Part shown: positions 1-64,000 of the stretch, piece after piece | How the letters are laid out: every line of letters begins with the position of its first letter | How positions within the stretch are numbered: the first letter of the stretch is position 1 | Source of the DNA: Yuukianura sp. NJ FZ-2021 | Taxonomy: Eukaryota | Assembly: GCA_046563655.1 (NCBI GenBank) | Contig: CM102287.1 | Coordinates: forward strand, 5,828,001-5,892,000 | Length of the DNA stretch: 64,000 nt | Direction of reading: 5' to 3' | Made by a program: the position numbers and the translations under genes | The notes under the pieces: generated by a model | Seen by the model: only the letters and a program-made list of their open reading frames with translations | Told to the model about the DNA's origin: nothing | The model's database searches: none

Positions 1-3000
1 AAATCAACTCAAACAATGAACTCTGACCTTTTGGACCACCGCCAAGTCAAGTATACTACAATTTCCAAAATCCTCCTTGGAGAAAATCCAATTAACCAGC
101 AAAAACAAAAGAACAAAGGAGAAACGAGATGTCGGGATTACCGCAAACACTGTCACAATTTAAGCACGTAGAAATGTGCTTTCTACACTCAAAGTCCAAG
201 TTCTTAACCTTAGGCCTTTCTTTTCATAATAAATTAAAATTCAACAATAAAAAACTGCAAGCCACACGGCTTTATGGCCATAAAATACAACTAATTACTT
301 TCTCCTCTAAAAATTTCATTTCCTCCTCAAGCATTTAGTACGCATACAGTATTATGGCATAGCAGTTAGCAGATTTGTATTTCCAGAACCCACGATCGTT
401 TACCGTTAACATTACTGCAGAGTTTTCAAAAATTCTCATTTTTTTTTTCGAAAAACTCTTTTCTCTTGTAGTGCAACTAGAGGAAATTTAATTCCAGCCT
501 ACTTCCTCCGCATGAACATAACGCTAGAACTCCCGTGTATTTAATTTAATGAAGAGAGATATGCTTTGTTATTTAAAAAGAAAGTTATCTTCCGTGACCC
601 CGCTGCGCAGGGACACTCCTAGGCCAAGGAGAAAGTTCTTCTGGCAAATCCCCATCTGAATTCCAATCCAATATTCTTGTAACCAGCAGGAAAAATAACA
701 CGGACACACAAGGAACCTTCAGATTCACAGCAGTCGACCTCATAAAAACTGAGACGGTACAAGTAAGCCCCCAGAGGAACTGACAAAAGCAAACTTCTCA
801 GAAATGCTAAAAGCACAATGGAAATTTAAGCACGTTTTTCGCCTTCAAGCCCTCCTCCAGAAGCATAATGTTGTGATATCCTTAGTGTAAAATATGGAAC
901 GGCGATCCATAAACTAACATAACTTTCTCCACTTTCACTGGAAATGACGAACACAACCCTCACAGAGCGACAGGAAGTGAAAAATGACGTTGGCAAGCGG
1001 ACACATTGAGAATCTAATGAAAAAAATACCGCCCTTCCTCATTTTTAAAAAAAAAATTAAAAAAAAAAAACTATCTCCATTTTTAAAAAAATCCCCACCC
1101 AGGGTCCACTTCAAAAATCTGAAAATCTCCTGACCCGGCTCGGTTTTCAAAACTTTCAATTTTCAAAATATTCATTATTTTGAAAAACTAGCCTCTCCTG
1201 GGCCGGTATTTCAAGCAATCAAAAAAAATCTTCACATCAGTACTCATTTTCAAAATTCAAAACTCTCCCTTCCCTCCACTTTTCAAAAATTTAAAAGCTC
1301 TTTCATCCTCTTATGACTGACTTGCTCATTTTCCCAGTTGCCTCCTAAAACCTAACGCAACATAGACAACTTTTATGCGGATTCGGTATGCTTTCTCCAG
1401 TTAGTAACTTTGTCCCCAGGGAGAACTGAGTTGCGGTCGGCTCAAAATGAGCCGCAGCTTCAAAGTTTCAATGAGACAGAAAGTCAAAAAGAACAGAGAA
1501 AAAACTTTTCCCTGTTTAAACTCACTTTCTTTTATTTTTCCAGCAGCCCAAGCTTTTGAATTGCCCAACATTTGAACAACGAAGAGCAGCCAAGGCCCGG
1601 GATCAGCCGAAACAAGCTTCCAGAGAATTTCGGACAGAGGCACAACGGCCAGAACTAGAAATCCACAAAATTTAGAAAATCCCTTTCATCTCATTTCAAC
1701 CGCAAACGTAAAAAAGTTCTAAAAATTTGGACCACAGCTGCTGTATGCTGGAAGTACTACTAGTAGTAGAGGCTCTAAAAGGCTATAAAGTGCTAGGAAA
1801 CCTTAGTAACCACATCATACGACGTCCCACTTCCTCCCTTCTAGTCGTTTTAGAAGTTCTTCCCAGGAAAAACCGCATTGCCAAAATGTCAAAGAGACTT
1901 GCCAAATTATTGACGTCGGGATTTGGTGTTGTGGCATAAAAGGTTTTGTATCGTATGGTAAGAAATTGTCTAAAAACCCAACTTTTCGACTTTTCGTTTT
2001 CAGAAAAGCTAGCTTTTGACTTTTCGTCTTGAAAAAAAGAAGAAGCTTGTTTTCTACTTTTGGTCTTGAAAAAAAAAATGGTAGTTTTCGAATTGTCGTC
2101 TTGAAAATACGCTTTTTTCAACTTTTCGTATCCCAAGAAATGAGGAAAAGGCTAAAAAATCAATGGGCGCCGCCTTTTTAACTAAAATGTTCAAACCAAT
2201 TTAGTTTTCTTGATTCTTGGCTCTATCAAAAAAAAACATGTATGAGACAGAAATGAGCAAAAAAAGGCAAGGACATAAGAAATTTAAGTTCCACTTTCCT
2301 TGCCAATATCCAGCCCAACTTTACTTTTCAAAAAGAAGTTAGTTAGGAGTTTCCTCGCAAACTAAAACTCTTTTCATCTTTTTTTAAACAAGAATCTTGA
2401 ATACAGAATCTCGAATCTCTAATCTAAAAGTTGTTGAAAAGTGAAAGGAAAAAGTTAAATCCAAATGAACAAAAAGTAGAAGCGTCAGAGTGATGTATAA
2501 GTGTTAACTTGAACTAAAGTAAGCTCAATTAGCCTTTAGCATGCCAAACTAACCTAGTGACTATGTCACTCTATTCAAAATCACCACAAACAAAGTAAAG
2601 ACTACGAAAACTTCTAGTAGTTTCCTGCAGCACTTCTTAAGTTCTAAACTGACTTGTCAGTTTTCCTTTCTCCAACACCCGAGACTTTTAGACTTTCACT
2701 TTCAATTTCAAATTCATTTGAGCAAAGACTCTACAGAGTCGTTATTTTTGTTGCATAGTTTCCCAGTTTCAAATGAAAGTCTCATCCATCTCAATCATCA
2801 ACTTTCCATCTGAACCAATCAAATCCAGCATCCTGTACAGAAGCTCCAGAACTGCTCGGCCGTTCTAAAAGGCAAAGCACTAAAAAAACAAGGAAACCGT
2901 GAGACAACCCGAGCGTAGACTGGCTGTCATTCCAAGCACAAAAAAAGTGAAACGTAGGCTAACTTAAGTTAGTTTAGAAAGCTGAGAAAACAGGCAAAAA

Positions 3001-3939
3001 AAAGAAAGTGAAAGGAAGGAAGAAAGGCAAAGTGAAATTTATTCTTCTGTCCCAAGGGAAACATCAGAAACTGAAAGCCTTCGCTTTCTTTTTTTTCCCA
3101 TCAGCACAAACTTCCTCTTTTAGTAACCTAACTTACGTTAGGTTTTTAGTAGCCTACATTAGGTTAGTTTTTTTTGTACTAACCTTACTTGAAACAATAC
3201 GAGGAGCAGGAGACTTTCTCTGCGCGATAGATAATGAAAATAGGTTCTAATAAAATAACCTTCCGCTGTACTTTCCTTTTCCAGTTAGGCTTTTTTTTGT
3301 TAGTTTCTAAAAGATCAAAAGACAATACGCAGAGGACATCCTACGACGATACTTCAGTTTCACTCAAAAGAGAAAGTAGGGAAGATATTAGACAACGCAT
3401 GACTGATCCGCATTAATTTTCCACTAACGTTCTCCACTTCTCAAAAAATGAAAAGGAAATGTACTAAACTTTCTCTACCACTCAAGTCTTCTGAATCAGC
3501 TTTTAGTAGCTTTTTTAAAAAAAAATCTTCTTCCAAAAGTCTGTTTTTCTTGTTCCTTCTAATTCCTTTTCCAACAAGAATCTAGAAACCAAAATACGGA
3601 AAAAACTGGGAAAGGAATTAAGTCTCAAAAAGTTTTTTTGCTTGCGTCATTCCGGAAAGAAATTCTTCAAAAAAAACTACTCGCACTCTAAGTTACGGTT
3701 GAACAAGTTTTTAGATTCTAAGATTCTAGACAAGGGTCGTCATGCTCCTTTTCCAAAAAGAAACTGTGGAAACAGGGCGTGGCATATTTGAAATTGAAAA
3801 AAAAGTTATGGAAAGACAAATCTTAATTTCACATGCAAGGCCACGATTCCCTTCCCAGTCATTTTCCATCATTATTTCTTTCTTTTTCCCATACTAAAAG
3901 TTAGACTAAAAAGAGAAAGCAAAGTTTCTTGTTTCATAA

Positions 3940-4400
3940 ACTAAAAGAAGAACAGACCGAGCCGACCGACCGAACAATAAACCGAGCGTAAATCGCAGTG
4001 TACAAAAGTAGCGTAAGATGATGAATTCACGATGTTCACACCGGCACACATAGCACAACACTATAGTTACGAACGATAAGACAACAAGTTGACCTTTGAC
4101 CCGGGATGAGGTCAAAGTTCAAGGTAACATGTACACAGAAATTGTTTGTTTCGATGAGACGAGCAACTTTTGCATAAGTCATTTTTTATGTTACCAGGGA
4201 TGGAACCGGTTGACCTTGACCTTTGACCTGGAATGAGTTGATCCACCGGGACGATATTCAATAGTGAACATCCCCGTGACCCAGTACTCTATAGTGAAAA
4301 CACATCTCGGAAATCTTTAGTGGATTCCGAGGTGGCGGCGGCATGACGGACGGACAGACAGACAAGCTCAAACCACTAAGCAGCTTACCCTACTTAATAG
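3940..4400. repeat. Probable non-autonomous Helitron/Helentron-derived (DINE-1/HINE-like) interspersed repeat
   Basis: Contains repeated TGACCTTTGACC/TGACCTTGACC motifs (about 4090 and 4211) and a GACGGACGGACAGACAGAC microsatellite (about 4346), a combination typical of such invertebrate elements. Boundaries are approximate. Confidence 0.4.
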
Positions 4401-6030
4401 GAAGAAACAAAAATTCTAGGAATCACTCTTTAGAATGAATCTTGCCTGTTCCAGCCTGTTCCAGCACAAGAACAAAAGGAGTGTCAATTACGTAATTTCC
4501 TTTTGATCTTCAATACTTCATCTCTGCTCTTTTGAAGATTTGTAGCGGTATAGTTACATGCGGATGAGCTTTTTGGCAGGGTGGCGGGTTATAACGCGAG
4601 GTTAACCTAACATAACCTAATAGTTGACCATTTCCGCTAAAGCTAAGGGCCATGGGCCATATATTCTTTCATCTTTTCATTTTGCCTCTCCCTAATCGTT
4701 CAAATAAGAAGAGTAAACAGAGCGGAACTACAATTTCAAGAACAAACAATACGAATTGTAGTTGACCAAAAAACCGGAGTTGTGTACTAGTGGAGGTGAA
4801 CTTTTAAACGAGACGAGGCGTCTCGTTGTATAAGTTTGGCAGTTCCTAGTGGGTTTTACGCTTTTACTACGTTAGGCATATTGGAAAATTTTACTGCTGC
4901 TAGAAGCAAAGTTTTTATCTATTTATTTGCTTTGTCCTTTCCAAGGTACAAGGTAAGTTTTCTATCTTTCATAAACATTTCAATCACTCAACGCACATTT
5001 CTAATCAGCACAAGTTTACCACATAAACACAACGTGCACAAAGATTGTGCTAACTTCAAGCAGCACTACAAACCCACAATCCAACTTCTGACACCAAAAC
5101 TTTTTGCAATGTTCGCACTGGTTAAATTGTTTGAAAGCTTTTCCATAGAACTCGAAAAGTTGCTTAAAAAATTAAAACCCGAAAGACTTCATAAAAAATG
5201 CTTCAAAATTTCTTACCACAACGTTAGAGTCATCGACCAACATTTCCTCCGATTCCTGAAAATTACAAAATTAATTCCATCAAAATAGATAATTCGAATG
5301 AACTTTGGACTAGTACAAAGGAAATTTCCCAATTTCCTGCTCAATTCATGAGAACAATTCCTGCTAATGAATGAGAGACTTGAGGATCAGAAACTATTGT
5401 GAAGGATGGGAATATAAGGTATCCGCTATTCCAAGGATTAGTGTTCATCATGCAAAAGGAAATGCCGCCGTGGCAATAGGGCATTAGGAATCACGCAACT
5501 TCAATAGGAGAAAGTCAAATCTGGTTATAAACCTATTGAACTCTACTTTCTCCATACATCTCAAATTACACAAGGAGCTGGAAGAAACAGGAAAACGGGA
5601 ATCCGGAAGACCTCCAGAGAGGAAATGAGACACAACTCACAAGGAATTGAAAGAAATCCGCACCGAACATGAACAGAATATGACTTTTACATCAAAACGA
5701 AATTGGGAAACGTGATATCTTTACGCCCTAAGCTGACACAACATTTTTCTGAACCAACCAAGAAACCAAGGCTGTGTCTAAACTCTATTCTCTGGAAGAT
5801 CATCTTCCGACTGCGATTCCCGGGTCCTCGTGGACGGACGCTTATGGACAGACGTCACATTCACATACGGACCAGCATGTCGGACAAACTGACCAGCATA
5901 GATGCAAAAAAGTGTTAAATCGAAGCATAACTCAGACCAAACTTTCACATGTCCGCGCACATGTCTAATTGCAGTGGTCCATAAGCGTACGTCCTTGAGT
6001 ATCCAGTTATACTAGCTTCTTTTTTCTTAC

Positions 6031-6093
6031 AGGATGATGTGGTGGAGGGCATTTCATATCCCAAGGAATTCCAAGTTGATGAGCCAAAGGCAT
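6031..6093 (-). CDS. Possible first coding exon (MPLAHQLGIPWDMKCPPPHHP) of an unidentified gene; downstream exons not identified
   Basis: On the minus strand there is a pyrimidine-rich acceptor (ttttatttgatttctag, about 6151), an ATG at 6093 and a canonical GTAAG donor at 6030. The product is not recognised. Confidence 0.3.
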
Positions 6094-9060
6094 TTCTCAG
6101 ACTCCAAAAATTTGATCTGGATTTGATCCCAATTCTGACAGGCCGTCTGTTCTAGAAATCAAATAAAAAAAAAACACTTTAGTAAATCGAAGCAGCAGAG
6201 ACATAAAAAATAATTGATGACGCTAGTCTGGAAGTCTCGGCAGCGTTTTCCCCCCGGGGAGCAAAAGTCAATTAGGTCGACTGTAACCCCGGAACAACGA
6301 AAACGAAAAGCTAGCACTAATTCTCACACCAGCAGCCGCTGGAATTTAGGATGCTTCGTTATCGTTCGTACAAGACTAGATTCTCCGATTCGGTTGGTTA
6401 CTGCTGCTACTAACTTGGGCAAAGAGAAACACACAACTGTTGCTGGAAAAATGAGGGAGCCTGGAACACTATCGCTGGAAAAGTGAAAGAGGCTGGAACA
6501 CCATGGCTGAAAACGGGGAAAGCGAGATTTTCTCTTTAGTAGAGACGCGAAGCTGAGGCTCTCGGCGGCTCAAGTTTCGTTATTTAGACGCTAAAACATG
6601 GAAGATGAAAGGCGGGAGTTTCAGAGGACTGGAACAGAATTTGACACCAACGGTTACAGTGCCGCCACTTCAATTAAGAATTTCGATTTCACTTTATATG
6701 TATGCTGCTAGCTATATACTAGAGAGCTTCCGAGAAACGACACAAACATATCATTTCAATCAAACGGAACCCCAAATCAACTCTATTCTGAGAGTCAAAT
6801 CGGCTGACATTTGCTGTTCAAAGGATTGACCTCGCTACAAATACCGTAAATTTTCTAGCGCTCAGTTACAACATACGTTGCAGCGCAAAGTTTGTAGCTT
6901 TTATGGACCATGCGTCATCTTGTTCCTTATTTTCATAACTCAATTCTCGGAAGCTGAAAGAATGGCAATTTAGCATAAACTTAAAGTTTAGTCATTCGCA
7001 CGTACTCGGCTCCCTTTTTAGAAATTCCGAAACCGTAAGTTACACCAAACCGGTACAGAAAGGCCATTAAATGTGCACAAATTATCTTTACAGATTAATC
7101 ACTTAACTTGATGTTACGAACCTCTACTTTGTCTAACACAGTAAACGATACACAAAGTTCGATAAGCAAAAAAAGTCAACTCAAATAGCTGCCTGCATAA
7201 GTCCCATTTTGCAAACAAGATTACAATCAGAATGAGACAGATTTAAAGTTTCCCCGTTGAAAAACCTATTGCAAATTTTTCGCTTTTTAGATTAGAATAC
7301 AGTGCTATATAAAGTGCAAGGCATTTGACCGTGGAAATGGAATTAGCTGATTAATTTCGAAACTAAATTAAGACAACGGACCGTAACTTGCATGTTCACC
7401 ACTCTAGCGATCATCGCTCATCAATAAAACCTGTTCAATCAGAGGTTGTTTTGCTGCCAACCTAATTCTAAACTGATGAACCAGAAAACATTCAAAAATT
7501 AAAACTGGTATATGTACTTGTTCTAGGAAACGGATCTCTATTCATGCACATCGGAATCTTTATGTTCCATACAAGAGTAACCAGACTTTTAGACGTGCAA
7601 GGAATGGCATCATATCAAGGCGAGAGGTATTTGACCTCTGGCCTTGCCTTGGCAAAGAAAATGCGGAAATTCTTTACTTGCATACACTGCAATTGCCAAT
7701 ACATATCCAAATCGCAGAAACTTCTCAAGGCATTGGATTGATATTGAAATGACAGTTAATTTGCAACGAAGGCAAATATTTTGCAGCAACTTAACCTTAA
7801 TTGTGTACTAAATGTGGCAATTGTGTTAAATATTACAAGTCAAGGCATTGGGTAATCGAGATTCTAAGATTCTTTTAGAATCTCTTCCTTCATGACTCAT
7901 GCCCTGCATGAAACATTTGAATTTCATTGTTGTTGTAGATATTATTTTAGTACGTAAATTGAGTACTTACAACTTCAATTGAGCGTAACGGACTGGAAGT
8001 CTGGAAGATTGGGTTCCGTCACGGAAGCAGGCTGGACCGAATTTGATTAATGATGTGCCTTCGATTAACTGTATAATTTCTTGAATTTGTGGCCTGCTGC
8101 TGTGTTTCCAACCTTAGGAAAACAACTGACTGACTGCATTTGTGAAGTCAAGTGAATTCACTTTCGTACTTTTCTCAAAATCTACTCACCCCGAAATGGC
8201 TCAACTTGAGACATTCAAGTTACTTCCCAGAAACTGCACATACCCGACAATTCCCACCCGGCGGCAACTTACATGAAAACGGGAAATCGGGAAATATAAC
8301 AACTGGGAAATATTTAAATAAACCAGATAAGCACTAGTACACATACCGTTAACTAATTCTGTAAACTAGATGCGGGTAAGCTATGCATATGAATTCACGA
8401 TGGTGAAAAATTGGAATGAGAAGAGTAGATTGGAATGGAAAATGTTATTTTGAGAAAAAAAAACGTCGAAAAAACTTTTTCAAAGTCGCAAATTACTTTT
8501 ACCACATCTGATCTTTTTATTTTCAGTTACTTCGTTCGTAAATTACCTTACTTTTCATTCCTTTGCAAATTGCACCCATAATAATAGAAGTAGTAGTTTA
8601 ATATGAAATTTTTTTTGCGACAGTAAAAACCAAAAACAGCTTCTTTGCATCTATTAGCTTTATTTAGTACGCATCACTAAGCTTACATCTAGAAAGCAAA
8701 TTTAAGTTAAATCAAAATGCATGGATTCCGTTGTCGCATTCGTAGCATCAACGGTAAAGGGCGACTCAGTTCTTAGGCTTAAGCTAAGTCCTGAACTTAA
8801 TTATTGGCTTACCATTAATAAATAATACAAACTAAATAGTCGGATTATTAAATCCCGTATATAGTACAGAAGGGTAGTCCAGTTGTCGGGTATCCGCCTG
8901 TTGGTTCTTGTGAACCTGTTTTCATAACAAGTTTACATACCGCGAAAAGCGAAAATAGCAATTTTGCAAAAGTCATTATTCTAAGATTTTAAGCTTAGCA
9001 ATAAAATAATAAAAAGTAAAATTCCGTAATTTCTAAATTGAATCTTGTCAAAGTTCAACA

Positions 9061-10180
9061 ATGACAACTTTTGGTGAGGTCATACTAGAGTCATCCCGGG
9101 CATTTCCGGACGATGAAGAAGACGACGGAGCCTCACAAGAAAGGTACTCAAGTTTATAAACAAGTGATTCGGGGTTTTTGTATGCTAATTTGTAATTTGT
9201 AAATATGATTTTTCAGTATCACCTTTGAGCGAGCATCAGAAGCAGAACACATATTGAAGGATTTCGAATCCAATAAAAACTCGATGACGAATTTATACAT
9301 ATTTCATGGCAAGGTGGCTTGTGGTAAGTTATCGTTGGGCAATTTTTTTTTACCAGTGTCAGAAGGTTTATGCGTGATTGGCTGATGTGATTAACTTCCT
9401 CTTTCTAGGATTCGGTAGTGGTTTTTTAAGTGAAGACAAATTCCGGTTCCTTGGCGCCGTTTATCATGGTGGCTTTGAAGGAACGGTTGACTCGCTACTC
9501 AGCCGTCAACAACGACCTGCCATAAAACTTTACTACGGTCCAAATCATATTGTGTTTGCTCTGGTCGACACGTACGGTCTGCCAAGATCCTCAGCTAACG
9601 ACGTCGTACACGTTGTAAGAATTACTAATGATTCATACAATTTGGAGAGTTTTTAATTTACGCATCGTGTTTGCTTAGATTTCCTTGATAATTGAGGCTG
9701 CGCAGAATATCGCCATTTTCCATTCAGAGCCCATCGTAGGTTTCCGTGGAGAAGGCGAGGTTCAAGGGCAACTTTTTCATCTCCGAACTTCGTCTATTGA
9801 TCCGCAAGCATCGTCCATAATCACCGCTACCGCCGTCCTCCCACAGCCGAATATAATAAGTGGACTCAGTGCGGCTGGTATGAGACCATGAACATTCAGG
9901 TTTAATTTCAGTTTGAACACGAAATACTAACTGAATCCATTTTGTAATTTCAGTTTTGACTCTTTGTGAAGCGACGGAGAAGCCTTGCGTTCTACTCGTG
10001 ACATATTGCGAAACAGAACTAATTGATTCAATTTCCACCAAGCCCTTCTTCGATGCCCTGCAAAAAGGAAACACCGGCAGGATCAATATCCATCAGCATT
10101 TTGCCAGTTTAAGTTACAGTTCTACTCGTTCCACAAAGTCAAACTTTACTCCTGTTAGAAATTCCAACTTGTATACTTGA
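9061..10180 (+). CDS. PSMG1: Proteasome assembly chaperone 1 (5 exons: about 9061-9143, 9218-9323, 9409-9615, 9680-9877, 9954-10180)
   Basis: N-terminus MTTFGEVILESSRAFPDDEEDD and C-terminus ...SNLYT* resemble PSMG1/PAC1 termini. GT-AG introns link ORF-track pieces 9378, 9685 and 9956. Confidence 0.8.
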
Positions 10181-10917
10181 GTTTACTAAAACTTAACCAT
10201 ACTTTGTTCTCAAACTGGTGGAGGAATTCGTACTAAAAACGGGGATAAGTGAATCGGAGATGTGATTTGTGAACTGCTGATGCTGCTGACCCGCATCAAC
10301 TGAAATTTTTATATTGCAGATTTGTTTCTGGCAGAACTTTGCGCGCGATTTAAATGGCGGCAAGAACTGACTTCATTTCCATTGTCCTTTTGTCATTGCA
10401 TTGCTGATTGTTGGGAGATTACCCAGACATCATGAGATGGGATGCGTCGATTAACAATATGCTATTCACATGACATCATAATTCAATTCATGCAAAAAGC
10501 TACCAGAAGAGTTCGTAAAAGTTAGGGTTTTTGTAATACTTCAGAGTCAAGGACACTCCAAGGTCGCTTGGCGCCAAATTCGACTCTTCCAGGGATCATC
10601 TGGGCTTTATTTCATTTCTGTTTTTTTTCTATTCTATTCATGCTCCGATTCTCCCATTCCATCTTCGCAGTACTGCGCGCGTCCTGTTTGTGCCTGTATT
10701 CTGGTGATGTCAATTCATTTGACACTGATCGACATCTCGTAAACAATTCGTATTAATTACGAATTTTACGTAATAATAATTGATTCGCCAGCATACATTT
10801 TATAAGATTTGATTGACTGAAGCTGGTGCTGGATCCGATCCGATCGACGTTTTTTAGTTCTCAGAAATCACGGTTTCGAAACCGAACTCTTCTGAGAACG
10901 ACAGGAAGAAGAAGAAG

Positions 10918-11065
10918 GGGTAAAGTAAGGCTGATGGTGCCAATGCTGTTTTGCCATGTTAAATGCGGCAAGTTAGATAACAGTTTGGCGTACTTTTTAA
11001 ACCTAACCTATCCTAAATAATGTAATAACACTAATGGCATTGGCACCATCAACCTTACTCCTACC
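10918..11065. mobile_element. 148-bp MITE, Merlin-like
   Basis: TIRs GGGTAAAGTAAGGCTGATGGTGCCAATGC and (reverse complement) GGTAGGAGTAAGGTTGATGGTGCCAATGC. 8-bp direct repeat AGAAGAAG at 10910-10917 and 11066-11073. Confidence 0.85.
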
Positions 11066-11324
11066 AGAAGAAGATAAGAGGAGTCCGGTCCGCGGTATCG
11101 TTGTAACTGTGAGTGATTGCGCTAAGGGTACTCTGGATCAAACACAATTTTTTTCCAGTCTCGAGTAATATATAGTAATACATTAATTTCCTATGATTCG
11201 GCAGGAGTAAGGCAGAGGTGGTACGTGTTAATACTCCATATCCCATCCCGTATCCCGTTCAATGCTTTGCGCCGCGATGTTGCCGTTTCATTTTGCTATA
11301 GGGGAGTAGGAGGGGGATGTGGGA

Positions 11325-11580
11325 TATCCCATATCCCACCCCATATCCCATATCCCATCCCATATCCCATCCCATATCCCATCCCATATCCCATCCCATA
11401 TCCCATCCCATATCCCATCCCATATCCCATCCCATATCCCATCCCATATCCCATATCCCATCCCATATCCCATATCCCATCCCATATCCCATCCCATATC
11501 CCATCCCATATCCCATCCCATATCCCATCCCATATCCCATCCCATATCCCATCCCATATCCCATCCCATATCCCATCCCC
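11325..11580 (+). repeat. Tandem array (ATCCCATATCCC)n in the left TIR, about 20 units with a few 7-bp variants
   Basis: Read directly. It produces the spurious IPYP/HIPS/SHPI ORFs. Confidence 0.95.
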
Positions 11581-11630
11581 AAAAAATTCCCTATATAAGG
11601 AGCCGCGGAGCTCAGTTTCGGTGACTTACC
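11581..11630 (+). promoter_or_regulatory. Putative TATA-containing promoter block at the inner end of the left TIR (identical inverted copy at about 13731-13780)
   Basis: AAAAAATTCCCTATATAAGGAGCCGCGGAGCTCAGTTTCGGTGACTTACC contains TATATAA and an Inr-like TCAGTT. It ends about 45-55 nt before the ATG of each internal ORF. TATA-to-Inr spacing is shorter than canonical. Confidence 0.55.
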
Positions 11631-11674
11631 CGTTCATTAGGGACGGGAAAAGACCTGCACTGGGGAATAGGGGG

Positions 11675-12706
11675 ATGGAGGCATCAAGGATGCCAGCGCT
11701 TGCGCTTACTGCTGAGCAAACAACGGCCCTTTTAAGGGCCAACCCATTCGGTCTCATGACCTTTGCGAGGGTGGTTAGAAACCCCGCAGAAGCGTTCAGT
11801 TTTGCCGTCCACACGGGTTTAATTAATATTAAAAACCCTCCAACATGCTCGTGTGGACGGACAAAATGCCTCGCCTCACGCCCAGGCGCCAGGTATGAAT
11901 GGTTTTGCCGGAAGGAACCAGGTGTTGAATGGTGCAGAATTCGAGTGGGTTTGCAGGTCAACACCTGGTTCCACGGGGCGAAAATACCTGTCCTGACGGT
12001 CCTGGAGTTGACGCTTCACTGGTTTTTTCAGGTACCGGTGACGGCAGCGGCTGGCCAGCTTGGCGTTTCTAAAGAATGCGCCATTGACTGGTACGCCTAC
12101 TGCCGTCAAATATGTTTCAGCATCGTTTCCAGGCTCGATATCTGCATCGGCGGGCCTGGACTCGTTGTTGAAATAGATGAAAGCCACTTGTGGAACCGCA
12201 AATACCACCGAGGAAGAGCCCTTGCCAACGAACAACTCTGGGTTTTTGGTGGTATTTGTCGAGAAACCAAGGAGGCTTTCATCCAGCTGGTACCTGATAG
12301 AACCACCAAGACGTTGGACCCCATCATCCAACGAAAAATTGCGGCCGGTACTCATATCATGAGTGACGGTGCGCGAGTCTACGAAAACCTTCATCTACCG
12401 TCTCGGGGTGGTTACACTCACAACCAGGTGAACCACTCCGAACATTACGTTGATCCCACAGACTCAAATATTCATACCAACAGCATCGAGAGTCTGTGGA
12501 ATCAACTTAAAAAAAAGGTGAAGGGATTCGTAGACGATGACCACATCGTCCTCTACATCGCCGAATATTTGTACCGGCGGCAATTTTTAAACGTCCACAG
12601 TGACGCTGAACGAAGGACCCAGGGAATCCAATTTGAAATATTTCTCAATCACATTCGAGAAGTATTCCCTGGGCCCTTCCAAGAAGGTTTATTGATGGAC
12701 GTTTAA
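11675..12706 (+). CDS. Merlin/IS1595-family DDE transposase, 343 aa (true start most likely MEASRMP at 11675)
   Basis: N-terminal zinc ribbon (CSCG...WFC...WC). Catalytic motifs VVEIDESHL, IMSDG and HTNSIESLW, plus VNHS and YIAEYLYRR, typical of ISXO2/IS1595-like transposases. No stops. Confidence 0.93.
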   Translation: MEASRMPALALTAEQTTALLRANPFGLMTFARVVRNPAEAFSFAVHTGLINIKNPPTCSCGRTKCLASRPGARYEWFCRKEPGVEWCRIRVGLQVNTWFHGAKIPVLTVLELTLHWFFQVPVTAAAGQLGVSKECAIDWYAYCRQICFSIVSRLDICIGGPGLVVEIDESHLWNRKYHRGRALANEQLWVFGGICRETKEAFIQLVPDRTTKTLDPIIQRKIAAGTHIMSDGARVYENLHLPSRGGYTHNQVNHSEHYVDPTDSNIHTNSIESLWNQLKKKVKGFVDDDHIVLYIAEYLYRRQFLNVHSDAERRTQGIQFEIFLNHIREVFPGPFQEGLLMDV

Positions 12707-13206
12707 ACGAAATTTAAAAAGTAAAACAAAAAAACATAAAAAAAACATAAAAAAAAACAAAAAAACCAAAAAAAAAAACAAAAAACAAAAAAACAAAAAA
12801 AAAACAAGAAAAAACAAAAAAAAAAACAAGAAAAAACAAAAAAAAAGAAAAAAAACAAAACAAAAAACAAAACAAAAAAAAACAAAAGAAAACAAAAAAA
12901 AACAATAAAAACACAAAAACGGTGTGTATAGCTTCCCGCGCCGAAGGCGCGGTGTTAGGTTTGGTTAAAGTGCGCAATACAGATTACATCCCGGGGCATT
13001 TTTTGTTTTTTTTTGTTTTTTTTAATTTTTTTTAGTTTTTTTTTTTGTTTTTTTTTGTTTTTTTTTTTGTTTTTTTTTTGTTTTTTTTTGTTTTTTTTGT
13101 TTTTCTTTGTTTTTCTTTGTTTTTTTTTGTTTTTTTTTTGTTTTTTTGTTTTTTTGTTTTTTTTTGTTTTTTTTGTTTTTTCCTTGTTTTTTTTTGTTTT
13201 TTTTTA
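12707..13206. repeat. Inverted pair of low-complexity tracts: A-rich (AnC)n at 12707-12919 and T-rich (TnG)n at 12999-13206, around an 80-bp core
   Basis: Read directly. The core contains the hairpin CCGCGCC-GAA-GGCGCGG (12936-12952). Confidence 0.9.
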
Positions 13207-13213
13207 CTGTTTA

Positions 13214-13678
13214 CTAACTCTTGTGAATTTTTTTCAGGTGCTTCCCAAGGTTGTCAGGCCATCTACCGTCAAACGTGGCGACACATTTGGGGCATTTGAG
13301 CCGCTCCAAGGGCGGGTCATGTTGTGCCCTGACATGGGCATACTTTTTTTTGTAGGTTGGGAACTCCAACCTACAATGCGGGCAAGGGAAAACCTTTGCC
13401 TTGGCAGTGGTGGTGGCATTTGGCGCCGGGACAACGGGGGGACTGGGAGGAGGGACTTCCTCCTCTTCGCCCACGGCGAAATACCCGGCTTCCACCGTCA
13501 CCCACTTCCCCACTTCCTTCTCTTCCCCCCCTTCGCCACATTGCGGGCACAGGAAATTTAGGGGTGGGGTGTGGGCGACGATGCAGAGAGGGTGAGCGAG
13601 GTGGCCTTCGCAACCCTCCCGTTTCAGCCGGGCAATCGCTCCAGCAATAGGTTGGAGACAACCAGCGCAGCTCGGCAT
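13214..13678 (-). CDS. Transposon-borne RING-H2 plus two C2H2 zinc finger protein, 154 aa
   Basis: CAGC-x15-CEGHLAHPLC-x11-CPQC fits C3H2C3 RING-H2 spacing. An acidic/Pro linker follows, then FPCPHCRLEFPTYKKKYAHVRAQH and LKCPKCVATFDGRWPDNLGKHLKKIH (C2H2). ATG at 13678. Confidence 0.85.
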   Translation of the reverse strand: MPSCAGCLQPIAGAIARLKREGCEGHLAHPLCIVAHTPPLNFLCPQCGEGGEEKEVGKWVTVEAGYFAVGEEEEVPPPSPPVVPAPNATTTAKAKVFPCPHCRLEFPTYKKKYAHVRAQHDPPLERLKCPKCVATFDGRWPDNLGKHLKKIHKS

Positions 13679-13780
13679 TTTTTTTTGGGGGCCTACCAAG
13701 AAAACGGTCTTTTCCTTTCTCTAATAGAAAGGTAAGTCACCGAAACTGAGCTCCGCGGCTCCTTATATAGGGAATTTTTT

Positions 13781-14097
13781 GGGGATGGGATATGGGATGG
13801 GATATGGGATGGGATATGGGATGGGATATGGGATGGGATATGGGATGGGATATGGGATGGGATATGGGATGGGATATGGGATGGGATATGGGATGGGATA
13901 TGGGATGGGATATGGGATGGGATATGGGATGGGATATGGGATGGGATATGGGATGGGATATGGGATGGGATATGGGATGGGATATGGGATGGGATATGGG
14001 ATGGGATATGGGATGGGATATGGGATGGGATATGGGATGGGATATGGGATGGGATATGGGATGGGATATGGGATATGGGGTGGGATATGGGATATCC
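13781..14097 (-). repeat. Tandem array (GGGATGGGATAT)n in the right TIR, about 24 units
   Basis: Read directly. Inverted counterpart of 11325-11580. Confidence 0.95.
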
Positions 14098-14250
14098 CAC
14101 ATCCCCCTCCTACTCCCCTATAGCAAAATGAAACGGCAACATCGCGGCGCAAAGCATTGAACGGGATACGGGATGGGATATGGAGTATTAACACGTACCA
14201 CCTCTGCCTTACTCCACCCTATGATTCTTTTCAAGCTGTTTGCCAACAAG

Positions 14251-15830
14251 ATGTCAAATACAGAAGGTCCTGGAGAAACTCCAGGTGAACCTGCACGCGT
14301 ACCTCAGAAGAAGCCCCGACAAATGAGAACAGAACTGGATCGTTTACTGATGGACGAAGGTACTGTAAATATGCTGTGCGATCGTGATGCAACTGTAAAC
14401 GCCGGAACAGCTAAGCAAAATTCGAATGGCAATGGCGTCAATAACAAGAAAAAGAAATTAGAAGAACTTGACCGCAGACGATTGCAAGTTCTTAGCACGG
14501 TACGAAATCAGAGTAGCGACACAGTTAAAAAATTACGTGAAAAGAAGAAACCAGAGGTCAAGCCAGCCAGACGAAGGTCCTCGGAAGAAGGATACGCAAA
14601 TGGAAATGTCCCAAAAGGGTCCCCTGTGGCTTGGTGCAAGGGACGTCGTGCCAGTCTTCTTGCAACTTTGAAGGAAGATCGAAATGGAACTGGAGATACA
14701 AATGGAAAAGGAGCAGAATCCATAGAAGGTAGTTCTAGCGTGACGCTAGCGCTGACGCGAGCGAATTTTAATTTTTCGTTTTTCGAATCCGTACAGGCCC
14801 GCCAGAACAGAAGCAAATTTTGTCAAATGTGACAAGGGATGGTTTGGGTCATGTCACAATTACGTTTCAGTCGAATGGAAGACACACTATAGATTTAAAG
14901 GTATTTAATTTCCGTATTCGCCAACCTCACTTAATTAACTACATTAACTTTTTTTATCGTTTTGCACAGGCCTTAAGGGACCTTACTAGTACATTACAAG
15001 CACTGGGATCTGACCCAAGAGTCAAAGTCATTTTAGTTTCCAGTTCTGGAAACTCTAAATTCTGCAACGGTCTTGACCTCCGAGAACTGATTGGCACAAC
15101 TGATGACAAGAAGCAAGCGGCCGATGACATTGCTGAAGCTATCAAGTAAAGTGAAATGCTTTCTGATGTTAATCATGAAGTGTCACCATTTGATCTAGTA
15201 ATTGGAATTAACGTAATCGTACTTTGTTTGCTTTAGCTTGTACCTCACCACATTAGCTGAGCTGCCTAAACTCACGATAATCTCACTCCACTCCTCGGTC
15301 TCAAATTTATTTGTGACAAGCTTGCCGTTATTCGATCTCATTTACGCTTCTGACAAATCCACTTTCCGGTGCAACTATTTAACAACTCTAAACCAAGTTC
15401 CAGAAGGCGGGACGCTTCTATACGAAAAGCTTGGACCAGTTGCCTTCAATAATCTCGTTTATGGAGGGAAGGTACTCACTGCTAACGAAGCGAAGGAGTG
15501 CGGTCTGGTGAGTGAAGTACTTTGGCCAGCACGTTACCAAGAGGAACTTGTTAACCGAGTCAACAGTTTCCTAGGACGCAAAGTAAGTCCAATTTTACAT
15601 CCTATAATTAAGTAAATTTAACAATAACATCCGAAAGTACGTACAGCGTTCTTCTTACTTTGCAGTTGTCGAATAGTTTCCCTATGACGAAGTCCTCAAT
15701 TCCACGTCTCAAATGCCTTTCGGAACAGAATTTGAAAGAAGCAAAGAAGGATCTAGTAAACTCTTGGATCAGTGAAGATTTTCAAAATGCTGCAAGGAAC
15801 TTCGTCAATTCTCGTGTAATTCGAAACTAA
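14251..15830 (+). CDS. Chromodomain-Y-like (CDYL-type) crotonase/enoyl-CoA hydratase-fold protein; exons about 14251-14728, 14797-14900, 14971-15145, 15237-15582, 15666-15830
   Basis: Crotonase-like segments KVILVSSSGNSKFCNGLDL, LPLFDLIYASDKSTF, QVPEGG and LTANEAKECGLVSEVLWP, joined by GT-AG introns. No chromodomain is visible. Confidence 0.8.
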
Positions 15831-16677
15831 AAACCAAAAGCAAACTTCTAGTGACCTGTCAAAACAGCATGCTGTTTTATAGTTAGATGTTAGGCTGTAG
15901 TTTGTAGAAGATCACCGCAAATTCCTTGTGATACTTGCCTTTGTATAGTTAGGCTTTCTTCTTTTCATCGCTAGAGTCCATAGCTCTTAGCTTTCTTTAA
16001 TTCAACAGAGTAGTTAAACTTCAGTTTCACCTTTCTAAAAAAAACTCCCATAGACTTTTCAGTTGTGATATAACGAAGCTAGCTACTGGTTAGTAACAAA
16101 AGAGCGATGCAAAACGTATTACTAGTTGTAATGTACATAAGTCGAATGTTTCGCTTTATGCTCTGAATGTGATTATAACTGACTCTGCTGGTGCTAGAGA
16201 CTTTTAGATCTTACTAAAATTATTAGTCCAGACTCTAACACCTTCACTATATTCTATGTAATAATTATAATAGTACATAATCTAAATGTATTTGAACGTA
16301 GTAGAAATTCCAACAGGGACGAGATGCTGGCAGCATCAAGAACTAGTTACAGAGCCAACAGGAGCAGTTAACGTATGAGATGAAATGTAATTCGGTGACC
16401 TAGGAATTGACTTCCAAATATTACTTTTACGTTATATTATTGTATCTCTACAAATATTTATCCGATGTTACTAAAACAAAAGCTTTAGTATTAGGATCCA
16501 AAAATAAATGGGGAAGAAGGAAGTGTTACGAATGCAAAGGCAATTTAAGGGTAGCATAACAATTAATTTCCACTAGAGGAAACTTTAATTTAATTTAACT
16601 TTTAATTGGCTCTTTGAACTCCGTAAGAAACAGCAGGGGTTTTTGTAATTGATTCCCTGGAGTGACCCGCTGGAGAC

Positions 16678-17158
16678 ATGAACATCCTCGTTTGGCTCTT
16701 CACATGGATGACTCTTTTGCACTGTAAGACTTAACCTTTGACATTTTCTAAAAACTTTTTAGTTTTTCATAGAATTTTGACATTTTTTAATTTTTTTGAT
16801 TTCATTTACAGATGGCGACTGTAGGTACCAACCACTTGAACTGTGGTATGGATCCTGCTTGAACAAACTGGAGGAAACTGCGGTGAAAGAGACGAAAGGC
16901 TTGGTCAAACTGTTAATGACAGAAAACATTCAATTCATCAGCGCTGCAGCAGGGAAAAACGCTGCTGAAATCTTGGATTTGCAATATCCAATCTGGGAAG
17001 TTACAGATACTCTGCTGGATTTAGTCGCAGCAAGTGTTGAACTTGAGGTTATTGAAGGGATACAAAGGATTCCCTGGAAGTCTTATTCCAGGATCATCAC
17101 AACATCTAGCCTTGGCATCCTCTGCGATTCCATTAATCATTGCTGTTTTAAGGAATAA
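16678..17158 (+). CDS. Small secreted protein, copy 1 (exons 16678-16723, 16812-17158)
   Basis: Signal-peptide-like exon MNILVWLFTWMTLLH with a phase-1 GTAAG donor that joins the 16796 ORF in frame. Ends LCDSINHCCFKE*. Confidence 0.65.
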
Positions 17159-17272
17159 TTTAACAGAAAATTTTAAATTGTTCATCTACTCTACTCACTT
17201 TGGTTTTAATTATCAACACTTTACTATTAGCTTCAAAGTTTACATTCACTCCTACTTTTTCAAGTTCTACAA

Positions 17273-17704
17273 CATGCGTCGATTCTTTCTGATTCTCTTC
17301 TGTATCTTTCTACTCGGTAAACGGTAAGGCGTTGCATGTAAAAGTTATTCAACATTCATTTCGTACATTTTTAAACATATTTTTGGTGATTTTTGTAACT
17401 TTTGGAATCTGTTTCTAATATCCAGCGGAGGGAGTTGGACACTGAAATGACGCTGAATGCTTCTCTTATCGTGGAGGTCATTGTGCAAAGTCATGTGGAA
17501 GAAATTTCATTGACGGCTGGAGGAGTGGCTGGACGAAGCGTCAACCCGAATAGAATTGACATCGACGATGTGGCAAATAGCGTCAGTTTGTACTTGACGC
17601 ATTACGTTGTACCAAAATTTCAGTTTAAAGAGACCATGACCTTTGTAACCAAAATCGTTCTGCAAAAATTGTGCCTTCTGAAGAACTGCTGCTATTTGCC
17701 TTGA
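17273..17704 (+). CDS. Small secreted protein, copy 2 (possibly a pseudogene)
   Basis: Hydrophobic leader MRRFFLILFCIFLL. Second exon ends LCLLKNCCYLP*. The obvious donor and acceptor phases do not reconcile. Confidence 0.45.
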
Positions 17705-17970
17705 AAAATTAACGTTTACAGCAATTACAGTAATATGTAATGCTAGTAATAAGCGAAATCTAATTCAAACTTAATTGATGTTAATCCTTCGCACATGAGT
17801 ATTGATTAACTAAAATTAAACTAAATTGGTGTTGATTGACTCGTGGTTAAATCCCAGTGCTGCTAAAATTAAAAATCTGCTAATTACTGAAGTTTTTTCC
17901 TAATCCTGTTACACAACTCAGTTTTTCCATAGTTTCACGCGACACTTTAGTAAAGATTTGGTGTTTCAAG

Positions 17971-18487
17971 ATGCCAAATTCTAGAAAGTCATTGGACGCC
18001 TTGCTGCTACTGGGTAAGTTCAATTCAGTCGAATTTGTTTAAAATTTCAAAAATTTTGGAAATGTTGGACCTTACTACAAATACATTTTTATTGTTGATG
18101 AAATTATCGCATTTCGTTCCAGGCGTTGCTGTTGTACTGACGAGCTTCAGCGTTACAAATGCCCTGCGACAAAATTCTGCATTTTGCAATAAGCGACTTC
18201 GCGACGAACTTTCAGTGGACGTGACACGCGCCGTTGGTGTATTTTTAACTAGTCGTCGTGACACACTAGCGACACTTGCTGCTGGTGCAGCACGAAGTAA
18301 AGTGACTCGATCTGAAGTGGCCAGAGGAAATGGGCTTGTTGATCCAATAGCTTCCGCTGTAGAACACTCGATCAACACAGAGTTCCAAAATATCGCTGCC
18401 GAAATTAAGCCTGTCATCAAAGTCTTTCTACAAACAGGCCTCAAGCGTCTCTGTACCCTGGAAGATTGCTGTTTTGAACACAACTAA
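17971..18487 (+). CDS. Small secreted protein, copy 3 (exons 17971-18013, 18123-18487)
   Basis: MPNSRKSLDALLLL|GVAVVLTSFSVTNA forms a signal peptide across a phase-1 intron. Ends LCTLEDCCFEHN*. Confidence 0.65.
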
Positions 18488-18596
18488 AAACAAACTCCAA
18501 AACGTAAAAATTAAAATCATCCAAAACCTCATCAAATGCGAATTGCGAACTTTATTTAAAAATTCGGGGTATTCAGGTTAATGTTTTTAACATAGG

Positions 18597-21500
18597 CTAT
18601 GGAAGATTCCTGGAGGTCGAGGGTCGTTGTACTTCTCTATTCGGTTGGACGGTGGTGGTCATCATGTCAGTCTTTTCAGTAGTGCTTGATTGAATAAGGA
18701 GCGGAATAGAACTGATACTAGGTGCATTTGTCAACGTTAGTTTTTTCTTGGGGCCGTGACCATTGAGCCGTTCTGACATTTTGTCCAAACGCTGTTCATT
18801 TTCTTCTGTTCTGGAACTAGATACCTTGTCAATAAGTCTAGAAAAAAGACAAGAGAAGACTAGAAATTCAGTTCGTTCTAAAAATGTTACTTTTCGTCCT
18901 TGGATTTCTGGATATAATTACAGCACGCGTTCTAATTTCGTAATTTTTGGTTTTTACCAAATCGATTAATTAAAGTTCTGACTAGAGATGGCATATTGAT
19001 AGGCTTTTAGTTAGCATGAAATTTGGAAATTTCCTAAGTAATTTTTAATTTTGTTGAAACATGTCACCCTAAGTTGAAATGGCTTGTTCAAGAAATGTCA
19101 TTTTTAGTTCGGAAAGTTAGATAGTGACCAAAGAAACAAAAGCGTCATCATGAGTCGTCATCATAATTTATTTGAAAATTCACATTATGGTAAAAAGCCT
19201 TACTAATGTAACGTTATAACCTAACCTAAAAGAGGCACAGTGAAAGCCAAAGCTAGTCAAAGAATCGATTCCAGAAAAAAGAACCTTCGTCAATATTAAA
19301 TGAACTTTTGGTGGACTGGAGAGCTGGACGTAACTTTCTCCACTTTCACCTCCCTTGTCCCTTGCTGCCTCTTTTTACTATTTGCTCTCTCTTACTCAAA
19401 TTTGGCAAAGCCAGAAACCAAGAAACTAACATAACCCGACACCCATGGACGGTCAGTTACATCCATGGACGGAAGGACGGAACGGCATGGACGGACATGT
19501 CCAAAGTCATATTTCCTAACCACGCTGGACATAAGGCTTTTAGGTGACTATTCATCAAAGTATAGTCGGTGGATGCTGGATTAGCTACGGTTAGGTTATT
19601 TCCGTCCAGGACCGTCCTTGGTCATGTTAGGAATGGAAAGTACGAAACTGGAGAAAGCAAGTGAAAGCGACCAGAGTGTTGTAAGAAATGGAAACACAAC
19701 AAATAAGAGCATGGAGAACACAGGGGAAAATGCCATTGGACATGTGAGAAATAAATCCAACAGCTCTTGAGTTCCTACTTTTGACCAATGACCAACAACT
19801 GAGAATGGACTTTTGAATAAGGTCATGACTTTCCCTCTGTGAACAAAATTTTAGGTTAACAAAATCTACACTTTATGACCTCATTTTCAAAAGTTTATCC
19901 TTGAAATGCCACCGCGGGCTTACAGTGTTCCGCTTTCACTCATTAAATTTTTTCTCCTGACTTTATCCAAAAGTGAAACTGAAATTCAAATTATACAGAG
20001 CAAAAAGCTGCAAAAAAGGAACCGCCCCTCTCTATCACACAATTAACCACGCGAGGATATGTAAAAAGTGACGCCCATTCTTGCTTTCCTGGAAGCCTAG
20101 CCTAGTCTTTGTCGCTAGAAATTTTTTTGTAACATGTTCGTTAAAATTTTTTCCGAATTTCTAGGAAATGAGAAAGTTCCATTGGGAAATGCATGTGAAG
20201 CTTAAGTATTTTGTTGGGTTAAGAGGCTTACCTAATAGAATCATCCGTGGTAGGATTTTCCGTGAGTCGTCTGCGTGTGTCCGATTGATTCTCCATGTCG
20301 TCAACTTCTGAATCCCCAGAGGTTGGTCCATTTCCACGGATTTTGATCTTTGTAAGAAGCAGAAGAAGGAAGAATAGGAGGATGACAGAAGCCATGGAAA
20401 TGCCTCCAAAGAGTCCCAGACTCATCATTTCCTCACTTCGGTCATAAAATGGAACGGCCACTCCAAAGTCTTCATTAAAAAAGGAATCACTATAGAAACA
20501 CGGAAAGAGGCTTCCGATCTCCGAAAATCGGTCGTAGAAGTCAGAGCAGTTGACCTCGGGCGGATACCCGCATCCGTTAGGATTTATCATTAACGTGGCC
20601 GTCAGGTCTAAAGAAAGTCAAACAAGAAGTTAAAAGTTCACTAAAAAGAAAGTTGAAACTTTGTGGAGTCGAAAGATCTTGTTACGTTAGGATTGTTATG
20701 TTGCAAATGCTTATGTTTCGGACTCACTTTGGCTTGTAGAATTATTGTAGTGGTAGGAATTATTGGTAGAGTTGGCTCCAGCGAGCGGAAAGAATGCTGC
20801 CAAGGTTTCATCAGGATCCCAGTTTTCAATTTCATGGTTATAGTAACGTTGGACAAAAGTAAAGTTGAGGTCACCTGACTCAAAGTAGGTCACAAATATA
20901 AATGTACAGCCGTAGAGGTCTGCAGTACATCCTTCGCGGCAGGATGGGATCTCGCAGTTTCCAGGTCCCGTGGCGTTTTTTGTTCGTGACGTTCTAAAAC
21001 ATAAGGAATTACATAGGAACAAAGTACATCACAATAAAAACAAGCTGTTTGAACACTCTTGGTGTTTGAACAAACAAAACAAGAAAGTTCCTGGCAGGCA
21101 GATGACGCCACTCAAAGTTTTTGTCATAAATGTCATACCAAAAATACTTTGTCAACGTACAGTTGTGAGAAAGCAGCGAGCATCATGAAATTACTGAAAA
21201 TTTTGTGAAGCATTTCCAAAAAACTTTCTCACCTGCAAATCCCAGGGTCAGTTCTAAATTGAGCATTTAAACCAACAAGTATTGGATCCACAATTAACAG
21301 AGAAATAAATAACAGACAGGATCCCGCCAAGATCAAAAGCGTCGCAACGCAAACTATGGCGAACGATTTCGCCCTTTCTGACCAACTCCGCTTGTCAGCA
21401 ACCGAATTTTGACGCTCGAGGAGCTCCTGTTTCCGTTTCTTGGCTGCCAAAAGTTTTTGAGCTGCGACAACCGTTGAAGCACGTCGTAATTGATGGGGTG

Positions 21501-21801
21501 ACGCCGACGCAGAACCATCCGGAACTCCACTTCCGGGTGCCGGAGGAGGCTGGAGTGTGAAATTATTTGGCGTAGAATTTTGTCTCTGGATGATCTTTCG
21601 ACTCAAACTACCACGGAAACTGCCATTGGCAACTGCAGAAGGAGGGATCCGCTTTTGGTACAGTCTGGACTCGTCCAGAGTCGCAGCCCTTTGAAGGGCC
21701 CGAAGTGGTGGGGCCCTTGGACGAGGCAGTTGACCTGGTCGTGACCCACCGTCTGCCCATGCCCCATTCCTAGGATCCTGCTGCTGCTCCAGAAAATTCA
21801 T
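18597..21801 (-). CDS. Teh1: TipE-family sodium channel auxiliary subunit, Teh1-like; exons 21801-21233, 20993-20728, 20607-20232, terminal exon about 18837-18597 (alternative about 19836-19596)
   Basis: Two TM helices, SCREGCTADLYGCTFIFVTY, INPNGCGYPPEVNC and FPCFYS. Splice phases were checked by hand and are consistent. Subfamily assignment is less certain than family assignment. Confidence 0.75.
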
Positions 21802-23613
21802 ACCGAGTTACCAACATTCTTTCCGAACGTAGTCAAACTGGAGAAGCACAGGAACACAATGTCTCCCGGGAAAAAGCGACTGTGTTCATTTTCATCACCT
21901 CCTTGGAAGCTCCTTTCCGAGGAATAAGGAGGGACAGTGACAGAAGAGGGGGCCTGTCAATTGAAACTACTTACCCGCGCATATAAATACTTTATGGCTT
22001 CCCAATTGGGCCATTTAGGATGTCCATGCTCCACAATGTCCAAAACCCCCATATAAATACGCTTTCGAGCGAGCCAAATGTATGAACAAGGCACTCAAAC
22101 CCAAGGACTTGTCACTTTCTCCTACCGACTGCTTTGGTAATGTTAGATTTAACATAAACTTTCGAATTTTTATCGCTTCTAAAATTAATCGATTAAAATC
22201 ACCCCTCAAGTTACATCAAGAAACTCTATAAAACTACTGAATATTAAAATAATTAATATTTTTTTGTTACCTTTTACACAAATTATAAAACACATTTTCT
22301 AAAATCAGCTTCGACAAGTTAATGTGAAAACTTTTGATTTTTTTCTCCTTAGAAAAAGAGAGAATTCTTCTTCTCGGCATAACGAAACTGTTTGAACTTC
22401 AACTTTGCTTTGGGATTTCAGATTTTTAACATTTGAAAACATATTTTCATGGATTTTGTTCATCGACAGATTTTAAGTAAAGCTAAAGCTGAATGGCTAA
22501 CATTAAGAATAAAATTTTCAGAATTGAAGAATAGAAAGCGTTGTTGCTTTTTCTAAAATATGAAATTTTCGTTTGAAGTTTGAAAATTCGTAGAATTCTT
22601 GCACTCCTAACGCTATAGGACTTTCTCTAATGAGAATGACAGTCAAACATGCAATTCCAATTGAATCCGTTTATTTTTTGCGCAGTTCTATTTTGAACCT
22701 AGTCGCCTCTGGTGTTAAATGACACATTTAAAGTGTCTTCCTTTTTTCTTGAACTCATTTCATTGATAGTCTTCCGCAGTGTTTAAGGTGGCGGGTGATA
22801 GGAATCCTTGGCGGTGCAGTCCCGATGGCTCTCTGTCCCATAAATAAACCCAGGCTGGAATCTGTTTTTAGTTTTTTAGATTCCAGCCATCCTACTAAAA
22901 CTTGAACGACTTGAACAGAACAGTCCTGGTTCAGTTCAACTCCAGAAATTCCTTTGGATCTGCGCATATCGTCCAAAAGAGAAAGACCTTTGCCAAATTC
23001 CTCCAAGCCTCCTCACTTTCACCCTAACTTTGCCTAACCTAAGATCTAAACTAACTTAACCAAGAACTCGCTCATGCACTGTGCACCGCGGCAGCGAAAC
23101 GGCAGAGTAGAGGAACCTCGGAATTTCACGTCTTGTCGCAGTGCTGCCCCTGCTGTCAATAGAATCTCAACATGGAACAAAAGAAGTTGCCAATTCTGGA
23201 GCACAGCAGCAGTACTAGAACTAGCACTGAATGCGAAAAATAAAAAAAGACAAGTCCCAGTCCCAAGACGTCAGAAAAATTACCACTCCGAAACTCCTTC
23301 GAAGCATATTCTGGAAGAGTGAGGGAAAAAAAAACATGACAAGAATTTTGGAACGACTTTTTGCAACCAAAAAACATGAGAAAAACACTTGCTTTTTCAT
23401 AAAAGAACAAATCTCAAAAAAAGCAGAAAAATTAATAACAAATCAAAAGAGAAAGCAAAAGTTACACACATAACAGTCTGAGCCAAGCAAACAAAACACT
23501 AACCGACAAAAGGAAATCAATAATTCCATAAATGTTTTAAAAAAACATAACTTAATTGTGACAGATTTGCAAAAATTGAAAAAAATTACTTAGACTATGT
23601 TAGGATGGTTCCA

Positions 23614-23762
23614 GGCCATTAGCGCGAAAACAATAAGCGCGAATTCCACAACTTGGCAACACTGAATCTACATTCTCAATGAAACCCAACCTTACACTCC
23701 GATAAAGTTCACTTGCACTGTTGCCAGCTCGATTCGCGTTTATTGTTTTCGCGCTAATGACC
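23614..23762. mobile_element. 149-bp MITE-like element with 31-bp TIRs
   Basis: GGCCATTAGCGCGAAAACAATAAGCGCGAAT versus rc GGTCATTAGCGCGAAAACAATAAACGCGAAT. No clear TSD. Confidence 0.75.
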
Positions 23763-25185
23763 GTCTACCGTTAAAATAACAGTTGAAAATTTAGGTTGAT
23801 AACAATGGCGCATTTGATATTATTGAGTCTAATGCAATTTTGAGTTCCCTGGCTTTCTCTCATCATCATTTTTCAGTAACAATGTTATTTTATAAATAGG
23901 AGTTTAAATTGTTATACAATTTTTTTTGTTTTTGTTTTCTCTTTTCTTGTCTTAGCCAAAGTTTTACAAGTTGTTACAAGTTCTTTTTTTTTAGAGCGAA
24001 ATGTAAATATAAAGACCATAATTAATTAACGGCAGGAAGAATTCAAGTTTTACGCTTGACAATTGTTCTCATCATCAGTTTTTGACGAAGCAGCATTTTT
24101 AACACAGCAGTTAGTTAATTAATAGCAGGAGTTAAAAAGTAGAAGAGGAAAGGATGAGGAAATTAAAGACTCAACGAAGAGTAGGTTTTAGAACAAGGTT
24201 TTTAAAAACTCGCGTGTTGTCTTCATTTGCATAATAATAATAATAATATAAAATTGAGGTGAGATTTTTTTTCGTTGTTGCGAATTTAATAAACCCCGAA
24301 CCGGGTTAAAGAACGTCAACAAATTTTTACAGCAGCAGCGTGTGTTCAAATACGTTTTTTCGCGTTTTTTGGAGGGCAGAAGAAAGGACGAGGATTAAGG
24401 AGGGCAGCAGTAGCAAATGTTTTTAAACTCAAAAAAGAAAATCTAAGAGGAAAGATTTCTAAAATTTGAAAACCAAAAGTCTAAAGTTTCTAGAAATGTA
24501 AAATTCTAGAAATATTTTGGAAAATGAGGAAGAAGAGGAAGGTTAGACCTGGAAATCATAACAATTCAAGGCACAAAGCGCAGTTATTAGTCAGCTAAAC
24601 TCACAGCCGAAGTAGCCAAATATTAGAAAAACTGGGATATTCTTTTCACTCTCTACAGTCTCGCATGTTTTTAGGCGGGGCTTTTTGAAACTCCATTTTT
24701 GCTCTAAAATTTAACAAGGGAGAATGGGTAAGTTGAACAATTTTCAAGTGGTAGAAGATGAGCAGCGATTTTAGGAGGGCAGCGTGATTTTTGTCAAAAT
24801 TGTTAGAGGGACGCGTTAAGGTTAGGTTAAACTAACCAAGATAAAAAAAATCAAGGTCTGATGCTTCCAGCGTTGTTACTAAAAGTTAGGTATTTTGGTG
24901 GGCATTTGTGTTTTTTTGATAATAAAGTTTTAAGTCTTCACAAAATCTTGTCTTCTTTTCTTTTTTCTTGGATTAATCATAGTTTTTAAGTAAGGATTGA
25001 GACAACATTATTTTTAGAAGAGATGGGCCATTTTGCTGTTGGTGAAAATTGCAGTTTGTCCTTGTTGGTTGAATTTCTTGAGTGTGAAGATGTTGTTAAG
25101 TGTGGTTGGAGTGAGGAAAAAGGTGAAAGTTGACTCTTAATTCCTTTGAAGTTTTTGGTTGAATTGGTCATCTGAGGTCAAACTT

Positions 25186-28100
25186 TTACTTGGGTCTCCA
25201 GGAGAGATCGCCCATTCCGTGGAAGCTTTTCTTCATGGAGGAATTGTCCGCCCACTTGGAGTTTAAGCACTCATCATCATCTTCCGCCTCCGCCAGTCTC
25301 TGTTCAAAATAGAAAAAATACAATTTTAGAATTTTGAAACAATTCAACTTGCAGTTTGGAAGCGTTTGAATGACAAGCCAAGCTCCAAGCCAGTAGTTAG
25401 CGGTCAGCTCACACACAAAACAGCAAAGCGACAAGCACATTTTCATTCTCAAATACGCTAAAATTACAATAGTATCCTAGGATAGCAGGTAGGATAACTT
25501 AGGATAATAAGTTAACTATCCTAGGATAAGCGAACCACTTCTATGAATAAAACATAAATAAATCACTCTGTACTTCAACATCGTACGGTCATATTTCTCT
25601 TCTCAAACATCACTCTTCTCATGAAGCATTGCGGCTTCAGTGCAGCGCTGCAAATTTCAGCGTAACAAATACCTAGTATTTACAAATTCAAAAACATTCT
25701 AGCGTTCGGAAAAAGTACGATTGTATAAAAAGTTCAAAAGAGGAGATAAGTTTTGAAAAGTTAGTTTAGTAATTACAGTAGCAGATACTCCATTTTCAGG
25801 CCTTTAGCACGAGAAACTTATAAACTTAGGAAAGCATCGAAGCGTTTCGTTAGTTCAGAGTTTGTTTTTGTTTTGCTTTTTCTTTTAAAAATAGGTGGTT
25901 CAAGCGATTCCGTTTTAGATACACCAAAAATAAATCCAAAAGTTTCATGTTTCACAACATGCAAGCAGCATCTCACACCAGACAAAAGGGGTCAAATCTT
26001 AACCTTTGAACTTCCTATATGAAATGCTTGTCCAATTCAAGAACCCATATTGCCCCACCCTGGGTTTCAAATTAAGCGGTGGTGGTGATCGTTTAACACG
26101 AAAACAGCGGTGGTGATCCCTTAAACATTTAAACCACAGCGCAATAGACGGTATATAAGTGGTGGTGACATAATTTGTGAAGTGGTGGAGCAGCGGCGGC
26201 AGTGAGAAACGCAACGGGACACAAAACCTACCATGATTATTAGCCACATTGGAGGAGGTCTCACTGTCCTCCTCTCTTACTTGCGCAATAGGCCTAAACA
26301 TAACCAAAAAATCAAATTAACCCAACCCGCAGGTCATTTCCGTAGGTCAATTTGAAAAATAACTCAAAATTTTGCGGTGTTAAAACATAAAGTGTCGTAG
26401 GTTAGTTACTTTCTTTGTGGAATTTCAATTGTTGGGAAGGAACTAATCCTCGCAGGTAAATCGGTTTCAATTGGTTCCAGAAATCTCTCCCCTGTCAAAT
26501 CACAGGGGTGGGACAGGGACGTCTCTTCATTTACACAACGCACATCCACCACCAGGCTTCTAGTTTTTACAAAAACAAAAACAAGTCAGTTACGTTTTGG
26601 AAGGAATACCACAAAGCACCACTAAAACTCAGAAAACTCAGAAATCTAAAAAAAAACATTAGAAATGAGAGCACATTGACAAAAAATTCTAAATATCCCG
26701 CATCCGGTCATGACCCCCTACCTAGCAAGACAAAACACTTTTTAGCACAAAGGCAGGAGGAGAAGATGCAGAAAGCTTAACTTGGAAACATGTTTGTTAG
26801 GTTAATGCCTTGCCAAGGTTAGGTTAATGTTAGGATATCGCTGGTTAGGATAACGTAGGACTGCTAGAAGCTAGTGAAGGGCGTGGTGATTACCAGTGCG
26901 AGGGAGTGACTTGGTTTTGGTCCCAGGACTTCCCTCAGCCGCGACTCTATCGAGTCAAAGCGAAAAGGAAGAAGGCTCTGCTGGAGGCGAACGTTTTTTT
27001 TTAAGTTTTGCTCCGTTTGAACAAGAAGTGGGTTTTCAGTTTTCACATTATTGAGTCACAAGCGCCTGAATCTCTAGTAAATCATCCTTCACTTAAATTT
27101 TCTTGGGCCCCTAAAAATCCGTCTCATCGAAGCCCCCGAGCAGAGTTGGCTCCCCCCTAAAAATAGACATGAAAACACTCTCATCTTCACACAAAATACA
27201 AAAGAGAAAGCAGAGTGTAGGGGTTTATGGGGATTTCAACCACTTTTCCCTCAACGATCAACTTATTCAACAAAGGCTTTCTCAGAAATGATTCTCAAAA
27301 AATAACAAAATGCACGTCATGGCTTAAGTAAACAAGAAACTTCAAAAAGACCACAAAAAGGTTTCGTAAAATGTTTCAAATTGCTGGTTTTTCAAAACTG
27401 TACTAAATTTCTCAAAGAAAGTAAGATTTTGTAATAAAAGCTTCGCTTCAGTTCATTCTCTCTCGTTAGCTAAAGTTGTGACATATCCAAACGGTATGAA
27501 ATTTCACACCGCGAAAAGTAACATAAAACGGGAAACCAAAATCGTATCAAATCCGCAACCAAAATCCCCCCACAACGCAATCGAGTTTCTTTTCTCTTTC
27601 AGCGAGAAAGTTCAGTTTCTTTGAAAGAAAATGAAACATGACACTCCACGTTTCTTTGATCCTAATTAATCTAAATCTCCGGAAATACGAAAATCTCCTT
27701 TGACAGGAATCCGGGAGAACTCAAAACCAAAGTTTCCGATATCCAAACAAATATCAAAAGATTAGTGTTTACTCAAGAGAGAAAGTAACACCACGGGAAG
27801 CCACAACCACTACTAAAAGTTGTGGAAAAATCCGACAAACGAAAACGAAAATGGAACACACTGGGAACAAATGGAGTGAAAGTGAACCGAGCTCTTGAAA
27901 ATTCTGAGAACACTTTCTTTTAAAGTGTGTTTGGATTTTAACTTTTTCTGAAACAGTTTAATTAAGAATAGTTAATTACTCGTGTTCATTTCTCAAGAAA
28001 TAATGAAAATTCATGTAATTACATGTAATTCATGTAAATACATAATGTAATTGAGTTGTTGTTGAGTTACCCTTTATTCTTGACAGGAGGGTTATTAGTT

Positions 28101-31100
28101 GGTCCATTCCGCTCGCGCTCGGGGGCTGTGCTGTTCCTGATCCGATTGTCTTCTGCTGAGTTTCTGCTGATGATAGGCGTAAGATCGTTCATCTCTAGAT
28201 TATTCGGTGGATGGGGCCTGGAATTGGGGAGTAGTTTTTCCGTAAGGGCGTTGAGCGTCCGAGAGGAGGACTTCCGCAGTGCTCTGGCTTTTTCATCCAG
28301 CGTTGAGAGCGAAGTCTGCGGTGGTTCTGGAGACGGACTCGGTCCGTTGTTATTTGTCGTCGACGGAACGGGGACTTGGCGGGAGCTACTGGCAGTTGAG
28401 CTTGTATTGTAAATCTTGAAGTAAGCAAATACGAGATAGATGACAGAGACGATGAAACATGGAATTGGGATGGCCAAGGACAAGGCGAGTTCCAGAATCA
28501 CGTTGTTCATGTTAAAGGAAGTCACGACCAGCTTTGGTTTGACTTTGGAGTAATAACAATCAAACGTCTTGCCCTGCTGAGAATATTTCGCGACAAAGAT
28601 GGAGCAGTTCAGTGACGGCGGATATCCGCAACCTTTAACATTGGGATAGAGGTGGGCATCCGGAAACCAACCTTCACTGTGTACGCCTGGTGACACTGTT
28701 GAGCTAGTTCCGCGTACAGCCTCTGCACTGCTTTTGTGACGACTCTTTTTATGTCCATTAAAAGGCTCACTCACTCCACCATGATTGTAGTTGTAGTAGG
28801 TGGGATTGCTGTTTGGAGAAGTGTGATGCTTCGGCTTGAGGCTGAGTTGTGTCGGAAGTGGAGGCGGAGGTGAGTCAGACGGCGTGGCGATTTTGTAGCT
28901 AACAAATATCTGAGTGCAGTTGTAGATATCCTTGGTGCACCCTACAACAGTACAAGTCACAATTAGGATCAAATCACCTCCTTAGTATTAAAAGTTACTA
29001 TTAGATGCATTACCCTCTCTGCAGGAAGTCCAACTTTTCGTGCACACAGGCCCAGTGAGGTACTCAACGCGGTCTGTCCGGCAAAGCGCCGGTTCTGGGT
29101 CAAACTCATTAAAGATGGTAGTGAAGGCCGGGTCAATAACAAAAGGCACGAGGAAGAGGAATGAGAAGAGGCTGAAGACGGCGAGGAGGATGAAGAAGGC
29201 CGTCGTGTAGAAGAGACACTTTTCACGCAGTGTCGGCGGGATGATCGGTGGTGGATCCGGTGGCTTAGGCTCCTCCTCCAACGTCTCTTCAACTCCGCCC
29301 AGCGCTCCACCGTCACCCTTATCACCCGACGGGGAGTCACCAAAGGCGGCACTGCCGTAGTTACACTCAACCTCTTCCAGCTCAATCGTCTCATTGTCCA
29401 CCCCCGCAAACTGAAGCTCCAGCTCAAGTTTTGACCCGCCTGAGTCGGAAGAGCTCGGCGTCTCCGCCTCCTCAATCTCGGCATGGTGCGAGGAGCTGAG
29501 TGCCGACGACGGTGGTGGGATTTTAGGAAGACCGAACGCCCCACTGCTTCCGCTACTTGCGGTCAGCAGCCCAGGGCCACTTGCGTCGTAATTGTTGGTC
29601 CGTGGAGTTTCTTTGCCTGACGGAGTTGCGGTGAGGAGTAGAGCTGTTGATCCCAGTCTCTCCTCCTCCTCACCCGGCATTATTCGCTCAGAGCGACGTC
29701 TGGGGGAGCATTCCTTGGCGGGGGTCTCCGCAAGACTCTCGCCCCACCCCCAAAGGACCCCCTGCACCTAGTCCAAGTCCCATCACACGACCCCACCACC
29801 TAAGCCACTTCACATTGCGAGCCACTAGAGGGGTTCAAAGGTCACACTTTCACTGAGCCACACAAGGCCTTGGAGTCGGGGGTGGCCGGGATTCCATGGG
29901 AATAACAAACACTTTCACTCCACCATTCGCACAGTTCTGGAACCTTGTGGGGCACAGGGGAGTTGGAATTGGATAAAGGAGAACCGCACCCACTGCTGTA
30001 ACCCACTCGTTGTCTCTGCTTCCTGCGAAAAGGGCTCCTCTGTCCCTTAAACTACCCCATGACTAGCCCTTGAACACTCAAAAGTGGAACCACGACATGA
30101 CCTGGTCGGGACAAAGGGCACGGAAACTTCGCCATTTTGGGATTGCAGTGAGTGAGTGAAGGTAGAAACTCAGAGTGCGGTGGTATGGAGCAGGATGCAC
30201 CACTTCTTCGATTCAAGCATGTATGGCCTAGCACTACTTTCACTACTATAACTCCACTAGCACTAGTCTATAACCTCTCCTTTCTCCATAGGCTTTTAGC
30301 CTTAGACTTTCTCCACGCTACACTTTTAGTCGGTCTGCTTTCACTACGGAAAAGGCTCCGTTCGGGTTCCCTCTCCGGCCTAGGTTAGGTTAGTACTACT
30401 ACTATGACGAAAACTAAACTTTCCTTGGACTTTCTCTGCCTCTTAGACCCATCTCCATCCACTTTAGTCAACTACGGCAGTAAGCACCAGGCTTTCCAAG
30501 GCTTCTCATAGCCCGTGGACAAACCCAGTACCCATTGATCCGACTGTGACTCACGACAACCCCCGACCGTCTTTTCCGACGTTCGGTCCAGCACAATTCC
30601 ACCGCCCACCCTCCGCCGCTGATCCACATTCCTCCAATTTCTCCAACACAAGCCTTCAAGGCCTCTCTGCCAAAAGTTAGGTTTGGCGCTTGAAGGAATC
30701 GCTGGATTCTGCTGAATCCAAAGGCACAAAACCTCTAGGCCCAAAAGCCACTTTCTTCTCCAAAAGCAAGCACCTAACCGAACTTTTAAAAAGTCCGAAT
30801 TCCTATATTGCCATTTCCCACTCCTCCTGAATGGGGCTCTTAATTTATTCACCTCTCTCTCTCACTTCCTCCCAGACACACACACCCACAATTACACGCA
30901 ACACTCCAGTCTGCATTGCGGAAGAGAGCCTAAGACTTTCACTCTGACTGACCTCAATGTCCTTCTTTCTCCAACCTAATCTAAACTTAACGCTTTTGAT
31001 TTCTAACTTAACCAAAAGAGAAACTTGACCCCCGCGTTCAATCATAATCGCGTATCAAACAATCACTTAATTCCTCCCCTCTACTCCAATCACATTTTAC

Positions 31101-34100
31101 CTCTTCATCAAATAGTCAAGCGGCTCTACATTATTAACTTTCTCTCACACGGAACAATAAATGATTTCATCCTTTTCAATTTTACTAAAAGCCAAAAATA
31201 AACACTCCAAAATCCAGCGGTGCTTTCGAATCCTCCATGTCAAACACCTAACCCTGAAAACTTGACGTTTTCATCAGTAAACAGATCTCAATCGCCTTAA
31301 CGTCAATCAGCACCTAACAACTTAATACCGGGCATCTCCTATCACCATTCAGATTGCACCGAACCGAAAACCATAATCCGAGCTAACTAAAACCCTAATC
31401 CAACCTAAGCTATAGTTTCTGAGTTTGATGAATTGCAAAACCCACAAAAACCAAACATAACTGACAAAAACACAACCAGTTTTTTAAAACAACGCAATTT
31501 CTAAAAGGACAAAAAAATTGGAGTAAACTCAATTGAATTTCCAATTTCACTTTGGATTCAAAAAGTTCAACGCCCAAACATATCCAGTTTCGAAAGAAAA
31601 ACTGGCAGTAAACCCAATTTGAATTTGATTTTGAATTTTAAAAGCCCAAAAACTTAAATTTCAAGCACAACTCGTGGGGTTGCTAGGAACATATTGAAAA
31701 ATTAAGAACTTTAGGATAAAATTTGCAATAGGGAGATCGGGAATATCTGATTCTGACTCTGACTCTGATTCTGACACAGTATTTTCTCACAGTACATGAT
31801 TCTGAGCAGTAGAGTTCGGGATTTGACTTTACTTTGATTCTGAGATTTTGAGATCATCTGGAATTGTGGCGGGAAACCTATCCTGTGGAATTTGAAATTG
31901 AGGTGAAAATTTAGCAAGGGCAAAGGGCCCCTCAGATTGATCAAAACCATAAATTTTAGGCGCTTGGGCATTAATTGTCATTATAATATTTAACTATGTC
32001 AGTTTCTACGCGAGAATTACTGGAATTAGCTTTACTCACAAAAAAGGACATATTTTTTCTCCTTGCGATTGAACAATTAGAAGCGAAAAGATAACACAGC
32101 TCCAAAATTCAATTTTGACACATACGAGGCGCCATATTTTATGAAAAAACACAAATGAGTTATAGGTAAGTAAATAGATTTCATGAGAAAAAAACGGATG
32201 GATTATATACCATTTTGGTATATATTGCAAATATACCACAAATGGTATATTTCTAAATATAACATAAATGGTATATTATTAAAGATTTTATGGAGAAAAA
32301 AACGAATGAATTGAACGCAAACAAATATGACGATTTGCTCAAAAACAGGTGATTTGTTCAGGGGCGCCCCTGCGGCTGAAAGCGTGGCTTCCGTTCCAGG
32401 CGCTTTTGCATCTCGTCAGCACTGGGGGGATGGTTCAAGTCCTGAATCCTTTTGGCAAGTCTGTGGAGAGCAGGATTGCTTGGACGGGTACAATCGGCAC
32501 GGTGGTGGTTATGCCGTCCGTAGTTCCAGCATCCGTCGTCAAAAAAGTAGAAAGAAAACGCCAATTGTACTTCGTCACGATCCAGTGATACATGGAGTTT
32601 GTCTTCAAAAACTTGACGCGGGGCGCCCCGCATCTTCATCACGGGATTGTAGTAACCAGCCCCTTCGTACATTTCGAATGTTGTTTTTCCCGGTATCTAA
32701 AAAAAAGTCATATTGAAACAGACAAGATTAGGCTTACGATTAAAAATATTTCTTAAGTTCATCAAAATGATTTAAATTTTTAAGTTAAATACATATACCC
32801 ATCACGTGACACTGCATTCCGCAATTGCGAGTAGTGTGAGAGTTAGATTCACAGAGATAGCAAGTGGCATCATTGAATTTCCGAAGCATGTGGAGCCTGC
32901 TTCCCCCGGCACCGGGTTCATCTGCTGTTCTCAGCAACTTCTGATTTTCGGTAAGTTGTTCGTCCAACTGTAATTGGAGTTCCTCCACCTTTTGTTTCAG
33001 ATCATCCGTTTCCTTCTGTCGCATCAGCTCGTCATCTGTGTCCTGGAATGCTGGATAGATTTGGAAAACCTGAGTAGGATTCACAGGATCTCTGCATGAT
33101 GGACACCTGAAATGAGCAACGACACAACCGGAGATTAGAAAATTGTTTAAATGAAAATAAATACTAAAGTGTAAAACTAATTAAAATTATCAATGTATAA
33201 GTAAAAACATATTGGGAAACTTACGGAAATGCGCCTGGTGGGGCAATTTGCTGCCAATTGCTCAAGCACTGCTCGTGGTACATATGACCGCACTGCGTAG
33301 TCACGTGGGCGCCCACGAATCCGCTAATTCCCGGAGATGAGGCCAGATTTTCCAAGCAGATGTTGCAAATTGTAATTTTCGAATCCATTTCGGGTTATAA
33401 CCAATTTTTAAAGTTAAATTGATGTTTAAATTGATGCTAAATTGTAAGAACACAGCAACAAATGACAAAACTATTCAATCCAGAGAGGGTGTTTATATGA
33501 TTCTATTTTTTAACTTTTAAACTTAAAGTTTTCCCTCCACCCAAAAGTCTCACATTTCCCAAGTTGAGACTCAATTCTCAGCGTAGAATCAGAAATAGAG
33601 AAGGGAATGAAAATTTGATCCATTTACTCTCACTTCTGATTCTGAGCTGAGCTCAGAGTCAGAGTCAGAGTATTTTGTCTCAGAATCAGGTATTCCCGAT
33701 CTCCCTAATGTTAATCCGAAGTAAACCCAAACTCAAAAGTGGTGAAATAGCCGCATATTTTGACTAGCTCCTTGCAGCATCATGTCCGTAAGTTTTGTTT
33801 AATCTTTCCAAAATTTAGTATTGACTTAACCTCCATTAACTTTCAATTATCCCATCTGGAGGGAAAGTTTGGAATCATAAAAAAGACATAAATAAAACGC
33901 CATGAAATTGGCAAGAAGCGAGAGAGGCATAATGGCACAGGAACTTCGCGGCTGGAACAAGACAACGCGCATTTTTCCTTGTATCCCATTCCAAACTTTT
34001 TTCTTTCCGTTTAGGAGAAAGTAGTCGCCCTTTGTGAAGAATGTTAGAATCGAGGTCGTTCTGGTGGGTCGAGGCAGCTAGTACTAGCAGTGTAGTGCTG

Positions 34101-37100
34101 GTGGGAGTGGTTGGGATTATCCATGACACAAAACTTTGTAACTACCTACTTGAGAAGGTGTTTCAGAAGTAGAGGATCATAGAACTACAGCAGTAGTACA
34201 CAAGAGTCTAAACGTAACTTTGTATGAGGTTCCACTTTCACCGCTTTCACTTTCTCTAAACCCAAAAACAGTGCCAACTTGAAGGCTCCAACTCCATCTG
34301 CCAACTTTCCCAGGAAAATCGTAGTTTAGAACATAGGGGATCCAGAAACCAGGGGAACCTAGTCAGTAGGAGACTTTCCCTTTCACTGGGGCAGTCGATC
34401 AATTCACTGTCTTGCCTTAGTCTCCAAGTCCCTCTGACCCCAGTGAAGTGACCCCGAAGTGCCCCCGGGCGGTTCAAACAGAGGTCACGACCTGCTTTAT
34501 GCACAGTACGACTGACTAACACGGACTCGCTTTCGGTTTCGTCCACGGCTCAACCAGGTAAGCTTCCCAGTTAACCTTATTCTAAAACTTACTATCCTAC
34601 TTACACTATTTTTCAAAAACATTTCACTCTCAAAACAAAACCAAAATATTTTTGACGTAACATGACATTTGGTAGCATGTAGAAGTAGATCATCGTTTTT
34701 AAATAAAAGTAGTCAGCGACATCCACAATTTTTGTTTTTTTGAAACCATTTCCAAAAATACAAAGAGACAAAGAGTAGGATAGCACAAAAATTTCGCAAT
34801 TCACTCGGCGAGTCATCCGAATTAACCCGAACTCAAAGAGAAAGTGGTTCGACTCAAGAATTTCTCCGGAACTTTCCCATTGATCTCACTTCCCTCGGCA
34901 GAAATCATACCAAAAAACAAACTCCGGCGACGTCCGCATTTGGCAAGCCCTATCCGCATCATCACTATCATCCTTCATAGTACTACTAAATAGTTTACCT
35001 AAAGTTCCAATTCCAAAAGAACCATTAAACGCCATTACACAGAGATACAATCAGTCATTATGTTCCTCCAATCCAACTTTTTTTTGTAACTCTCGTATTG
35101 AAACCTAACATAAAACGAACGTCTAAAAAGTTTGCAACGTAGTGAATTTTGTTAAGGTGAAGGGAGTGTTGGGGTTTTTCAGCGCAGCATAACTTTCTCT
35201 TCTCTGCTGAAAACTAGTGAAAGTGGGCTTTGCTTCTGCGTCTCTCCAAGTGACCTCCATTCCAAGAACTAAAAATCGATTCCTTTGCAGAAAGTGACAA
35301 GACTGCAAAAATAGCACATACTCTCAACACTCCCATCCCCATCGCAGTACTTCTACAAACTCAAATTGAAATTTTTCCAAAGTATAACAGGTCATGTGAC
35401 CACTTCAGTGAAAACGTACAGTTGGGAACTCCAAGAAACAAAGTTAACACAAAATTAGGCCAACTTTTCACAGAATTTACCTTGAAATTTCACCATGAAC
35501 ACGCCTTTTGAGAAAAGAATTTGCTTCACAGTATGTATCTGTCAGATGACAGCAGTACTAAGCTGCGTCTCAATCGTCTACCTCACCGTAGCTATATACA
35601 AACCGGCCTACTTAACTCTCACTTCCGGATTTCTAGAAGAGCCAGTCATGTGCACTACCATTGCCATGGAGACGGACAAAGACTGTGACACCCCCCGTGG
35701 TCCTGGAGATCCAATCAAATGGAAAGGCTGGAACTCATGTTCCGAATGGTGCTTGTCCAAGTCCATTAGCACTTGCCCTAGAATCATGGTTGACGTAAGG
35801 TACAACGGCACGGGAATTCGACTCGAAGGATGCGAAGCAATTGACAAGAAGGTTTGTTCTGGAATTGACCATGAAAAGCCACCACTCCAATGTGTCGGCG
35901 GAGGATGCAGCGGGATTCATGGACTCTTCAATTGTACAACTCCGGTTAGAACGCCTGGTACATCGTCAGATCAAAGTTTCGGCGCCAAATGTATCGACCT
36001 AACGACCATTCTGGAGTGCAATATAACCGATGCCGCGGAACCGGTTAGCTGTGCAACGAAAACTGGCTGCCTCAACCTTAATGGAACCTACACATGTAAC
36101 ATCGGGCAATGTTCTAAACTCATAACACCTTATCATTGTCAACATAAGTGCGATGGAATCCAAACTGGCAACAAAACGGTAATTATTCGAGAAGGAGACA
36201 AGATATTCTCAGCCCAATGTCAGCGCATAGTCAACCGGAGCAGTGAAGAAGAAATGTGGCCATTGAATCACAAAACGATGGATCCACAACTACATGTCGA
36301 AGTACCACCAACCCTACTCATATTCTGCACCAACCTGTTCGTGTCACCAAAGGACAATACAAGCTACATAGGGTACGACTGCTTCAACGGTACCTTACTC
36401 GAACCTAACCATTTTGGCAACAGTACAGAAATTGTCAAACTGACGCAAACGCATATTGATTTGGTTGATCTCGGAACGAGTCGAGACGGGATAGGTTTGG
36501 TTGGTCCAACAGAAGAAGGTTTGCTGATCTGGAACAATACTCGGCTGTTCATCAACTACGAAAGCTGTGTCAACACGCTCATCCTCAACGAATGTGACAA
36601 GTTTTACGCTGAATATGGAAAAGATGGATCCGATTACGGAAGTCGAGCAAGGTATCAATGCTTCTACTCTCCAGATGACAATGACTTTGCATCTCTCCGA
36701 TTCAGTAGAATGAGAACCATGATGGAACTGCTGTTGGCAACGACTATTCCAATTGGCTTAGCCATTGTATCCTGTTTCACACTTGTCATCTGCTCCAGAA
36801 TTATACACGTTGGCGACGACTCACACTTTTACTTCCAGTGTTGCGGAGATGACACCAAGAAAATCCTGGAGAAAGATCACGTCGAAGCCATGGCACTTTG
36901 AACCCACTTTCACCAAATCCTATTTAGCAAATATTTTCTACATCTTCAGTATCAATTACTTGGATTTTAAAACATTTTAGGCCCCTTTTGCTATCTCCAG
37001 ATAGACAATGACCCTGAAACTGAAACACCCATACTAGTTATAAATTTCTAAATTCAAAATTCACCCGCCATTTTTAAATTTTCAATTCATAGTCACACTA

Positions 37101-40100
37101 AAAGATGGTGGGAGCCCTTGGAGTAGTTGCAAACGCCGTTGGAACGAGTCGCAACCGACGTGATAGTAGAAACTCTCAAAATGAGGAGCCACCAACACGT
37201 CGTCCCACAATTTCAGAAATACTGGCCTCAAGACATGTACTGGCCGTGGGGGGAGGCGGCACTGGGAACAACTACCGGGACCGTGGCGGAACCGTGGATC
37301 CGCTCCTCCTCTCCCGTCAACCTTCAGAACCAGAGAAACTGACATTTAAGGAACAAGTCAAGTCATACGTTTCTCTGGCCCTGGGGATTCTAGCCAGTCT
37401 CTGCGTATTCGCTCTTTTGTTCCTCATTCCGCTAGTTGTAGAGCCTTCCATTTCAACGCTTCTAGCCGACTTTGATCCAGAACCAGCCACTTGCGTAGCT
37501 ATTAAATCCGAACTCCAAGTTGGACTCACAAGATGCGGCACTTTCAGCTCCTGTCGTGAAGGATGCACTACCACACCCTCACAGTGCTACCAAATTCGTG
37601 TCTCTTATAGAAAACCAAATACACTTCCGCCTACTAAACCCAATATAACATTACCTACCTCGGAATTGGGGGTAAGACTATGATTAATTCCTATTTTTAG
37701 TCAACCAAAGCACAAATTAAGTGGTTTAAATCAATTAATCGATTTTTACCAGGATGAATCACGATGGGATGAGTACGATACTGAACTTCTCATTAACGTC
37801 AAAGGATGTGGATACCCTCCACGCGTCAAGTGTGAAGAATTCGGAGTTGCCTTTGGGCAGGTAAGAAAGCATTACTTAAAAATGTGCTGCCAGCATAACT
37901 TAACCAAATCCTAACGTTTTCTGGAAAACGTTTAGCTAACGTTTGTACTTTTACAGGAAGGACGAACATTTAGTTGTTACTACAGTCGATCCAATCCTCG
38001 CCTGGTAGTGACAGACTACAACTGGGAAGAGACGGCCTTTCCCCTCCTACTGGCCCTTGGCCTCCCCACCATTCTATTCTCAATTTCCGTTGCCATTCTA
38101 TCTTCATGGTACTGTCCTAGTTGCGAAGAGAGAGGCAAAAACAAGCGTCCCTGCAGAAGTAGATACTCTGTTCCAAGACCAAAGCCCTCTGACCTCGTCG
38201 ATGACCCCGCTCAGCGCAGACGCAACAACAACCAGCCACAGAGGAACAAACCTACACCAGCAGAACCCATTCCAATTCACCCTCCAGAACCCGTGGCTCA
38301 TCAACCCCTACGAAGGAAACACTCCATCTACAATCCCAATTCACCGTCACTAGCCACAATTTCATCCGGAGACACGACTGTTTCCAGCATCAACTCCCTA
38401 GACGGGTAAGACTTTTTGGAAATTCAAATCCGAAATATGGTGACTGATTTTTGCCGCCCGATAGAACTTCGCACTTGAAGTTATTCTGATCTTGTCATGT
38501 GAATAGGAAATTTCCTAGTTGAATTCACAAAACAAAATTCAGTTCCCAAAAATTAGAAAATCTGGAAACTCAAACTAACTTTTTGTGACATTTCAGATGG
38601 CAGAGTCCGCCGTCTCCACCACCGCGATTCGACTCCAGAATGAATGCCTCGTCAAAGTCCAACCTGTCAACTCGGACACGCAAACTGTAACATGGACGTT
38701 ATGAGGTCATGAAAACAATAATTAAACCAATAAGCACAATTTATAGGGCAAGCAGCAACGAATTACGCAGAATTCACGTTCTTCCCCGTCGTTTCCTTTT
38801 TATGGAGATGAGCGTCACGCTCTCAAAACTTAAATTCTCAAAACTCTGTCCTTTAAAAAAACAAAATTTTAAAAACGTAACATCTCTGATATGCTGAATG
38901 AGTTTGATCTTAATTAATTGTGATATACTCATACTGGAAGGAAGAGAGTGTTTTGCTTTGTAAATAGATAGCAGCTACAACTAAAACGAGGCAACAACAG
39001 CCCAACCTATCATCATCACTCTTAGTTAATTACAATAACAATTTACCTGATGTTAAAAACCTTACTTTCACTTTACCTATTTAGAGAGAAACTTAATGAG
39101 TATCATTCTCAATGTCTACTGGCTTGGGCAGATGTGAATGAGCATAAAACGCAGCAAAAGCAAGCACACCAAATTATTGACTTAACTAATGTTGACAGTT
39201 TATGAAATTAATTAATGGAAAAATAAAAATGGGTTCACTACTTACCTTGGCTTCCTCTTGTTTTTGATGAGCAAAGAGCATGAGGGTTCGTTGATCTTCT
39301 TTGGAAAGGGCTGGTTCCCGTGCTGGAGCTCCGCTGCCTCTGGTCTGGATTTTGACAATTACTTTAGACTTTTCGTTTGATCCGATAAAATCTTTCAGTA
39401 GTTTTCCACGATGGAGCTCTTTCCCGCAAAACCAAAGTTCACCAGATCCAGGGGGAATGACCTACAAAATGGTTTGAAATTAACGTTTACGTTTGAACAC
39501 ATTCCAGACTTAAACTTGACAGCATACCGCAAGAGAATCCTGAGTTCCTGTCAAGTCTTCCTTATTTTCCAGTTCAAGACGAATAGGATCATGAGGAGGA
39601 AGATTCATCGGATACACGATCGTACATGCGCCGCGAAGAACGTTCATTTCCTCTTGAACCATCTTCAGTGTTAGACAAACGTTCTTGTCAACCAAATTCT
39701 GTTCAAAAATTTAAAAAAAATAGTATATAGTAATAAGTAAATAGAATTATTTTGGAATTTTATACGACTGCGTTACTAACGCAGTGCGTTAGTATCGTTG
39801 AAGTGAACTGACCTTAGATATTTCTCCCTTCACTTCTGAAATAGTGCGCGTAAGCATATCTCTCATCTTTTCGTTCGGTTGTCTTCCATTTCTACGGCCA
39901 ATGGGATCCCGGTTCATCGTGAATCCGCCGCTTGGAATGCAATTTTCGCCATGGGTGTCTACAAGTTTAAGTTCCTCTACTTGTTCATCAGTGAGACCCA
40001 ACATTTCGGGAGGAAGGAATGTTCCATATTTAGCCAATTCTTCCATTTCTGTTATCCAAACACACAAATTACATACATGTCAAATGAGTTTTAAATATTA

Positions 40101-40266
40101 AGTTGAATGAGAAAGCTCGTCACTGACCAGTACAAATTCGAAACACCTTGAGTCGTGCATTGTACACCTTGGTGAGCTCATCTATCAGTTCATCCGTCTT
40201 GATGTCCACGGTCGTTTCATACAGAAACTGACTCTCGTCGCCTTTCTTGACATGCAGACGTACCAT
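25186..40266 (-). CDS. CFAP298: Cilia- and flagella-associated protein 298 (C21orf59/CG18675 homolog); exons about 40266-40129, 40048-39813, 39699-39528, 39461-39246, 25299-25186
   Basis: MVRLHVKKGDESQFLY, EMEELAKYGTFLPPEMLGLTDEQVEELKL, DPIGRRNG, IVYPMNLPPHDPIR and GAPAREP. The distant last exon RLAEAEDDDECLNSKWAD...WRPK* joins in phase 0 across a 13.9-kb intron (39245-25300). Confidence 0.92.
28067..29680 (-). CDS. tipE: TipE, Para sodium channel auxiliary subunit (exons 29680-29014, 28941-28067)
   Basis: LFYTTAFFILL...FLFLVPFVIDPAFTTIF, SCREG|CTKDIYNCTQI and LYPNVKGCGYPPSLNC match TipE. The phase-1 intron is consistent. Confidence 0.9.
31730..33706. mobile_element. About 2-kb non-autonomous TIR element carrying a RING gene
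   Basis: TIR (A)GGGAGATCGGGAATA(T/C)CTGATTCTGA at both ends, with subterminal CTCTGA/TTCTGA hexamer repeats. Flanks are compatible with a TSD of AAT or TA. No transposase inside. Confidence 0.8.
32358..33388 (-). CDS. RING-H2 + coiled-coil + CCHC zinc-knuckle protein (exons 33388-33225, 33106-about 32806, about 32696-32358)
   Basis: Exon 1 (not in the ORF track) reads MDSKITICNICLENL...QCGHMYHEQCLSNW and splices in phase 2 to CPSCR. Then a coiled coil, CYLCESNSHTTRNC (CX2CX4HX4C) and a degenerate knuckle CWNYGRHNHHRADC. The second junction is uncertain. Confidence 0.75.
35495..36901 (+). CDS. TipE-family protein of the Teh3/Teh4 type, single coding exon, 468 aa
   Basis: RICFTVCICQMTAVLSCVSIVYLTVAIY, SCSEWCLSK, a Cys-rich EGF-like ectodomain, INYESCVNTL and a second TM helix. 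Confidence 0.9.
   Translation: MNTPFEKRICFTVCICQMTAVLSCVSIVYLTVAIYKPAYLTLTSGFLEEPVMCTTIAMETDKDCDTPRGPGDPIKWKGWNSCSEWCLSKSISTCPRIMVDVRYNGTGIRLEGCEAIDKKVCSGIDHEKPPLQCVGGGCSGIHGLFNCTTPVRTPGTSSDQSFGAKCIDLTTILECNITDAAEPVSCATKTGCLNLNGTYTCNIGQCSKLITPYHCQHKCDGIQTGNKTVIIREGDKIFSAQCQRIVNRSSEEEMWPLNHKTMDPQLHVEVPPTLLIFCTNLFVSPKDNTSYIGYDCFNGTLLEPNHFGNSTEIVKLTQTHIDLVDLGTSRDGIGLVGPTEEGLLIWNNTRLFINYESCVNTLILNECDKFYAEYGKDGSDYGSRARYQCFYSPDDNDFASLRFSRMRTMMELLLATTIPIGLAIVSCFTLVICSRIIHVGDDSHFYFQCCGDDTKKILEKDHVEAMAL
37105..38690 (+). CDS. Teh2: TipE homolog 2 (exons about 37105-37671, 37753-37860, 37957-38405, 38598-38690)
   Basis: LFLIPLVVEPSISTLLADFDPEPATC, SSCREGCTTT, LINVKGCGYPPRVKC and FSCYYS, with two TM helices. 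Confidence 0.8.
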
Positions 40267-41181
40267 CTCTCGGAAGTAATCTTATCTAGGGAAGTACAGA
40301 AAGTCATCAGTACTGATTATTTCCAAATCAATCAAAACGGAAAACTCAATAAAGACATGCAATTAATGTACAACCACAATGCATCGTTACAAGATATTAA
40401 ATTGATAGACCCGTTACCGATGATTATCCAAAATGAAGTCCTGATAAATTTCCGGATCCAACAAAATAGTACAGGCGACAGCAAACCAACGACACCACTA
40501 TCGCAAGCGACAGACAAAGAAAAGGAGAAAGAGAAAACGAAAACACATCAAACTTAAAATGGCGAAGATAAAACTTATATTTTGAATAAAAACTTTTGTT
40601 TACTTTTCCATTCTGATTGGCTTTTGCGGCTGATTTGGAATTGACAAAACAAAGGATAAGGCAAGTAAGCGCCGCAGCACTGTACACACGAACTGCCTTT
40701 TTTATAGTTTGTCGTAAGTTCAAATGAAGCAAAATGGCAACCAAAGTTGAACACTTTAACTTAGCTGGTATTTTCCTCATCGGTAGACTTCATTTTATAT
40801 TTTGTGTTTCTAGTGAGAACGATTTTTGATCGGAATGGAGTGCTGAAATTGGACGGTGGAGTTGAGGCGAGAATTGATTCGTACCCATAACCTAATGGCG
40901 CACATTTTGAACACGCCCCAGGACAATGAGTGGATTTCAGTTGGTTTTGGATTTTTCAAATTTTTGGGTTTTCATTTTCATAAAATTTCGGGTTTTCTCC
41001 GAATTTTGAATTTTGAAAATTGAATTTTGATTTTTGAACGATAAAGAGAGCGGAAGGACAAGAAGACGAAGGCGCTTTTTCCCCCATTTTAAATTCATTT
41101 ATCAACGGAGTTCTTTCCTGTTTCCTGACGTGGACTACGTAATCAGAAACTAAAATTCGTAAACCGATAACTTGGTTAAGG

Positions 41182-41992
41182 CATAGTTCGGCACTTTCGC
41201 GATCCCAAGCCAGCGATCCTGCGCTCCCCGATCTCCGATCTCAGATCGGGGATCGCTTCCAGTAAGATCGCGGGGAAGGCCCAAAGATCGGGGATCGCCT
41301 CCAGTAAGATCGCGAGGTAGGCCGAAAGAGCGGGGATCGCAGCCAGTAAGATCGCTAGGTAGACGCAAAGATCGGGGATCGCGGCCAGTAAGATCGCGAT
41401 CCAAATCCTTGTCCTTCTATATGATAATTTATAATTATTATGAATACAAATTCACCGGAAATGAGCAACACGGTGAAATTTTTTTTTACATAGTTTGTTA
41501 CGGGAGTCCTTCAGTTTTCTAAACTTAATTTTTTTTATTATTATTAAGTATTTATTAAGTATTAATTATTATTAAGTATTTATAAATACTTAATAACAAT
41601 AAATTAATTAACTCAAAATTCTTTTCATTACTTGCGTCTTTAATTAATGCTCAATTACATAAAAGTTAACTCGTCAATTTTTTTGGGATCGGGGAACGGA
41701 AAAAGATCGCTTGGGAGCGCTGTAAACCCCCCAAGGATCGGGATCGCGTCCAGTAAGATCGCGAGGTAGGTCCAAAGAGCGGGGATCGCGTCCAGTAAGA
41801 TCGCGAGGTAGGCCCAAAGAGCGGGGATCGCCGCCAGTAAGATCGCGAGGTAGGCCCAAAGAGCGGGGATCGCCGCCAGTAAGATCGCGAGGTAGGCCCA
41901 AAGAGCGGGGATCGCAGCCAGTAAGATCGCGGGGTAAAGGCAAAAGATCGGGGATCGGGTGTTTGGGAGCGCGCCAGAAGTGCCGAACTATG
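41182..41992. mobile_element. 811-bp non-autonomous TIR element (P-like or hAT-like) with 42-bp subterminal tandem arrays
   Basis: TIR CATAGTTCGGCACTT. Perfect 8-bp TSD GGTTAAGG (41174-41181 and 41993-42000). The 42-bp unit GGGGATCGCnnCCAGTAAGATCGCGAGGTAGGCCCAAAGAGC occurs about 4 times on the left and about 5 times on the right of an AT-rich core. Confidence 0.9.
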
Positions 41993-42269
41993 GGTTAAGG
42001 TAAGCCCACCGATGGAAGTACTTTGACTTTAGACTTTCATTAATAACAAACACTTATACCTACATTGCTTTCCATTTGATGGAACGAAACGAGGAGTGTT
42101 AACTGTAAACTGACTTTGCATGAGGGCTTGGTGTCTTCCGAGTTTCGAGGTTTCGAATGATATTAGAATCTAAAATTCTGAACATAATAGTAGTTGTTCT
42201 TCCGGGTAGAAATTGTGAGTCTAATTTGATTGACTTTTGTTGTTTTTTCGTTCAGTTTGAAACGTCAGA

Positions 42270-43018
42270 ATGGGAAAAGAAGACGAGGTTGATTACGAAG
42301 CGTCGCTTCGCCAGAAATTGGACATGGTTCCAAAGATGGATTTCGTAGAGAATGTGGATGCCTTCATGAAACTTCCGGAAAATGGTGAAAATGCTCAGAC
42401 GACGTTAAGACGAACAGAAGAACTGTATCACAAAATCAAATTTTTAGAATCCAATAATCTCAACACCAAGCGGAAGTGAGTGTCGCACAAAAAAGTGAAC
42501 CAAAAGTAATTGCTATGAGGCATAACAAAAATAAAATCTTTGACATACAGGTTGAAATCGCAGATCGAAGAATTATTGAAAGGACAAGCTATGCTAGAGG
42601 AATTGAAAAAGCGTAAATCTGAAAATGAAGATACATCGGTGAACTTCCGTATGGCAGATCACATTTTCGTCAAAGCCCGAGTTAAACCTATAGAAACAAT
42701 TGGTCTGTGGCTTGGTGTAAGTCATTTCATAAACAACGACTGAAGACATGTTAGTTTCTTTAGATTTTGAGAACAATGTAGAAAACTTTTCTTACTTTTT
42801 AGGCCAACGTTATGTTAGAATATGATATCACTGACGGGGAGGCCTTACTGAAAGAAAAAGCCGCGAAAGCAGAGGAAAGCCTAAAGATGACAAATTGTCT
42901 TTTGGACAGCATCAGGGAACAAATCACGACGATAGAAGTGAACATGGCTAGAATATACAACTGGGATGTCAAGCGTCGGCAGGCAGAAAAAGAAAAGGCG
43001 GGTCTCAAGGGAAAGTAA
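42270..43018 (+). CDS. VBP1: Prefoldin subunit 3 (exons 42270-42475, 42551-42716, 42803-43018)
   Basis: FVENVDAFM, IGLWLG|ANVMLEY and REQITTIEVNMARIYNWDVKRR are prefoldin 3 hallmarks. Confidence 0.92.
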
Positions 43019-43798
43019 CACTTCCTACATTTTAGCAAGTAACGGCAATTACTAATTCATAACCATTATGAATCTAAATTTTTCAAAGGCTTCCATTACT
43101 CTTATTAGCTTTTATAACAACATAAGCAATTTGCGCACCTAAACTACTCGTTTTCATTTTGAGGCTTAAAAATGCAATTCCAGGGAATAAATTCAATTAA
43201 CACATCCTTTTTTTTGAGATATTACAGGACAGGGATTAAACCTTTCTTATCTTACCGTATCTATTCAGAGCCCAAGCATACGTTAATCCATAAGTCATCA
43301 GAATATAGGGTCAATACGACGGTTTTTAGATTTCGTAGGCGTTGAATTTTAGTTCATACCTTACATTTGCAGTCCGTTAAAATCCGATGTTAAAATGCAA
43401 AATTATGCAAGTTTACAGGTAACTCTTATTAGGCAAGGAAATGCAAAGTTACTTTGAACCCTTTTACAACGTAACTAATATGATGTAGAATGCGGGGGTG
43501 GAACTCGGGTGAGGTGCATGCCCTATCCCTTATGTTTTATAGCTCGGCCTTGACGTTGTGTCGTAGAATTTTTGTCCTTCCAGTTTTAGTTTCTGTTGGT
43601 AGCTCCCGGAGTTGGGAAGCATCTAGGGTAACTCGGCAGTATTTTCGTTTTGCAAAAAGAAACTCTTTGAAAAGTCTTCTTCAGTGACTGGACAAAGGTA
43701 AAACTCATATTGTTTACACTAAGACTTAAGTACGTTCTTTAATTAATCATTTTTATTTGATTTTGATAGCTAAAGAGTCTTACCCTAAGACAAGGACG

Positions 43799-46333
43799 AT
43801 GCCGAGAAATGCGTTTATTCTGTACGTCGAACGACGACGAAGAGACTGCGAAACGAACACTGGGCAAAAGTTGTCGTTGGAAGAAGCAGTTAAACAATTC
43901 GGACCAGAATGGGCGGTATGAAACGTCAATGATATAAGATTAAGATATAAGATTATATCAATGATGTAAGATTTTTAGTACCTGAAGGAACTAGTGAAAG
44001 TACTTCTGTTTCACCGTGATGGTTTGATGTTGACAGGAAATGCGAGCGGAGCAACGGCAACCGTTTCAACGACAAGCTGCAAAGAATTCTGATTCTCCTA
44101 AGCCTCAACCGTCAGTTTCTCATGTTGTGACATCAAATCGATATTCCATTGTCGCCAGTAATCCAGCCACATTCGAAAACAGACCAACAGTTAAGGACTT
44201 GTCATCATTTATTGGAGAATCCGCCAAAACAGTTCAAGAAAAGTTCGAGAACTTTTTAGACCAAAATCCTCCACAAAGTTTGTAAGCTCAGCCTTGATTG
44301 TATTCATTTAATTGAACATTTTATCAAAACATGTTGAATATTTCTAGGCCAAATCCAATGCTTGGAGAAGATGACGACTACTTCCGAACGAGAAATTGGC
44401 ATAGATTTCAGATTCACCGCCTTTGTGATCCTACTTATGGAGAGCCCACACAACACCGTTTCGTTCTGATTGAAGCAAGTATCTACGGAAATAGTACCAA
44501 TGGTGTGACGTACATTCCAGCAGAAATTGCAATGGCAGTGTATTCGTTCGAGGAAGGACTCGTTGATAACTTCTGTGCTTTTGTTGATCCAGGTAAGGAG
44601 AAACATATTGACCTCTTTTATCTTTGGAAGCATAAAGTTACACATAGACTTCTGTATTTGCAGGGCATCCACCTCTGGGAACAGCTAATGTTTTCAAAGA
44701 CAATCGCCTGAAATATGGTCTTCCTGTTCCGCCATTTAACCTTGACTGTGCACATTATGCAGAGATTTGGGATGAGTTGGAAGAGTTTGTAAACTCTGTA
44801 AGTTCAGAACTGACAAAAAAGCTAATCTGTTCCATTCTTCATGTTAAAATTGAGTTTGAAGTTTGCCTAATTACCATTTTTAATCAACTTTCAGTATCCC
44901 ACGTATGGAACGGACTCCACATACCTATTTTGTCGCGAGTACGAAACTAAAAAAATTCGCGGTGTGCTGACATGGCTTGCTAGGAAAGCTGGTAACTTTT
45001 AGCAAAAATTCAAATCACTAAAATAATTACCAATCATTTGCAATTTCGTTGTAATTTTGCAACTCTTTTTTTTATCTTTTACTTCAGATAAAAAAGTTCC
45101 TTGGGATCTCCTACCTTATGGACAGTTCATGTACCAAATGTCAAAATTTGCTCAACACGAATACTTCAACTGGCTCAAGCGACAGCGAATTTTTGAGCAA
45201 ATCAGCCAGAATGATGCACCGTCAATCAGAAGTCGTCGAAGCCTGAGCCGAAGTGGATTTTCAAGCTGTGTCGAATCGGATACTGAGGGAAGCTCATCTC
45301 TGCATTATCCAAAATCATGTGACTCAACCACAGCCATTAGGTCTCCGACGCCTGCTGACTCAATTTTCTGGAGCGACAGCGAAGATGGCGGGAGTGATGA
45401 CGAAGATATGGCAAGCAATGTGTCTTCTGCAATGGGATTGAGTACATGCAGTATGCGTAGCAACATCAGCCTTTGTTCATGGACTGCCAAGGAATCTACA
45501 ATTACCGCACCAGATATCGACTGGTACAACGAGACACGAAACCAACCTGATTCTTGGACAGAACTTGGCGACTTTATTCCGAGATGGAGTACTGGCGGCA
45601 TAACGGCTTTCGTCGAACGCTTCCGTCAACTCTGCCCTTATGCAGAAACTCACACTGACGTTGATTCTACGTTTTCGATGCCCCCAGGTTCCAACAAGCC
45701 TACAGAAACCGATACTCCGCAAACTCTAACCGAAAATGGGTCGAATTTTCAAGAGTGGGATCTCTTTACCTTTGAGATGCAAGCTGACAGATTCTTTGAT
45801 TCGCTAGATTTGGCTTCCAATCCGGAACTGGGATGCCCACATCACATGATGGTATATCACTCACAGAAGAATTTAATTAGTAATTATAAAATAATTAACA
45901 ACTACGTCATTTTCTTTAACAGAATAACGACGATATGGCTCTGTTTCTCTGTCCGCTGAGCATCGTCAACCGAAATATTTTCAATACCTTGGACGTTCTC
46001 CTGGAACTATTTCACATTCGACCGGAAGAGGGGCGACATTATCCCTTCAGCGACGAGATGGCTGAACGTCACAAACGTCGTCGTCAGGTTCAGTACTACT
46101 GTACATGTAGTTTCCAGTATCTTCCAGGATTTAAACCTTCAGCATACATGACTCAAGCCGAATATGACCGAACAATGGAAATGACGAGTGGGGCTGGAAA
46201 CAGTCGTTACAGCAGTCGCTGTTCGTCCGCTATGGCAACTTGTAGCCTCTCTGACTACGAATCAGACGACACTGCTGTTACGCCTAACACTAATGTTACT
46301 GCTACTGTTGAGAGCGAACCACAAACACCATAA
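43799..46333 (+). CDS. mael: Maelstrom-like piRNA pathway protein (HMG box + MAEL domain), multi-exon
   Basis: N-terminal HMG box MPRNAFILYV...FGPEWA|EMRAEQRQPF. MAEL motifs YIPAEIAMAVYSFEEG, FVDPG|HPPLG, GCPHH and LCPLSIVNR. Confidence 0.8.
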
Positions 46334-47544
46334 TGTGAGTCTTATTTTTCACATAATTTGGAACAGCGCCGATTGCCAATTAATTTTTGTTTAGATTTTC
46401 TATCTCGTGTTACGTTTAAGAGTTTTAGGTATTAGTCGAAATCTTTCGAAATTATTTTTTTTACATTTCCGATTTTCCGGAGAACTTTGAAAATTCTTGG
46501 TTTAGTTTTGTGGACAAATTAATTAACGATTTTAGTCGAACGATGAATGATTTGATGTAGTAATTCAAGACGTTTCCGGCGCTAAGATAAATTGGATTGA
46601 TTATACGGGAAATCAAAGACTTTATTCCAACATTTAAAAAGAGCAAGAAAAATTCATCAAATCACCGTGATACTCACCGAGCATCAACAAATCGTCAGCA
46701 GTTTTGTTTATCATTACGACAAACAAACTGTCATTGCTGAGAATGCGAATGTTCTGTTTCGTAACAAGCGACATTTTTTCTTAATACGTTGAGTACTTGG
46801 CATTTAGACCACTACACAGTGGACGGTTTTTAAAAAAAGAGTTCAGGCGTTTTTTGAAACAAACTTTAATTACAACGTTTCCGTTGACAACTCATTTGGT
46901 TGAAAGAATGCAACACTGAACAATGTACCCGTTATATTTCTTTCAACATTTAGCAATTGGCTAACTTATCAAAAACAAAACAGTTTGAATTTAGAATATT
47001 TTTTGAAAGTATAGATTTGGCGAGTTGTGAAGTTATGACACCAAATCTCAACATATCATCAAGTTATGAATGCGAAATCACAAATTCGCAAATAATGATT
47101 ATTGCAACCAAGAAAATAAACAAGAATTTAGGAATACTTTGGATAAGCTTTGGGCCTTAACTAAGCATTATGCGCGGATTTGCACCTCAAAATATCAAAG
47201 ACCAAGTCATCCAGAACGCTAATCACCCTTCGGTTTGTCATTAGAGGGTGAGGGTTTTCGAGGACAAAAATCAATCGGTACGTCAATTTTTGGGTCAAAA
47301 TGACACTGATAAGTCAGTTTGTTTACAAAATTTATTTCTTTCCATGAGAACCAAAAAATAAATAAACCGACCATTGTGCACTACTGCGGTATGCCTTTTT
47401 GTTCAACGTTCTTTGAACGTTTTTAAAGAAAAGGTGGAAAACACAAAGGCCAGCACATCGTTCGAGTTTTCGTTTCCATTTAAACCTCAACGGTAGCACT
47501 TCGAAGCCACAGCGAATTTGAATTCCATAAGAGTTGCACTTAAA

Positions 47545-49370
47545 ATGGACGAGGAGACGCGTAGGAACAGCGATGGAAGTGACGCTTCAGATCCCTTAGG
47601 TGGAGACCCCTTTAGTCTATGGGATGATCTTGAGATTGAAGATACAAATCCGGACACTGAAGATGCGCTGTCGACTGACGAGGAAGAAGGAGACTTTGAT
47701 TACGAATTGGAGCTCAAACGGGTACGAACAACTTAATTTTATGAGTAAAATCCCAATTTTGTGTACTTGTTAATTACTAAACTGTATTTTAGCAAGAGCA
47801 AGCCTTGATGGAAAAATATGGAGTGCACATTGGAAGTGGAGAGTACGTCGGTGACCCCTTGACCCCACTTTTGATTGGCCAAGGACTGTCGAATATTGGA
47901 AGGCCAGTGGACACGGCACTGTTGTCCTACATGACATTTGAAGCCTCGTCAAAGTAAGAAAATTTCAATGTTCCATTAACAGTTACAAACCAATTGACTT
48001 ATAAAATATAATTATTGTTGTTTATTCATACATAGAAACCTTTGCGACATCAATGAGCTGGCGACGTATACTAACTTAACGACAGTCATTCTCTGTGACA
48101 ACAGACTCCGATCTCTGGAGCCGCTCAAGCGGATGAAGAAGCTCAAAGTGCTCAATGTGCAGGGCAACTTGATTGAATCGCTGGACTCTATTCCACTTCA
48201 TAAATTCAAATGGCTTCAAGTAAAAATTTTGGTTCCATCGCATGTCTCAAAGTACATATTTTCAAAATTTAGGTTCATCTTTTCGTTGAATGTTGTAGGC
48301 GCTGAATGTGGCTCACAATCACTTGCAGTCAATGGACGGCATTTATCCCAACACGCTTGTCTACCTCCATCTTGCAAGTAAAGTTCTGGAACTTATAAAC
48401 TACTTTCCAATATTTTTTGAAGTTGGTTGACATCTTTTCAATTCCACTGGAATTTCTAGACAACGAGCTCGATTCAGTTGACTATTTCACGTCTGACATC
48501 TTCCCGAATCTGCTTTCTCTAGAACTGCGCGGAAACAAATTAAGATCAATCCAGGGAATTGAACTACCCAAACTGCGTCAAATCTTTCTCGTATTTCAAA
48601 ATAAAAGTTTCAAATTTTCATTGTTTTCTACAATTTTATTTGGTTTTACAATTTTTAAAACTGGAATCAAATTTCAGGCTCAAAATCTTCTGCGAGACTT
48701 GAGTGGAATCAACGGTTGTCCTTCCCTACAAACGTTACATGCTCGAGACAACCAAATCAGGGACATCACAATCTGGCCATCACTGGACAAGCTGGAGTAT
48801 CTAAACCTACGGTAACAATAATTAGTTTTCCAAGCTTTCTTAATTTTTGAATTTTTAGAACAAGAATTTTTGTTTGATTTTGCAACAGGGCCAACCGAAT
48901 CCGCAGATTTACGCAAATCCTCCATTTAGAAAATTGTCCAAACTTGAAGACCCTGGTATATCATTCATTTTAAGTTCGTTCATTTGAAATTTTGTCAAAA
49001 CAAGTCGTTTTTATAGATTTTGAGTCAAAATCCGATCAGTGAGAGTGCGCGCTACAAGTAAGTCAAAGATCACATATGGATTACAAATGTACTTGGCAGT
49101 ATCTTGCTATAAAATATTCGTTTTTAACTCAGGGATGAAGTACTAACTGTCTGCACGTCTCTGAAGCGATTTGACAGAATCCTACTCTCGGAATTGGAAA
49201 TTGTAGAAGGACGACTGCGTAAAACCAAGCGACAACACGGAACGCTTCCTTCACTGGAAGATGATCCAGCGATCACGCAATATGAAAGCGAAGAAGAAGG
49301 CGAAGGTGAATATAGTGGTGAATCTCCAGAATGGAGTCCAATGCCTGAGTCAGCCTCAACTGAAGACTAA
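47545..49370 (+). CDS. LRRC23: Leucine-rich repeat-containing protein 23-like (ciliary/flagellar), multi-exon
   Basis: Acidic N-terminus, then LRRs including LELRGNKL...GIELPKLRQIFL|AQNLL...LQTLHARDNQI...LEYLNLR. Confidence 0.78.
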
Positions 49371-49929
49371 AAACTACTTTGAAAACTTTGAAAACATAAG
49401 CAATATTTTGAAAAACGAGGAAAAAGTTTGAAAATAATTTCCATTTTTGTAAAATTCCAACAAAAAACAGACATATTTTTAGTCTAATTTCCAAATACTG
49501 GCTGAACATGGCGATGATTTTGTGATGAATTTATTTCCAGTCGTGTGAAACGGGATTGCATTGTATTGCATTGATTGATTATTTTTACATGTAACAAATA
49601 CTAATAATACACAAAAAACTGTACACTGATTTTTTTTTTCAAAAAACAATTTCAAAAAATATGTAAGCAAAATATTTAAATAAGTTTTGGTCATACGACG
49701 CACAGGTCAAGGTCAACATCGGGGTATTAGGTTACATTAAAATTCATTGCATTGTAACCGCCTTTGAATTTCAACGTCTTTGCTCAATTAAATTGACTAG
49801 TGTTGGATTAAAAAAATAGGGCGTGGGAATTGGTAAATATCACATTTGAACTTTCAGAGAGTCGCTCCAAGATGCCCTGCAGCATTGGAGATATACATGA
49901 TGTACATGAGGTCGCGAGGTCAGAGGTCA

Positions 49930-52900
49930 TCAGCCAAATGCTGCTGGCATCGAAGTGTTCTTCTGTTGGACACTCGCTGAAAACTCCCCCAGACTCTTGA
50001 GGAATTGAAAGCTCTGTGACAGGTACTTGTTGAACAGGTACTTCTCTTCCACTGCATTGCAAGTCACATACAGACTCCAATTGCATCGAAGCACCTAGGG
50101 AGTCAAAGGTCAAAGGTCAGAATAAGTTACAGTCACGAGGTCATAGGTCAACTCACCTCTTGGTCAAAAACTGTTCCCTGAGGACATCTGAACGTCTTCG
50201 TCAAGAATCCAGCCTCAGTTTTTGCACACAAATGAAATACCTGTTGAACAAAATTGCACAAGATGCAAAAAGTTGAAAAGATAACTTTTGAAAGGGTAAA
50301 TAGAAAACGTTGGTTAAAAATTGGCAATTTGTGAAAGGCGTTAAAGTTTGAAGTGAAAGTTAAATTTGAACTTCAGTTCATGGCATGTCATGATTAAAAA
50401 ATGACATTTATCAATCACAAAAATTTCAATTTCTCTTGCAATCGAGTCATCATTTCTCATAATGTTTTCACTTTAACATAATTCTGATTTGCGAATTAAA
50501 TTATTTGAAATGAAAAAATTCAATGCAAAAAGTACCTAATACAGTTAGGAAAACGTGCTTTATCAATAAATTCCTTTGCAGTGTGTCAATATCTCTACTT
50601 TCCCAATCGTGTTCTTAATTCACGCAGGTAAAAAGGGAGTAATTTGTATTATAGTATTTATGTTATTGTTAATTTTTAGTATTTTATTAATGAAAAACGT
50701 TTGTTTGGATTACCTTGCATGAATTAGTTGGATCACCGTAAAGCCCGGGAAAAAATTCTTGTCGTTCACACTGGAAACTTGTAAGCACGTCCTTCCCGCC
50801 CTCAAATGGAAGGACTTTCTCTCCCGGGTAGTATGATTTCGGTGCGTTCCGAACTTTTACGAACCTCAAACCTTCCGTTTTCGGCTTCTGGTAAATTTTC
50901 AAAAAAAAAAAGTTTTGAATTTTTTCAATTTTTAAAAAGAAAGCATGAAATGACAAAAATGCAGTCTTTACCGCCTGTACTTGCTCTGCCAATCCTAGGA
51001 GAGGTGAAAGGTCAACTTCAATTTGGTCTGGAACTAAGCTTTCTTCTTGTTCCGGAGCCGTTTGTTGTGGCAAATTGATTTGTGGCGCCGGTTGGACATT
51101 TTCAATTCGCTTGAGCGCAATGGCCTTCAGCGCTTGCAGCGTCGGTCCATTGAAATTCAGAATGCTGCCCAACGGCCTTGGAGTTGTTGGGGGTGGCGTT
51201 GGACTTTGAAGATGCTGGAACACTGGTATAGATGGATCTACATGGGAAATACGATGGCCCAGGACATTCGGTCCGGGTGGAATGTGGCTCAGAATGTGAC
51301 GGAAGTTGTCAATAAGTTGAGCAGTGGCTGGAGATGGAGTTGGTGGGGCCGGTGGCGGGATTTGCTCCACCTTCTCCTGCATCTTATTCAACTGAATCAG
51401 TTTTTTGAGCGTATCCATCTGAGCTGAAGTGACGTTTCTCTCTTGTAACTTTTGAATTATTCCCATTTGGGTTAGAGTGTCCAAAAGTGGATTTGGAACG
51501 GAATTGGTTGTTGGTGGGGCTGGTGGAGTCGGAGGTGGAGCCACCTTGGAAGAAATTGCATGTCTCAACATATCTTGAAATTTGGAGGAGTCATTTGGTG
51601 GTGGAGCACGGACTTGGTCATTGGTTGATGCTAGCAGTGCTAGATCTTCCATACTCAGCCCCAGAACGTCCGTGACTTTTTGAATTCCAGGAAGATTTTG
51701 AAGTTCTTTTCTTTTTTGTTCTTCGTCTGGTTTGAAATTGAAGTAGTCTATTTGAACATTGTCGTTTTCATAAGTCGGAACTTTAAGTTTCTTGACGTAG
51801 TTCACCAACGGTACGAATTTGGGCGGGATTTCGTCAAATACGATTCGAGTTGCAACAGTAGTGGTCGTAGTTGTCGTTGGTCTTGGCGTCGTTGTCGTTT
51901 TAGCGGTTGTAGTAGTCGTTGGAATGGTTGGTCGGAACTGATCGGGAATTTCCGGAACGACCTTGACAATTCCGGCCACATCACCCCCATATTTCTCGTT
52001 GACAACTGAATGCAAAACGTGCGTTTTAGCTTTAGTCAGCGTCTGTAATGCTTTCATGATCATTTCTCTTTCATCCGGAGGTTTCGTTGTCACTGGCTTC
52101 GGCGTTGTAGTTGTAGAAGTCGTGGTGGTTGTGGAAGTTGTTGTAGGTGGATGTGTGATTGGGACTATTTGGGGTGGTGGAGCCGGAGGTGGAGTCATAT
52201 TCATTTGAATAACTCGAATTTGAGGTTGATTCGGTGGGCCCATGGGGAAATGGTGGCCAGGACCCACGGGTGGGCCCATTCCAGAATGATGCGGCGGGGG
52301 TGGGCCTTGATGTGGGTGGAAATGGATCCCAGAATCAGGGGGTGGAGGCCTGCCGGGTATCATGTGACGTATTGGCTTGGGGAATCCGAAAGGCTGGTTT
52401 GGTGGGGCCGGATGTGGGTGGATCAAATGCCTTGGCGGATGCTGTGGTGGATATGGAATAGGACCGTGCAATTGCGGAGCATTGTTTGGTGGAGGTGGCG
52501 GTGGAGGTGGTGGGTGATGGCGGGCCCACGGCGGTGGCTGGTCTGGCATTGGTGGCTGCGGTGGCATAGGAGACTGTCTTTGTTGAAATTGACCTTGAGC
52601 CGTAGGAGGTGGTGGTGGGGGGACAGTTAAATTTGGGGGCGGTGTTGGAACTGTAAAGGGTCCTTGTAAGTTAACTTCTATTTTTTCTGATTGAATCGGG
52701 AGTGGTGGTGGAGCTGGCGTGGGTTCGGTGTGAAGTGGATGAAGATTCCAGTCTGTTTGGATGTTGATGCCACCAGGAGGCTGCCCAGGAACAAATTCGT
52801 TCAAGTGGCTTGTGGCAAAATCTGGAGGTGGGGGTGGTGGTCCTAAGTGTTGACTTGGAAAATATTCATTTCCTTTGAGCTGTGATTGGTCCGATGGAGG

Positions 52901-55900
52901 TGAGGGTGGCAGGAGTCGTACTGATGGCGCAGGCGTTACGTTTCCCTTACGCGGGTTTTCACTCGGGCTTGAAACGGGAAGAAAGGCTGCCGCTGCCGGT
53001 TTTTTCGGATGTTTTGATTTCTTGTCACCTTTGACCTCCTGAGTTCCTGATTCCGATTCCAGTTCGGTTTCTTCTGACAGAAAAAAAAAGAAAGACAATA
53101 CATTACTTTTTTTTTTTGAAATCGGTTTCATTTTTTTTTTTATAAAATCCAATTTAATTTTTTATGTCAACGCCATTCACAAAACTTTTCGAAACACTGC
53201 ACGTCTCGAAGAATGCTAGAAAGTTGATGCAATGGTTTAGATGGATTTTTCTTATAAATTGCAAAAAAAAATGTAAGCCTAATGATTAATTATTAGTAAC
53301 GAAGCGACCCCTTATCATTAATTTTATGGTGACATTTAATCATTTGAAATGATTGCGGCTGGCATCCGAAAAATTAATTGGCTCAACGAGAGCTATACAA
53401 AAAGTCTAAATGGTTTCATGGATAAGCAAGCGCGTAAACTCTCTATGGCTTCATATTTCCCTAAATAATGTCCGACGCGGTCTAATAAAAGAAGCAACAC
53501 CCTTATATTTAGCATTGACCTTCAACAGACCTTTATCATTCTAAAGCAAGCTCTTTGAGCATTTCAGACTTCATTTACTTCGTTTCCTTCAAACCGTACG
53601 GTTCTGTGCATCCATTACTGCAAGACCTTGGAATAATTTCTAAAACTTTGCCCAACTAAACTAAAAACTCACACTTTACACCAACTGAAGCAGCGGAACT
53701 TTCAGAAAAATGGTAACTTTGACAAATCTTAAAAGCAGAACTGAAAAATATCAATTCCATTGCACATATTTTGGCTAACCCTCAATTTCAAAAACTCAAC
53801 TCATTTTTAAACATTCCAGTTGGAAATATTGAAAAGCTGCTTCAAAATTTTGAAAATTTGAAATAGGCCGAGCACGTAATAACTGGGATCATCAAAGCTG
53901 CAAAGGACGCCAAGGAAAAGACATGGGAAGGTCTTGCAGCAGAGCTCAATTGCAGTCCAATGTTTCTATGTTCTGTCGCTTTGGGTCAAAATATAATTGA
54001 CCCTGTCAGAGCTAAGAAGTTCTGTGACATTCTGGGGCTTGATGAAACTGTGTTAAAGCATATTACGAAACATCATCCTACCAAGGCCCAACAAGATTGG
54101 GACATTCTGAGGCAAGATCCAGTTCTGAACAGACTCCATGAAATCAACGTTGTTTATGGAACTGCCATTAAGGAGCTCATTCATGAGAAGTTTGGAGATG
54201 GAATTATGTCAGCCATTGACTTTGAAGTGGACGTGGAGAAGGTCGAGGACCCCAAGGGGGACCGGGTCAAGGTCATTCTCAATGGAAAGTTTCTTCCTTT
54301 TCGAAAATGGTAATCAAAAATCTACTAAAATCAAATTTCGAAACTTCGAAATTTCGAAAATTCCTTGCTTTTTCAAAAAATTCCAACTTTCTACGCATGA
54401 AGCCACAGTACGCATTAGAACTATGTATTTTTTTCTTAATTCCCAGCTACTTTACAACCATCTTAATTTCAATTGGCGTTTAAGCAGCTCAAAATAAAAA
54501 GTCTTTGCAACATTGACCTTTGACCTCAAATTTAAATATGTCAATTAATACATTATTATTATTAATTAAACTAATTATTAGTTGACTCACCTTCTGAGTA
54601 TTCCTGGGACTCGTCCTGTTCAGCCTCACTAAAAACTTTGGTAACTTTTGGACTGGAAGTGGCTGGAACCGTTGTCGTCGCTTCAGTAGTCGGTTTTGTC
54701 GTGGTTTTGACCGTCGTAGTCGTCTTTTCTGTTGTAACTTGCTTCGCCTTCCCTTTTGCCTTACTTTTTTTCACTTCCGGTTTATTTTTTGCATTGGGTT
54801 TTACATTGGTCTTAGTCATTGTTGGAGAAAGTGTTTTGTGATGAGTCTCATTCTTATTCTTCCCGTGTATTAAATTAACATTCTGCTCAACATCTTGACG
54901 TGACGTGGGGTCAGAGTCAGTGAGAGCAGCAGCAGTGGGACGCTGTGGTGGGAAAGTTGTTGAACTGATTCCACCAATTGATCCCACATAGTTTTTCCAT
55001 TCATTAAAACTAGGAGTAGAAGAATAGTAGAATTCGGTGACATCTGACCTCGGTGGTTGAGGGGTGGGTGACCTTGAGATTTCTGGGGGGGTGTAGGGGT
55101 ACTTATTACTGCTTGGCTGGAAGTTATCATTTGTAACGAAGTTGGGGTGACCTTGTTCCTCCTGCTTTTCCCAGAATCCGCGACCCGGTTCCCTGTTTCC
55201 GGTCAGAAATGTCATGGCTTTCTGGCGTAGTAAATCTCCGGTTTCAGAGGAATGGTCAAGCCTAGGTCGGTAGTTTTCAGTGCTAGAGGAATCGTCATAA
55301 CGTCCTAAACCTGACCAGTGATCAATTGGAGCAGGCAGGGGTCTTGGCCTTGAAGTTGATGAAGGCGAGTATTCATTTCTAGAAAAGTGTGCCGATGACG
55401 GGGATCGATCCCACGTCCATTCTGACTGTGGTGGAGTAGGTAGACGCGGTGTTTTTGGGTTTCCATTTTGGTTGTTGTAGAATGCCGAAAAGTAGTGGAA
55501 TGGAGTAGGATGTGGTTGGTTTTCGGCCATTTCAATTGCACTTTTGTTAAAATGAGAGTAAAAGGCGTCATTGTAGGATTTGGTTCGGTTGACCAAATTA
55601 AGTGACTCTCGACTGTCAAATCTCACATAACGTCCGTCGTCATCTACGTCGCGTCCAGGAATCCGAACTTTGCTGGAAAGGCTTTCTTCTGGATATCGAC
55701 GTTTGGACTCAAACCGCTGTGGATAGTCGTCGTTATACGGATATTCCGAATCTTTTCGGTAGTATTCGGCCGGGCTCGGTAAGAATTCGCTTCCTTCTGG
55801 CTCAAAGTCTCTGTCTCTGTAAGGAATCTGAGATGATGTTGTTGTCATAGCTGCAGCAAGAATTTCTAGTCTTCCGCGATTTGCTTCATGGTCCGGCGGA

Positions 55901-57777
55901 TAGCGTGGATCGTAGATGTCTTTCCATTTTCCACTTGTGATTAGCGGATTCTGTTCAATGGGTGTGTATGGCCTGGCACTTGGACGCGGTGTAATTTCTC
56001 GCCAAATTTCGCGGGATTCGATCAGCCTTGAACTGGGACGCGGCGTGAAATCTTTCCAAATTTCACGGGATTCGGTTGACCTTGAACCGGGACGCGGCGT
56101 GAATTCTTTCCAAATTTCGCGGGATTCGGTCAGCTTTGAACTGGGACGCGGTGTGTATTCTCTCCAAATTTCGCGAGATTCGCTAGGCCGTCTGTCAATC
56201 TCGCGGTAATAGTTATCGCCGTAGTCGGGCCGTGACGTCGTTGGTCTTGTGCGCATGACTATTGGAGGTTTGGGCTTTTCTGTTGTCGTCGGAGCTTCCG
56301 TTGTAGTAGTTGTTGTCGGGCAAGGGGTTGTTGTGCTGGGTGTAGTCGGCTTGGATGTGGTAGTTGACACTTTAGGTTTCGGTGTTACTTTTTGAGTAGT
56401 AGTGGTGACCTTGACTCTAGCTCTGGAAGTTGTAGTTTCTTGACCTCTTGATGTTTCGTCTTCTTCCAGGTCACCTTTTGGTGGTTTTGAAATTTTGAAC
56501 TTGTGCCCCTTTTTGATCAATTTTATTTTCTTGAGTCTAAGTTTTCTTAAAATTGCTTCCGTGGTAGACTCAATGTCTCCATCGTCCGGTATTTCATTTG
56601 GTTCTAGAATTTTTTTGACCTTGTCCCTAGGCGTGGTTGAAGTAAAATGAATATCAGGAAAAAGATTTGTGTCATACCCGGTAACGGATGAAGATTCGGC
56701 TGCTTCGTGTTCCGTCGGAACCGAATTTTCCGATACTTGAAACTTTGTTCCGAAATTAACCGAATTTTCAAGTAACTGAAGTCCGTAAGGCTTTTTCCGA
56801 CTTTCTTCTTTTTTCTTTTGCTTTTCAGCGCGAAGTTTCAAGGCTTTTATGACCGTTTCAATTTGAGATTCCGTTTCATCCGATGAAGATGTTTCTTCCA
56901 GAAGCGGTCCCAGTTCTGGCATAGGAGAAAACCCGGGTAACTTGCCCGGGCGTTTTTGAAATTCACTGATTCCGGGATGCGGTACTTGAGGTACCATCAT
57001 TGGTTGCGGAGGTACCTGGAACTGAGGGTGGTGCATTGATGGTAAAGCGTAGTGAGGCATATGAGGATACTGCTGAGGGTACACTGGTCCAGAGGTACCA
57101 GGGATTGGGTACTGCTGAGGGTACACTGGTCGGGAGGTACCAGGGATTGGGTACTGCGGAGGATGAGCATGCGTAACGGGCATTCTCATTGGTGGAAACG
57201 ACTGTGGCTGCGGTACCATTCCTGGAAACGGTGCCATTCTATGGGGCGGTGGGACTCCAAGGGTGGGGCCTTTCCGTTTGATAATAGAAGGCCACTTCCA
57301 GGAATTCCACAAACTTGCTCTCTTTTGCAAAGTGTCGCTTTCATGCTGGTAGTGTTGCCCTTGGCTCTGTGCTATGTTACTGTACTGGCCATACTGCTGG
57401 ATTGGTACCGACGGACGCTGCTGCGCTTGGGCATACTGCTGCTGCTGACGATACTGGTTTTGTTTCTGTTTGGATTCCGTATTGGTCAAAGAGTCCTTGA
57501 ATCCATCTTCATCTCCAATTGTAAACCCAGCACCAGCCCAGCCCTTAAGTCCCCCCAAACTGCGCATACGCAACAATCCAGATTGTTTGAATCCACATGC
57601 CAGCCGAAACCCACCCCCACCTTGCCAAACACAAATTCCATGCACTTGGTCCACCACAAACAACACTAGAACAAAACACAAAGTCCGTGAACACTGAAAA
57701 TTTGTCCAAAATTTACTGGAAAGGCCCGTTCGATGACCTCGGATGATCATTCTGCTGACCTTTGACCCGAAGATCAT
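49930..57777 (-). CDS. Very large secreted Pro/Thr-rich mucin-like protein with a C-terminal chitin-binding (ChtBD2/CBM14) domain; exons about 57777-54591, 53073-50972, 50887-50714, 50240-50157, 50094-49930
   Basis: The 1068-aa ORF has a signal-like segment and ends at a GAAG|GTGAGT donor (54590). This joins in phase 1 to the TCAG acceptor (53074) of the 821-aa ORF. The last exons give [26 protein letters not shown]...[24 protein letters not shown] (six Cys). Confidence 0.78.
53710..54313 (+). CDS. cynS: Cyanase (cyanate hydratase), 150 aa; exon 1 is ATG only (53710-53712), exon 2 is 53867-54313
   Basis: [36 protein letters not shown]...[15 protein letters not shown] is the cyanase C-terminal signature. 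The frame is open back to the AG at 53866, and ATG|GTAACT lies upstream. Confidence 0.92.
55960..56190 (-). repeat. Coding tandem repeat, 60 bp (20 aa, ESREIWxxxTPRPxSxxx) about 4 copies
   Basis: Visible in both the DNA and the 1068-aa translation. Confidence 0.85.
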
Positions 57778-60527
57778 GAATTTGACTACTGACCATGCGC
57801 AGAATTGAGAAGAGAACTGAACAGCTTCTACTACACTTTCCTGTGCGTTGTGGCCAGAGAACTCCGCTGGTCCATTCTCAAGGGCTGATGACCTTTGACC
57901 CCAAAATTTTTAAGCCACCTTAATATGATCCAACCTTTGACGAGTTTTGGTGGAATTGGTTTGGATTTCAACCCGTTTCACCTGCTCAAGTCTCAGAAAC
58001 CTACTGACCGTTATTTGAGCCTTGTTTCATCTTCCTAAGGAGCTGCCAACCAAAAACCATCTTCGTCATCATCATTTTTTGGCCGGTTCATCTTCTTAAA
58101 CCACGAAGAAGTCAGGAGATGAGGTGAAGTTTTTGGCCATTCAAACCAACAATCCAACAACAATTGCTCCCTTACAATTTTCTCGCTGTTTTTTATTTGC
58201 CTTCATAAAGGTATGAATACTTTAAAAAAACTGAATTACTTCTCTTTTGTCGCCGTTTAACTAACGAAGCGACAAACTTCGACAATTTCGGACAGCCCTT
58301 TGGACAAAGAGGGCCCTTAGGAAGTGACTTGCAATTTTAGTTGCAAATTGCAACTTACAATTAACCTAACCTCGAAACACGTCCAAATCTTTACTCTGGA
58401 TCAAACTAACTTCAGCTTCGACTCAAAAACTAATTTTAATTTTTTGTCCAATTGAAACCTGGCTTTTTAAAAATTTTTGACGAGTCAATCCAATTACAAT
58501 TTCAAAACTTGATCTATCTAAACTGTAATTCGGTCAAACTTTGTCAAACAAGTTTGCACTTTGGTGCAAAGTGACAAAAAAGTCATAAACTTCGTAATCA
58601 GTTTGTTGACTTCAACTTGCACATTCTTCGCATCCAAAAATTTGCATTTACATCTTGCAGATTTGAGAATTTGACGCTACCTTTGCTTCTATTACATTTG
58701 TTCTAATGTGAATTACGAAATATTTTCGTATTTTTTGTGTTTGCGAATTACTGCAAGGCTTAAACCGGCTCTTCTTTTCCCGAATTCCTTTAAAATTTCT
58801 GATGTTTTAAATTGTTTCCTGCTGTATACTTTTTGAAGTCATTTTTTGGGGTTAAGATGCTCGAGATGACGTGAAATGTAAGTTTTTTTAACGTTTCCTT
58901 TCGTAACCATCTCTCTCCCAGGATTTTTTGTTTTTAAATTTTTCGAAATAATCCCAATTTTTTTGAAATGTATTGGTTTTGTTTAGTGTAGCCTTCGGGA
59001 TTTTGACCCAGTTGAAAACATGTTTCCGAGTGGATTCCCTCCCTGAATACATAATAATTACTTGGTCTCATCTGGGTTACATAACTAGGTAACCTCTTAC
59101 CAGAGCCAGTCTCTCTCCCTTGGCTAATCATGAATCATGACTCAAGTTCAAACGAAGGAATTGACATGATCTTGGTCATGTTCATTGAAAATTCGTTAAC
59201 TTTAACACTACTGCGCATGTGCATGGGTTTCGAGGGGGTAAGTGTGTAGGTCCATGCGTAAAGTTTTCATCCCTCATCCCTCACCTTTCTCTCCGCTTCC
59301 GTAATTTTTCATTTTCTCAAAAAAATGATGTATTGTTTTTTAAAACGTAAAGTACTGTAAGATCCACTTCCAAAAATCCACGATTGCGTGAAATGGTTTT
59401 GAGAAGTTAAGAGGTAAAGCCAGACAGAACCTGGTATTGGCACACCCTCTAGGCAGTAGTCGGACACTTACGAACGGTTACTTATGGACCAATGGGCTTA
59501 CGGAAGTCACGGATGGACCAGTATGCGTTGAGACGATCCCTCTTTGACATTCTTAACTTAGGTTTTGTTAGTTTCAATGAGAGGACAGCGTAATGTGCAT
59601 AAGTACCCGTTCAGAAGTGTCCGGGAATGTTTTGGTCTTCTGTTGAGGGCTTAAGTATTACTTCAAAGGGAAATGACCTTTAATTTGTAGCTCATCTCAA
59701 GATCTCTTAACTTTTGAGTAAACTTTTTAAAACGTGGTAAAGCTTTTATTTTTTAGGCTCTTCACATAGCAGTTTAACTCATTACGTAATTTGGGCCGAA
59801 TTACTACACTTGAATTTCGCATCTTTTCCTTAACAAATTAGCTAAAGTTGTAACTTTCATCACCCCCTGGCACTACGTCCGACTAAAGCTCTGTTTCATG
59901 TCTTAACGGGACCGTTTACTTTGATGTTTCTCGGAGCTTAATTTCCGCTAAACTTTTCAATTAATTACTTGGTGATAATTAAAATTTAGTGAGAACATAA
60001 CCTAACATTACAAAAACCTTAGAAAAATTCAAATTTTCCAACCGTACTTTTATAAACTACATAGGCTATAGCAAAGTGTCATTGTCAAACCGTGTCGAAT
60101 TTGAAATTCACGGCTTGTCAATGCTGAAAATAGACATTGATTACCGATAGTCGTGCTAATCAAAAAATGAAAGTGAAAGCCCAAGACCAATTTCAAATCA
60201 CTTTATTACAATTATTGTGTTGCGCAGCGTATGTTGTCAGTTTTTTAACGGCTTGTTTTTAGAATTCTGATGCTGAATTAAGATTTTGATGAATCAAAAG
60301 GAAACAAGGGAAAGTGTCAGTTTTTTTTCAACTGTGTCAACCGTGACACGACTTCGTATTAATCCAGTTAACAAAAAACCGACACTGCATCAGTTCAAAA
60401 ATACACACGCTCAAAAAATTTTTAATTTGCTCAATGTAAAAATTTTTACATTTTTAATTTTATTCTGATAAGGTAAAAGTTTTACCGTAAAAAACTTGTT
60501 GAGTTTTAGAGAAGTTTTGGTTGCAGC

Positions 60528-60893
60528 TTAAAAGAAATGGCGCATACGGGGGAGTTTAGCCTTGGCACGGTCAAGAATGCGCTGAGCTTCGCGGATTTCG
60601 GCTTCCCGTTGATCCACCTCGCGATTAAAAGCTCTGATGTATGGGGCTCTCTGTTCCTGCGTCATTGCCGACCAGACATCAGATGCGCGACGCTGTAGTG
60701 TTCCAGTCCCAGCTCTTGGAGGGTTTTCCCCGACTGCAGCGAACTGACCTTCCGACTAAAAAGAAAAGTGGTGAGTCAAAGTAAACAACACGCGCAATGT
60801 AGATTTTTTGTATATAAGTTTTACTTCGCTGAATTGTTCAAGAAATCGCTGGTAGGGTGAGCGGATTTGCTCGAGCAGGTAGTCGTAGGCCAT
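60528..60893 (-). CDS. Small HMG-box-like protein, 98 aa (exons 60893-60825, 60755-60528), absent from the ORF track
   Basis: MAYDYLLEQIRSPYQRFLEQFSE|SEGQF...LQRRASDVWSAMTQEQRAPYIRAFNRE...RMRHFF*. Phase-0 GT-AG intron. Shows the HMG helix pattern (SPYxxF; W-x2-MT-x-EQR-x-PY). Confidence 0.7.
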
Positions 60894-61056
60894 GATCGAT
60901 CACAAGAAAATCAAAATGGTCGACAGAAAGTGAAAGATGGGAAATTCAAGTGTGGTGTGGTCCAAATTACGTAATGAGTTAATTTTATTAAAGGTTTCAA
61001 GCTTTTAGTTCACATTCCTCGAATTTGCAACAAAGATTGATTCCTCAGGTTTCGCC

Positions 61057-61070
61057 GTTCCCTTGGTAAC
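61057..61070. promoter_or_regulatory. RFX X-box-like motif upstream of the small HMG-box gene
   Basis: GTTCCCTTGGTAAC matches GTTNCC-N2-RGYAAC and sits inside a longer imperfect palindrome (61053-61074), about 165 bp upstream of the ATG. Confidence 0.5.
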
Positions 61071-64000
61071 GGCGTGGGGACATGGACAAATTAGATGGTC
61101 ATTTAGATTGGTAATAGTCGTGCTAATCAAAAAATGAAAGCCAGGACCAATTTCAATTCAATTTTCAATTATTGTTGTGAAATTATTAATGCAATTTGAA
61201 CACACGCAACAAGGATTTGAATTTGACCCAAAAATGATTTATGATTTCCAATTTACATTTTACGATTTACGTAAGTTTTCAAAGAGTTTACACCGATAAT
61301 GATCAAATTACGCATACGCATCACGCTTCTCATGTGTAATACGACCCTAACAACTTGACCGTTGTTCCGCAATTTTCAGAAAATTGGTGTAACGCAAATT
61401 ATGAAACAAATTTGCAAATTCCCAAATTTTGAATTTTCTTTCATACAACTGCTGTCCACACCTTGTTTAATTCTATAAATTTTGCATTTTCATGAACAAC
61501 TTGTTTGTGAGCACCCAGCTCGTGCTCCCGTAATGTCCACTACTTCCACACCCAAAATTTTGGCCAATAATTTAAAGAAAAACAGTATTCCCTTTACATT
61601 AGTTGGTCACGCACCCTAACTTTTTTTTTCAAATTCTTTTTTTCCACAATGACCTATTTGCTAATGTAAATGCAAATTGTGGGAATTCCTCAATTCTTTG
61701 TAAAATACCAAAAAATTGGGGAAACGAATGAATTTTGTGAATGAATGGAGAGATGAAGGGCGGGTCTTTTGAGGAAGCAAACGAGGTCAATAATGGAGCC
61801 TTACAGGCAGGCGGGATGTTTAAAATTCAAAAGCCCTCGTTGTTTTTGAAGAGCTTATGACTGTCGGTTTTTTAAAACTTTGCTTTTAGAATTTTGATGC
61901 TGAATTAAGATTTTGATCAATTGGAAACAAGGGAAAGTGTCATTTTTGTTTCAACTGTGTCAACCGTGACACGACTTCGCATTAATCCAGTTAACTAAAA
62001 AAGGCGACACTGCGTCAGTTAATTACAGGGGATGTGCCTCAAAGGTCGAATGCTAATAACATAAAAAAATTCAACGCATAGAATATTAAACATCCTGCAT
62101 AGTATCTTCATCAACCTCAAAAAGTAAAAGGCGAAAGATGAAAATCATTAAAGATGCAATCAAAATTTTACAATAGTAGGTTATGCCTGGTTGCAAAAAG
62201 TTCAGATCTAGTAGGTTGGAAAGTTTATTTTTATTTGCGTGCAAAAGCCTCATCTTCCGACGGACAGAATCTCCATATATTAATGAAAAGCGAAAAAAAA
62301 TGCAAAAAAAATATTTAAATGTCAAAATCCACAAAATCTTTGCGTTACTTGTGTATCCTCCCGGAACAAACTTAGTTAAAAGTGACCAAGTTGGCAAATA
62401 TTCACAGCATCTTTGAACCACTTTTTTTTAAAGTTACACTTTCTCCTGGATTTCACATTTTTGAACTTCGGCCGTAGTCATATTTCAAGTTTATTTTGAA
62501 AAGGGCGTCATGTTTCAAGCTTATTTTTCGAAATTTGGGCGTCATGTTTCAAGTTTATTCTTTGAAAAGATTGCACTTTCCAAAAACGACAAGCACCTTG
62601 CAAATATGCAAATAATAAAATTCGCGTTAGTACTCAAACACACTACCCTCCAATTCTATTCATGTTCACATGCTTGTGTACATCCTATTGTTTACTTTCT
62701 AACAAAAGTGGGACATGTAACGTCCTTTTGTATAACTTTCAATTTAGAAGCCTCTAGCTTTAACTGCTGATTGATTTTAATTATCAATTGGGTGGAGTCG
62801 GTAGGAACAGAAGCGTAACACATGCATTTTTAATGGTGACGTTGATCGCAAAAGGTGATTTGTTTTCGTCAAAAGTCAGCGTGACATTTTGATTGGTGGA
62901 GCGCTTTAATCTTTTCAATTGAAAACTCACATGTATAGAATGATTTTGTACTTTTTAATTTTGTGCCAAAAGTGATTATAATCCCCACGGGGTAATTCTT
63001 AAGGTTAATGATAAGAATCTGTTGGACATGGACTTAAAGACGAGAGACACTAGATTCATCATCATCCTTGATCTTGACTTGGCGGAAGGCATAATTGAGG
63101 CGTCGTTTCCAATCATAATCTTTGCCCATCCTAGTCCCTAATTCTAATCAACACTTCCATTCAGAGCCAAACTTAGGGAGTAATTACTAGTGAAACCTGT
63201 AGGGTGTGAATGCATCCCCTGCAATGTCAGGAACAAAGTCAGCAATCAGGGGACTTTAGAGACTTTGAATTGAGGAGAAAGGCGTCGGACGGGGAAACAA
63301 GATGAGATGTTGAGATCTGAAATATTTGGACTTCATTTCATTTCTTGTCATCTTTATCTGTTCGCGCCCCCATTCATTTCAAGGTGACAAAGAGCGACGA
63401 CGAGCAGGGAGTGAATGTATCTCCATATGTGTATCTCCATCACACTCTTTCCACTTTTAATTAATTCACACCTTCACTTCAAGTGTGTAAACGGGCATAA
63501 ACATTTAAGACTTTTAAACAGTATTTGGTTCAAAGCACCTCGGAACACCAAAGAATTTTTAAAACCAAATACTATAAAGAATTTTTGAACCGAAAAAAGC
63601 CGAAAATGAAAAAGTAAAAACCAAAATTCCCTTGACAACTCTATGCAGAACACTGCTTAAAGCTTTAATGCTTATTATTTAACAAGAACATCATGAAGTG
63701 AATCCTGGAAAGAAGGAGGAAGTCTGCGCTGCTGCGGTTTGCGACTTGTTTAGAAGAAAGTAAAGGCAGAAGGGATGACTGGAACTGGAAGGAGTTGAGC
63801 ATGAGCTGCTAGCATTCTGGATTGGCAGTGGAACAAACATCTGTTCACAAATCTCCAGCACTTCGTCATCGTCACCATTAACATAAACAATGATGTGGTT
63901 ATAAGACAACTGATCAATTCTACTGGACTTATTCTGCGAATCACGAAAAAAGAAAACCATGGACAGCTCACGTCTCAATAAGTTTCAACGTCAGTACTGG

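Follow-up and report, generated by a model that had tools for sequence, protein, structure and literature searches.

The 64-kb stretch of arthropod DNA that we analysed (the window) contains a transposable element of the Merlin superfamily, 3,019 bp long and spanning 11200-14218 (Table 1). As the initial annotation had claimed, a perfect 9-bp target site duplication (TSD), CTATGATTC, lies on both sides. Two uninterrupted open reading frames face each other between long terminal inverted repeats (TIRs), a transposase gene of 343 aa and a second gene, ORF2, of 154 aa. The claim of near-identical long TIRs also held, with slightly corrected coordinates. A repeat search paired inverted-repeat arms of 263 nt (98% complementarity) and of 201 nt (95%). 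In an arm-to-arm alignment the TIRs are identical from the fifth base to GGTGACTTACC, the number of array units excepted, which leaves an outer 430-odd bp common to both arms without change apart from array length. Both TIRs start with 5'-GG and their tips are unlike: the left one reads GGCAGGAG and the right one, as reverse complement, GGTGGAG, with CA standing against T. A 24-nt TIR word has two sites in the window, both in this element, with none expected (100 shuffles), and is absent from the viral and prokaryote contigs that we searched. The window shows one copy of the element, with no further TIR, transposase or ORF2. Rfam gave sub-threshold matches only, and no tRNA genes were found. 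A TSD without mismatches, TIRs that are nearly identical and two intact ORFs fit an element that may have been active recently.

Table 1 Features of the Merlin element and its flanks (positions in the window).
Feature	Position	Strand	Remark
Left TSD	11191..11199	.	identical 9-mer just outside the left terminus
Left TIR, 456 bp	11200..11655	+	from inverted repeats, arm-to-arm alignment, Tandem Repeats Finder
Left TIR, unique terminal part	11200-11344		starts GGCAGGAG
Left TIR, 12-bp array	11345-11579		19.4 units, 94% matches (Tandem Repeats Finder)
Left TIR, promoter-like and leader part	11580-11655
TATATAAG block, left arm	11592..11599	+	identical in both arms
TCAGTT initiator-like word, left arm	11612-11617		downstream of TATATAAG
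Left leader hairpin	11629..11647	+	7-bp stem CCCGTTC/GGACGGG, loop ATTAG; in minimum-energy and centroid folds
Merlin transposase gene	11675..12706	+	PF12762 match; ATG at 11675
Transposase 3' tail, (A8-10C)n	12707..12919	+	AATAAA at 12904-12909
Unique centre between tails, 79 bp	12920..12998	.	G+C hairpin CCGCGCC-GAA-GGCGCGG at 12936-12952
ORF2 3' tail, (A8-10C)n	12999..13213	-	ATTAAA at 13026-13021
ORF2	13214..13678	-	convergent to transposase; ATG at 13678
Right TIR, 513 bp	13706..14218	-	from inverted repeats, Tandem Repeats Finder, arm-to-arm alignment
Right TIR, leader and promoter-like part	13706-13781
Right leader hairpin	13714..13732	-	7-bp stem CCUUUCU/AGAAAGG, loop AUUAG
TATATAAG block, right arm	13762..13769	-
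Right TIR, 12-bp array	13782-14074		24.4 units, 100% matches (Tandem Repeats Finder)
Right TIR, unique terminal part	14075-14218		ends CTCCACC
Right TSD	14219..14227	.	perfect 9-bp match to the left TSD

The transposase matches DDE_Tnp_IS1595 (PF12762; E 9.4e-21, 74.8 bits against a cut-off of 27), the sole significant Pfam family, and is not a transposase of the MURA (MULE) type. It has 305 relatives, the best at 59% identity, and aligns end to end with 14 of them at 46-59% identity. Three acidic residues, D168, D231 and E272, are invariant in all 15 aligned sequences and are a putative catalytic triad. A 16-row clade places the protein with Orchesella cincta proteins (support 100/99). Rearrangement and frame shifts mark the transposase fragment of highest identity (L078, 68%) as a remnant, and it was set aside as uninformative. 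Merlin elements are related to IS1016/IS1595 (Feschotte 2004, as cited in PMC8101967), and the passages of PMC8101967 that define them name four marks: a DDE_Tnp_IS1595 transposase, an 8-9 bp TSD, TIRs starting with GG and internal tandem repeats. All four are present here, which bears out the Merlin identity proposed at the outset. Our arms (456 and 513 bp) sit at the top of, or exceed, the range of TIR lengths quoted there, 24-462 bp.

Each half of the element follows the same plan, as the initial annotation had noticed. We read this plan as terminus, 12-bp array, TATATAAG, 5' hairpin, ATG, ORF, (A8-10C)n tail and poly(A) signal. Since the arms are identical up to GGTGACTTACC, the transposase and ORF2 start codons lie 83 and 91 nt, respectively, downstream of the same TATATAAG block, a candidate promoter. 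Past GGTGACTTACC, 7 of the next 44 leader positions differ between the arms. All seven differences fall inside the 7-bp stem of the leader hairpin and keep its pairing, as three compensatory pairs and one G-U to C-G change. Such a pattern arose once in 300,000 random placements of the differences over the 44 nt, and 111 times in 300,000 when they were confined to the hairpin. Taken by themselves, the leaders and the centre fold with ordinary energies (z -0.4 to -0.6; centre z -0.47), and the case for the hairpin is one of covariation; a shuffle control for covarying pairs (52 of 500) was uninformative with an alignment of two rows. The tails are equally matched in composition, with 168 A and 22 C in the 197 nt of 12723-12919 on the transposase side and 181 T and 19 G (forward strand) in the 207 nt of 12999-13205 on the ORF2 side. 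Together they form a low-complexity inverted repeat around the short unique centre (arms of about 200 nt, 75-78%).

ORF2 looks like a real gene, judging from its reading frame and the motifs that it encodes. Its G+C content by codon position follows the pattern of the transposase gene, with the minimum at position 2. The predicted protein has three parts. An N-terminal module carries eight ligands in C3H2C3 order (C4, C7, C23, H26, H29, C32, C44 and C47), an acidic, proline-rich linker follows, and two C2H2 fingers (C99, C102, H115, H120; C129, C132, H147, H152) complete the sequence. The initial annotation had called this a RING-H2/C2H2 accessory gene, and the two halves of that name fared differently. 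The C2H2 half is borne out by profiles: zf-Di19 and zf-C2H2_4 score slightly over their cut-offs (28.8 bits against 27.5 and 27.7 against 27), and a profile of ORF2 finds tandem C2H2 chains among PDB sequences (best E 1.3e-12). For the RING-H2 half, the consensus is C-x2-C-x(9-39)-C-x(1-3)-H-x(2-3)-H-x2-C-x(4-48)-C-x2-C, and a regular-expression match confirms that the spacing of the N-terminal ligands agrees with it; on this spacing the module may be called RING-H2-like. But no Pfam RING family matched the whole of ORF2 at E up to 1 or the N-terminal 60 or 61 aa of ORF2 and its relative P0156 (see below) at E up to 10, no RING chain among PDB sequences matched, and an AlphaFold2 model from a two-row alignment is poor in this region (pLDDT 45-54 for residues 1-50). 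As a lead only, language-model look-alikes of residues 1-66 fell into RING-clan clusters in all ten named matches (top score 0.90).

Could ORF2 be a chance open frame in a non-coding, G+C-richer spacer? The best Pfam score is close to its cut-off, the mean pLDDT of the model is 53, and hardly any relatives exist, all as such a frame would have it. However, an ATG-initiated ORF of at least 154 aa arose in only 5 of 2,000 mononucleotide shuffles of 13206-13705, the sixteen zinc ligands stand in canonical spacing, finger 1 is modelled at pLDDT 79-84, and the whole layout recurs in another protein, P0156 (169 aa; BLASTP E 3e-11). We therefore regard a chance frame as very improbable.

P0156 came from a search of 1.84 billion representative proteins, in which ORF2 had 56 matches, and is the single one to span residues 3-136. 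It is 27% identical to ORF2, has all eight N-terminal ligands in invariant columns with identical spacing, and carries two C2H2 fingers as well. A word search recovered no relatives of ORF2, the profile search P0156 alone, and profile scans of metagenome and viral contigs none. One further match, to residues 21-69 (P0150), was rejected as a translated tandem repeat.

This near-isolation bears on the next alternative, that of a passenger. ORF2 would then derive from a host zinc-finger gene or a retrocopy that this copy or lineage captured through Pack-MULE-style transduplication, and would be driven by the TIR by accident and useless to the element. C2H2 fingers are very common in hosts, and most of the 56 matches are generic C2H2 proteins. 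ORF2 is intronless and followed by an A-rich tail, like a retrocopy, and the window holds a single copy of the element. Yet no close host parent turned up among 5.8 billion or 1.84 billion proteins, where the sole full-length relative is the distant P0156, and the (A8-10C)n tail is not specific to ORF2, being shared by the transposase. ORF2 also fits its cassette exactly, with an ATG 28 nt past the TIR and a tail and ATTAAA signal of its own. Its leader hairpin has diverged from that of the transposase through compensatory changes, which points to a second cassette that was kept for long rather than to a fresh accident.

Related Merlin elements also speak for a passenger, as ORF2 is absent from those that we examined. 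At 80 loci with related transposases, no relative of ORF2 was found (best tblastn E 0.55, best HMM E 0.44). Most of these contigs are shorter than 2 kb, so two genes could not fit in most of them. At least 2.5 kb was available at 37 loci, and in 18 of these (about 15 distinct) the transposase lies within an exact inverted repeat of at least 18 nt; a second convergent ORF of at least 90 aa occurs in none of the 18 loci with such recognisable ends. A long-TIR relative of equal size (L003, 42% identity) has 1.37 kb free of ORFs at the place equivalent to that of ORF2. The initial annotation had also held ORF2 to be an integral partner rather than a passive captured fragment. The gene's own tail and signal and its relative P0156 speak against a passive fragment. 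An integral, co-expressed partner is a more tentative proposal, against which the absence of ORF2 from all 80 related loci counts. Taking both sides together, we consider a passenger unlikely, though the more serious of the alternatives to a functional partner.

Five DNA runs, four of them from one sample, and no RNA runs contained the ORF2 sequence among the matches listed. Reads of runs X1 and X2 cover 13206-13781 without differences; X3 and X5 (organism B) give no cover there and are uninformative. Contigs of the one sample have no variant letters in ORF2, and the inner TIR continues in only two ways, into the transposase side and into the ORF2 side. Mean word depth, which is not a copy number, was 22.6 for the transposase-side contig against 13.9 for the ORF2-side contigs in one comparison, and 31.2 against 4.6-5.7 in another. 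This excess could hint at copies without ORF2.

The mirror symmetry itself invites a third explanation: a tail-to-tail fusion, for instance through template switching or faulty gap repair, of two related elements or half-elements, one an autonomous Merlin half and the other half of a non-autonomous relative with a different gene. Symmetry would then reflect origin and not a two-component system, and ORF2 could still be a partner or a passenger. The likeness of the halves, with their tails as a low-complexity inverted repeat about a short unique centre, is what such a fusion would leave behind, and both the unlike TIR tips and the 7 of 44 differing leader positions beside an identical outer part can be read in the same way. 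That identical outer part is, however, hardly expected of independent elements unless they were later homogenised, and the contigs show no other junction. A fusion origin is in any case no argument against present function. We hold it to be improbable, clearly more so than a passenger.

On balance we slightly favour an intact, probably autonomous and fairly young Merlin insertion with a MuDR-like two-gene layout, in which ORF2 is an accessory factor. In the mechanism that we propose for it, the 12-bp subterminal array of each TIR would provide binding sites for a protein of the element. Inward of the array would lie a TATA-type promoter and then a short leader with the conserved hairpin. As array, candidate promoter and leader are found in each arm, we propose convergent transcription, with the left arm driving the transposase gene inward and the right arm ORF2, which would allow the two to be co-expressed. 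Transcription of each gene would stop past its (A8-10C)n tail, at a poly(A) signal of its own, and the two ends would flank the 79-bp centre. For the small zinc protein encoded by ORF2, in which two C2H2 fingers follow a RING-H2-like cross-brace pattern, we propose the role of an accessory or regulatory factor adapted to the element, most likely binding nucleic acid via the fingers and a protein partner via the N-terminal module. A model of the transposase with ORF2 and zinc scored 0.00, a figure that decides nothing without control runs.

A bolder version, which we put forward tentatively and think rather doubtful, is that a second component is obligate in this Merlin lineage, which would be the first such case. 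Here the C2H2 fingers would read the 12-bp arrays. The RING-like module would have one of two tasks, either holding the two ends together and bringing in the transposase, or ubiquitin-ligase activity directed at a host factor. Coordinated expression of both genes would come from the identical TIR promoters under control of the hairpin, and concerted evolution would keep the arms identical. The proposed bridging and recruitment resemble what En/Spm TnpA and the Harbinger Myb protein do. In PIF/Harbinger and En/Spm (CACTA) elements, a DNA-binding accessory protein stands beside the catalytic transposase, and En/Spm TnpA binds 12-bp subterminal repeats. Those accessory proteins are Myb/SANT-like or TnpA, in contrast to the zinc fingers found here, and their elements have another gene order and expression and no mirrored cassettes.

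The closest likeness is to maize MuDR. mudrB, its second gene, is known from Zea only, and to our knowledge MURB has no zinc-finger layout like that of ORF2. As described in parts of PMC3310237, MuDR has long TIRs with transposase-binding sites and promoters, and two convergent inward genes, for the transposase and a lineage-restricted helper. Two convergent genes between long TIRs are found here too, with promoters that are predicted, but the MuDR transposase is MURA/IS256-like and ours IS1595-like. The TSD length also differs from that of MuDR because the transposase belongs to another superfamily. The resemblance is one of a way of working, not of membership.

Element-encoded RING and C2H2 modules, and two genes between TIRs, also recall the RAG1L-RAG2L transposons (TransibSU/ProtoRAG) and Chapaev. 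The RAG1L-RAG2L elements belong to another superfamily; their transposase has the RING fused to it and a Kelch-PHD protein as its partner, whereas the RING nature of our separate ORF2 is putative. A passage in PMC4411706 states that, as of 2015, no other known transposable elements encoded RING fingers. The C-terminal cysteine-rich domain of piggyBac is a cross-brace zinc module that, in the part of PMC5861402 concerned with it, binds transposon-end DNA sequence-specifically. A cross-brace module therefore need not be a ubiquitin ligase. Compared by description only, that module is part of the transposase and ORF2 a separate gene.

Within Merlin, the passages of the 2021 survey PMC8101967 that treat coding capacity describe elements with a transposase gene only. 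They mention an overlapping antisense ORF, judged to be due to chance, and note that some transposases have a ZZ finger fused to their C terminus. Here the second gene is non-overlapping and convergent, and it has a separate set of the same expression signals. The initial annotation had supposed this architecture to be new for Merlin, and our literature search agrees: no description of a Merlin with a second, non-overlapping gene was found in the full texts searched.

In summary, our best reading is a MuDR-like, two-gene Merlin, whose mirrored second zinc-finger gene is a layout known from maize MuDR and not found described for Merlin. The MuDR-like system here consists of two convergent genes on duplicated cassettes of promoter, leader and terminator, as predicted from the sequence. 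If this is true, it would represent convergent evolution of transposon architecture across superfamilies, and ORF2 would belong to a new kind of element-encoded zinc protein, with no more than two members among the billions of proteins searched. Covariation in the leader hairpin suggests that both genes are under a common post-transcriptional or structural control. We know of no biochemical dissection of Merlin transposition to date; should this copy prove active, such a compact element with defined ends would lend itself well to studies of the process.

The anatomy proposed in the initial annotation, with a TSD, TIRs, arrays, a mirrored plan, two ORFs and A-rich tails, is correct in every item (Table). 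The element is flanked by a perfect 9-bp TSD, CTATGATTC, at 11191-11199 and 14219-14227, and a repeat search recovers its inverted-repeat arms as two stretches, one 263 nt long and 98% complementary, the other 201 nt long and 95% complementary. Aligned arm to arm (456 and 513 bp), the two are identical from the fifth base up to GGTGACTTACC, except for the count of 12-bp units; the tips are slightly unlike (GGCAGGAG vs GGTGGAG) and share a GG start. A 24-nt TIR word has only two sites in the 64-kb window, both at the element's ends, where shuffles expect none, and the window holds no second copy of the element. At the outer edges of the arrays (11315-11340 and 14079-14104) the array motif inverts into a 10-bp perfect palindrome, GGGATATCCC, which has no other occurrence in the window. 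In both arms, TATATAAG is followed downstream by TCAGTT and a short leader, and the stop codons of both transposase and ORF2 are followed by about 200 nt of (A8-10C)n on the sense strand of the respective gene. The unique centre contains a G+C hairpin at 12936-12952, a perfect 7-bp stem (CCGCGCC GAA GGCGCGG) that is readable on either strand and lies between both poly(A) signals. We infer that both TIRs would serve as promoters, giving inward transcription of transposase and ORF2 from identical signals, with transcripts stopping on either side of the unique centre; the element's proteins may have their binding sites both in the arrays and in the terminal 144 bp.

Table. Features of the Merlin element, in window coordinates
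Feature	Position	Strand	Detail
Merlin element	11200-14218		3,019 bp; flanked by 9-bp direct repeat
Array of ATCCCATATCCC, one arm	11345-11579		19.4 units
TATATAAG	11592-11599	+	on the inner side of the left array
Transposase ORF	11675-12706	+	343 aa; left side
Poly(A) signal AATAAA	12904	+	ends transposase tail
Unique centre	12920-12998		79 bp; between the two tails
Poly(A) signal ATTAAA	13026-13021	-	ends ORF2 tail
ORF2	13678-13214	-	154 aa; right side
TATATAAG	13762-13769	-	on the inner side of the right array
Array of ATCCCATATCCC, other arm	13782-14074		24.4 units

The neighbouring host genes fit an arthropod. At 28067-38409, several ORFs lying on both strands hit PF16972, the TipE family of auxiliary subunits of sodium channels (E 6e-44, 8e-22 and 1.4e-06), and apparently form a TipE-like gene cluster such as insects have. 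An ORF at 14251-14832 (start MSNTEGPGE), with no Pfam match, begins 24 nt past the right TSD, and on the other side, shortly before the left end of the element (11110-11160), there are a GTGAGT and a polypyrimidine-AG. The element may have inserted into a host gene, in its 5' untranslated exon.

Past GGTGACTTACC the arms can be aligned for another 25 nt with seven differing positions, all seven of which fall within a 7-bp stem with loop ATTAG (11629-11647 and 13714-13732). The stem is paired in both arms despite these differences: three pairs are altered on both sides and one changes from G-U to C-G. When seven substitutions were placed at random over 44 nt, all pairs were kept with at least three compensatory changes in 1 of 300,000 placements, and in 111 of 300,000 when they were confined to the hairpin; under the looser criterion that all pairs merely be kept, the figures were 12% and 0.6%, respectively. 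Fold energies by themselves were unremarkable, and a pair-count shuffle control is uninformative at two rows. We read the substitution pattern as selection for a hairpin in the leaders of both genes, or for a DNA-level cruciform. The pattern further suggests that both cassettes have existed side by side long enough for their leaders to diverge while the outer 430-odd bp stayed identical. The element could also be a chimera of two half-elements, an origin that we consider quite improbable and that would be compatible with ORF2 as either partner or passenger.

The element is almost certainly a Merlin. Its transposase matches PF12762 (DDE_Tnp_IS1595) at E 9.4e-21, and a word-indexed search returned 305 relatives at E <=0.001, with a top identity of 59%. 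Among named relatives, the nearest come from the springtail Orchesella cincta, where they are annotated as 'putative transposase-like proteins'; two of them (P0010 and P0013) are full-length at 50-51% identity. D168, D231 and E272 are invariant in an end-to-end alignment with 14 relatives, and the tree places the transposase within a 16-row clade that includes the Orchesella proteins (support 100/99). Several Merlin families have internal tandem repeats, and the element shares these with the superfamily along with the DDE_Tnp_IS1595 transposase, a TSD of 8-9 bp and TIRs that start with GG; its TIRs reach or exceed the upper limit of the Merlin range (excerpts of PMC8101967). In the closest full-length relatives, on contigs L001 and L002 (56% identity), short tandem arrays lie immediately upstream of the transposase ATG, with units unlike those of our element (13-15 bp at L001:40-190; 15-18 bp at L002:400-740); such arrays are therefore a subfamily trait with or without ORF2. 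A transposase fragment on contig L078 (1-1965) reaches the highest identity (68% across residues 190-307); it is a remnant, rearranged and frame-shifted, that contains within it a 102-nt inverted duplication, so decayed copies of the subfamily exist in that sample. Within transposase codons 16-30 (11720-11765, + strand), the histone 3' stem-loop model RF00032 scores 26.3 bits (E 1.9e-4), below its gathering score of 34, probably by chance.

ORF2 is likely a real gene, because no more than 5 of 2,000 shuffles produced so long an ORF, its sixteen zinc ligands are canonically spaced, and a distant relative was recovered by HMMER; a chance ORF is very unlikely. The eight N-terminal ligands (C4, C7, C23, H26, H29, C32, C44, C47) are spaced as in the consensus of a RING-H2 finger and lead into an acidic, proline-rich linker, after which come two C2H2 fingers. 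Pfam recognises the fingers alone, barely over its cut-offs (zf-Di19, 28.8 bits; zf-C2H2_4, 27.7 bits). Run exhaustively over 1.84 billion representatives, the HMMER search returned 56 matches, nearly all generic C2H2 proteins as judged from the matched stretches and from seven inspected sequences. The distant relative, P0156 (169 aa; contigs <=1,142 bp), aligns to ORF2 residues 3-136 at 27% identity (BLASTP E 3e-11) and has in common with it the eight N-terminal ligands at identical spacing, a low-complexity linker and the two C2H2 fingers. A profile of both matches tandem C2H2 fingers among solved structures. No Pfam RING family matched ORF2 or P0156 even at E up to 10, PDB sequence searches returned no RING chain, finger 1 is the sole confident part of the ORF2 AlphaFold model, and the language-model look-alikes of residues 1-66, all RING-clan clusters, have scores that serve as leads only. 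For these reasons 'RING-H2' denotes a ligand pattern in ORF2 and not an established membership.

Support for ORF2 as a regular part of such elements is thin and partly contrary. In the contigs of the one DNA sample that contains the region, ORF2 occurs without any variant, and the inner TIR continues in two ways only, into ORF2 and into transposase, which fits a single copy or several identical copies. With 13206-13781 as the stretch examined, mean word depth, which is no copy number, was higher for the transposase-side contig than for the ORF2-side contigs in both sequencing runs (X1, 22.6 vs 13.9; X2, 31.2 vs 4.6-5.7), a gap that may be noise; a shared 81-nt TIR piece had word depths of 28.3 and 19.1 in X1 and X2. 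Apart from P0156, word searches, profile searches and metagenome and viral contig scans yielded no further ORF2 relatives. A transposase-alignment scan matched 378 stretches, 140 of which encode relatives; 80 of these were kept, most on contigs <2 kb and 37 on contigs >=2.5 kb. None of the 80 loci encodes an ORF2 relative (best tblastn E 0.55, best HMM E 0.44, no ligand patterns). The sole C2H2 ORF among them, in contig L055, is on the strand of the transposase match, 5' of it and outside the recognised inverted repeat. Exact inverted repeats >=18 nt surround the transposase in 18 of the 37 longer contigs (about 15 distinct; some are twin assemblies). None of these 18 has a second convergent ORF >=90 aa, and three have a same-strand ORF directly upstream that resembles the transposase's own N-terminal exon. 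Metagenome contig L003 (1-3205) carries a Merlin relative that is at least 3.2 kb long and has a 365-aa transposase (42% identity) and TIRs of at least 305 nt composed of ~160-bp tandem units; the 1.37 kb past its transposase, at the place expected for ORF2, is without an ORF. The two-gene interpretation of the initial annotation is supported in part. We regard the chances that ORF2 is adapted to the element as about even and doubt that it is required for transposition; similarly doubtful is that it is a passenger gene. As part of the element, ORF2 would be an accessory or regulatory protein.

PIF/Harbinger and En/Spm are two-protein systems, as likewise are RAG1L-RAG2L transposons. The closest known layout is that of maize MuDR, whose long TIRs contain promoters as well as sites bound by the transposase, and whose two convergent genes are transcribed from these TIRs (PMC3310237, in part); the likeness is in working only, because the transposases belong to different superfamilies. 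As of 2015, no transposable elements except Chapaev and RAG1-like ones were described as encoding RING fingers (PMC4411706, in part), and the piggyBac cross-brace domain binds transposon-end DNA (PMC5861402, in part). In the initial annotation this architecture was not known to have been described for Merlin, and full-text literature searches and excerpts of PMC8101967 revealed no Merlin that carries a second gene apart from its transposase. In summary, this Merlin encodes a rare zinc protein beside its transposase, and its two genes are arranged in mirrored halves in the manner of MuDR.

What the first reader, a model, noticed from the sequence alone, without database searches (positions are those of the whole stretch)
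13214..13678. Transposon-encoded candidate DNA-targeted E3 ligase (RING-H2 + 2 C2H2 fingers)
Seen: all eight RING-H2 ligands in canonical spacing plus two C2H2 fingers in 154 aa. Established: RING-H2 domains are usually E3 ubiquitin ligases and C2H2 fingers usually bind nucleic acid. Some plant Mutator-like VANDAL elements encode anti-silencing VANC proteins that bind element tandem repeats. Inference: the fingers may bind the element's own GGGATGGGATAT arrays and bring ubiquitination there, either to counter silencing or to control transposase turnover.
Basis: partly seen in the sequence, partly recalled or inferred. Interest (0 to 1): 0.85.

Follow-up and report, generated by a model that had tools for sequence, protein, structure and literature searches.

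The report
Merlin transposon with zinc-finger accessory gene
A 3-kb cut-and-paste transposon of the Merlin kind in an arthropod genome carries, beside its transposase, a second real gene for a small four-zinc protein whose front half looks RING- or PHD-like and whose back half is a pair of classical zinc fingers, but nothing yet shows that it is a ubiquitin ligase.

Summary
Window 13214-13678 (-) is a 154-codon ORF with C-x2-C-x15-C-x2-H-x2-H-x2-C-x11-C-x2-C followed by two C-x2-C-x12-H-x4-H fingers. It lies inside a TIR-bounded element (11200-14219) that is a Merlin/IS1595-type DNA transposon.

ORF2 is a real gene:
- One full-length relative (P0156) keeps all eight ligands at identical spacing, plus two fingers.
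- A diverged second copy in the same sample changes mostly at synonymous sites and keeps the frame.

Pfam confirms the finger pair (zf-C2H2_4, zf-Di19).

The RING assignment is not established:
- Pfam finds no family in ORF2 residues 1-61, and zf-RING_2 scores only 11.3 bits (cut-off 27.3) on P0156.
- Two AlphaFold2 runs give pLDDT 47-53.
- The nearest solved sequences are ING-type PHD fingers (E 0.011). No RING chain appears at E <= 10.

My best reading is an element-encoded DNA- or chromatin-binding cofactor or regulator, functionally like TNPA of En/Spm. The cross-brace RING/PHD-like module would serve as a protein-contact surface. E3 ligase activity remains a minority possibility.

This is a new variant of a known kind, since Merlin elements are described as single-gene. 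Interest is moderate.

The parts
11192..11199 (.). Left target-site duplication TATGATTC (9 bp, CTATGATTC, if the element ends at 14218)
   Evidence: Same 8-10 nt at 14220-14227 directly outside the other end
11200..11655 (+). Left terminal inverted repeat. It starts GG and holds an outer unique part, the 12-nt array and an inner promoter-like part.
   Evidence: Inverted repeats I1 (263 nt, 98%) and I2 (201 nt, 95%); 24-nt core found exactly twice in the window, 0 expected
11345..11579 (-). Array of 19.4 copies of the 12-nt unit (ATCCCATATCCC as read on +; GGGATGGGATAT on -), 94% matches
   Evidence: Tandem Repeats Finder; 19 exact units, none outside the two TIRs
11592..11617 (+). TATATAAGG and TCAGTT (TATA-like and initiator-like motifs) pointing inward, 58-83 nt before the transposase ATG
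   Evidence: Identical copy in the right TIR. Promoter function is inferred and the motif names are recalled.
11675..12706 (+). Transposase, 343 aa, DDE_Tnp_IS1595 domain, intact
   Evidence: PF12762 E 9.4e-21, 74.8 bits; 305 relatives at E <= 0.001, best 59% identical, named ones from a springtail; D168, D231, E272 invariant in 24 sequences
12723..12919 (+). A-rich tract (about 20 units of AAAACAAAAA) directly after the transposase stop; AATAAA at 12904
12920..12998 (.). Central 79-nt G+C-rich spacer between the two convergent genes
   Evidence: Its fold is no better than shuffles (z -0.48).
12999..13205 (-). T-rich tract on + (A-rich 3' region of ORF2), an inverted copy of 12716-12919 (77%); ATTAAA on the minus strand at 13026
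13214..13678 (-). ORF2, 154 aa, the accessory gene under study
   Evidence: homologue P0156; diverged copy in the same sample
13538..13669 (-). ORF2 residues 4-47: eight-ligand C3H2C3 zinc module (RING/PHD-like, family unresolved)
   Evidence: All 8 ligands and all spacings are identical in P0156, against 11 of 54 identical non-ligand columns. See for the family tests.
13391..13537 (-). ORF2 residues 48-96: acidic and proline-rich linker, poorly conserved
   Evidence: pLDDT 31-40. In the second copy 87 nt of it are replaced by 66 other nt, a difference of 21 nt or 7 codons.
13229..13390 (-). ORF2 residues 97-150: pair of C2H2 fingers (Di19-type double finger)
   Evidence: Pfam zf-C2H2_4 and zf-Di19 above cut-off; helices 109-119 and 141-152, block pLDDT up to 84; 55 of 56 phmmer hits match mainly this part
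13706..14219 (-). Right terminal inverted repeat; ends ...CC on +
13744..13769 (-). Second copy of the TATA-like and TCAGTT motifs, pointing inward toward ORF2 (ATG 66-91 nt downstream)
13782..14074 (+). Array of 24.4 perfect copies of GGGATGGGATAT
   Evidence: 100% matches; 25 exact units
14220..14227 (.). Right target-site duplication TATGATTC

Best explanation
Window 11200-14219 is an intact, probably autonomous DNA transposon of the Merlin (IS1595/IS1016-like) superfamily in an arthropod genome. Unlike described Merlins it has two genes. The two long TIRs are near-identical up to about 20-28 nt before each start codon. Each holds the same TATA-like and initiator-like stretch pointing inward, so one promoter sequence would drive the transposase from the left end and ORF2 from the right end, convergently. 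ORF2 encodes a small protein that should bind four zinc ions. It has an N-terminal eight-ligand module of the cross-brace RING/PHD type, a disordered acidic and proline-rich linker, and a C-terminal pair of C2H2 fingers.

I propose that it is an element-specific cofactor or regulator. The finger pair would bind DNA of the element, and the 19 and 24 subterminal copies of GGGATGGGATAT are the obvious candidate sites. The N-terminal module would be a protein-contact surface for self-association, the transposase or chromatin proteins. In that way ORF2 would help assemble or regulate the transposition complex and/or the TIR promoters. TNPA does this at the subterminal repeats of En/Spm, and the Myb-like protein does it for PIF/Harbinger.

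Shown: the element anatomy, the intact transposase, ORF2 as a conserved coding gene, and the C2H2 pair. Inferred: the promoters, DNA binding to the arrays, the fold and role of the N-terminal module, and any effect on transposition.
For: Element:
- PF12762 E 9.4e-21.
- TIR core occurs exactly twice in the window, and the TIRs are 95-98% complementary.
- Terminal GG/CC and an 8-9-bp duplication match the Merlin definition quoted in PMC8101967 (passages).
- D168, D231 and E272 are invariant in 24 transposases.

ORF2 is a gene:
- phmmer against 1.84 billion representatives gave 56 hits. One of them, P0156 (169 aa), aligns over residues 3-136. It has all eight N-terminal ligands at identical spacing and two fingers.
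- The non-ligand His/Cys residues (H36 in ORF2; H7 and C29 in P0156) are not conserved.
- A 560-nt contig of run X1 is a second copy at about 85% identity. In it, 87 nt of the linker are replaced by 66 nt, a difference of 21 nt, so the frame is kept.
- Only 16 of its 32 differences are listed one by one, and they fall in 14 codons. In the zinc module (codons 26-49), 7 codons change synonymously, including ligands H26 and C47, against 3 conservative replacements. With a synonymous-site share of 0.25, P(>=7 synonymous of 11 changes) is 0.007.
- Reading by eye the loose-end consensus of that contig, C7, H115 and H120 are kept in frame.

Fingers: Pfam above cut-off, and the best-modelled part of the AlphaFold2 model.

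Shared promoter-like stretch in both TIRs.

A related Merlin (L003, transposase 51% identical) also has a convergent ORF of at least 217 aa behind its transposase, ending in two finger-like Cys/His motifs.

Accessory DNA-binding proteins that recognise subterminal repeats and are needed for transposition are established for En/Spm (PMC2613891, passages).
Against: - No experiment or RNA data. The one RNA run laid (X15) put nothing on ORF2, which is no proof of silence.
- Only one full-length relative was found among 1.84 billion representatives, and its genomic context cannot be seen (1.1-kb contig).
- The likeness of the L003 ORF to ORF2 is weak: pairwise BLASTP E 0.011 over 24 aa, tblastn with P0156 E 0.088, no Pfam family. 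Its visible part has no Cys cluster at the front.
- Two fingers with a non-canonical 8-residue linker may bind DNA weakly, or may bind RNA or protein instead.
- The transposase has its own conserved Cys4 cluster (C58, C60, C78, C87) and may need no helper for end recognition.
- The selection test rests on one contig and on half of its differences.
- The copy number of the element in the genome is unknown: there is one copy in this window and no genome is held.
Confidence: 0.5

Rival explanations
1. One reading: the N-terminal module is a true RING-H2 domain that recruits an E2. The fingers bring it to DNA (element ends or breaks), where it ubiquitinates the transposase, histones, repair factors or silencing factors.
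For: - The C3H2C3 pattern with RING-H2-compatible spacing is conserved in both family members.
- zf-RING_2 is the only zinc family that Pfam reports for the P0156 N-terminus, and it spans the whole profile 2-44, though at E 0.45.
- ESM Atlas feature hits for both N-termini are mostly RING clusters (scores 0.82-0.91). Its structure search of the Atlas model of P0156 lists RING_5/C3HC4 clusters at TM 0.54-0.61. All are below the tool's bar, so they are leads only.
- 8 of 17 Foldseek rows are RING chains, but all have E >= 2.8.
- There is a precedent for a transposon-derived RING-plus-zinc-finger module with ligase activity: the RAG1 N-terminal region binds four zinc atoms and is proposed to derive from the element N-RAG-TP (PMC8374863, passages).
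- The RING + C2H2 ligases RNF114/125/138/166 have a similar order of domains (PMC4944129, passages).
Against: - No Pfam family at E <= 10 on ORF2 residues 1-61.
- 11.3 bits against a cut-off of 27.3 on P0156.
- 0 of 22 PDB rows at E <= 10 are RING chains, although many RINGs are solved.
- The models have low confidence.
- By my recollection, active RINGs contact the E2 through a hydrophobic residue just before ligand 2 and an aromatic or hydrophobic residue four after ligand 6. Here those positions are G/H and H/Q.
- There is no C2HC finger and no UIM, as the RNF125 family has.
Confidence: 0.2
2. The N-terminal module is a PHD-like reader of histone tails (or another chromatin-contact finger). 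ORF2 would tether or direct the element to particular chromatin, or shield it from silencing, with the fingers adding DNA contact.
For: A profile of the two N-termini finds ING1 PHD at E 0.011. Of the 22 rows at E <= 10, 12 are ING/YNG2/png2 PHD fingers and 2 more are ASH1L PHD chains. Ligands 2, 3, 5, 6, 7 and 8 of ORF2 align on PHD ligands 2, 4, 5, 6, 7 and 8. P0156 has Trp two residues before the conserved His, where I recall the ING cage Trp to be. PHD clusters score 0.82-0.83 in the Atlas search for P0156. 3 of 17 Foldseek rows are PHD.
Against: - The E-values are marginal, and Cys-rich composition inflates such scores.
- The PHD pattern C4HC3 is not met: PHD ligand 3 has no partner (Leu/Val in the alignment), and His26 has no PHD counterpart.
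- No Pfam PHD match at E <= 10.
- The cage Trp is Leu in ORF2.
Confidence: 0.12
3. ORF2 is a passenger. It is a host gene or gene fragment captured between the TIRs, still coding and perhaps useful to itself or the host, but with no role in transposition.
For: - Merlin elements are described with a single gene (PMC8101967, passages).
- An extra ORF seen in one Symbiodinium family was judged a chance product by those authors (same passages).
- The context of P0156 is unknown.
- ORF2 is more G+C-rich (0.58) than the transposase (0.50).
Against: - ORF2 sits under a copy of the element's own TIR promoter-like stretch and has the same unusual A-rich tail as the transposase. The two genes therefore form a symmetrical designed-looking unit.
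- A second diverged copy exists in the same sample with a synonymous-biased pattern.
- A related Merlin has a convergent finger-like ORF at the same place.
- No host-type family with this architecture was found.
Confidence: 0.13
4. ORF2 is not a gene: an open frame that arose by chance in G+C-rich transposon DNA.
For: There is no transcript evidence. The word-based search found no relative.
Against: Pfam finger matches above cut-off; the full-length homologue with identical ligand spacing; a frame-preserving, synonymous-biased second copy; 0 of 200,000 shuffles give the ligand pattern.
Confidence: 0.03

Closest known systems
Merlin superfamily of eukaryotic DNA transposons (relatives of bacterial IS1016/IS1595)
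   Same: DDE_Tnp_IS1595 transposase, terminal 5'-GG, 8-9-bp target duplication, TIR length within the reported 24-462 bp for the left arm, and internal tandem repeats, which PMC8101967 reports for several Merlin families (passages).
   Different: It has a second, convergent protein gene with zinc modules, a promoter-like stretch duplicated in both TIRs, and 200-nt A-rich tails behind both genes. The Merlin paper describes single-gene elements. My three full-text searches listed no paper that, by title or abstract, describes a Merlin accessory zinc-finger gene. I did not see the supplements of PMC8101967 or Repbase entries, and they might hold one.
TNPA of En/Spm (CACTA) elements
   Same: It works alike in my proposal: a second element-encoded protein that recognises repeated subterminal motifs, is needed with the transposase, and also regulates the element (PMC2613891, passages).
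   Different: There is no sequence relation and the superfamily differs. TNPA arises by alternative splicing of one transcription unit, whereas here there is a separate convergent gene. Binding is untested here.
Myb-like second protein of PIF/Harbinger, and VANC of VANDAL Mutator-like elements (recalled, not checked in a paper here)
   Same: Accessory DNA-binding proteins of cut-and-paste elements that bind element sequences. They recruit the transposase (Harbinger) or counter silencing (VANC).
   Different: Other folds (Myb/SANT; VANC-specific) and other superfamilies. There is no RING/PHD-like module.
RAG1 N-terminal zinc-RING finger region and its proposed source element N-RAG-TP
   Same: A transposon-linked module that joins a RING to a further zinc finger, binds four zinc atoms, dimerises and has ubiquitin-ligase activity (PMC8374863, passages). 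ORF2 should also bind four zincs.
   Different: In RAG1 the module is fused to the recombinase, not a separate gene. I recall it as C3HC4, not C3H2C3. No RAG1 chain appeared among the 22 rows or the 60 rows shown.
RING-UIM ligases RNF114/RNF125/RNF138/RNF166
   Same: Small proteins with an N-terminal RING followed by C2H2 fingers (PMC4944129, passages). I recall that their finger pair is of the Di19 type that Pfam also reports for ORF2.
   Different: They have an extra C2HC finger that is essential for E2 binding, and a C-terminal UIM. ORF2 has neither and ends four residues after finger 2. RNF125 (5dka) appears only as an insignificant Foldseek row (E 6.1).
ING-family PHD fingers
   Same: Best sequence-profile likeness among solved structures (E 0.011-0.5). 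The shared motifs are a hydrophobic strand before a Cys, H-x2-C, and an aromatic-x-C-P-x-C ending.
   Different: The ligand pattern is C3H2C3, not C4HC3. One PHD ligand is missing and the cage residues are not conserved.

Membership tests
Merlin superfamily (the element) | Transposase with DDE_Tnp_IS1595 domain | tested here: met
   PF12762 E 9.4e-21, 74.8 bits, cut-off 27, profile 6-152 of 153
Merlin superfamily (the element) | Conserved acidic catalytic residues | tested here: met
   D168, D231 and E272 are invariant in an alignment of 24 transposases. That these three are the catalytic triad is inferred.
Merlin superfamily (the element) | TIRs with terminal 5'-GG and 8- or 9-bp target-site duplication (criteria from PMC8101967) | tested here: met
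   Left end GGCAGGAGTAAGG; right end reverse complement GGGTGGAGTAAGG; TATGATTC on both sides
Merlin superfamily (the element) | Single transposase gene | tested here: not met
   A second gene, ORF2, lies inside the TIRs. This is the point of difference, not a reason to exclude the element from the superfamily.
RING-H2 domain (Pfam zf-RING_2) / RING E3 ligases | Eight ligands C3H2C3 with permitted spacing | tested here: met
   C4..C47 match the pattern; 0 of 200,000 shuffles do; identical spacing in P0156
RING-H2 domain (Pfam zf-RING_2) / RING E3 ligases | Profile match at or above the curated cut-off | tested here: not met
   ORF2 residues 1-61: 0 families at E <= 10. P0156 residues 1-64: zf-RING_2 11.3 bits against 27.3, E 0.45. 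0 of 22 PDB rows are RING.
RING-H2 domain (Pfam zf-RING_2) / RING E3 ligases | Cross-brace fold with two zinc sites | tested here: inconclusive
   AlphaFold2 pLDDT is 44-54 over the module in the full-length model and 47 in the 62-residue model. Foldseek has no row below E 2.8. Atlas structure rows are under its bar.
RING-H2 domain (Pfam zf-RING_2) / RING E3 ligases | Hydrophobic E2-contact residues (before ligand 2; four after ligand 6); criterion recalled, not from a call | tested here: not met
   G6 and H36 in ORF2; H7 and Q37 in P0156. This depends on the RING register being the right one.
RING-H2 domain (Pfam zf-RING_2) / RING E3 ligases | E2-dependent ubiquitin transfer | not testable with these tools
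   Needs a biochemical assay
PHD finger (ING type) | C4HC3 ligand pattern | tested here: not met
   In the HMMER alignment, PHD ligand 3 faces Leu18 (a non-ligand residue in P0156 too), and H26 has no PHD counterpart
PHD finger (ING type) | Significant profile similarity | tested here: inconclusive
   Best E 0.011 (19 bits); 14 of 22 rows are PHD-bearing chains; no Pfam PHD match at E <= 10
C2H2 zinc fingers (Di19-type pair) | Profile match above the curated cut-off | tested here: met
   zf-C2H2_4 27.7/27 bits (32.2 on the C-half); zf-Di19 28.8/27.5 bits over residues 97-152, profile 3-53 of 54
C2H2 zinc fingers (Di19-type pair) | C-x2-4-C-x12-H-x3-5-H spacing and a helix carrying the two His | tested here: met
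   Both fingers are C-x2-C-x12-H-x4-H. Helices 109-119 and 141-152 are modelled, with block pLDDT 84 and 79 for residues 101-120 and 60-65 for 131-150.
C2H2 zinc fingers (Di19-type pair) | Sequence-specific DNA binding | not testable with these tools
   Needs EMSA, SELEX or DAP-seq
RING-UIM ligases (RNF114/125/138/166) | C2HC finger after the RING, and a C-terminal UIM (PMC4944129) | tested here: not met
   Between residues 48 and 96 there is no Cys or His, and the protein ends at residue 154, four residues after H150

The most novel reading that the evidence does not exclude
A lineage of Merlin transposons has acquired, as a separate co-expressed gene, a minimal DNA-guided ubiquitin (or SUMO-like) ligase. 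A divergent RING-H2 is tethered by two fingers to the 12-nt arrays in the element's own ends. It would act on the transposase, on histones or on break-repair factors at the excision site. This would parallel what the RING-plus-finger region does within RAG1, and so give a free-living example of the kind of module that RAG1 is thought to have taken from a transposon.
Probability: 0.15. Interest if true: 0.8.

Novelty: new variant of a known kind. Interest (0 to 1): 0.5.

Why it matters
Merlin elements are treated as the simplest kind of eukaryotic cut-and-paste transposon, with one gene. A conserved second gene would show that this superfamily, like CACTA, PIF/Harbinger and Mutator, can depend on or profit from an accessory DNA- or chromatin-binding protein.

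The symmetrical build makes a compact system for studying how a transposon couples end recognition with its own regulation. One promoter-bearing repeat is used twice, once for each gene, and the arrays of a 12-nt unit lie next to both promoters.

If the N-terminal module proved to be an active ligase, it would be a rare case of a transposon carrying its own ubiquitination device. It would then be a useful comparison for the RAG1 N-terminal region. The element also looks intact (TIRs 95-98% alike, perfect duplication, open transposase) and could be tested as a tool.

Tried and rejected
- Word-based protein search with ORF2: 25 candidates, none scored. With the two-sequence profile it found only P0156 itself.
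- Metagenome scan with the ORF2 profile: 110 pattern matches, none confirmed.
- Viral contigs with the ORF2 profile: 52 pattern matches, none confirmed.
- Metagenome scan with the transposase: 2 loci, both too short or too distant to show a second gene.
- Genome-contig scan with the transposase profile: 12 loci. Only L003 was informative.
- Search of the three assemblies behind L003, L010 and L007 with the ORF2 profile: best E 0.55, nothing.
- Earlier findings of this scan: three look-ups, nothing held.
- Own genome: none held.
- Rfam on the whole window: 0 matches.
- Fold of the central spacer: no better than shuffles.
- Sequencing runs: 17 of 20 listed runs held only 0.06-0.08 of the sampled words. 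These are probably the low-complexity A-rich words, so I draw nothing from them.
- RNA run X15 and DNA run X3 laid nothing on ORF2, which is no evidence of absence.
- Complex prediction of transposase with ORF2 and four zinc ions: verdict 'no answer', score 0.00 in both runs. This says nothing for or against binding.
- Foldseek on the low-confidence N-terminal model: no significant row. I ran no further search on a model of pLDDT 47.
- I considered a LIM-like sequential two-finger reading because the central spacing is 2-2-2. I set it aside because the loops (15 and 11 residues) are shorter than I recall for LIM domains. One LIM chain (PINCH) appears, at E 1.9, and another LIM domain (skeletal muscle LIM protein 1) appears, at E 7.1.
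- I considered deriving a DNA target from the finger 'recognition code'. I dropped it as unreliable for two non-canonical fingers.
Full report
**What is at the coordinates.** Window 13214-13678 on the minus strand is an open frame of 154 codons, and its ATG is the first in the stop-to-stop frame.
- Its first 47 residues carry C4-x2-C7-x15-C23-x2-H26-x2-H29-x2-C32-x11-C44-x2-C47.
- Residues 48-96 are acidic and proline-rich, with no Cys or His.
- Residues 97-150 hold two C-x2-C-x12-H-x4-H fingers.
- The RING-H2 regular expression matches only this one of 783 open frames of at least 40 aa in the window. It matches none of 200,000 shuffles of residues 1-62.

**The surrounding element.**
- A 24-nt core occurs exactly twice in the window, at 11204 (+) and 14215 (-). 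It is part of inverted repeats that are 95-98% complementary over 456 nt on the left and 514 nt on the right.
- The arms start with GG. They are flanked by the same TATGATTC at 11192-11199 and 14220-14227.
- Each arm contains an array of the 12-nt unit GGGATGGGATAT: 19.4 copies at 94% on the left and 24.4 perfect copies on the right. The unit occurs nowhere else in the window.
- Between the arms lie two convergent genes: a 343-aa protein at 11675-12706 (+) and ORF2.
- The 343-aa protein has the DDE_Tnp_IS1595 domain (E 9.4e-21). It has 305 relatives at E <= 0.001. The best are 50-59% identical, and the named ones come from a springtail. D168, D231 and E272 are invariant across 24 aligned transposases.
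- A GG terminus, an 8-9-bp duplication and this transposase domain are the criteria for Merlin elements given in PMC8101967 (passages read). That paper also notes internal tandem repeats in several Merlin families.
- The element is therefore a Merlin of 3,020 bp and looks intact.
- The host is an arthropod by inference: the neighbouring genes include three TipE-family exons or ORFs.
- The element is richer in G+C (0.50-0.58 in the genes) than its flanks (0.39).

**Symmetry of the element.** The two arms stay alike up to about 20 nt before the transposase ATG and 28 nt before the ORF2 ATG. Both contain the same TATATAAGG and TCAGTT motifs pointing inward. I recall these as TATA-box and arthropod initiator consensus; their function here is inferred. 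Each gene is followed directly by about 200 nt of (A8-10 C)n. The two tracts are inverted copies of each other (77%), separated by a 79-nt G+C-rich spacer, with AATAAA at 12904 and ATTAAA at 13026 on the minus strand. The simplest reading is one promoter sequence used twice, so that transposase and ORF2 are expressed together.

**Is ORF2 a gene?** Three lines say yes.
1. Pfam places the finger pair above curated cut-offs: zf-C2H2_4 at 27.7 bits (32.2 bits on the C-terminal half alone) and zf-Di19 at 28.8 bits.
2. An exhaustive phmmer search of 1.84 billion representatives gave 56 hits. 55 of them match mainly the finger region. One, P0156 (169 aa, from a 1.1-kb metagenome contig), aligns over residues 3-136. 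It has the eight N-terminal ligands at exactly the same spacing and two fingers, at 27% identity overall. In the N-terminal alignment all 8 ligand columns are identical, against 11 of 54 other columns. The extra His/Cys residues of either protein are not shared.
3. Contigs of a DNA run from what is probably the source sample include a 560-nt record that is a second, diverged copy.
   - It has 23 differences in 157 nt and 9 in 54 nt.
   - 87 nt of the linker are replaced by 66 other nt, a difference of 21, so the frame is kept.
   - Only 16 of its 32 differences are listed individually, and they fall in 14 codons.
   - Within the zinc module, 7 codons change synonymously, among them ligands H26 and C47. 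Three change conservatively (A35S, L40M, Q46E).
   - The four further changes lie in the linker.
   - With 25% synonymous sites, 7 or more synonymous changes out of 11 has P = 0.007.
   - Reading the loose ends of that contig by eye, C7, H115 and H120 are kept in frame.

The caveats are that this is one contig, only half of the differences are listed, and there is no RNA evidence.

**A related element.** In a 1,990-nt contig binned with a bacterial MAG (L003), the transposase is 51% identical. A convergent frame of at least 217 aa, open at the contig end, follows it and ends in two finger-like Cys/His motifs. Its likeness to ORF2 is weak (pairwise E 0.011 over 24 aa; tblastn with P0156 E 0.088), and Pfam finds nothing in it. 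Its visible part has no N-terminal Cys cluster. I take it only as a hint that a convergent finger gene may be older than this one family.

**Is the N-terminal module a RING?** This could not be settled.
- Pfam reports no family at E <= 10 for ORF2 residues 1-61.
- For P0156 it reports zf-RING_2 over the whole profile, but at 11.3 bits against a cut-off of 27.3.
- AlphaFold2 gave mean pLDDT 53 for the full protein, with only the finger helices reasonably confident. For residues 1-62 it gave 47.
- Foldseek with that poor model gave 17 rows, all at E >= 2.8. 8 were RING, 3 PHD, and the others were mixed.
- A profile of the two N-termini against all solved chains gave 22 rows at E <= 10. 12 were ING/YNG2/png2 PHD fingers (best E 0.011), 2 were ASH1L PHD chains, 1 was LIM, and none was RING.
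- In that alignment six of the eight ligands fall on PHD ligands. PHD ligand 3 has no partner, and His26 has no PHD counterpart, so the C4HC3 definition is not met either.
- ESM Atlas look-ups for both N-termini list RING, Prok-RING, PHD and ZZ clusters at scores 0.81-0.91 and TM 0.52-0.61. All are below the tool's own bar.
- Every signal points to the cross-brace zinc-finger class, and none decides between its families.
- From memory, active RING ligases hold the E2 with a hydrophobic residue just before ligand 2 and another four residues after ligand 6. Here these are Gly/His and His/Gln.

For that reason I rate ligase activity at about 0.2.

**Most likely mechanism.** I commit to an accessory cofactor or regulator at confidence 0.5. 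The finger pair binds element DNA, with the arrays next to both promoters as the first candidates. The N-terminal module makes protein contacts. The effect would be on assembly of the ends with the transposase and/or on the TIR promoters. This is how TNPA works at the subterminal repeats of En/Spm, where both proteins are required and TNPA also regulates the element (PMC2613891, passages).

Against a strict need for such a helper, the transposase has its own conserved Cys4 cluster (C58, C60, C78, C87). The rivals are a true DNA-guided E3 ligase (0.2), a PHD-like chromatin reader (0.12), a captured passenger gene (0.13) and a chance frame (0.03).

**Comparison with known systems.**
- The element passes the Merlin tests except 'single gene'.
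- The finger pair is a member of the C2H2 class.
- The N-terminal module is not filed under RING or PHD.
- Architecturally the nearest cellular proteins are the RING-UIM ligases RNF114/125/138/166, which have a RING, a C2HC finger, two C2H2 fingers and a UIM (PMC4944129, passages). ORF2 lacks the C2HC finger and the UIM.
- The nearest transposon-linked precedent is the RAG1 N-terminal zinc-RING region. It binds four zinc atoms, dimerises, has ligase activity and is proposed to stem from the element N-RAG-TP (PMC8374863, passages).
- No sequence similarity to either was seen.

**Novelty.** Three full-text searches listed no paper that, by title or abstract, describes a Merlin with a zinc-finger accessory gene. 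The Merlin survey mentions only one extra ORF, which it regards as a chance product. I did not see that paper's supplements or Repbase, which could hold such a family. I rate this a new variant of a known kind, of moderate interest. The higher-interest ligase reading stays open at about 0.15-0.2.

Noticed in passing
window 12716-12919 and 12999-13202: Both element genes are followed at once by about 200 nt of (A8-10 C)n. The two tracts form an internal inverted repeat (77%) around a 79-nt G+C-rich spacer. Read-through from either side would give complementary RNA. I do not know whether these are encoded A-rich tails, terminators or a source of double-stranded RNA.
   Followed up: partly
window 13730-13737 (+) and 11624-11630 (-): A consensus 5' splice-site-like word lies at the inner edge of each TIR, facing outward (AGGTAAGT on the right, GGTAAGT on the left). 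It could splice outward-reading transcripts to host exons. It may also be chance: AGGTAAGT occurs 4 times in the window on both strands together.
   Followed up: no
window 14220-14832: The element sits 31 nt upstream of an ATG (14251) that opens a 193-aa host frame with no Pfam family. The insertion is thus in a likely 5' region of a host gene, with the right TIR's array facing it.
   Followed up: partly
window 11675-12706, residues 58-87 of the transposase: A Cys4 cluster (C58, C60, C78, C87, with W76) is invariant or nearly so in 24 Merlin-type transposases. The Merlin survey states that Merlin elements lack the Zn_Tnp_IS1595 finger, and Pfam reports none here. This may be an unrecognised N-terminal zinc module of this clade.
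   Followed up: partly
window 28067-28981 (-), 35486-36901 (+), 37102-37683 (+): Three frames match the TipE family of sodium-channel auxiliary subunits (E 6e-44, 1.4e-6, 8e-22). This is a cluster of TipE-like genes and marks the host as an arthropod.
   Followed up: partly
window 50687-53161 (-) and 54571-57909 (-): Two very long open frames (824 and 1112 aa) are rich in Pro and in Thr runs, like mucin-type or cuticle-associated proteins. I did not analyse them.
   Followed up: no
L003 1-1990: A eukaryote-type Merlin (transposase 51% identical to the window's) lies on a 2-kb contig filed in a Bacteroidota MAG. It is probably a mis-binned eukaryotic contig. It has its own convergent ORF of at least 217 aa with two finger-like motifs at the end.
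   Followed up: partly
window 13200-13785, runs X1 and X2: In the contigs of the probable source sample, the transposase-side TIR junction contig has word depth 22.6. The two ORF2 versions have 13.9 and 10.3. The tool warns that depth is no copy number, so I note only that at least two ORF2 lineages coexist there.
   Followed up: no

Follow-up and report, generated by a model that had tools for sequence, protein, structure and literature searches.

The segment at 31730–33706 of the window (the whole 64-kb stretch of DNA analyzed here) is probably a single, non-autonomous copy of a cut-and-paste transposon with terminal inverted repeats (TIRs) that has been active recently, and its sole gene is predicted to be a complete three-exon unit for a RING/zinc-knuckle protein.

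Results

Boundaries of the element

The unit is 1977 bp long and is bounded by TIRs whose exact 16-nt core, AGGGAGATCGGGAATA, occurs twice in the window, at 31730–31745 on the plus strand and at 33691–33706 on the minus strand. With up to three mismatches allowed there are still two matches in the window; shuffled sequences give a mean of 0.25, and 1 of 100 shuffles reaches 2. From the core, the arms extend to 29 nt with one mismatch and, after a 9-nt indel, continue for about 20 nt with one mismatch, for a total of about 50 nt. TCTGAY-type subterminal motifs are concentrated here, with 12 of the 33 matches in the window falling within 31700–33740. Directly outside the TIRs lies a 3-bp duplication, AAT, at 31727–31729 and 33707–33709. 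The preliminary description had TIRs enclosing a spliced gene, and this holds: the exact 16-mer pair, the arms and the AAT target site duplication (TSD) surround an in-frame three-exon gene with predicted junctions. The features of the element are as follows.

31727–31729, no strand: TSD AAT, left copy; read directly, and the three shared letters of an empty-site contig (run X2, below) fit either side
31730–31775, plus: left TIR, the exact 16-mer followed by an imperfect extension with TCTGAY hexamer repeats; on the 3′ side of the gene
31776–32357, minus: non-coding 3′ region of the element and gene
32358–32696, minus: exon 3, 112 codons and stop; conserved four-helix domain around a CCHC knuckle that is degenerate in the window copy
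32697–32805, minus: predicted intron 2, GT..AG, phase 0; GC 0.34–0.35 versus 0.48–0.51 in the exons
32806–33106, minus: exon 2, RING ligands 7 and 8 (CPSC), a long helix/coiled-coil-like segment and a canonical C-x2-C-x4-H-x4-C knuckle
33107–33224, minus: predicted intron 1, GTAAGT..CAG, phase 2, splitting the RING between ligands 6 and 7
33225–33388, minus: exon 1, ATG and RING-H2 ligands 1–6
33460–33497, minus: putative core promoter by motif match, TATAAA at 33497–33492 and Inr-like TCATTT at 33465–33460
33652–33706, minus: right TIR
33707–33709, no strand: TSD AAT, right copy; read directly and from the empty-site contig

The unit is mobile as one piece

We used public DNA assemblies from three sequencing runs, X1, X2 and X3. 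One run lacks the element at this locus, and empty-site contigs occur in all three. A contig of X2 joins 31726 to 33707, skipping 1980 letters (1977 + 3) with three shared letters at the joint and thus leaving a single AAT. In X1, a 1450-nt contig with a flank depth of 7.18 joins 31581 to 33751 with 193 letters between them, where 189 would be expected if the element and one AAT were absent. A diverged allele found in both X2 and X3 connects 31729 with 33720 through 12 letters, which match the right flank. The precise empty-site contigs of X2 and X3 are about 6–10% diverged from the window and were aligned at 88% likeness. A Tc1/mariner-type TA duplication, with a TIR starting GGGAG, was considered and rejected because the empty alleles read GCAAT and then the right flank, not GCAATAAT.

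The element is also present at other sites. Contig ends at 31727 (two in X1, one in X3) and at 33711 and 33712 (X1) enter different flanks. Interior contigs identical to the window reach 2–5 times the flank depth in two of the three runs, although summed contig depth is not the same as copy number: in X1, a 1500-nt contig with 0 differences (31822–33321) has a depth of 23.5 versus 3.8–7.18 for the flank contigs, and in X2, a 743-nt contig with 0 differences has a depth of 452 versus about 162–228. In X3, the window-identical contig (depth 49.9) lies below the flank contigs (about 92), and extra intact copies are not evident there.

Many of the other copies are damaged. Internally deleted derivatives carry the joints 32250 to 32891, 32261 to 32953, 32270 to 32831 and 31919 to 32357, and the breakpoints 32250, 32261 and 32270 lie in the non-coding 3′ region. 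Exon 3 is frameshifted in many other copies by one additional C after 32688; the depth with this C is 8.19 of 31.7 in X1, 609 of 1186 in X2, and in X3 223 of 273. Deletions of 4 nt and 12 nt also affect the promoter region of diverged copies. A large share of the copies is therefore unable to encode the full protein.

We conclude that the unit is mobile as one piece. It has the TIRs, the TSD with an empty site holding one copy of it, and the several copies at different sites that characterize a Class II TIR transposon; what it lacks is the mark of autonomy, a transposase of its own. The two ends had been described as one insertion, and the empty site with a single AAT, the copies elsewhere and the deleted copies bear this out. 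Nor is the RING gene a syntenic host gene that lacks TIRs in relatives, as related genomes have the empty site. An exact-match scan for the 16-nt TIR gave only chance matches in metagenome contigs (at least 121 loci) and viral contigs (11 loci), and BLASTN of 31600–33850 against all 132 of these loci found nothing.

A predicted three-exon gene on the minus strand

The gene starts with an ATG at 33388 and has three exons, the splices being predicted from GT at 33224 and AG at 33107 for the first intron and GT at 32805 and AG at 32697 for the second. The joined 804 nt are in frame and give 267 codons and a stop, and GC content in the element is highest on the exons. The TATAAA attributed to the gene beforehand is present and is accompanied by the Inr-like TCATTT. 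The 3′ region contains an AT-rich 26-nt tandem/palindromic repeat at 32202–32279 and poly(A)-signal variants (AATATA) at 32277, 32251 and 32226; a canonical AATAAA downstream of the stop codon is absent from the element's 3′ region.

As the preliminary description had stated, 31730–33706 holds no transposase. Its seven other open reading frames (ORFs; 49–133 aa) have no Pfam match better than E = 0.24, and its non-genic space is too small to house a transposase. Because it encodes no transposase, the element is non-autonomous.

Domains of the predicted protein

In the spliced product, the RING spacing is C-x2-C-x21-C-x-H-x2-H-x2-C-x14-C-x2-C, with all eight Cys/His ligands in C3H2C3 order. RING models of Pfam match exon 1 at 2e-7 to 1e-5 (zf-C3HC4, 2.3e-7; zf-RING_2, 9.4e-7), and ligands 7 and 8 (CPSC) stand at the start of exon 2. 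The long helix of exon 2, residues 21–61, was modeled by single-sequence AF2 with a mean pLDDT of 66 and about 92 in mid-helix. The C-x2-C-x4-H-x4-C knuckle that follows fits by inspection, and Pfam zf-CCHC reports nothing for it at E ≤ 1. In exon 3 of the window copy, a Tyr replaces the second Cys of the knuckle, whereas all 11 relatives have the knuckle intact. Three further near-invariant residues are also lost in this copy, so that its exon 3 knuckle module may be decaying. Thus, of the domains named beforehand, the RING-H2 stands, the coiled coil takes the form of a modeled long helix, and the plural CCHC knuckles become one that is canonical by inspection and one that is degenerate.

TRAIP/nopo-type E3 ligases have a RING-coiled-coil architecture, with an N-terminal RING-H2 running directly into a long helix, and the product resembles them in this; its CCHC knuckles and its conserved C-terminal domain, which has no Pfam family, set it apart from them. 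The solved RINGs nearest by sequence are 6f98, RNF4 and HRD1, and TRAIP is absent among the six solved-structure matches; the label "TRAIP-like" is a statement about architecture only. Judged from its domains, the product is likely an E3-ligase-like protein, possibly dimeric, that would also bind nucleic acid.

Exon 3 belongs to an unannotated protein family

Eleven relatives of exon 3 were found at 26–49% identity, with a conserved core FYFFDD-CWNC-SPFH-C...NHP; P0007 and P0015 had been dropped as repetitive, low-complexity sequences. The relatives are unnamed ORFs of about 100–150 aa on short metagenome or Logan contigs, and the 90% cluster of one of them has three sequences on 2 + 5 + 2 contigs. 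Exon 3 is thus a member of an unannotated eukaryotic protein family. Neither exon 3 nor its relatives have a Pfam family; zf-CCHC matches 1 of the 12 members of the alignment, at E 0.14, and the family profile has a weak match to HIV nucleocapsid knuckles (E about 0.03). The same relative search also matched P0013, a protein of 2814 aa, at E 2.5e-4.

The AF2 model of exon 3 is confident (pLDDT 82.4) and resembles no fold in the collections searched: the best Foldseek match has E 0.98 and covers only the knuckle of Lin28, and with VIA-align the best Z is 3.4, none of 48161 chains reaching Z ≥ 5. The best ESM Atlas scores, 0.84 for exon 3 and 0.81 for exon 2 (clusters of arthropod and giant-virus RINGs), are both below the level at which a match is more than a lead. 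A word-limited, and therefore weak, search of a 5.8-billion-protein collection returned no annotated protein of at least 175 aa related to exon 2 or of at least 197 aa related to exon 3, and the 12-sequence exon 3 alignment against proteins of 264–2000 aa gave nothing at the thresholds. A search of viral contigs for related loci produced 76 pattern matches and no relative. The one locus obtained with a closer alignment, L133 from a 59%-GC Proteobacteria MAG, was rejected as chance: all that it shares is a QLAFGFYFFDD-like word, and no knuckle follows.

Discussion

How the element would move

We propose that the element inserts at AAT and duplicates those 3 bp, with the TCTGAY subterminal repeats as likely transposase-binding sites. 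Because it encodes no transposase, its movement would depend on one supplied in trans from elsewhere in the genome. Its sole gene would be a three-exon unit with its own TATA/Inr-like promoter. The predicted 267-aa product would begin with a RING-H2 and continue through a long helix and a CCHC knuckle to a conserved helical domain at the C terminus, built around a second knuckle. Every transposition would duplicate this whole gene, making the element an amplifier of the RING gene.

Among known superfamilies, PIF/Harbinger and Zator share with the element a 3-bp TSD, an A/T-only target and TIRs of tens of nucleotides. However, the TSD here is AAT and not TWA, so that it agrees with that of PIF/Harbinger in length and not in sequence, and the element has no DDE transposase or Myb-like ORF.

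Where the RING gene comes from

The gene could be a recent capture of the Pack type, a host gene with a TIR-less parent elsewhere that merely hitch-hikes in the element and whose protein has no role there; we regard this as a tentative possibility. It is consistent with the cargo, a complete intron-containing gene under its own promoter in an element without a transposase, and with the many frameshifted or deleted copies, which are expected of a gene dispensable for transposition. Like Pack-TYPE/Pack-MULE elements, this one is TIR-bounded, lacks a transposase and has genic DNA with introns amplified by transposition. Pack elements, however, usually hold fragments or chimeras, whereas here a whole gene is carried with its promoter, in an insect host and with a 3-bp AAT TSD. 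Also against capture, no parent gene was found, there is no second copy within the window, and the search of 5.8 billion proteins, word-limited and weak as it was, gave no annotated homologue where a conserved insect host gene would be expected. Pack-TYPE elements of plants provide a precedent (PMC8903248), and so does the tesDwb unit of Branchiostoma belcheri, an amphioxus, in which Zator-1 ends are reported to have moved a complete gene between loci (PMC12905397). That unit is insertionally polymorphic, with 3-bp TSDs and 33-bp TIRs, but it is described there as a composite of two whole Zator-1 elements with a TSD of TAA/TTA, whereas we see a single element with one TIR pair and AAT.

We give comparably guarded credence to the view that the gene is the element's own, an accessory or anti-host factor from an old transposon-associated, unannotated family, of which this would be a one-gene member needing a partner's transposase. 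The exon 3 relatives are diverse yet consist only of unnamed ORFs, none annotated at full length, and the cluster of one relative recurs on several contigs, both of which favor this view. Other transposons have zinc-finger accessory ORFs, including the Merlin-like neighbor at 11204–14215 described below. On the other side, the relatives are known from their ORFs alone, and copies with deletions or frameshifts seem to have spread all the same. To our knowledge, no DNA-transposon superfamily has been described with a RING accessory protein, and no DNA transposon carrying a RING/CCHC gene came up in a literature search. Mobile-element proteins with this domain content do exist, since PMC3630058 reports a RING in the gag proteins of Pao elements and, combined with retroviral-type CCHC nucleocapsid knuckles, in those of Osvaldo-lineage Gypsy elements. 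The likeness is one of domain content, as here the gene is interrupted by introns, lies within a TIR element and has no capsid, protease or reverse transcriptase context.

That two independent MITE insertions flank an ordinary resident host gene, with no single mobile unit, is highly improbable. All 1977 bp are missing from the empty alleles, in which a single AAT remains; the window-identical interior is found in a genome with an empty orthologous site; and other junctions begin exactly at the TIR ends. The window has no TIR copies beyond these two, so that neither end can be a complete MITE and the unit is not a composite of two.

Significance

For the single transposon copy that we favor, a wider reading can be framed, which we think unlikely. 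Viruses carry E3 ligases, and there may be a family of DNA transposons whose sole gene is their own RING-H2 E3-ligase-like zinc-knuckle protein, used as an accessory or counter-defense factor as in DNA viruses. The protein would come from a widespread eukaryotic family missed by annotation because it lies in repeats, and the transposons would be moved in trans by an AAT-targeting transposase lineage.

In plants, non-autonomous DNA transposons that carry genes, mostly as fragments, are well documented, and the documented animal cases are mostly Helitrons or rare composites. Here, a small and recently active TIR element in an insect copies the gene for a putative E3 ligase in full, from promoter to stop. 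A host origin of the gene would make this a clean, datable case of cut-and-paste transposition duplicating a whole gene. Should the gene be the element's own, we know of no earlier RING-type accessory protein in a DNA transposon, and this would suggest that transposons may manipulate host ubiquitination as viruses do. In either case, the C-terminal helix-knuckle-helix domain represents an unannotated protein family, without a Pfam family or structural match.

Genomic context and the neighboring TIR element

Pieces of CFAP298 lie on both sides of the element on the minus strand, at 39189–39461 (profile positions 2–66, E 1.8e-26) and at 25189–25476 (positions 65–95, E 2.6e-5), and TipE-family ORFs lie at 28070–29767, also on the minus strand. 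The element is therefore within a CFAP298 intron and upstream of tipE, where the preliminary description had placed it.

That description had also suggested that two TIR elements each carry a RING-H2, as repeated Pack-style E3 cargo, and this is not supported. The other element, at 11204–14215, has 263-nt TIRs at 98% and encodes its own DDE_Tnp_IS1595 transposase (E 2.2e-20); a transposase of this IS1595/Merlin type marks it as Merlin-like and autonomous. The zinc-finger ORF that it also holds, of 168 aa, has matches to C2H2 models alone and to no RING model up to E = 5. By eye, this 168-aa ORF fits the bare Cys/His spacing of a RING-H2.

A RING gene within a TIR element that codes for no transposase

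The 1977-bp element at 31730–33706 carries an intact-looking RING/helix/knuckle gene between its terminal inverted repeats (TIRs) and no transposase. The gene reads as follows, with predicted splice junctions.

33388, minus strand: ATG, opening a frame that continues across two GT..AG introns
33224–33107, minus strand: intron 1, GTAAGT..CAG, phase 2
32805–32697, minus strand: intron 2, GT..AG, phase 0
32360–32358, minus strand: stop codon TGA, closing the spliced frame

The spliced frame is 804 nt (267 codons) long. An alternative intron 2 donor at 32798 would lead to a truncated product, and we preferred the donor at 32805 because the frame then runs into the conserved exon-3 frame. The exons have a G+C fraction of 0.48–0.51, versus 0.26–0.37 in the introns and untranslated parts. 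Exon 1 matches the Pfam RING models zf-C3HC4 (2.3e-7), zf-RING_UBOX (4.8e-7), and zf-RING_2 (9.4e-7), and the closest RINGs of solved structure by sequence are 6f98, RNF4, and HRD1. The final RING ligand pair (CPSC) sits in exon 2, and the full C3H2C3 set is present only in the spliced product. For exon 2, single-sequence AF2 (mean pLDDT 66) predicts a helix of 41 residues (about 92 at mid-helix); the exon closes with C-x2-C-x4-H-x4-C, a knuckle by inspection. The preliminary description had a RING-H2, a coiled coil, and CCHC knuckles in this gene, and the RING models and the modeled helix agree with it. In the exon-3 knuckle of this copy, the second Cys is a Tyr.

TATAAA at 33497–33492 and TCATTT at 33465, ~105 nt 5′ of the ATG, fit a TATA/Inr core promoter by motif match. 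AATAAA is absent 3′ of the stop codon, where only AATATA variants occur. None of the seven other ORFs in the element (49–133 aa) has a Pfam match better than E=0.24, and there is no space left for a transposase. Together with exact inverted 16-mers at the ends and the open GT..AG frame, this upholds the earlier claim of a TIR-bounded spliced gene with its own TATAAA and no transposase. A transposase from elsewhere would bind the TIRs and the TCTGAY subterminal repeats and move the element, and the gene's own TATA/Inr promoter would drive its transcription. Its product would be a RING-H2 E3-type protein that may dimerize via the helix and bind nucleic acid via the knuckles.

Element ends and target site

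The terminal 16-mer, AGGGAGATCGGGAATA, has exactly two sites in the 64-kb window, an inverted pair at 31730–31745 (plus) and 33691–33706 (minus), and no further site there at up to three mismatches; shuffled controls gave a mean of 0.25 matches, and two were reached in 1 of 100 shuffles. Aligned with each other, the two ends match over 29 nt (1 mismatch) and, after a 9-nt indel, over another ~20 nt (1 mismatch) before similarity fades. TCTGAY/GATTCTGA units are abundant at both ends, with 12 of the 33 window hits on both strands falling within 31700–33740.

AAT stands directly outside each TIR, at 31727–31729 and 33707–33709. A TA duplication of the Tc1/mariner type is excluded because in the empty alleles GCAAT runs straight into the right flank. 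A 3-bp target site duplication (TSD) fits PIF/Harbinger, CACTA/CMC, Zator, and Academ, but PIF and Zator target TWA, whereas the element here has AAT. Movement of a whole gene is documented in PMC12905397 for Zator-1, whose TIRs are 33 bp long and whose TSDs are TAA/TTA. According to PMC4455052, Repbase sorts non-autonomous elements by the length of the TSD and by the first 11 bases of the terminus. The element is of a known kind, a gene-carrying non-autonomous DNA transposon; what is unusual is the complete RING-E3-like gene, the insect host, and the AAT target.

The element is mobile as a unit

We compared contigs from three public DNA runs, X1 (organism A) and X2 and X3 (a single sample of organism B), with window positions 30500–35000, using an 88% likeness setting for precise empty-site contigs. 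The flanks of the contigs differ from the window by roughly 1–6%, and the precise empty-site contigs diverge by about 6–10%. A 1450-nt X1 contig at flank depth (7.18) contains 31173–31581 and 33751–34589 with 193 other letters between them, versus 189 expected for an allele without the element and with one AAT. A 261-nt X2 contig joins 31726 straight to 33707, with 3 letters fitting both sides, and so skips 1980 nt, the 1977-bp element plus 3; this is the joint that an empty site with a single AAT gives. X2 and X3 also contain a second allele, a diverged one, in which 12 letters resembling the right flank in variant form connect 31729 to 33720.

The same sequence is found elsewhere. By contig depth, which the tool itself cautions is not copy number, a 1500-nt X1 contig with no differences from 31822–33321 stands at 23.5 (flank contigs 3.8–7.18), a window-identical 743-nt X2 contig at 452 (flanks about 162–228), and a window-identical 927-nt X3 contig at 49.9, under the flank depth of about 92, so X3 shows no evident surplus of this identical form. 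At least two contigs in X1 and at least one in X3 match from 31727 inward and then continue into unrelated sequence, and at least two in X1 do so after matching up to 33711 or 33712. These junctions are other insertion sites, again with AAT beside the TIR. Internally deleted copies, among the matches listed, join 32250 to 32891, 32261 to 32953, and 32270 to 32831 (X2, X3) and 31919 to 32357 (X1); an AT-rich 26-nt tandem repeat/palindrome in the element's 3′ region (32202–32279) holds three independent deletion breakpoints of other copies.

The element therefore has AAT as its insertion target, is missing from the orthologous locus of related genomes, and has several young copies and deletion derivatives; it belongs to a young, insertionally polymorphic transposon family. 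Two independent insertions, or a resident gene between MITEs, are refuted by the empty sites, the same sequence elsewhere, the other junctions, and the deletion derivatives together, and the two ends belong to one insertion, as first proposed.

A run labeled soil metagenome (X6) contains a 175-nt contig at depth 5 identical to the exon-3 part 32441–32615, presumably insect DNA in the soil sample.

Defective copies and the origin of the gene

An extra C at 32688, with a depth share of 8.19/31.7 in X1, 609/1186 in X2, and 223/273 in X3, shifts the exon-3 frame with either donor (32805 or 32798), and near 33426 and 33495 there are further deletions, of 12 nt and 4 nt, in copies that diverge by about 7%. 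Many copies therefore cannot encode the full protein, and spread does not require the gene in cis. This dispensability in many copies leans toward passive cargo.

Capture from the host and a gene of the element's own are about equally likely. Exon 3 (112 aa) was searched against 1.84 billion cluster representatives. Fourteen proteins were found at E≤1e-3, six of them at E≤1e-10, and 13 were retrieved; setting aside P0007 and P0015 (repetitive, low-complexity) and P0013 left 11 relatives of 96–150 aa with 26–49% identity to the window copy. They share the core ..Q.AF.FYFFDD.CWNC.SPFHHR..C......H..NHP.. Each of the 11 lies on an unnamed 0.7–3.9-kb contig from ENA, JGI, or Logan and bears, at most, the name "hypothetical protein." The knuckle is a perfect CCHC in all 11, and the window copy, beyond its Tyr, deviates at three more nearly invariant positions. 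Several of the ORFs start within a few residues of the position aligned to the window's exon-3 acceptor, which a conserved intron would fit.

Pfam has no model matching exon 3 or its relatives, and the family profile matches HIV nucleocapsid knuckles weakly (E about 0.03). AF2 with the alignment confidently gives a helix-helix-knuckle-helix-helix fold (mean pLDDT 82.4, >90 over residues about 30–100) for which we found no structural match (Foldseek best E 0.98; VIA-align best Z 3.4, with Z≥5 in 0 of 48161 chains). No annotated homolog of greater length was found with exon 2, exon 3, or the exon-3 alignment as query. This lack of an annotated full-length homolog, and an old, diverse exon-3 family on unnamed contigs, lean toward a repeat-associated family. 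"TRAIP-like," as applied to the product, we take to mean resemblance in architecture.

Genomic setting and a second TIR element

28070–29767, minus strand: TipE-family ORFs
35486–38406, plus strand: TipE-family ORF
20231–21028, minus strand: TipE-family ORF
39189–39461, minus strand: CFAP298 domain, profile positions 2–66 (E 1.8e-26)
25189–25476, minus strand: CFAP298 domain, profile positions 65–95 (E 2.6e-5)
11204–14215: second TIR element, TIRs of 263 nt at 98%, partly of 12-nt repeats

The TipE-family ORFs form a cluster in or beside the CFAP298 intron (25476–39189). Because the CFAP298 domain is split over two minus-strand ORFs on either side of the element, the element lies inside this roughly 14-kb intron and upstream of tipE, where the preliminary description had placed it.

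In the second element, an open frame of 526 codons encodes a DDE_Tnp_IS1595 domain (E 2.2e-20), which makes it an apparently autonomous Merlin-like transposon. Its convergent 168-aa minus-strand ORF fits a bare RING-H2 spacing by eye, but all its Pfam matches are to C2H2 models, with none to a RING model up to E=5. The claim that two TIR elements here each carry a RING-H2 is not supported, and the generalization to repeated Pack-style E3 cargo has one case behind it instead of two; the original observation of the RING element is confirmed and its interpretation partly supported. Also within the second element, at 12716–13231, is a long inverted repeat that is K-rich and of low complexity.

In an otherwise insect-like neighborhood, an ORF at 53867–54310 (plus) combines the C-terminal domain of cyanate lyase (E 4.4e-32) with the cyanase N-terminal domain (E 5.1e-6). 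It is flanked by open frames of 824 codons (50690–53161, minus) and 1112 codons (54574–57909, minus), neither with a Pfam family at E≤1e-4. An ORF at 44316–44708 (plus), about 11 kb away from the RING element, matches the start of the Maelstrom (piRNA-pathway) domain (E 2.7e-6).
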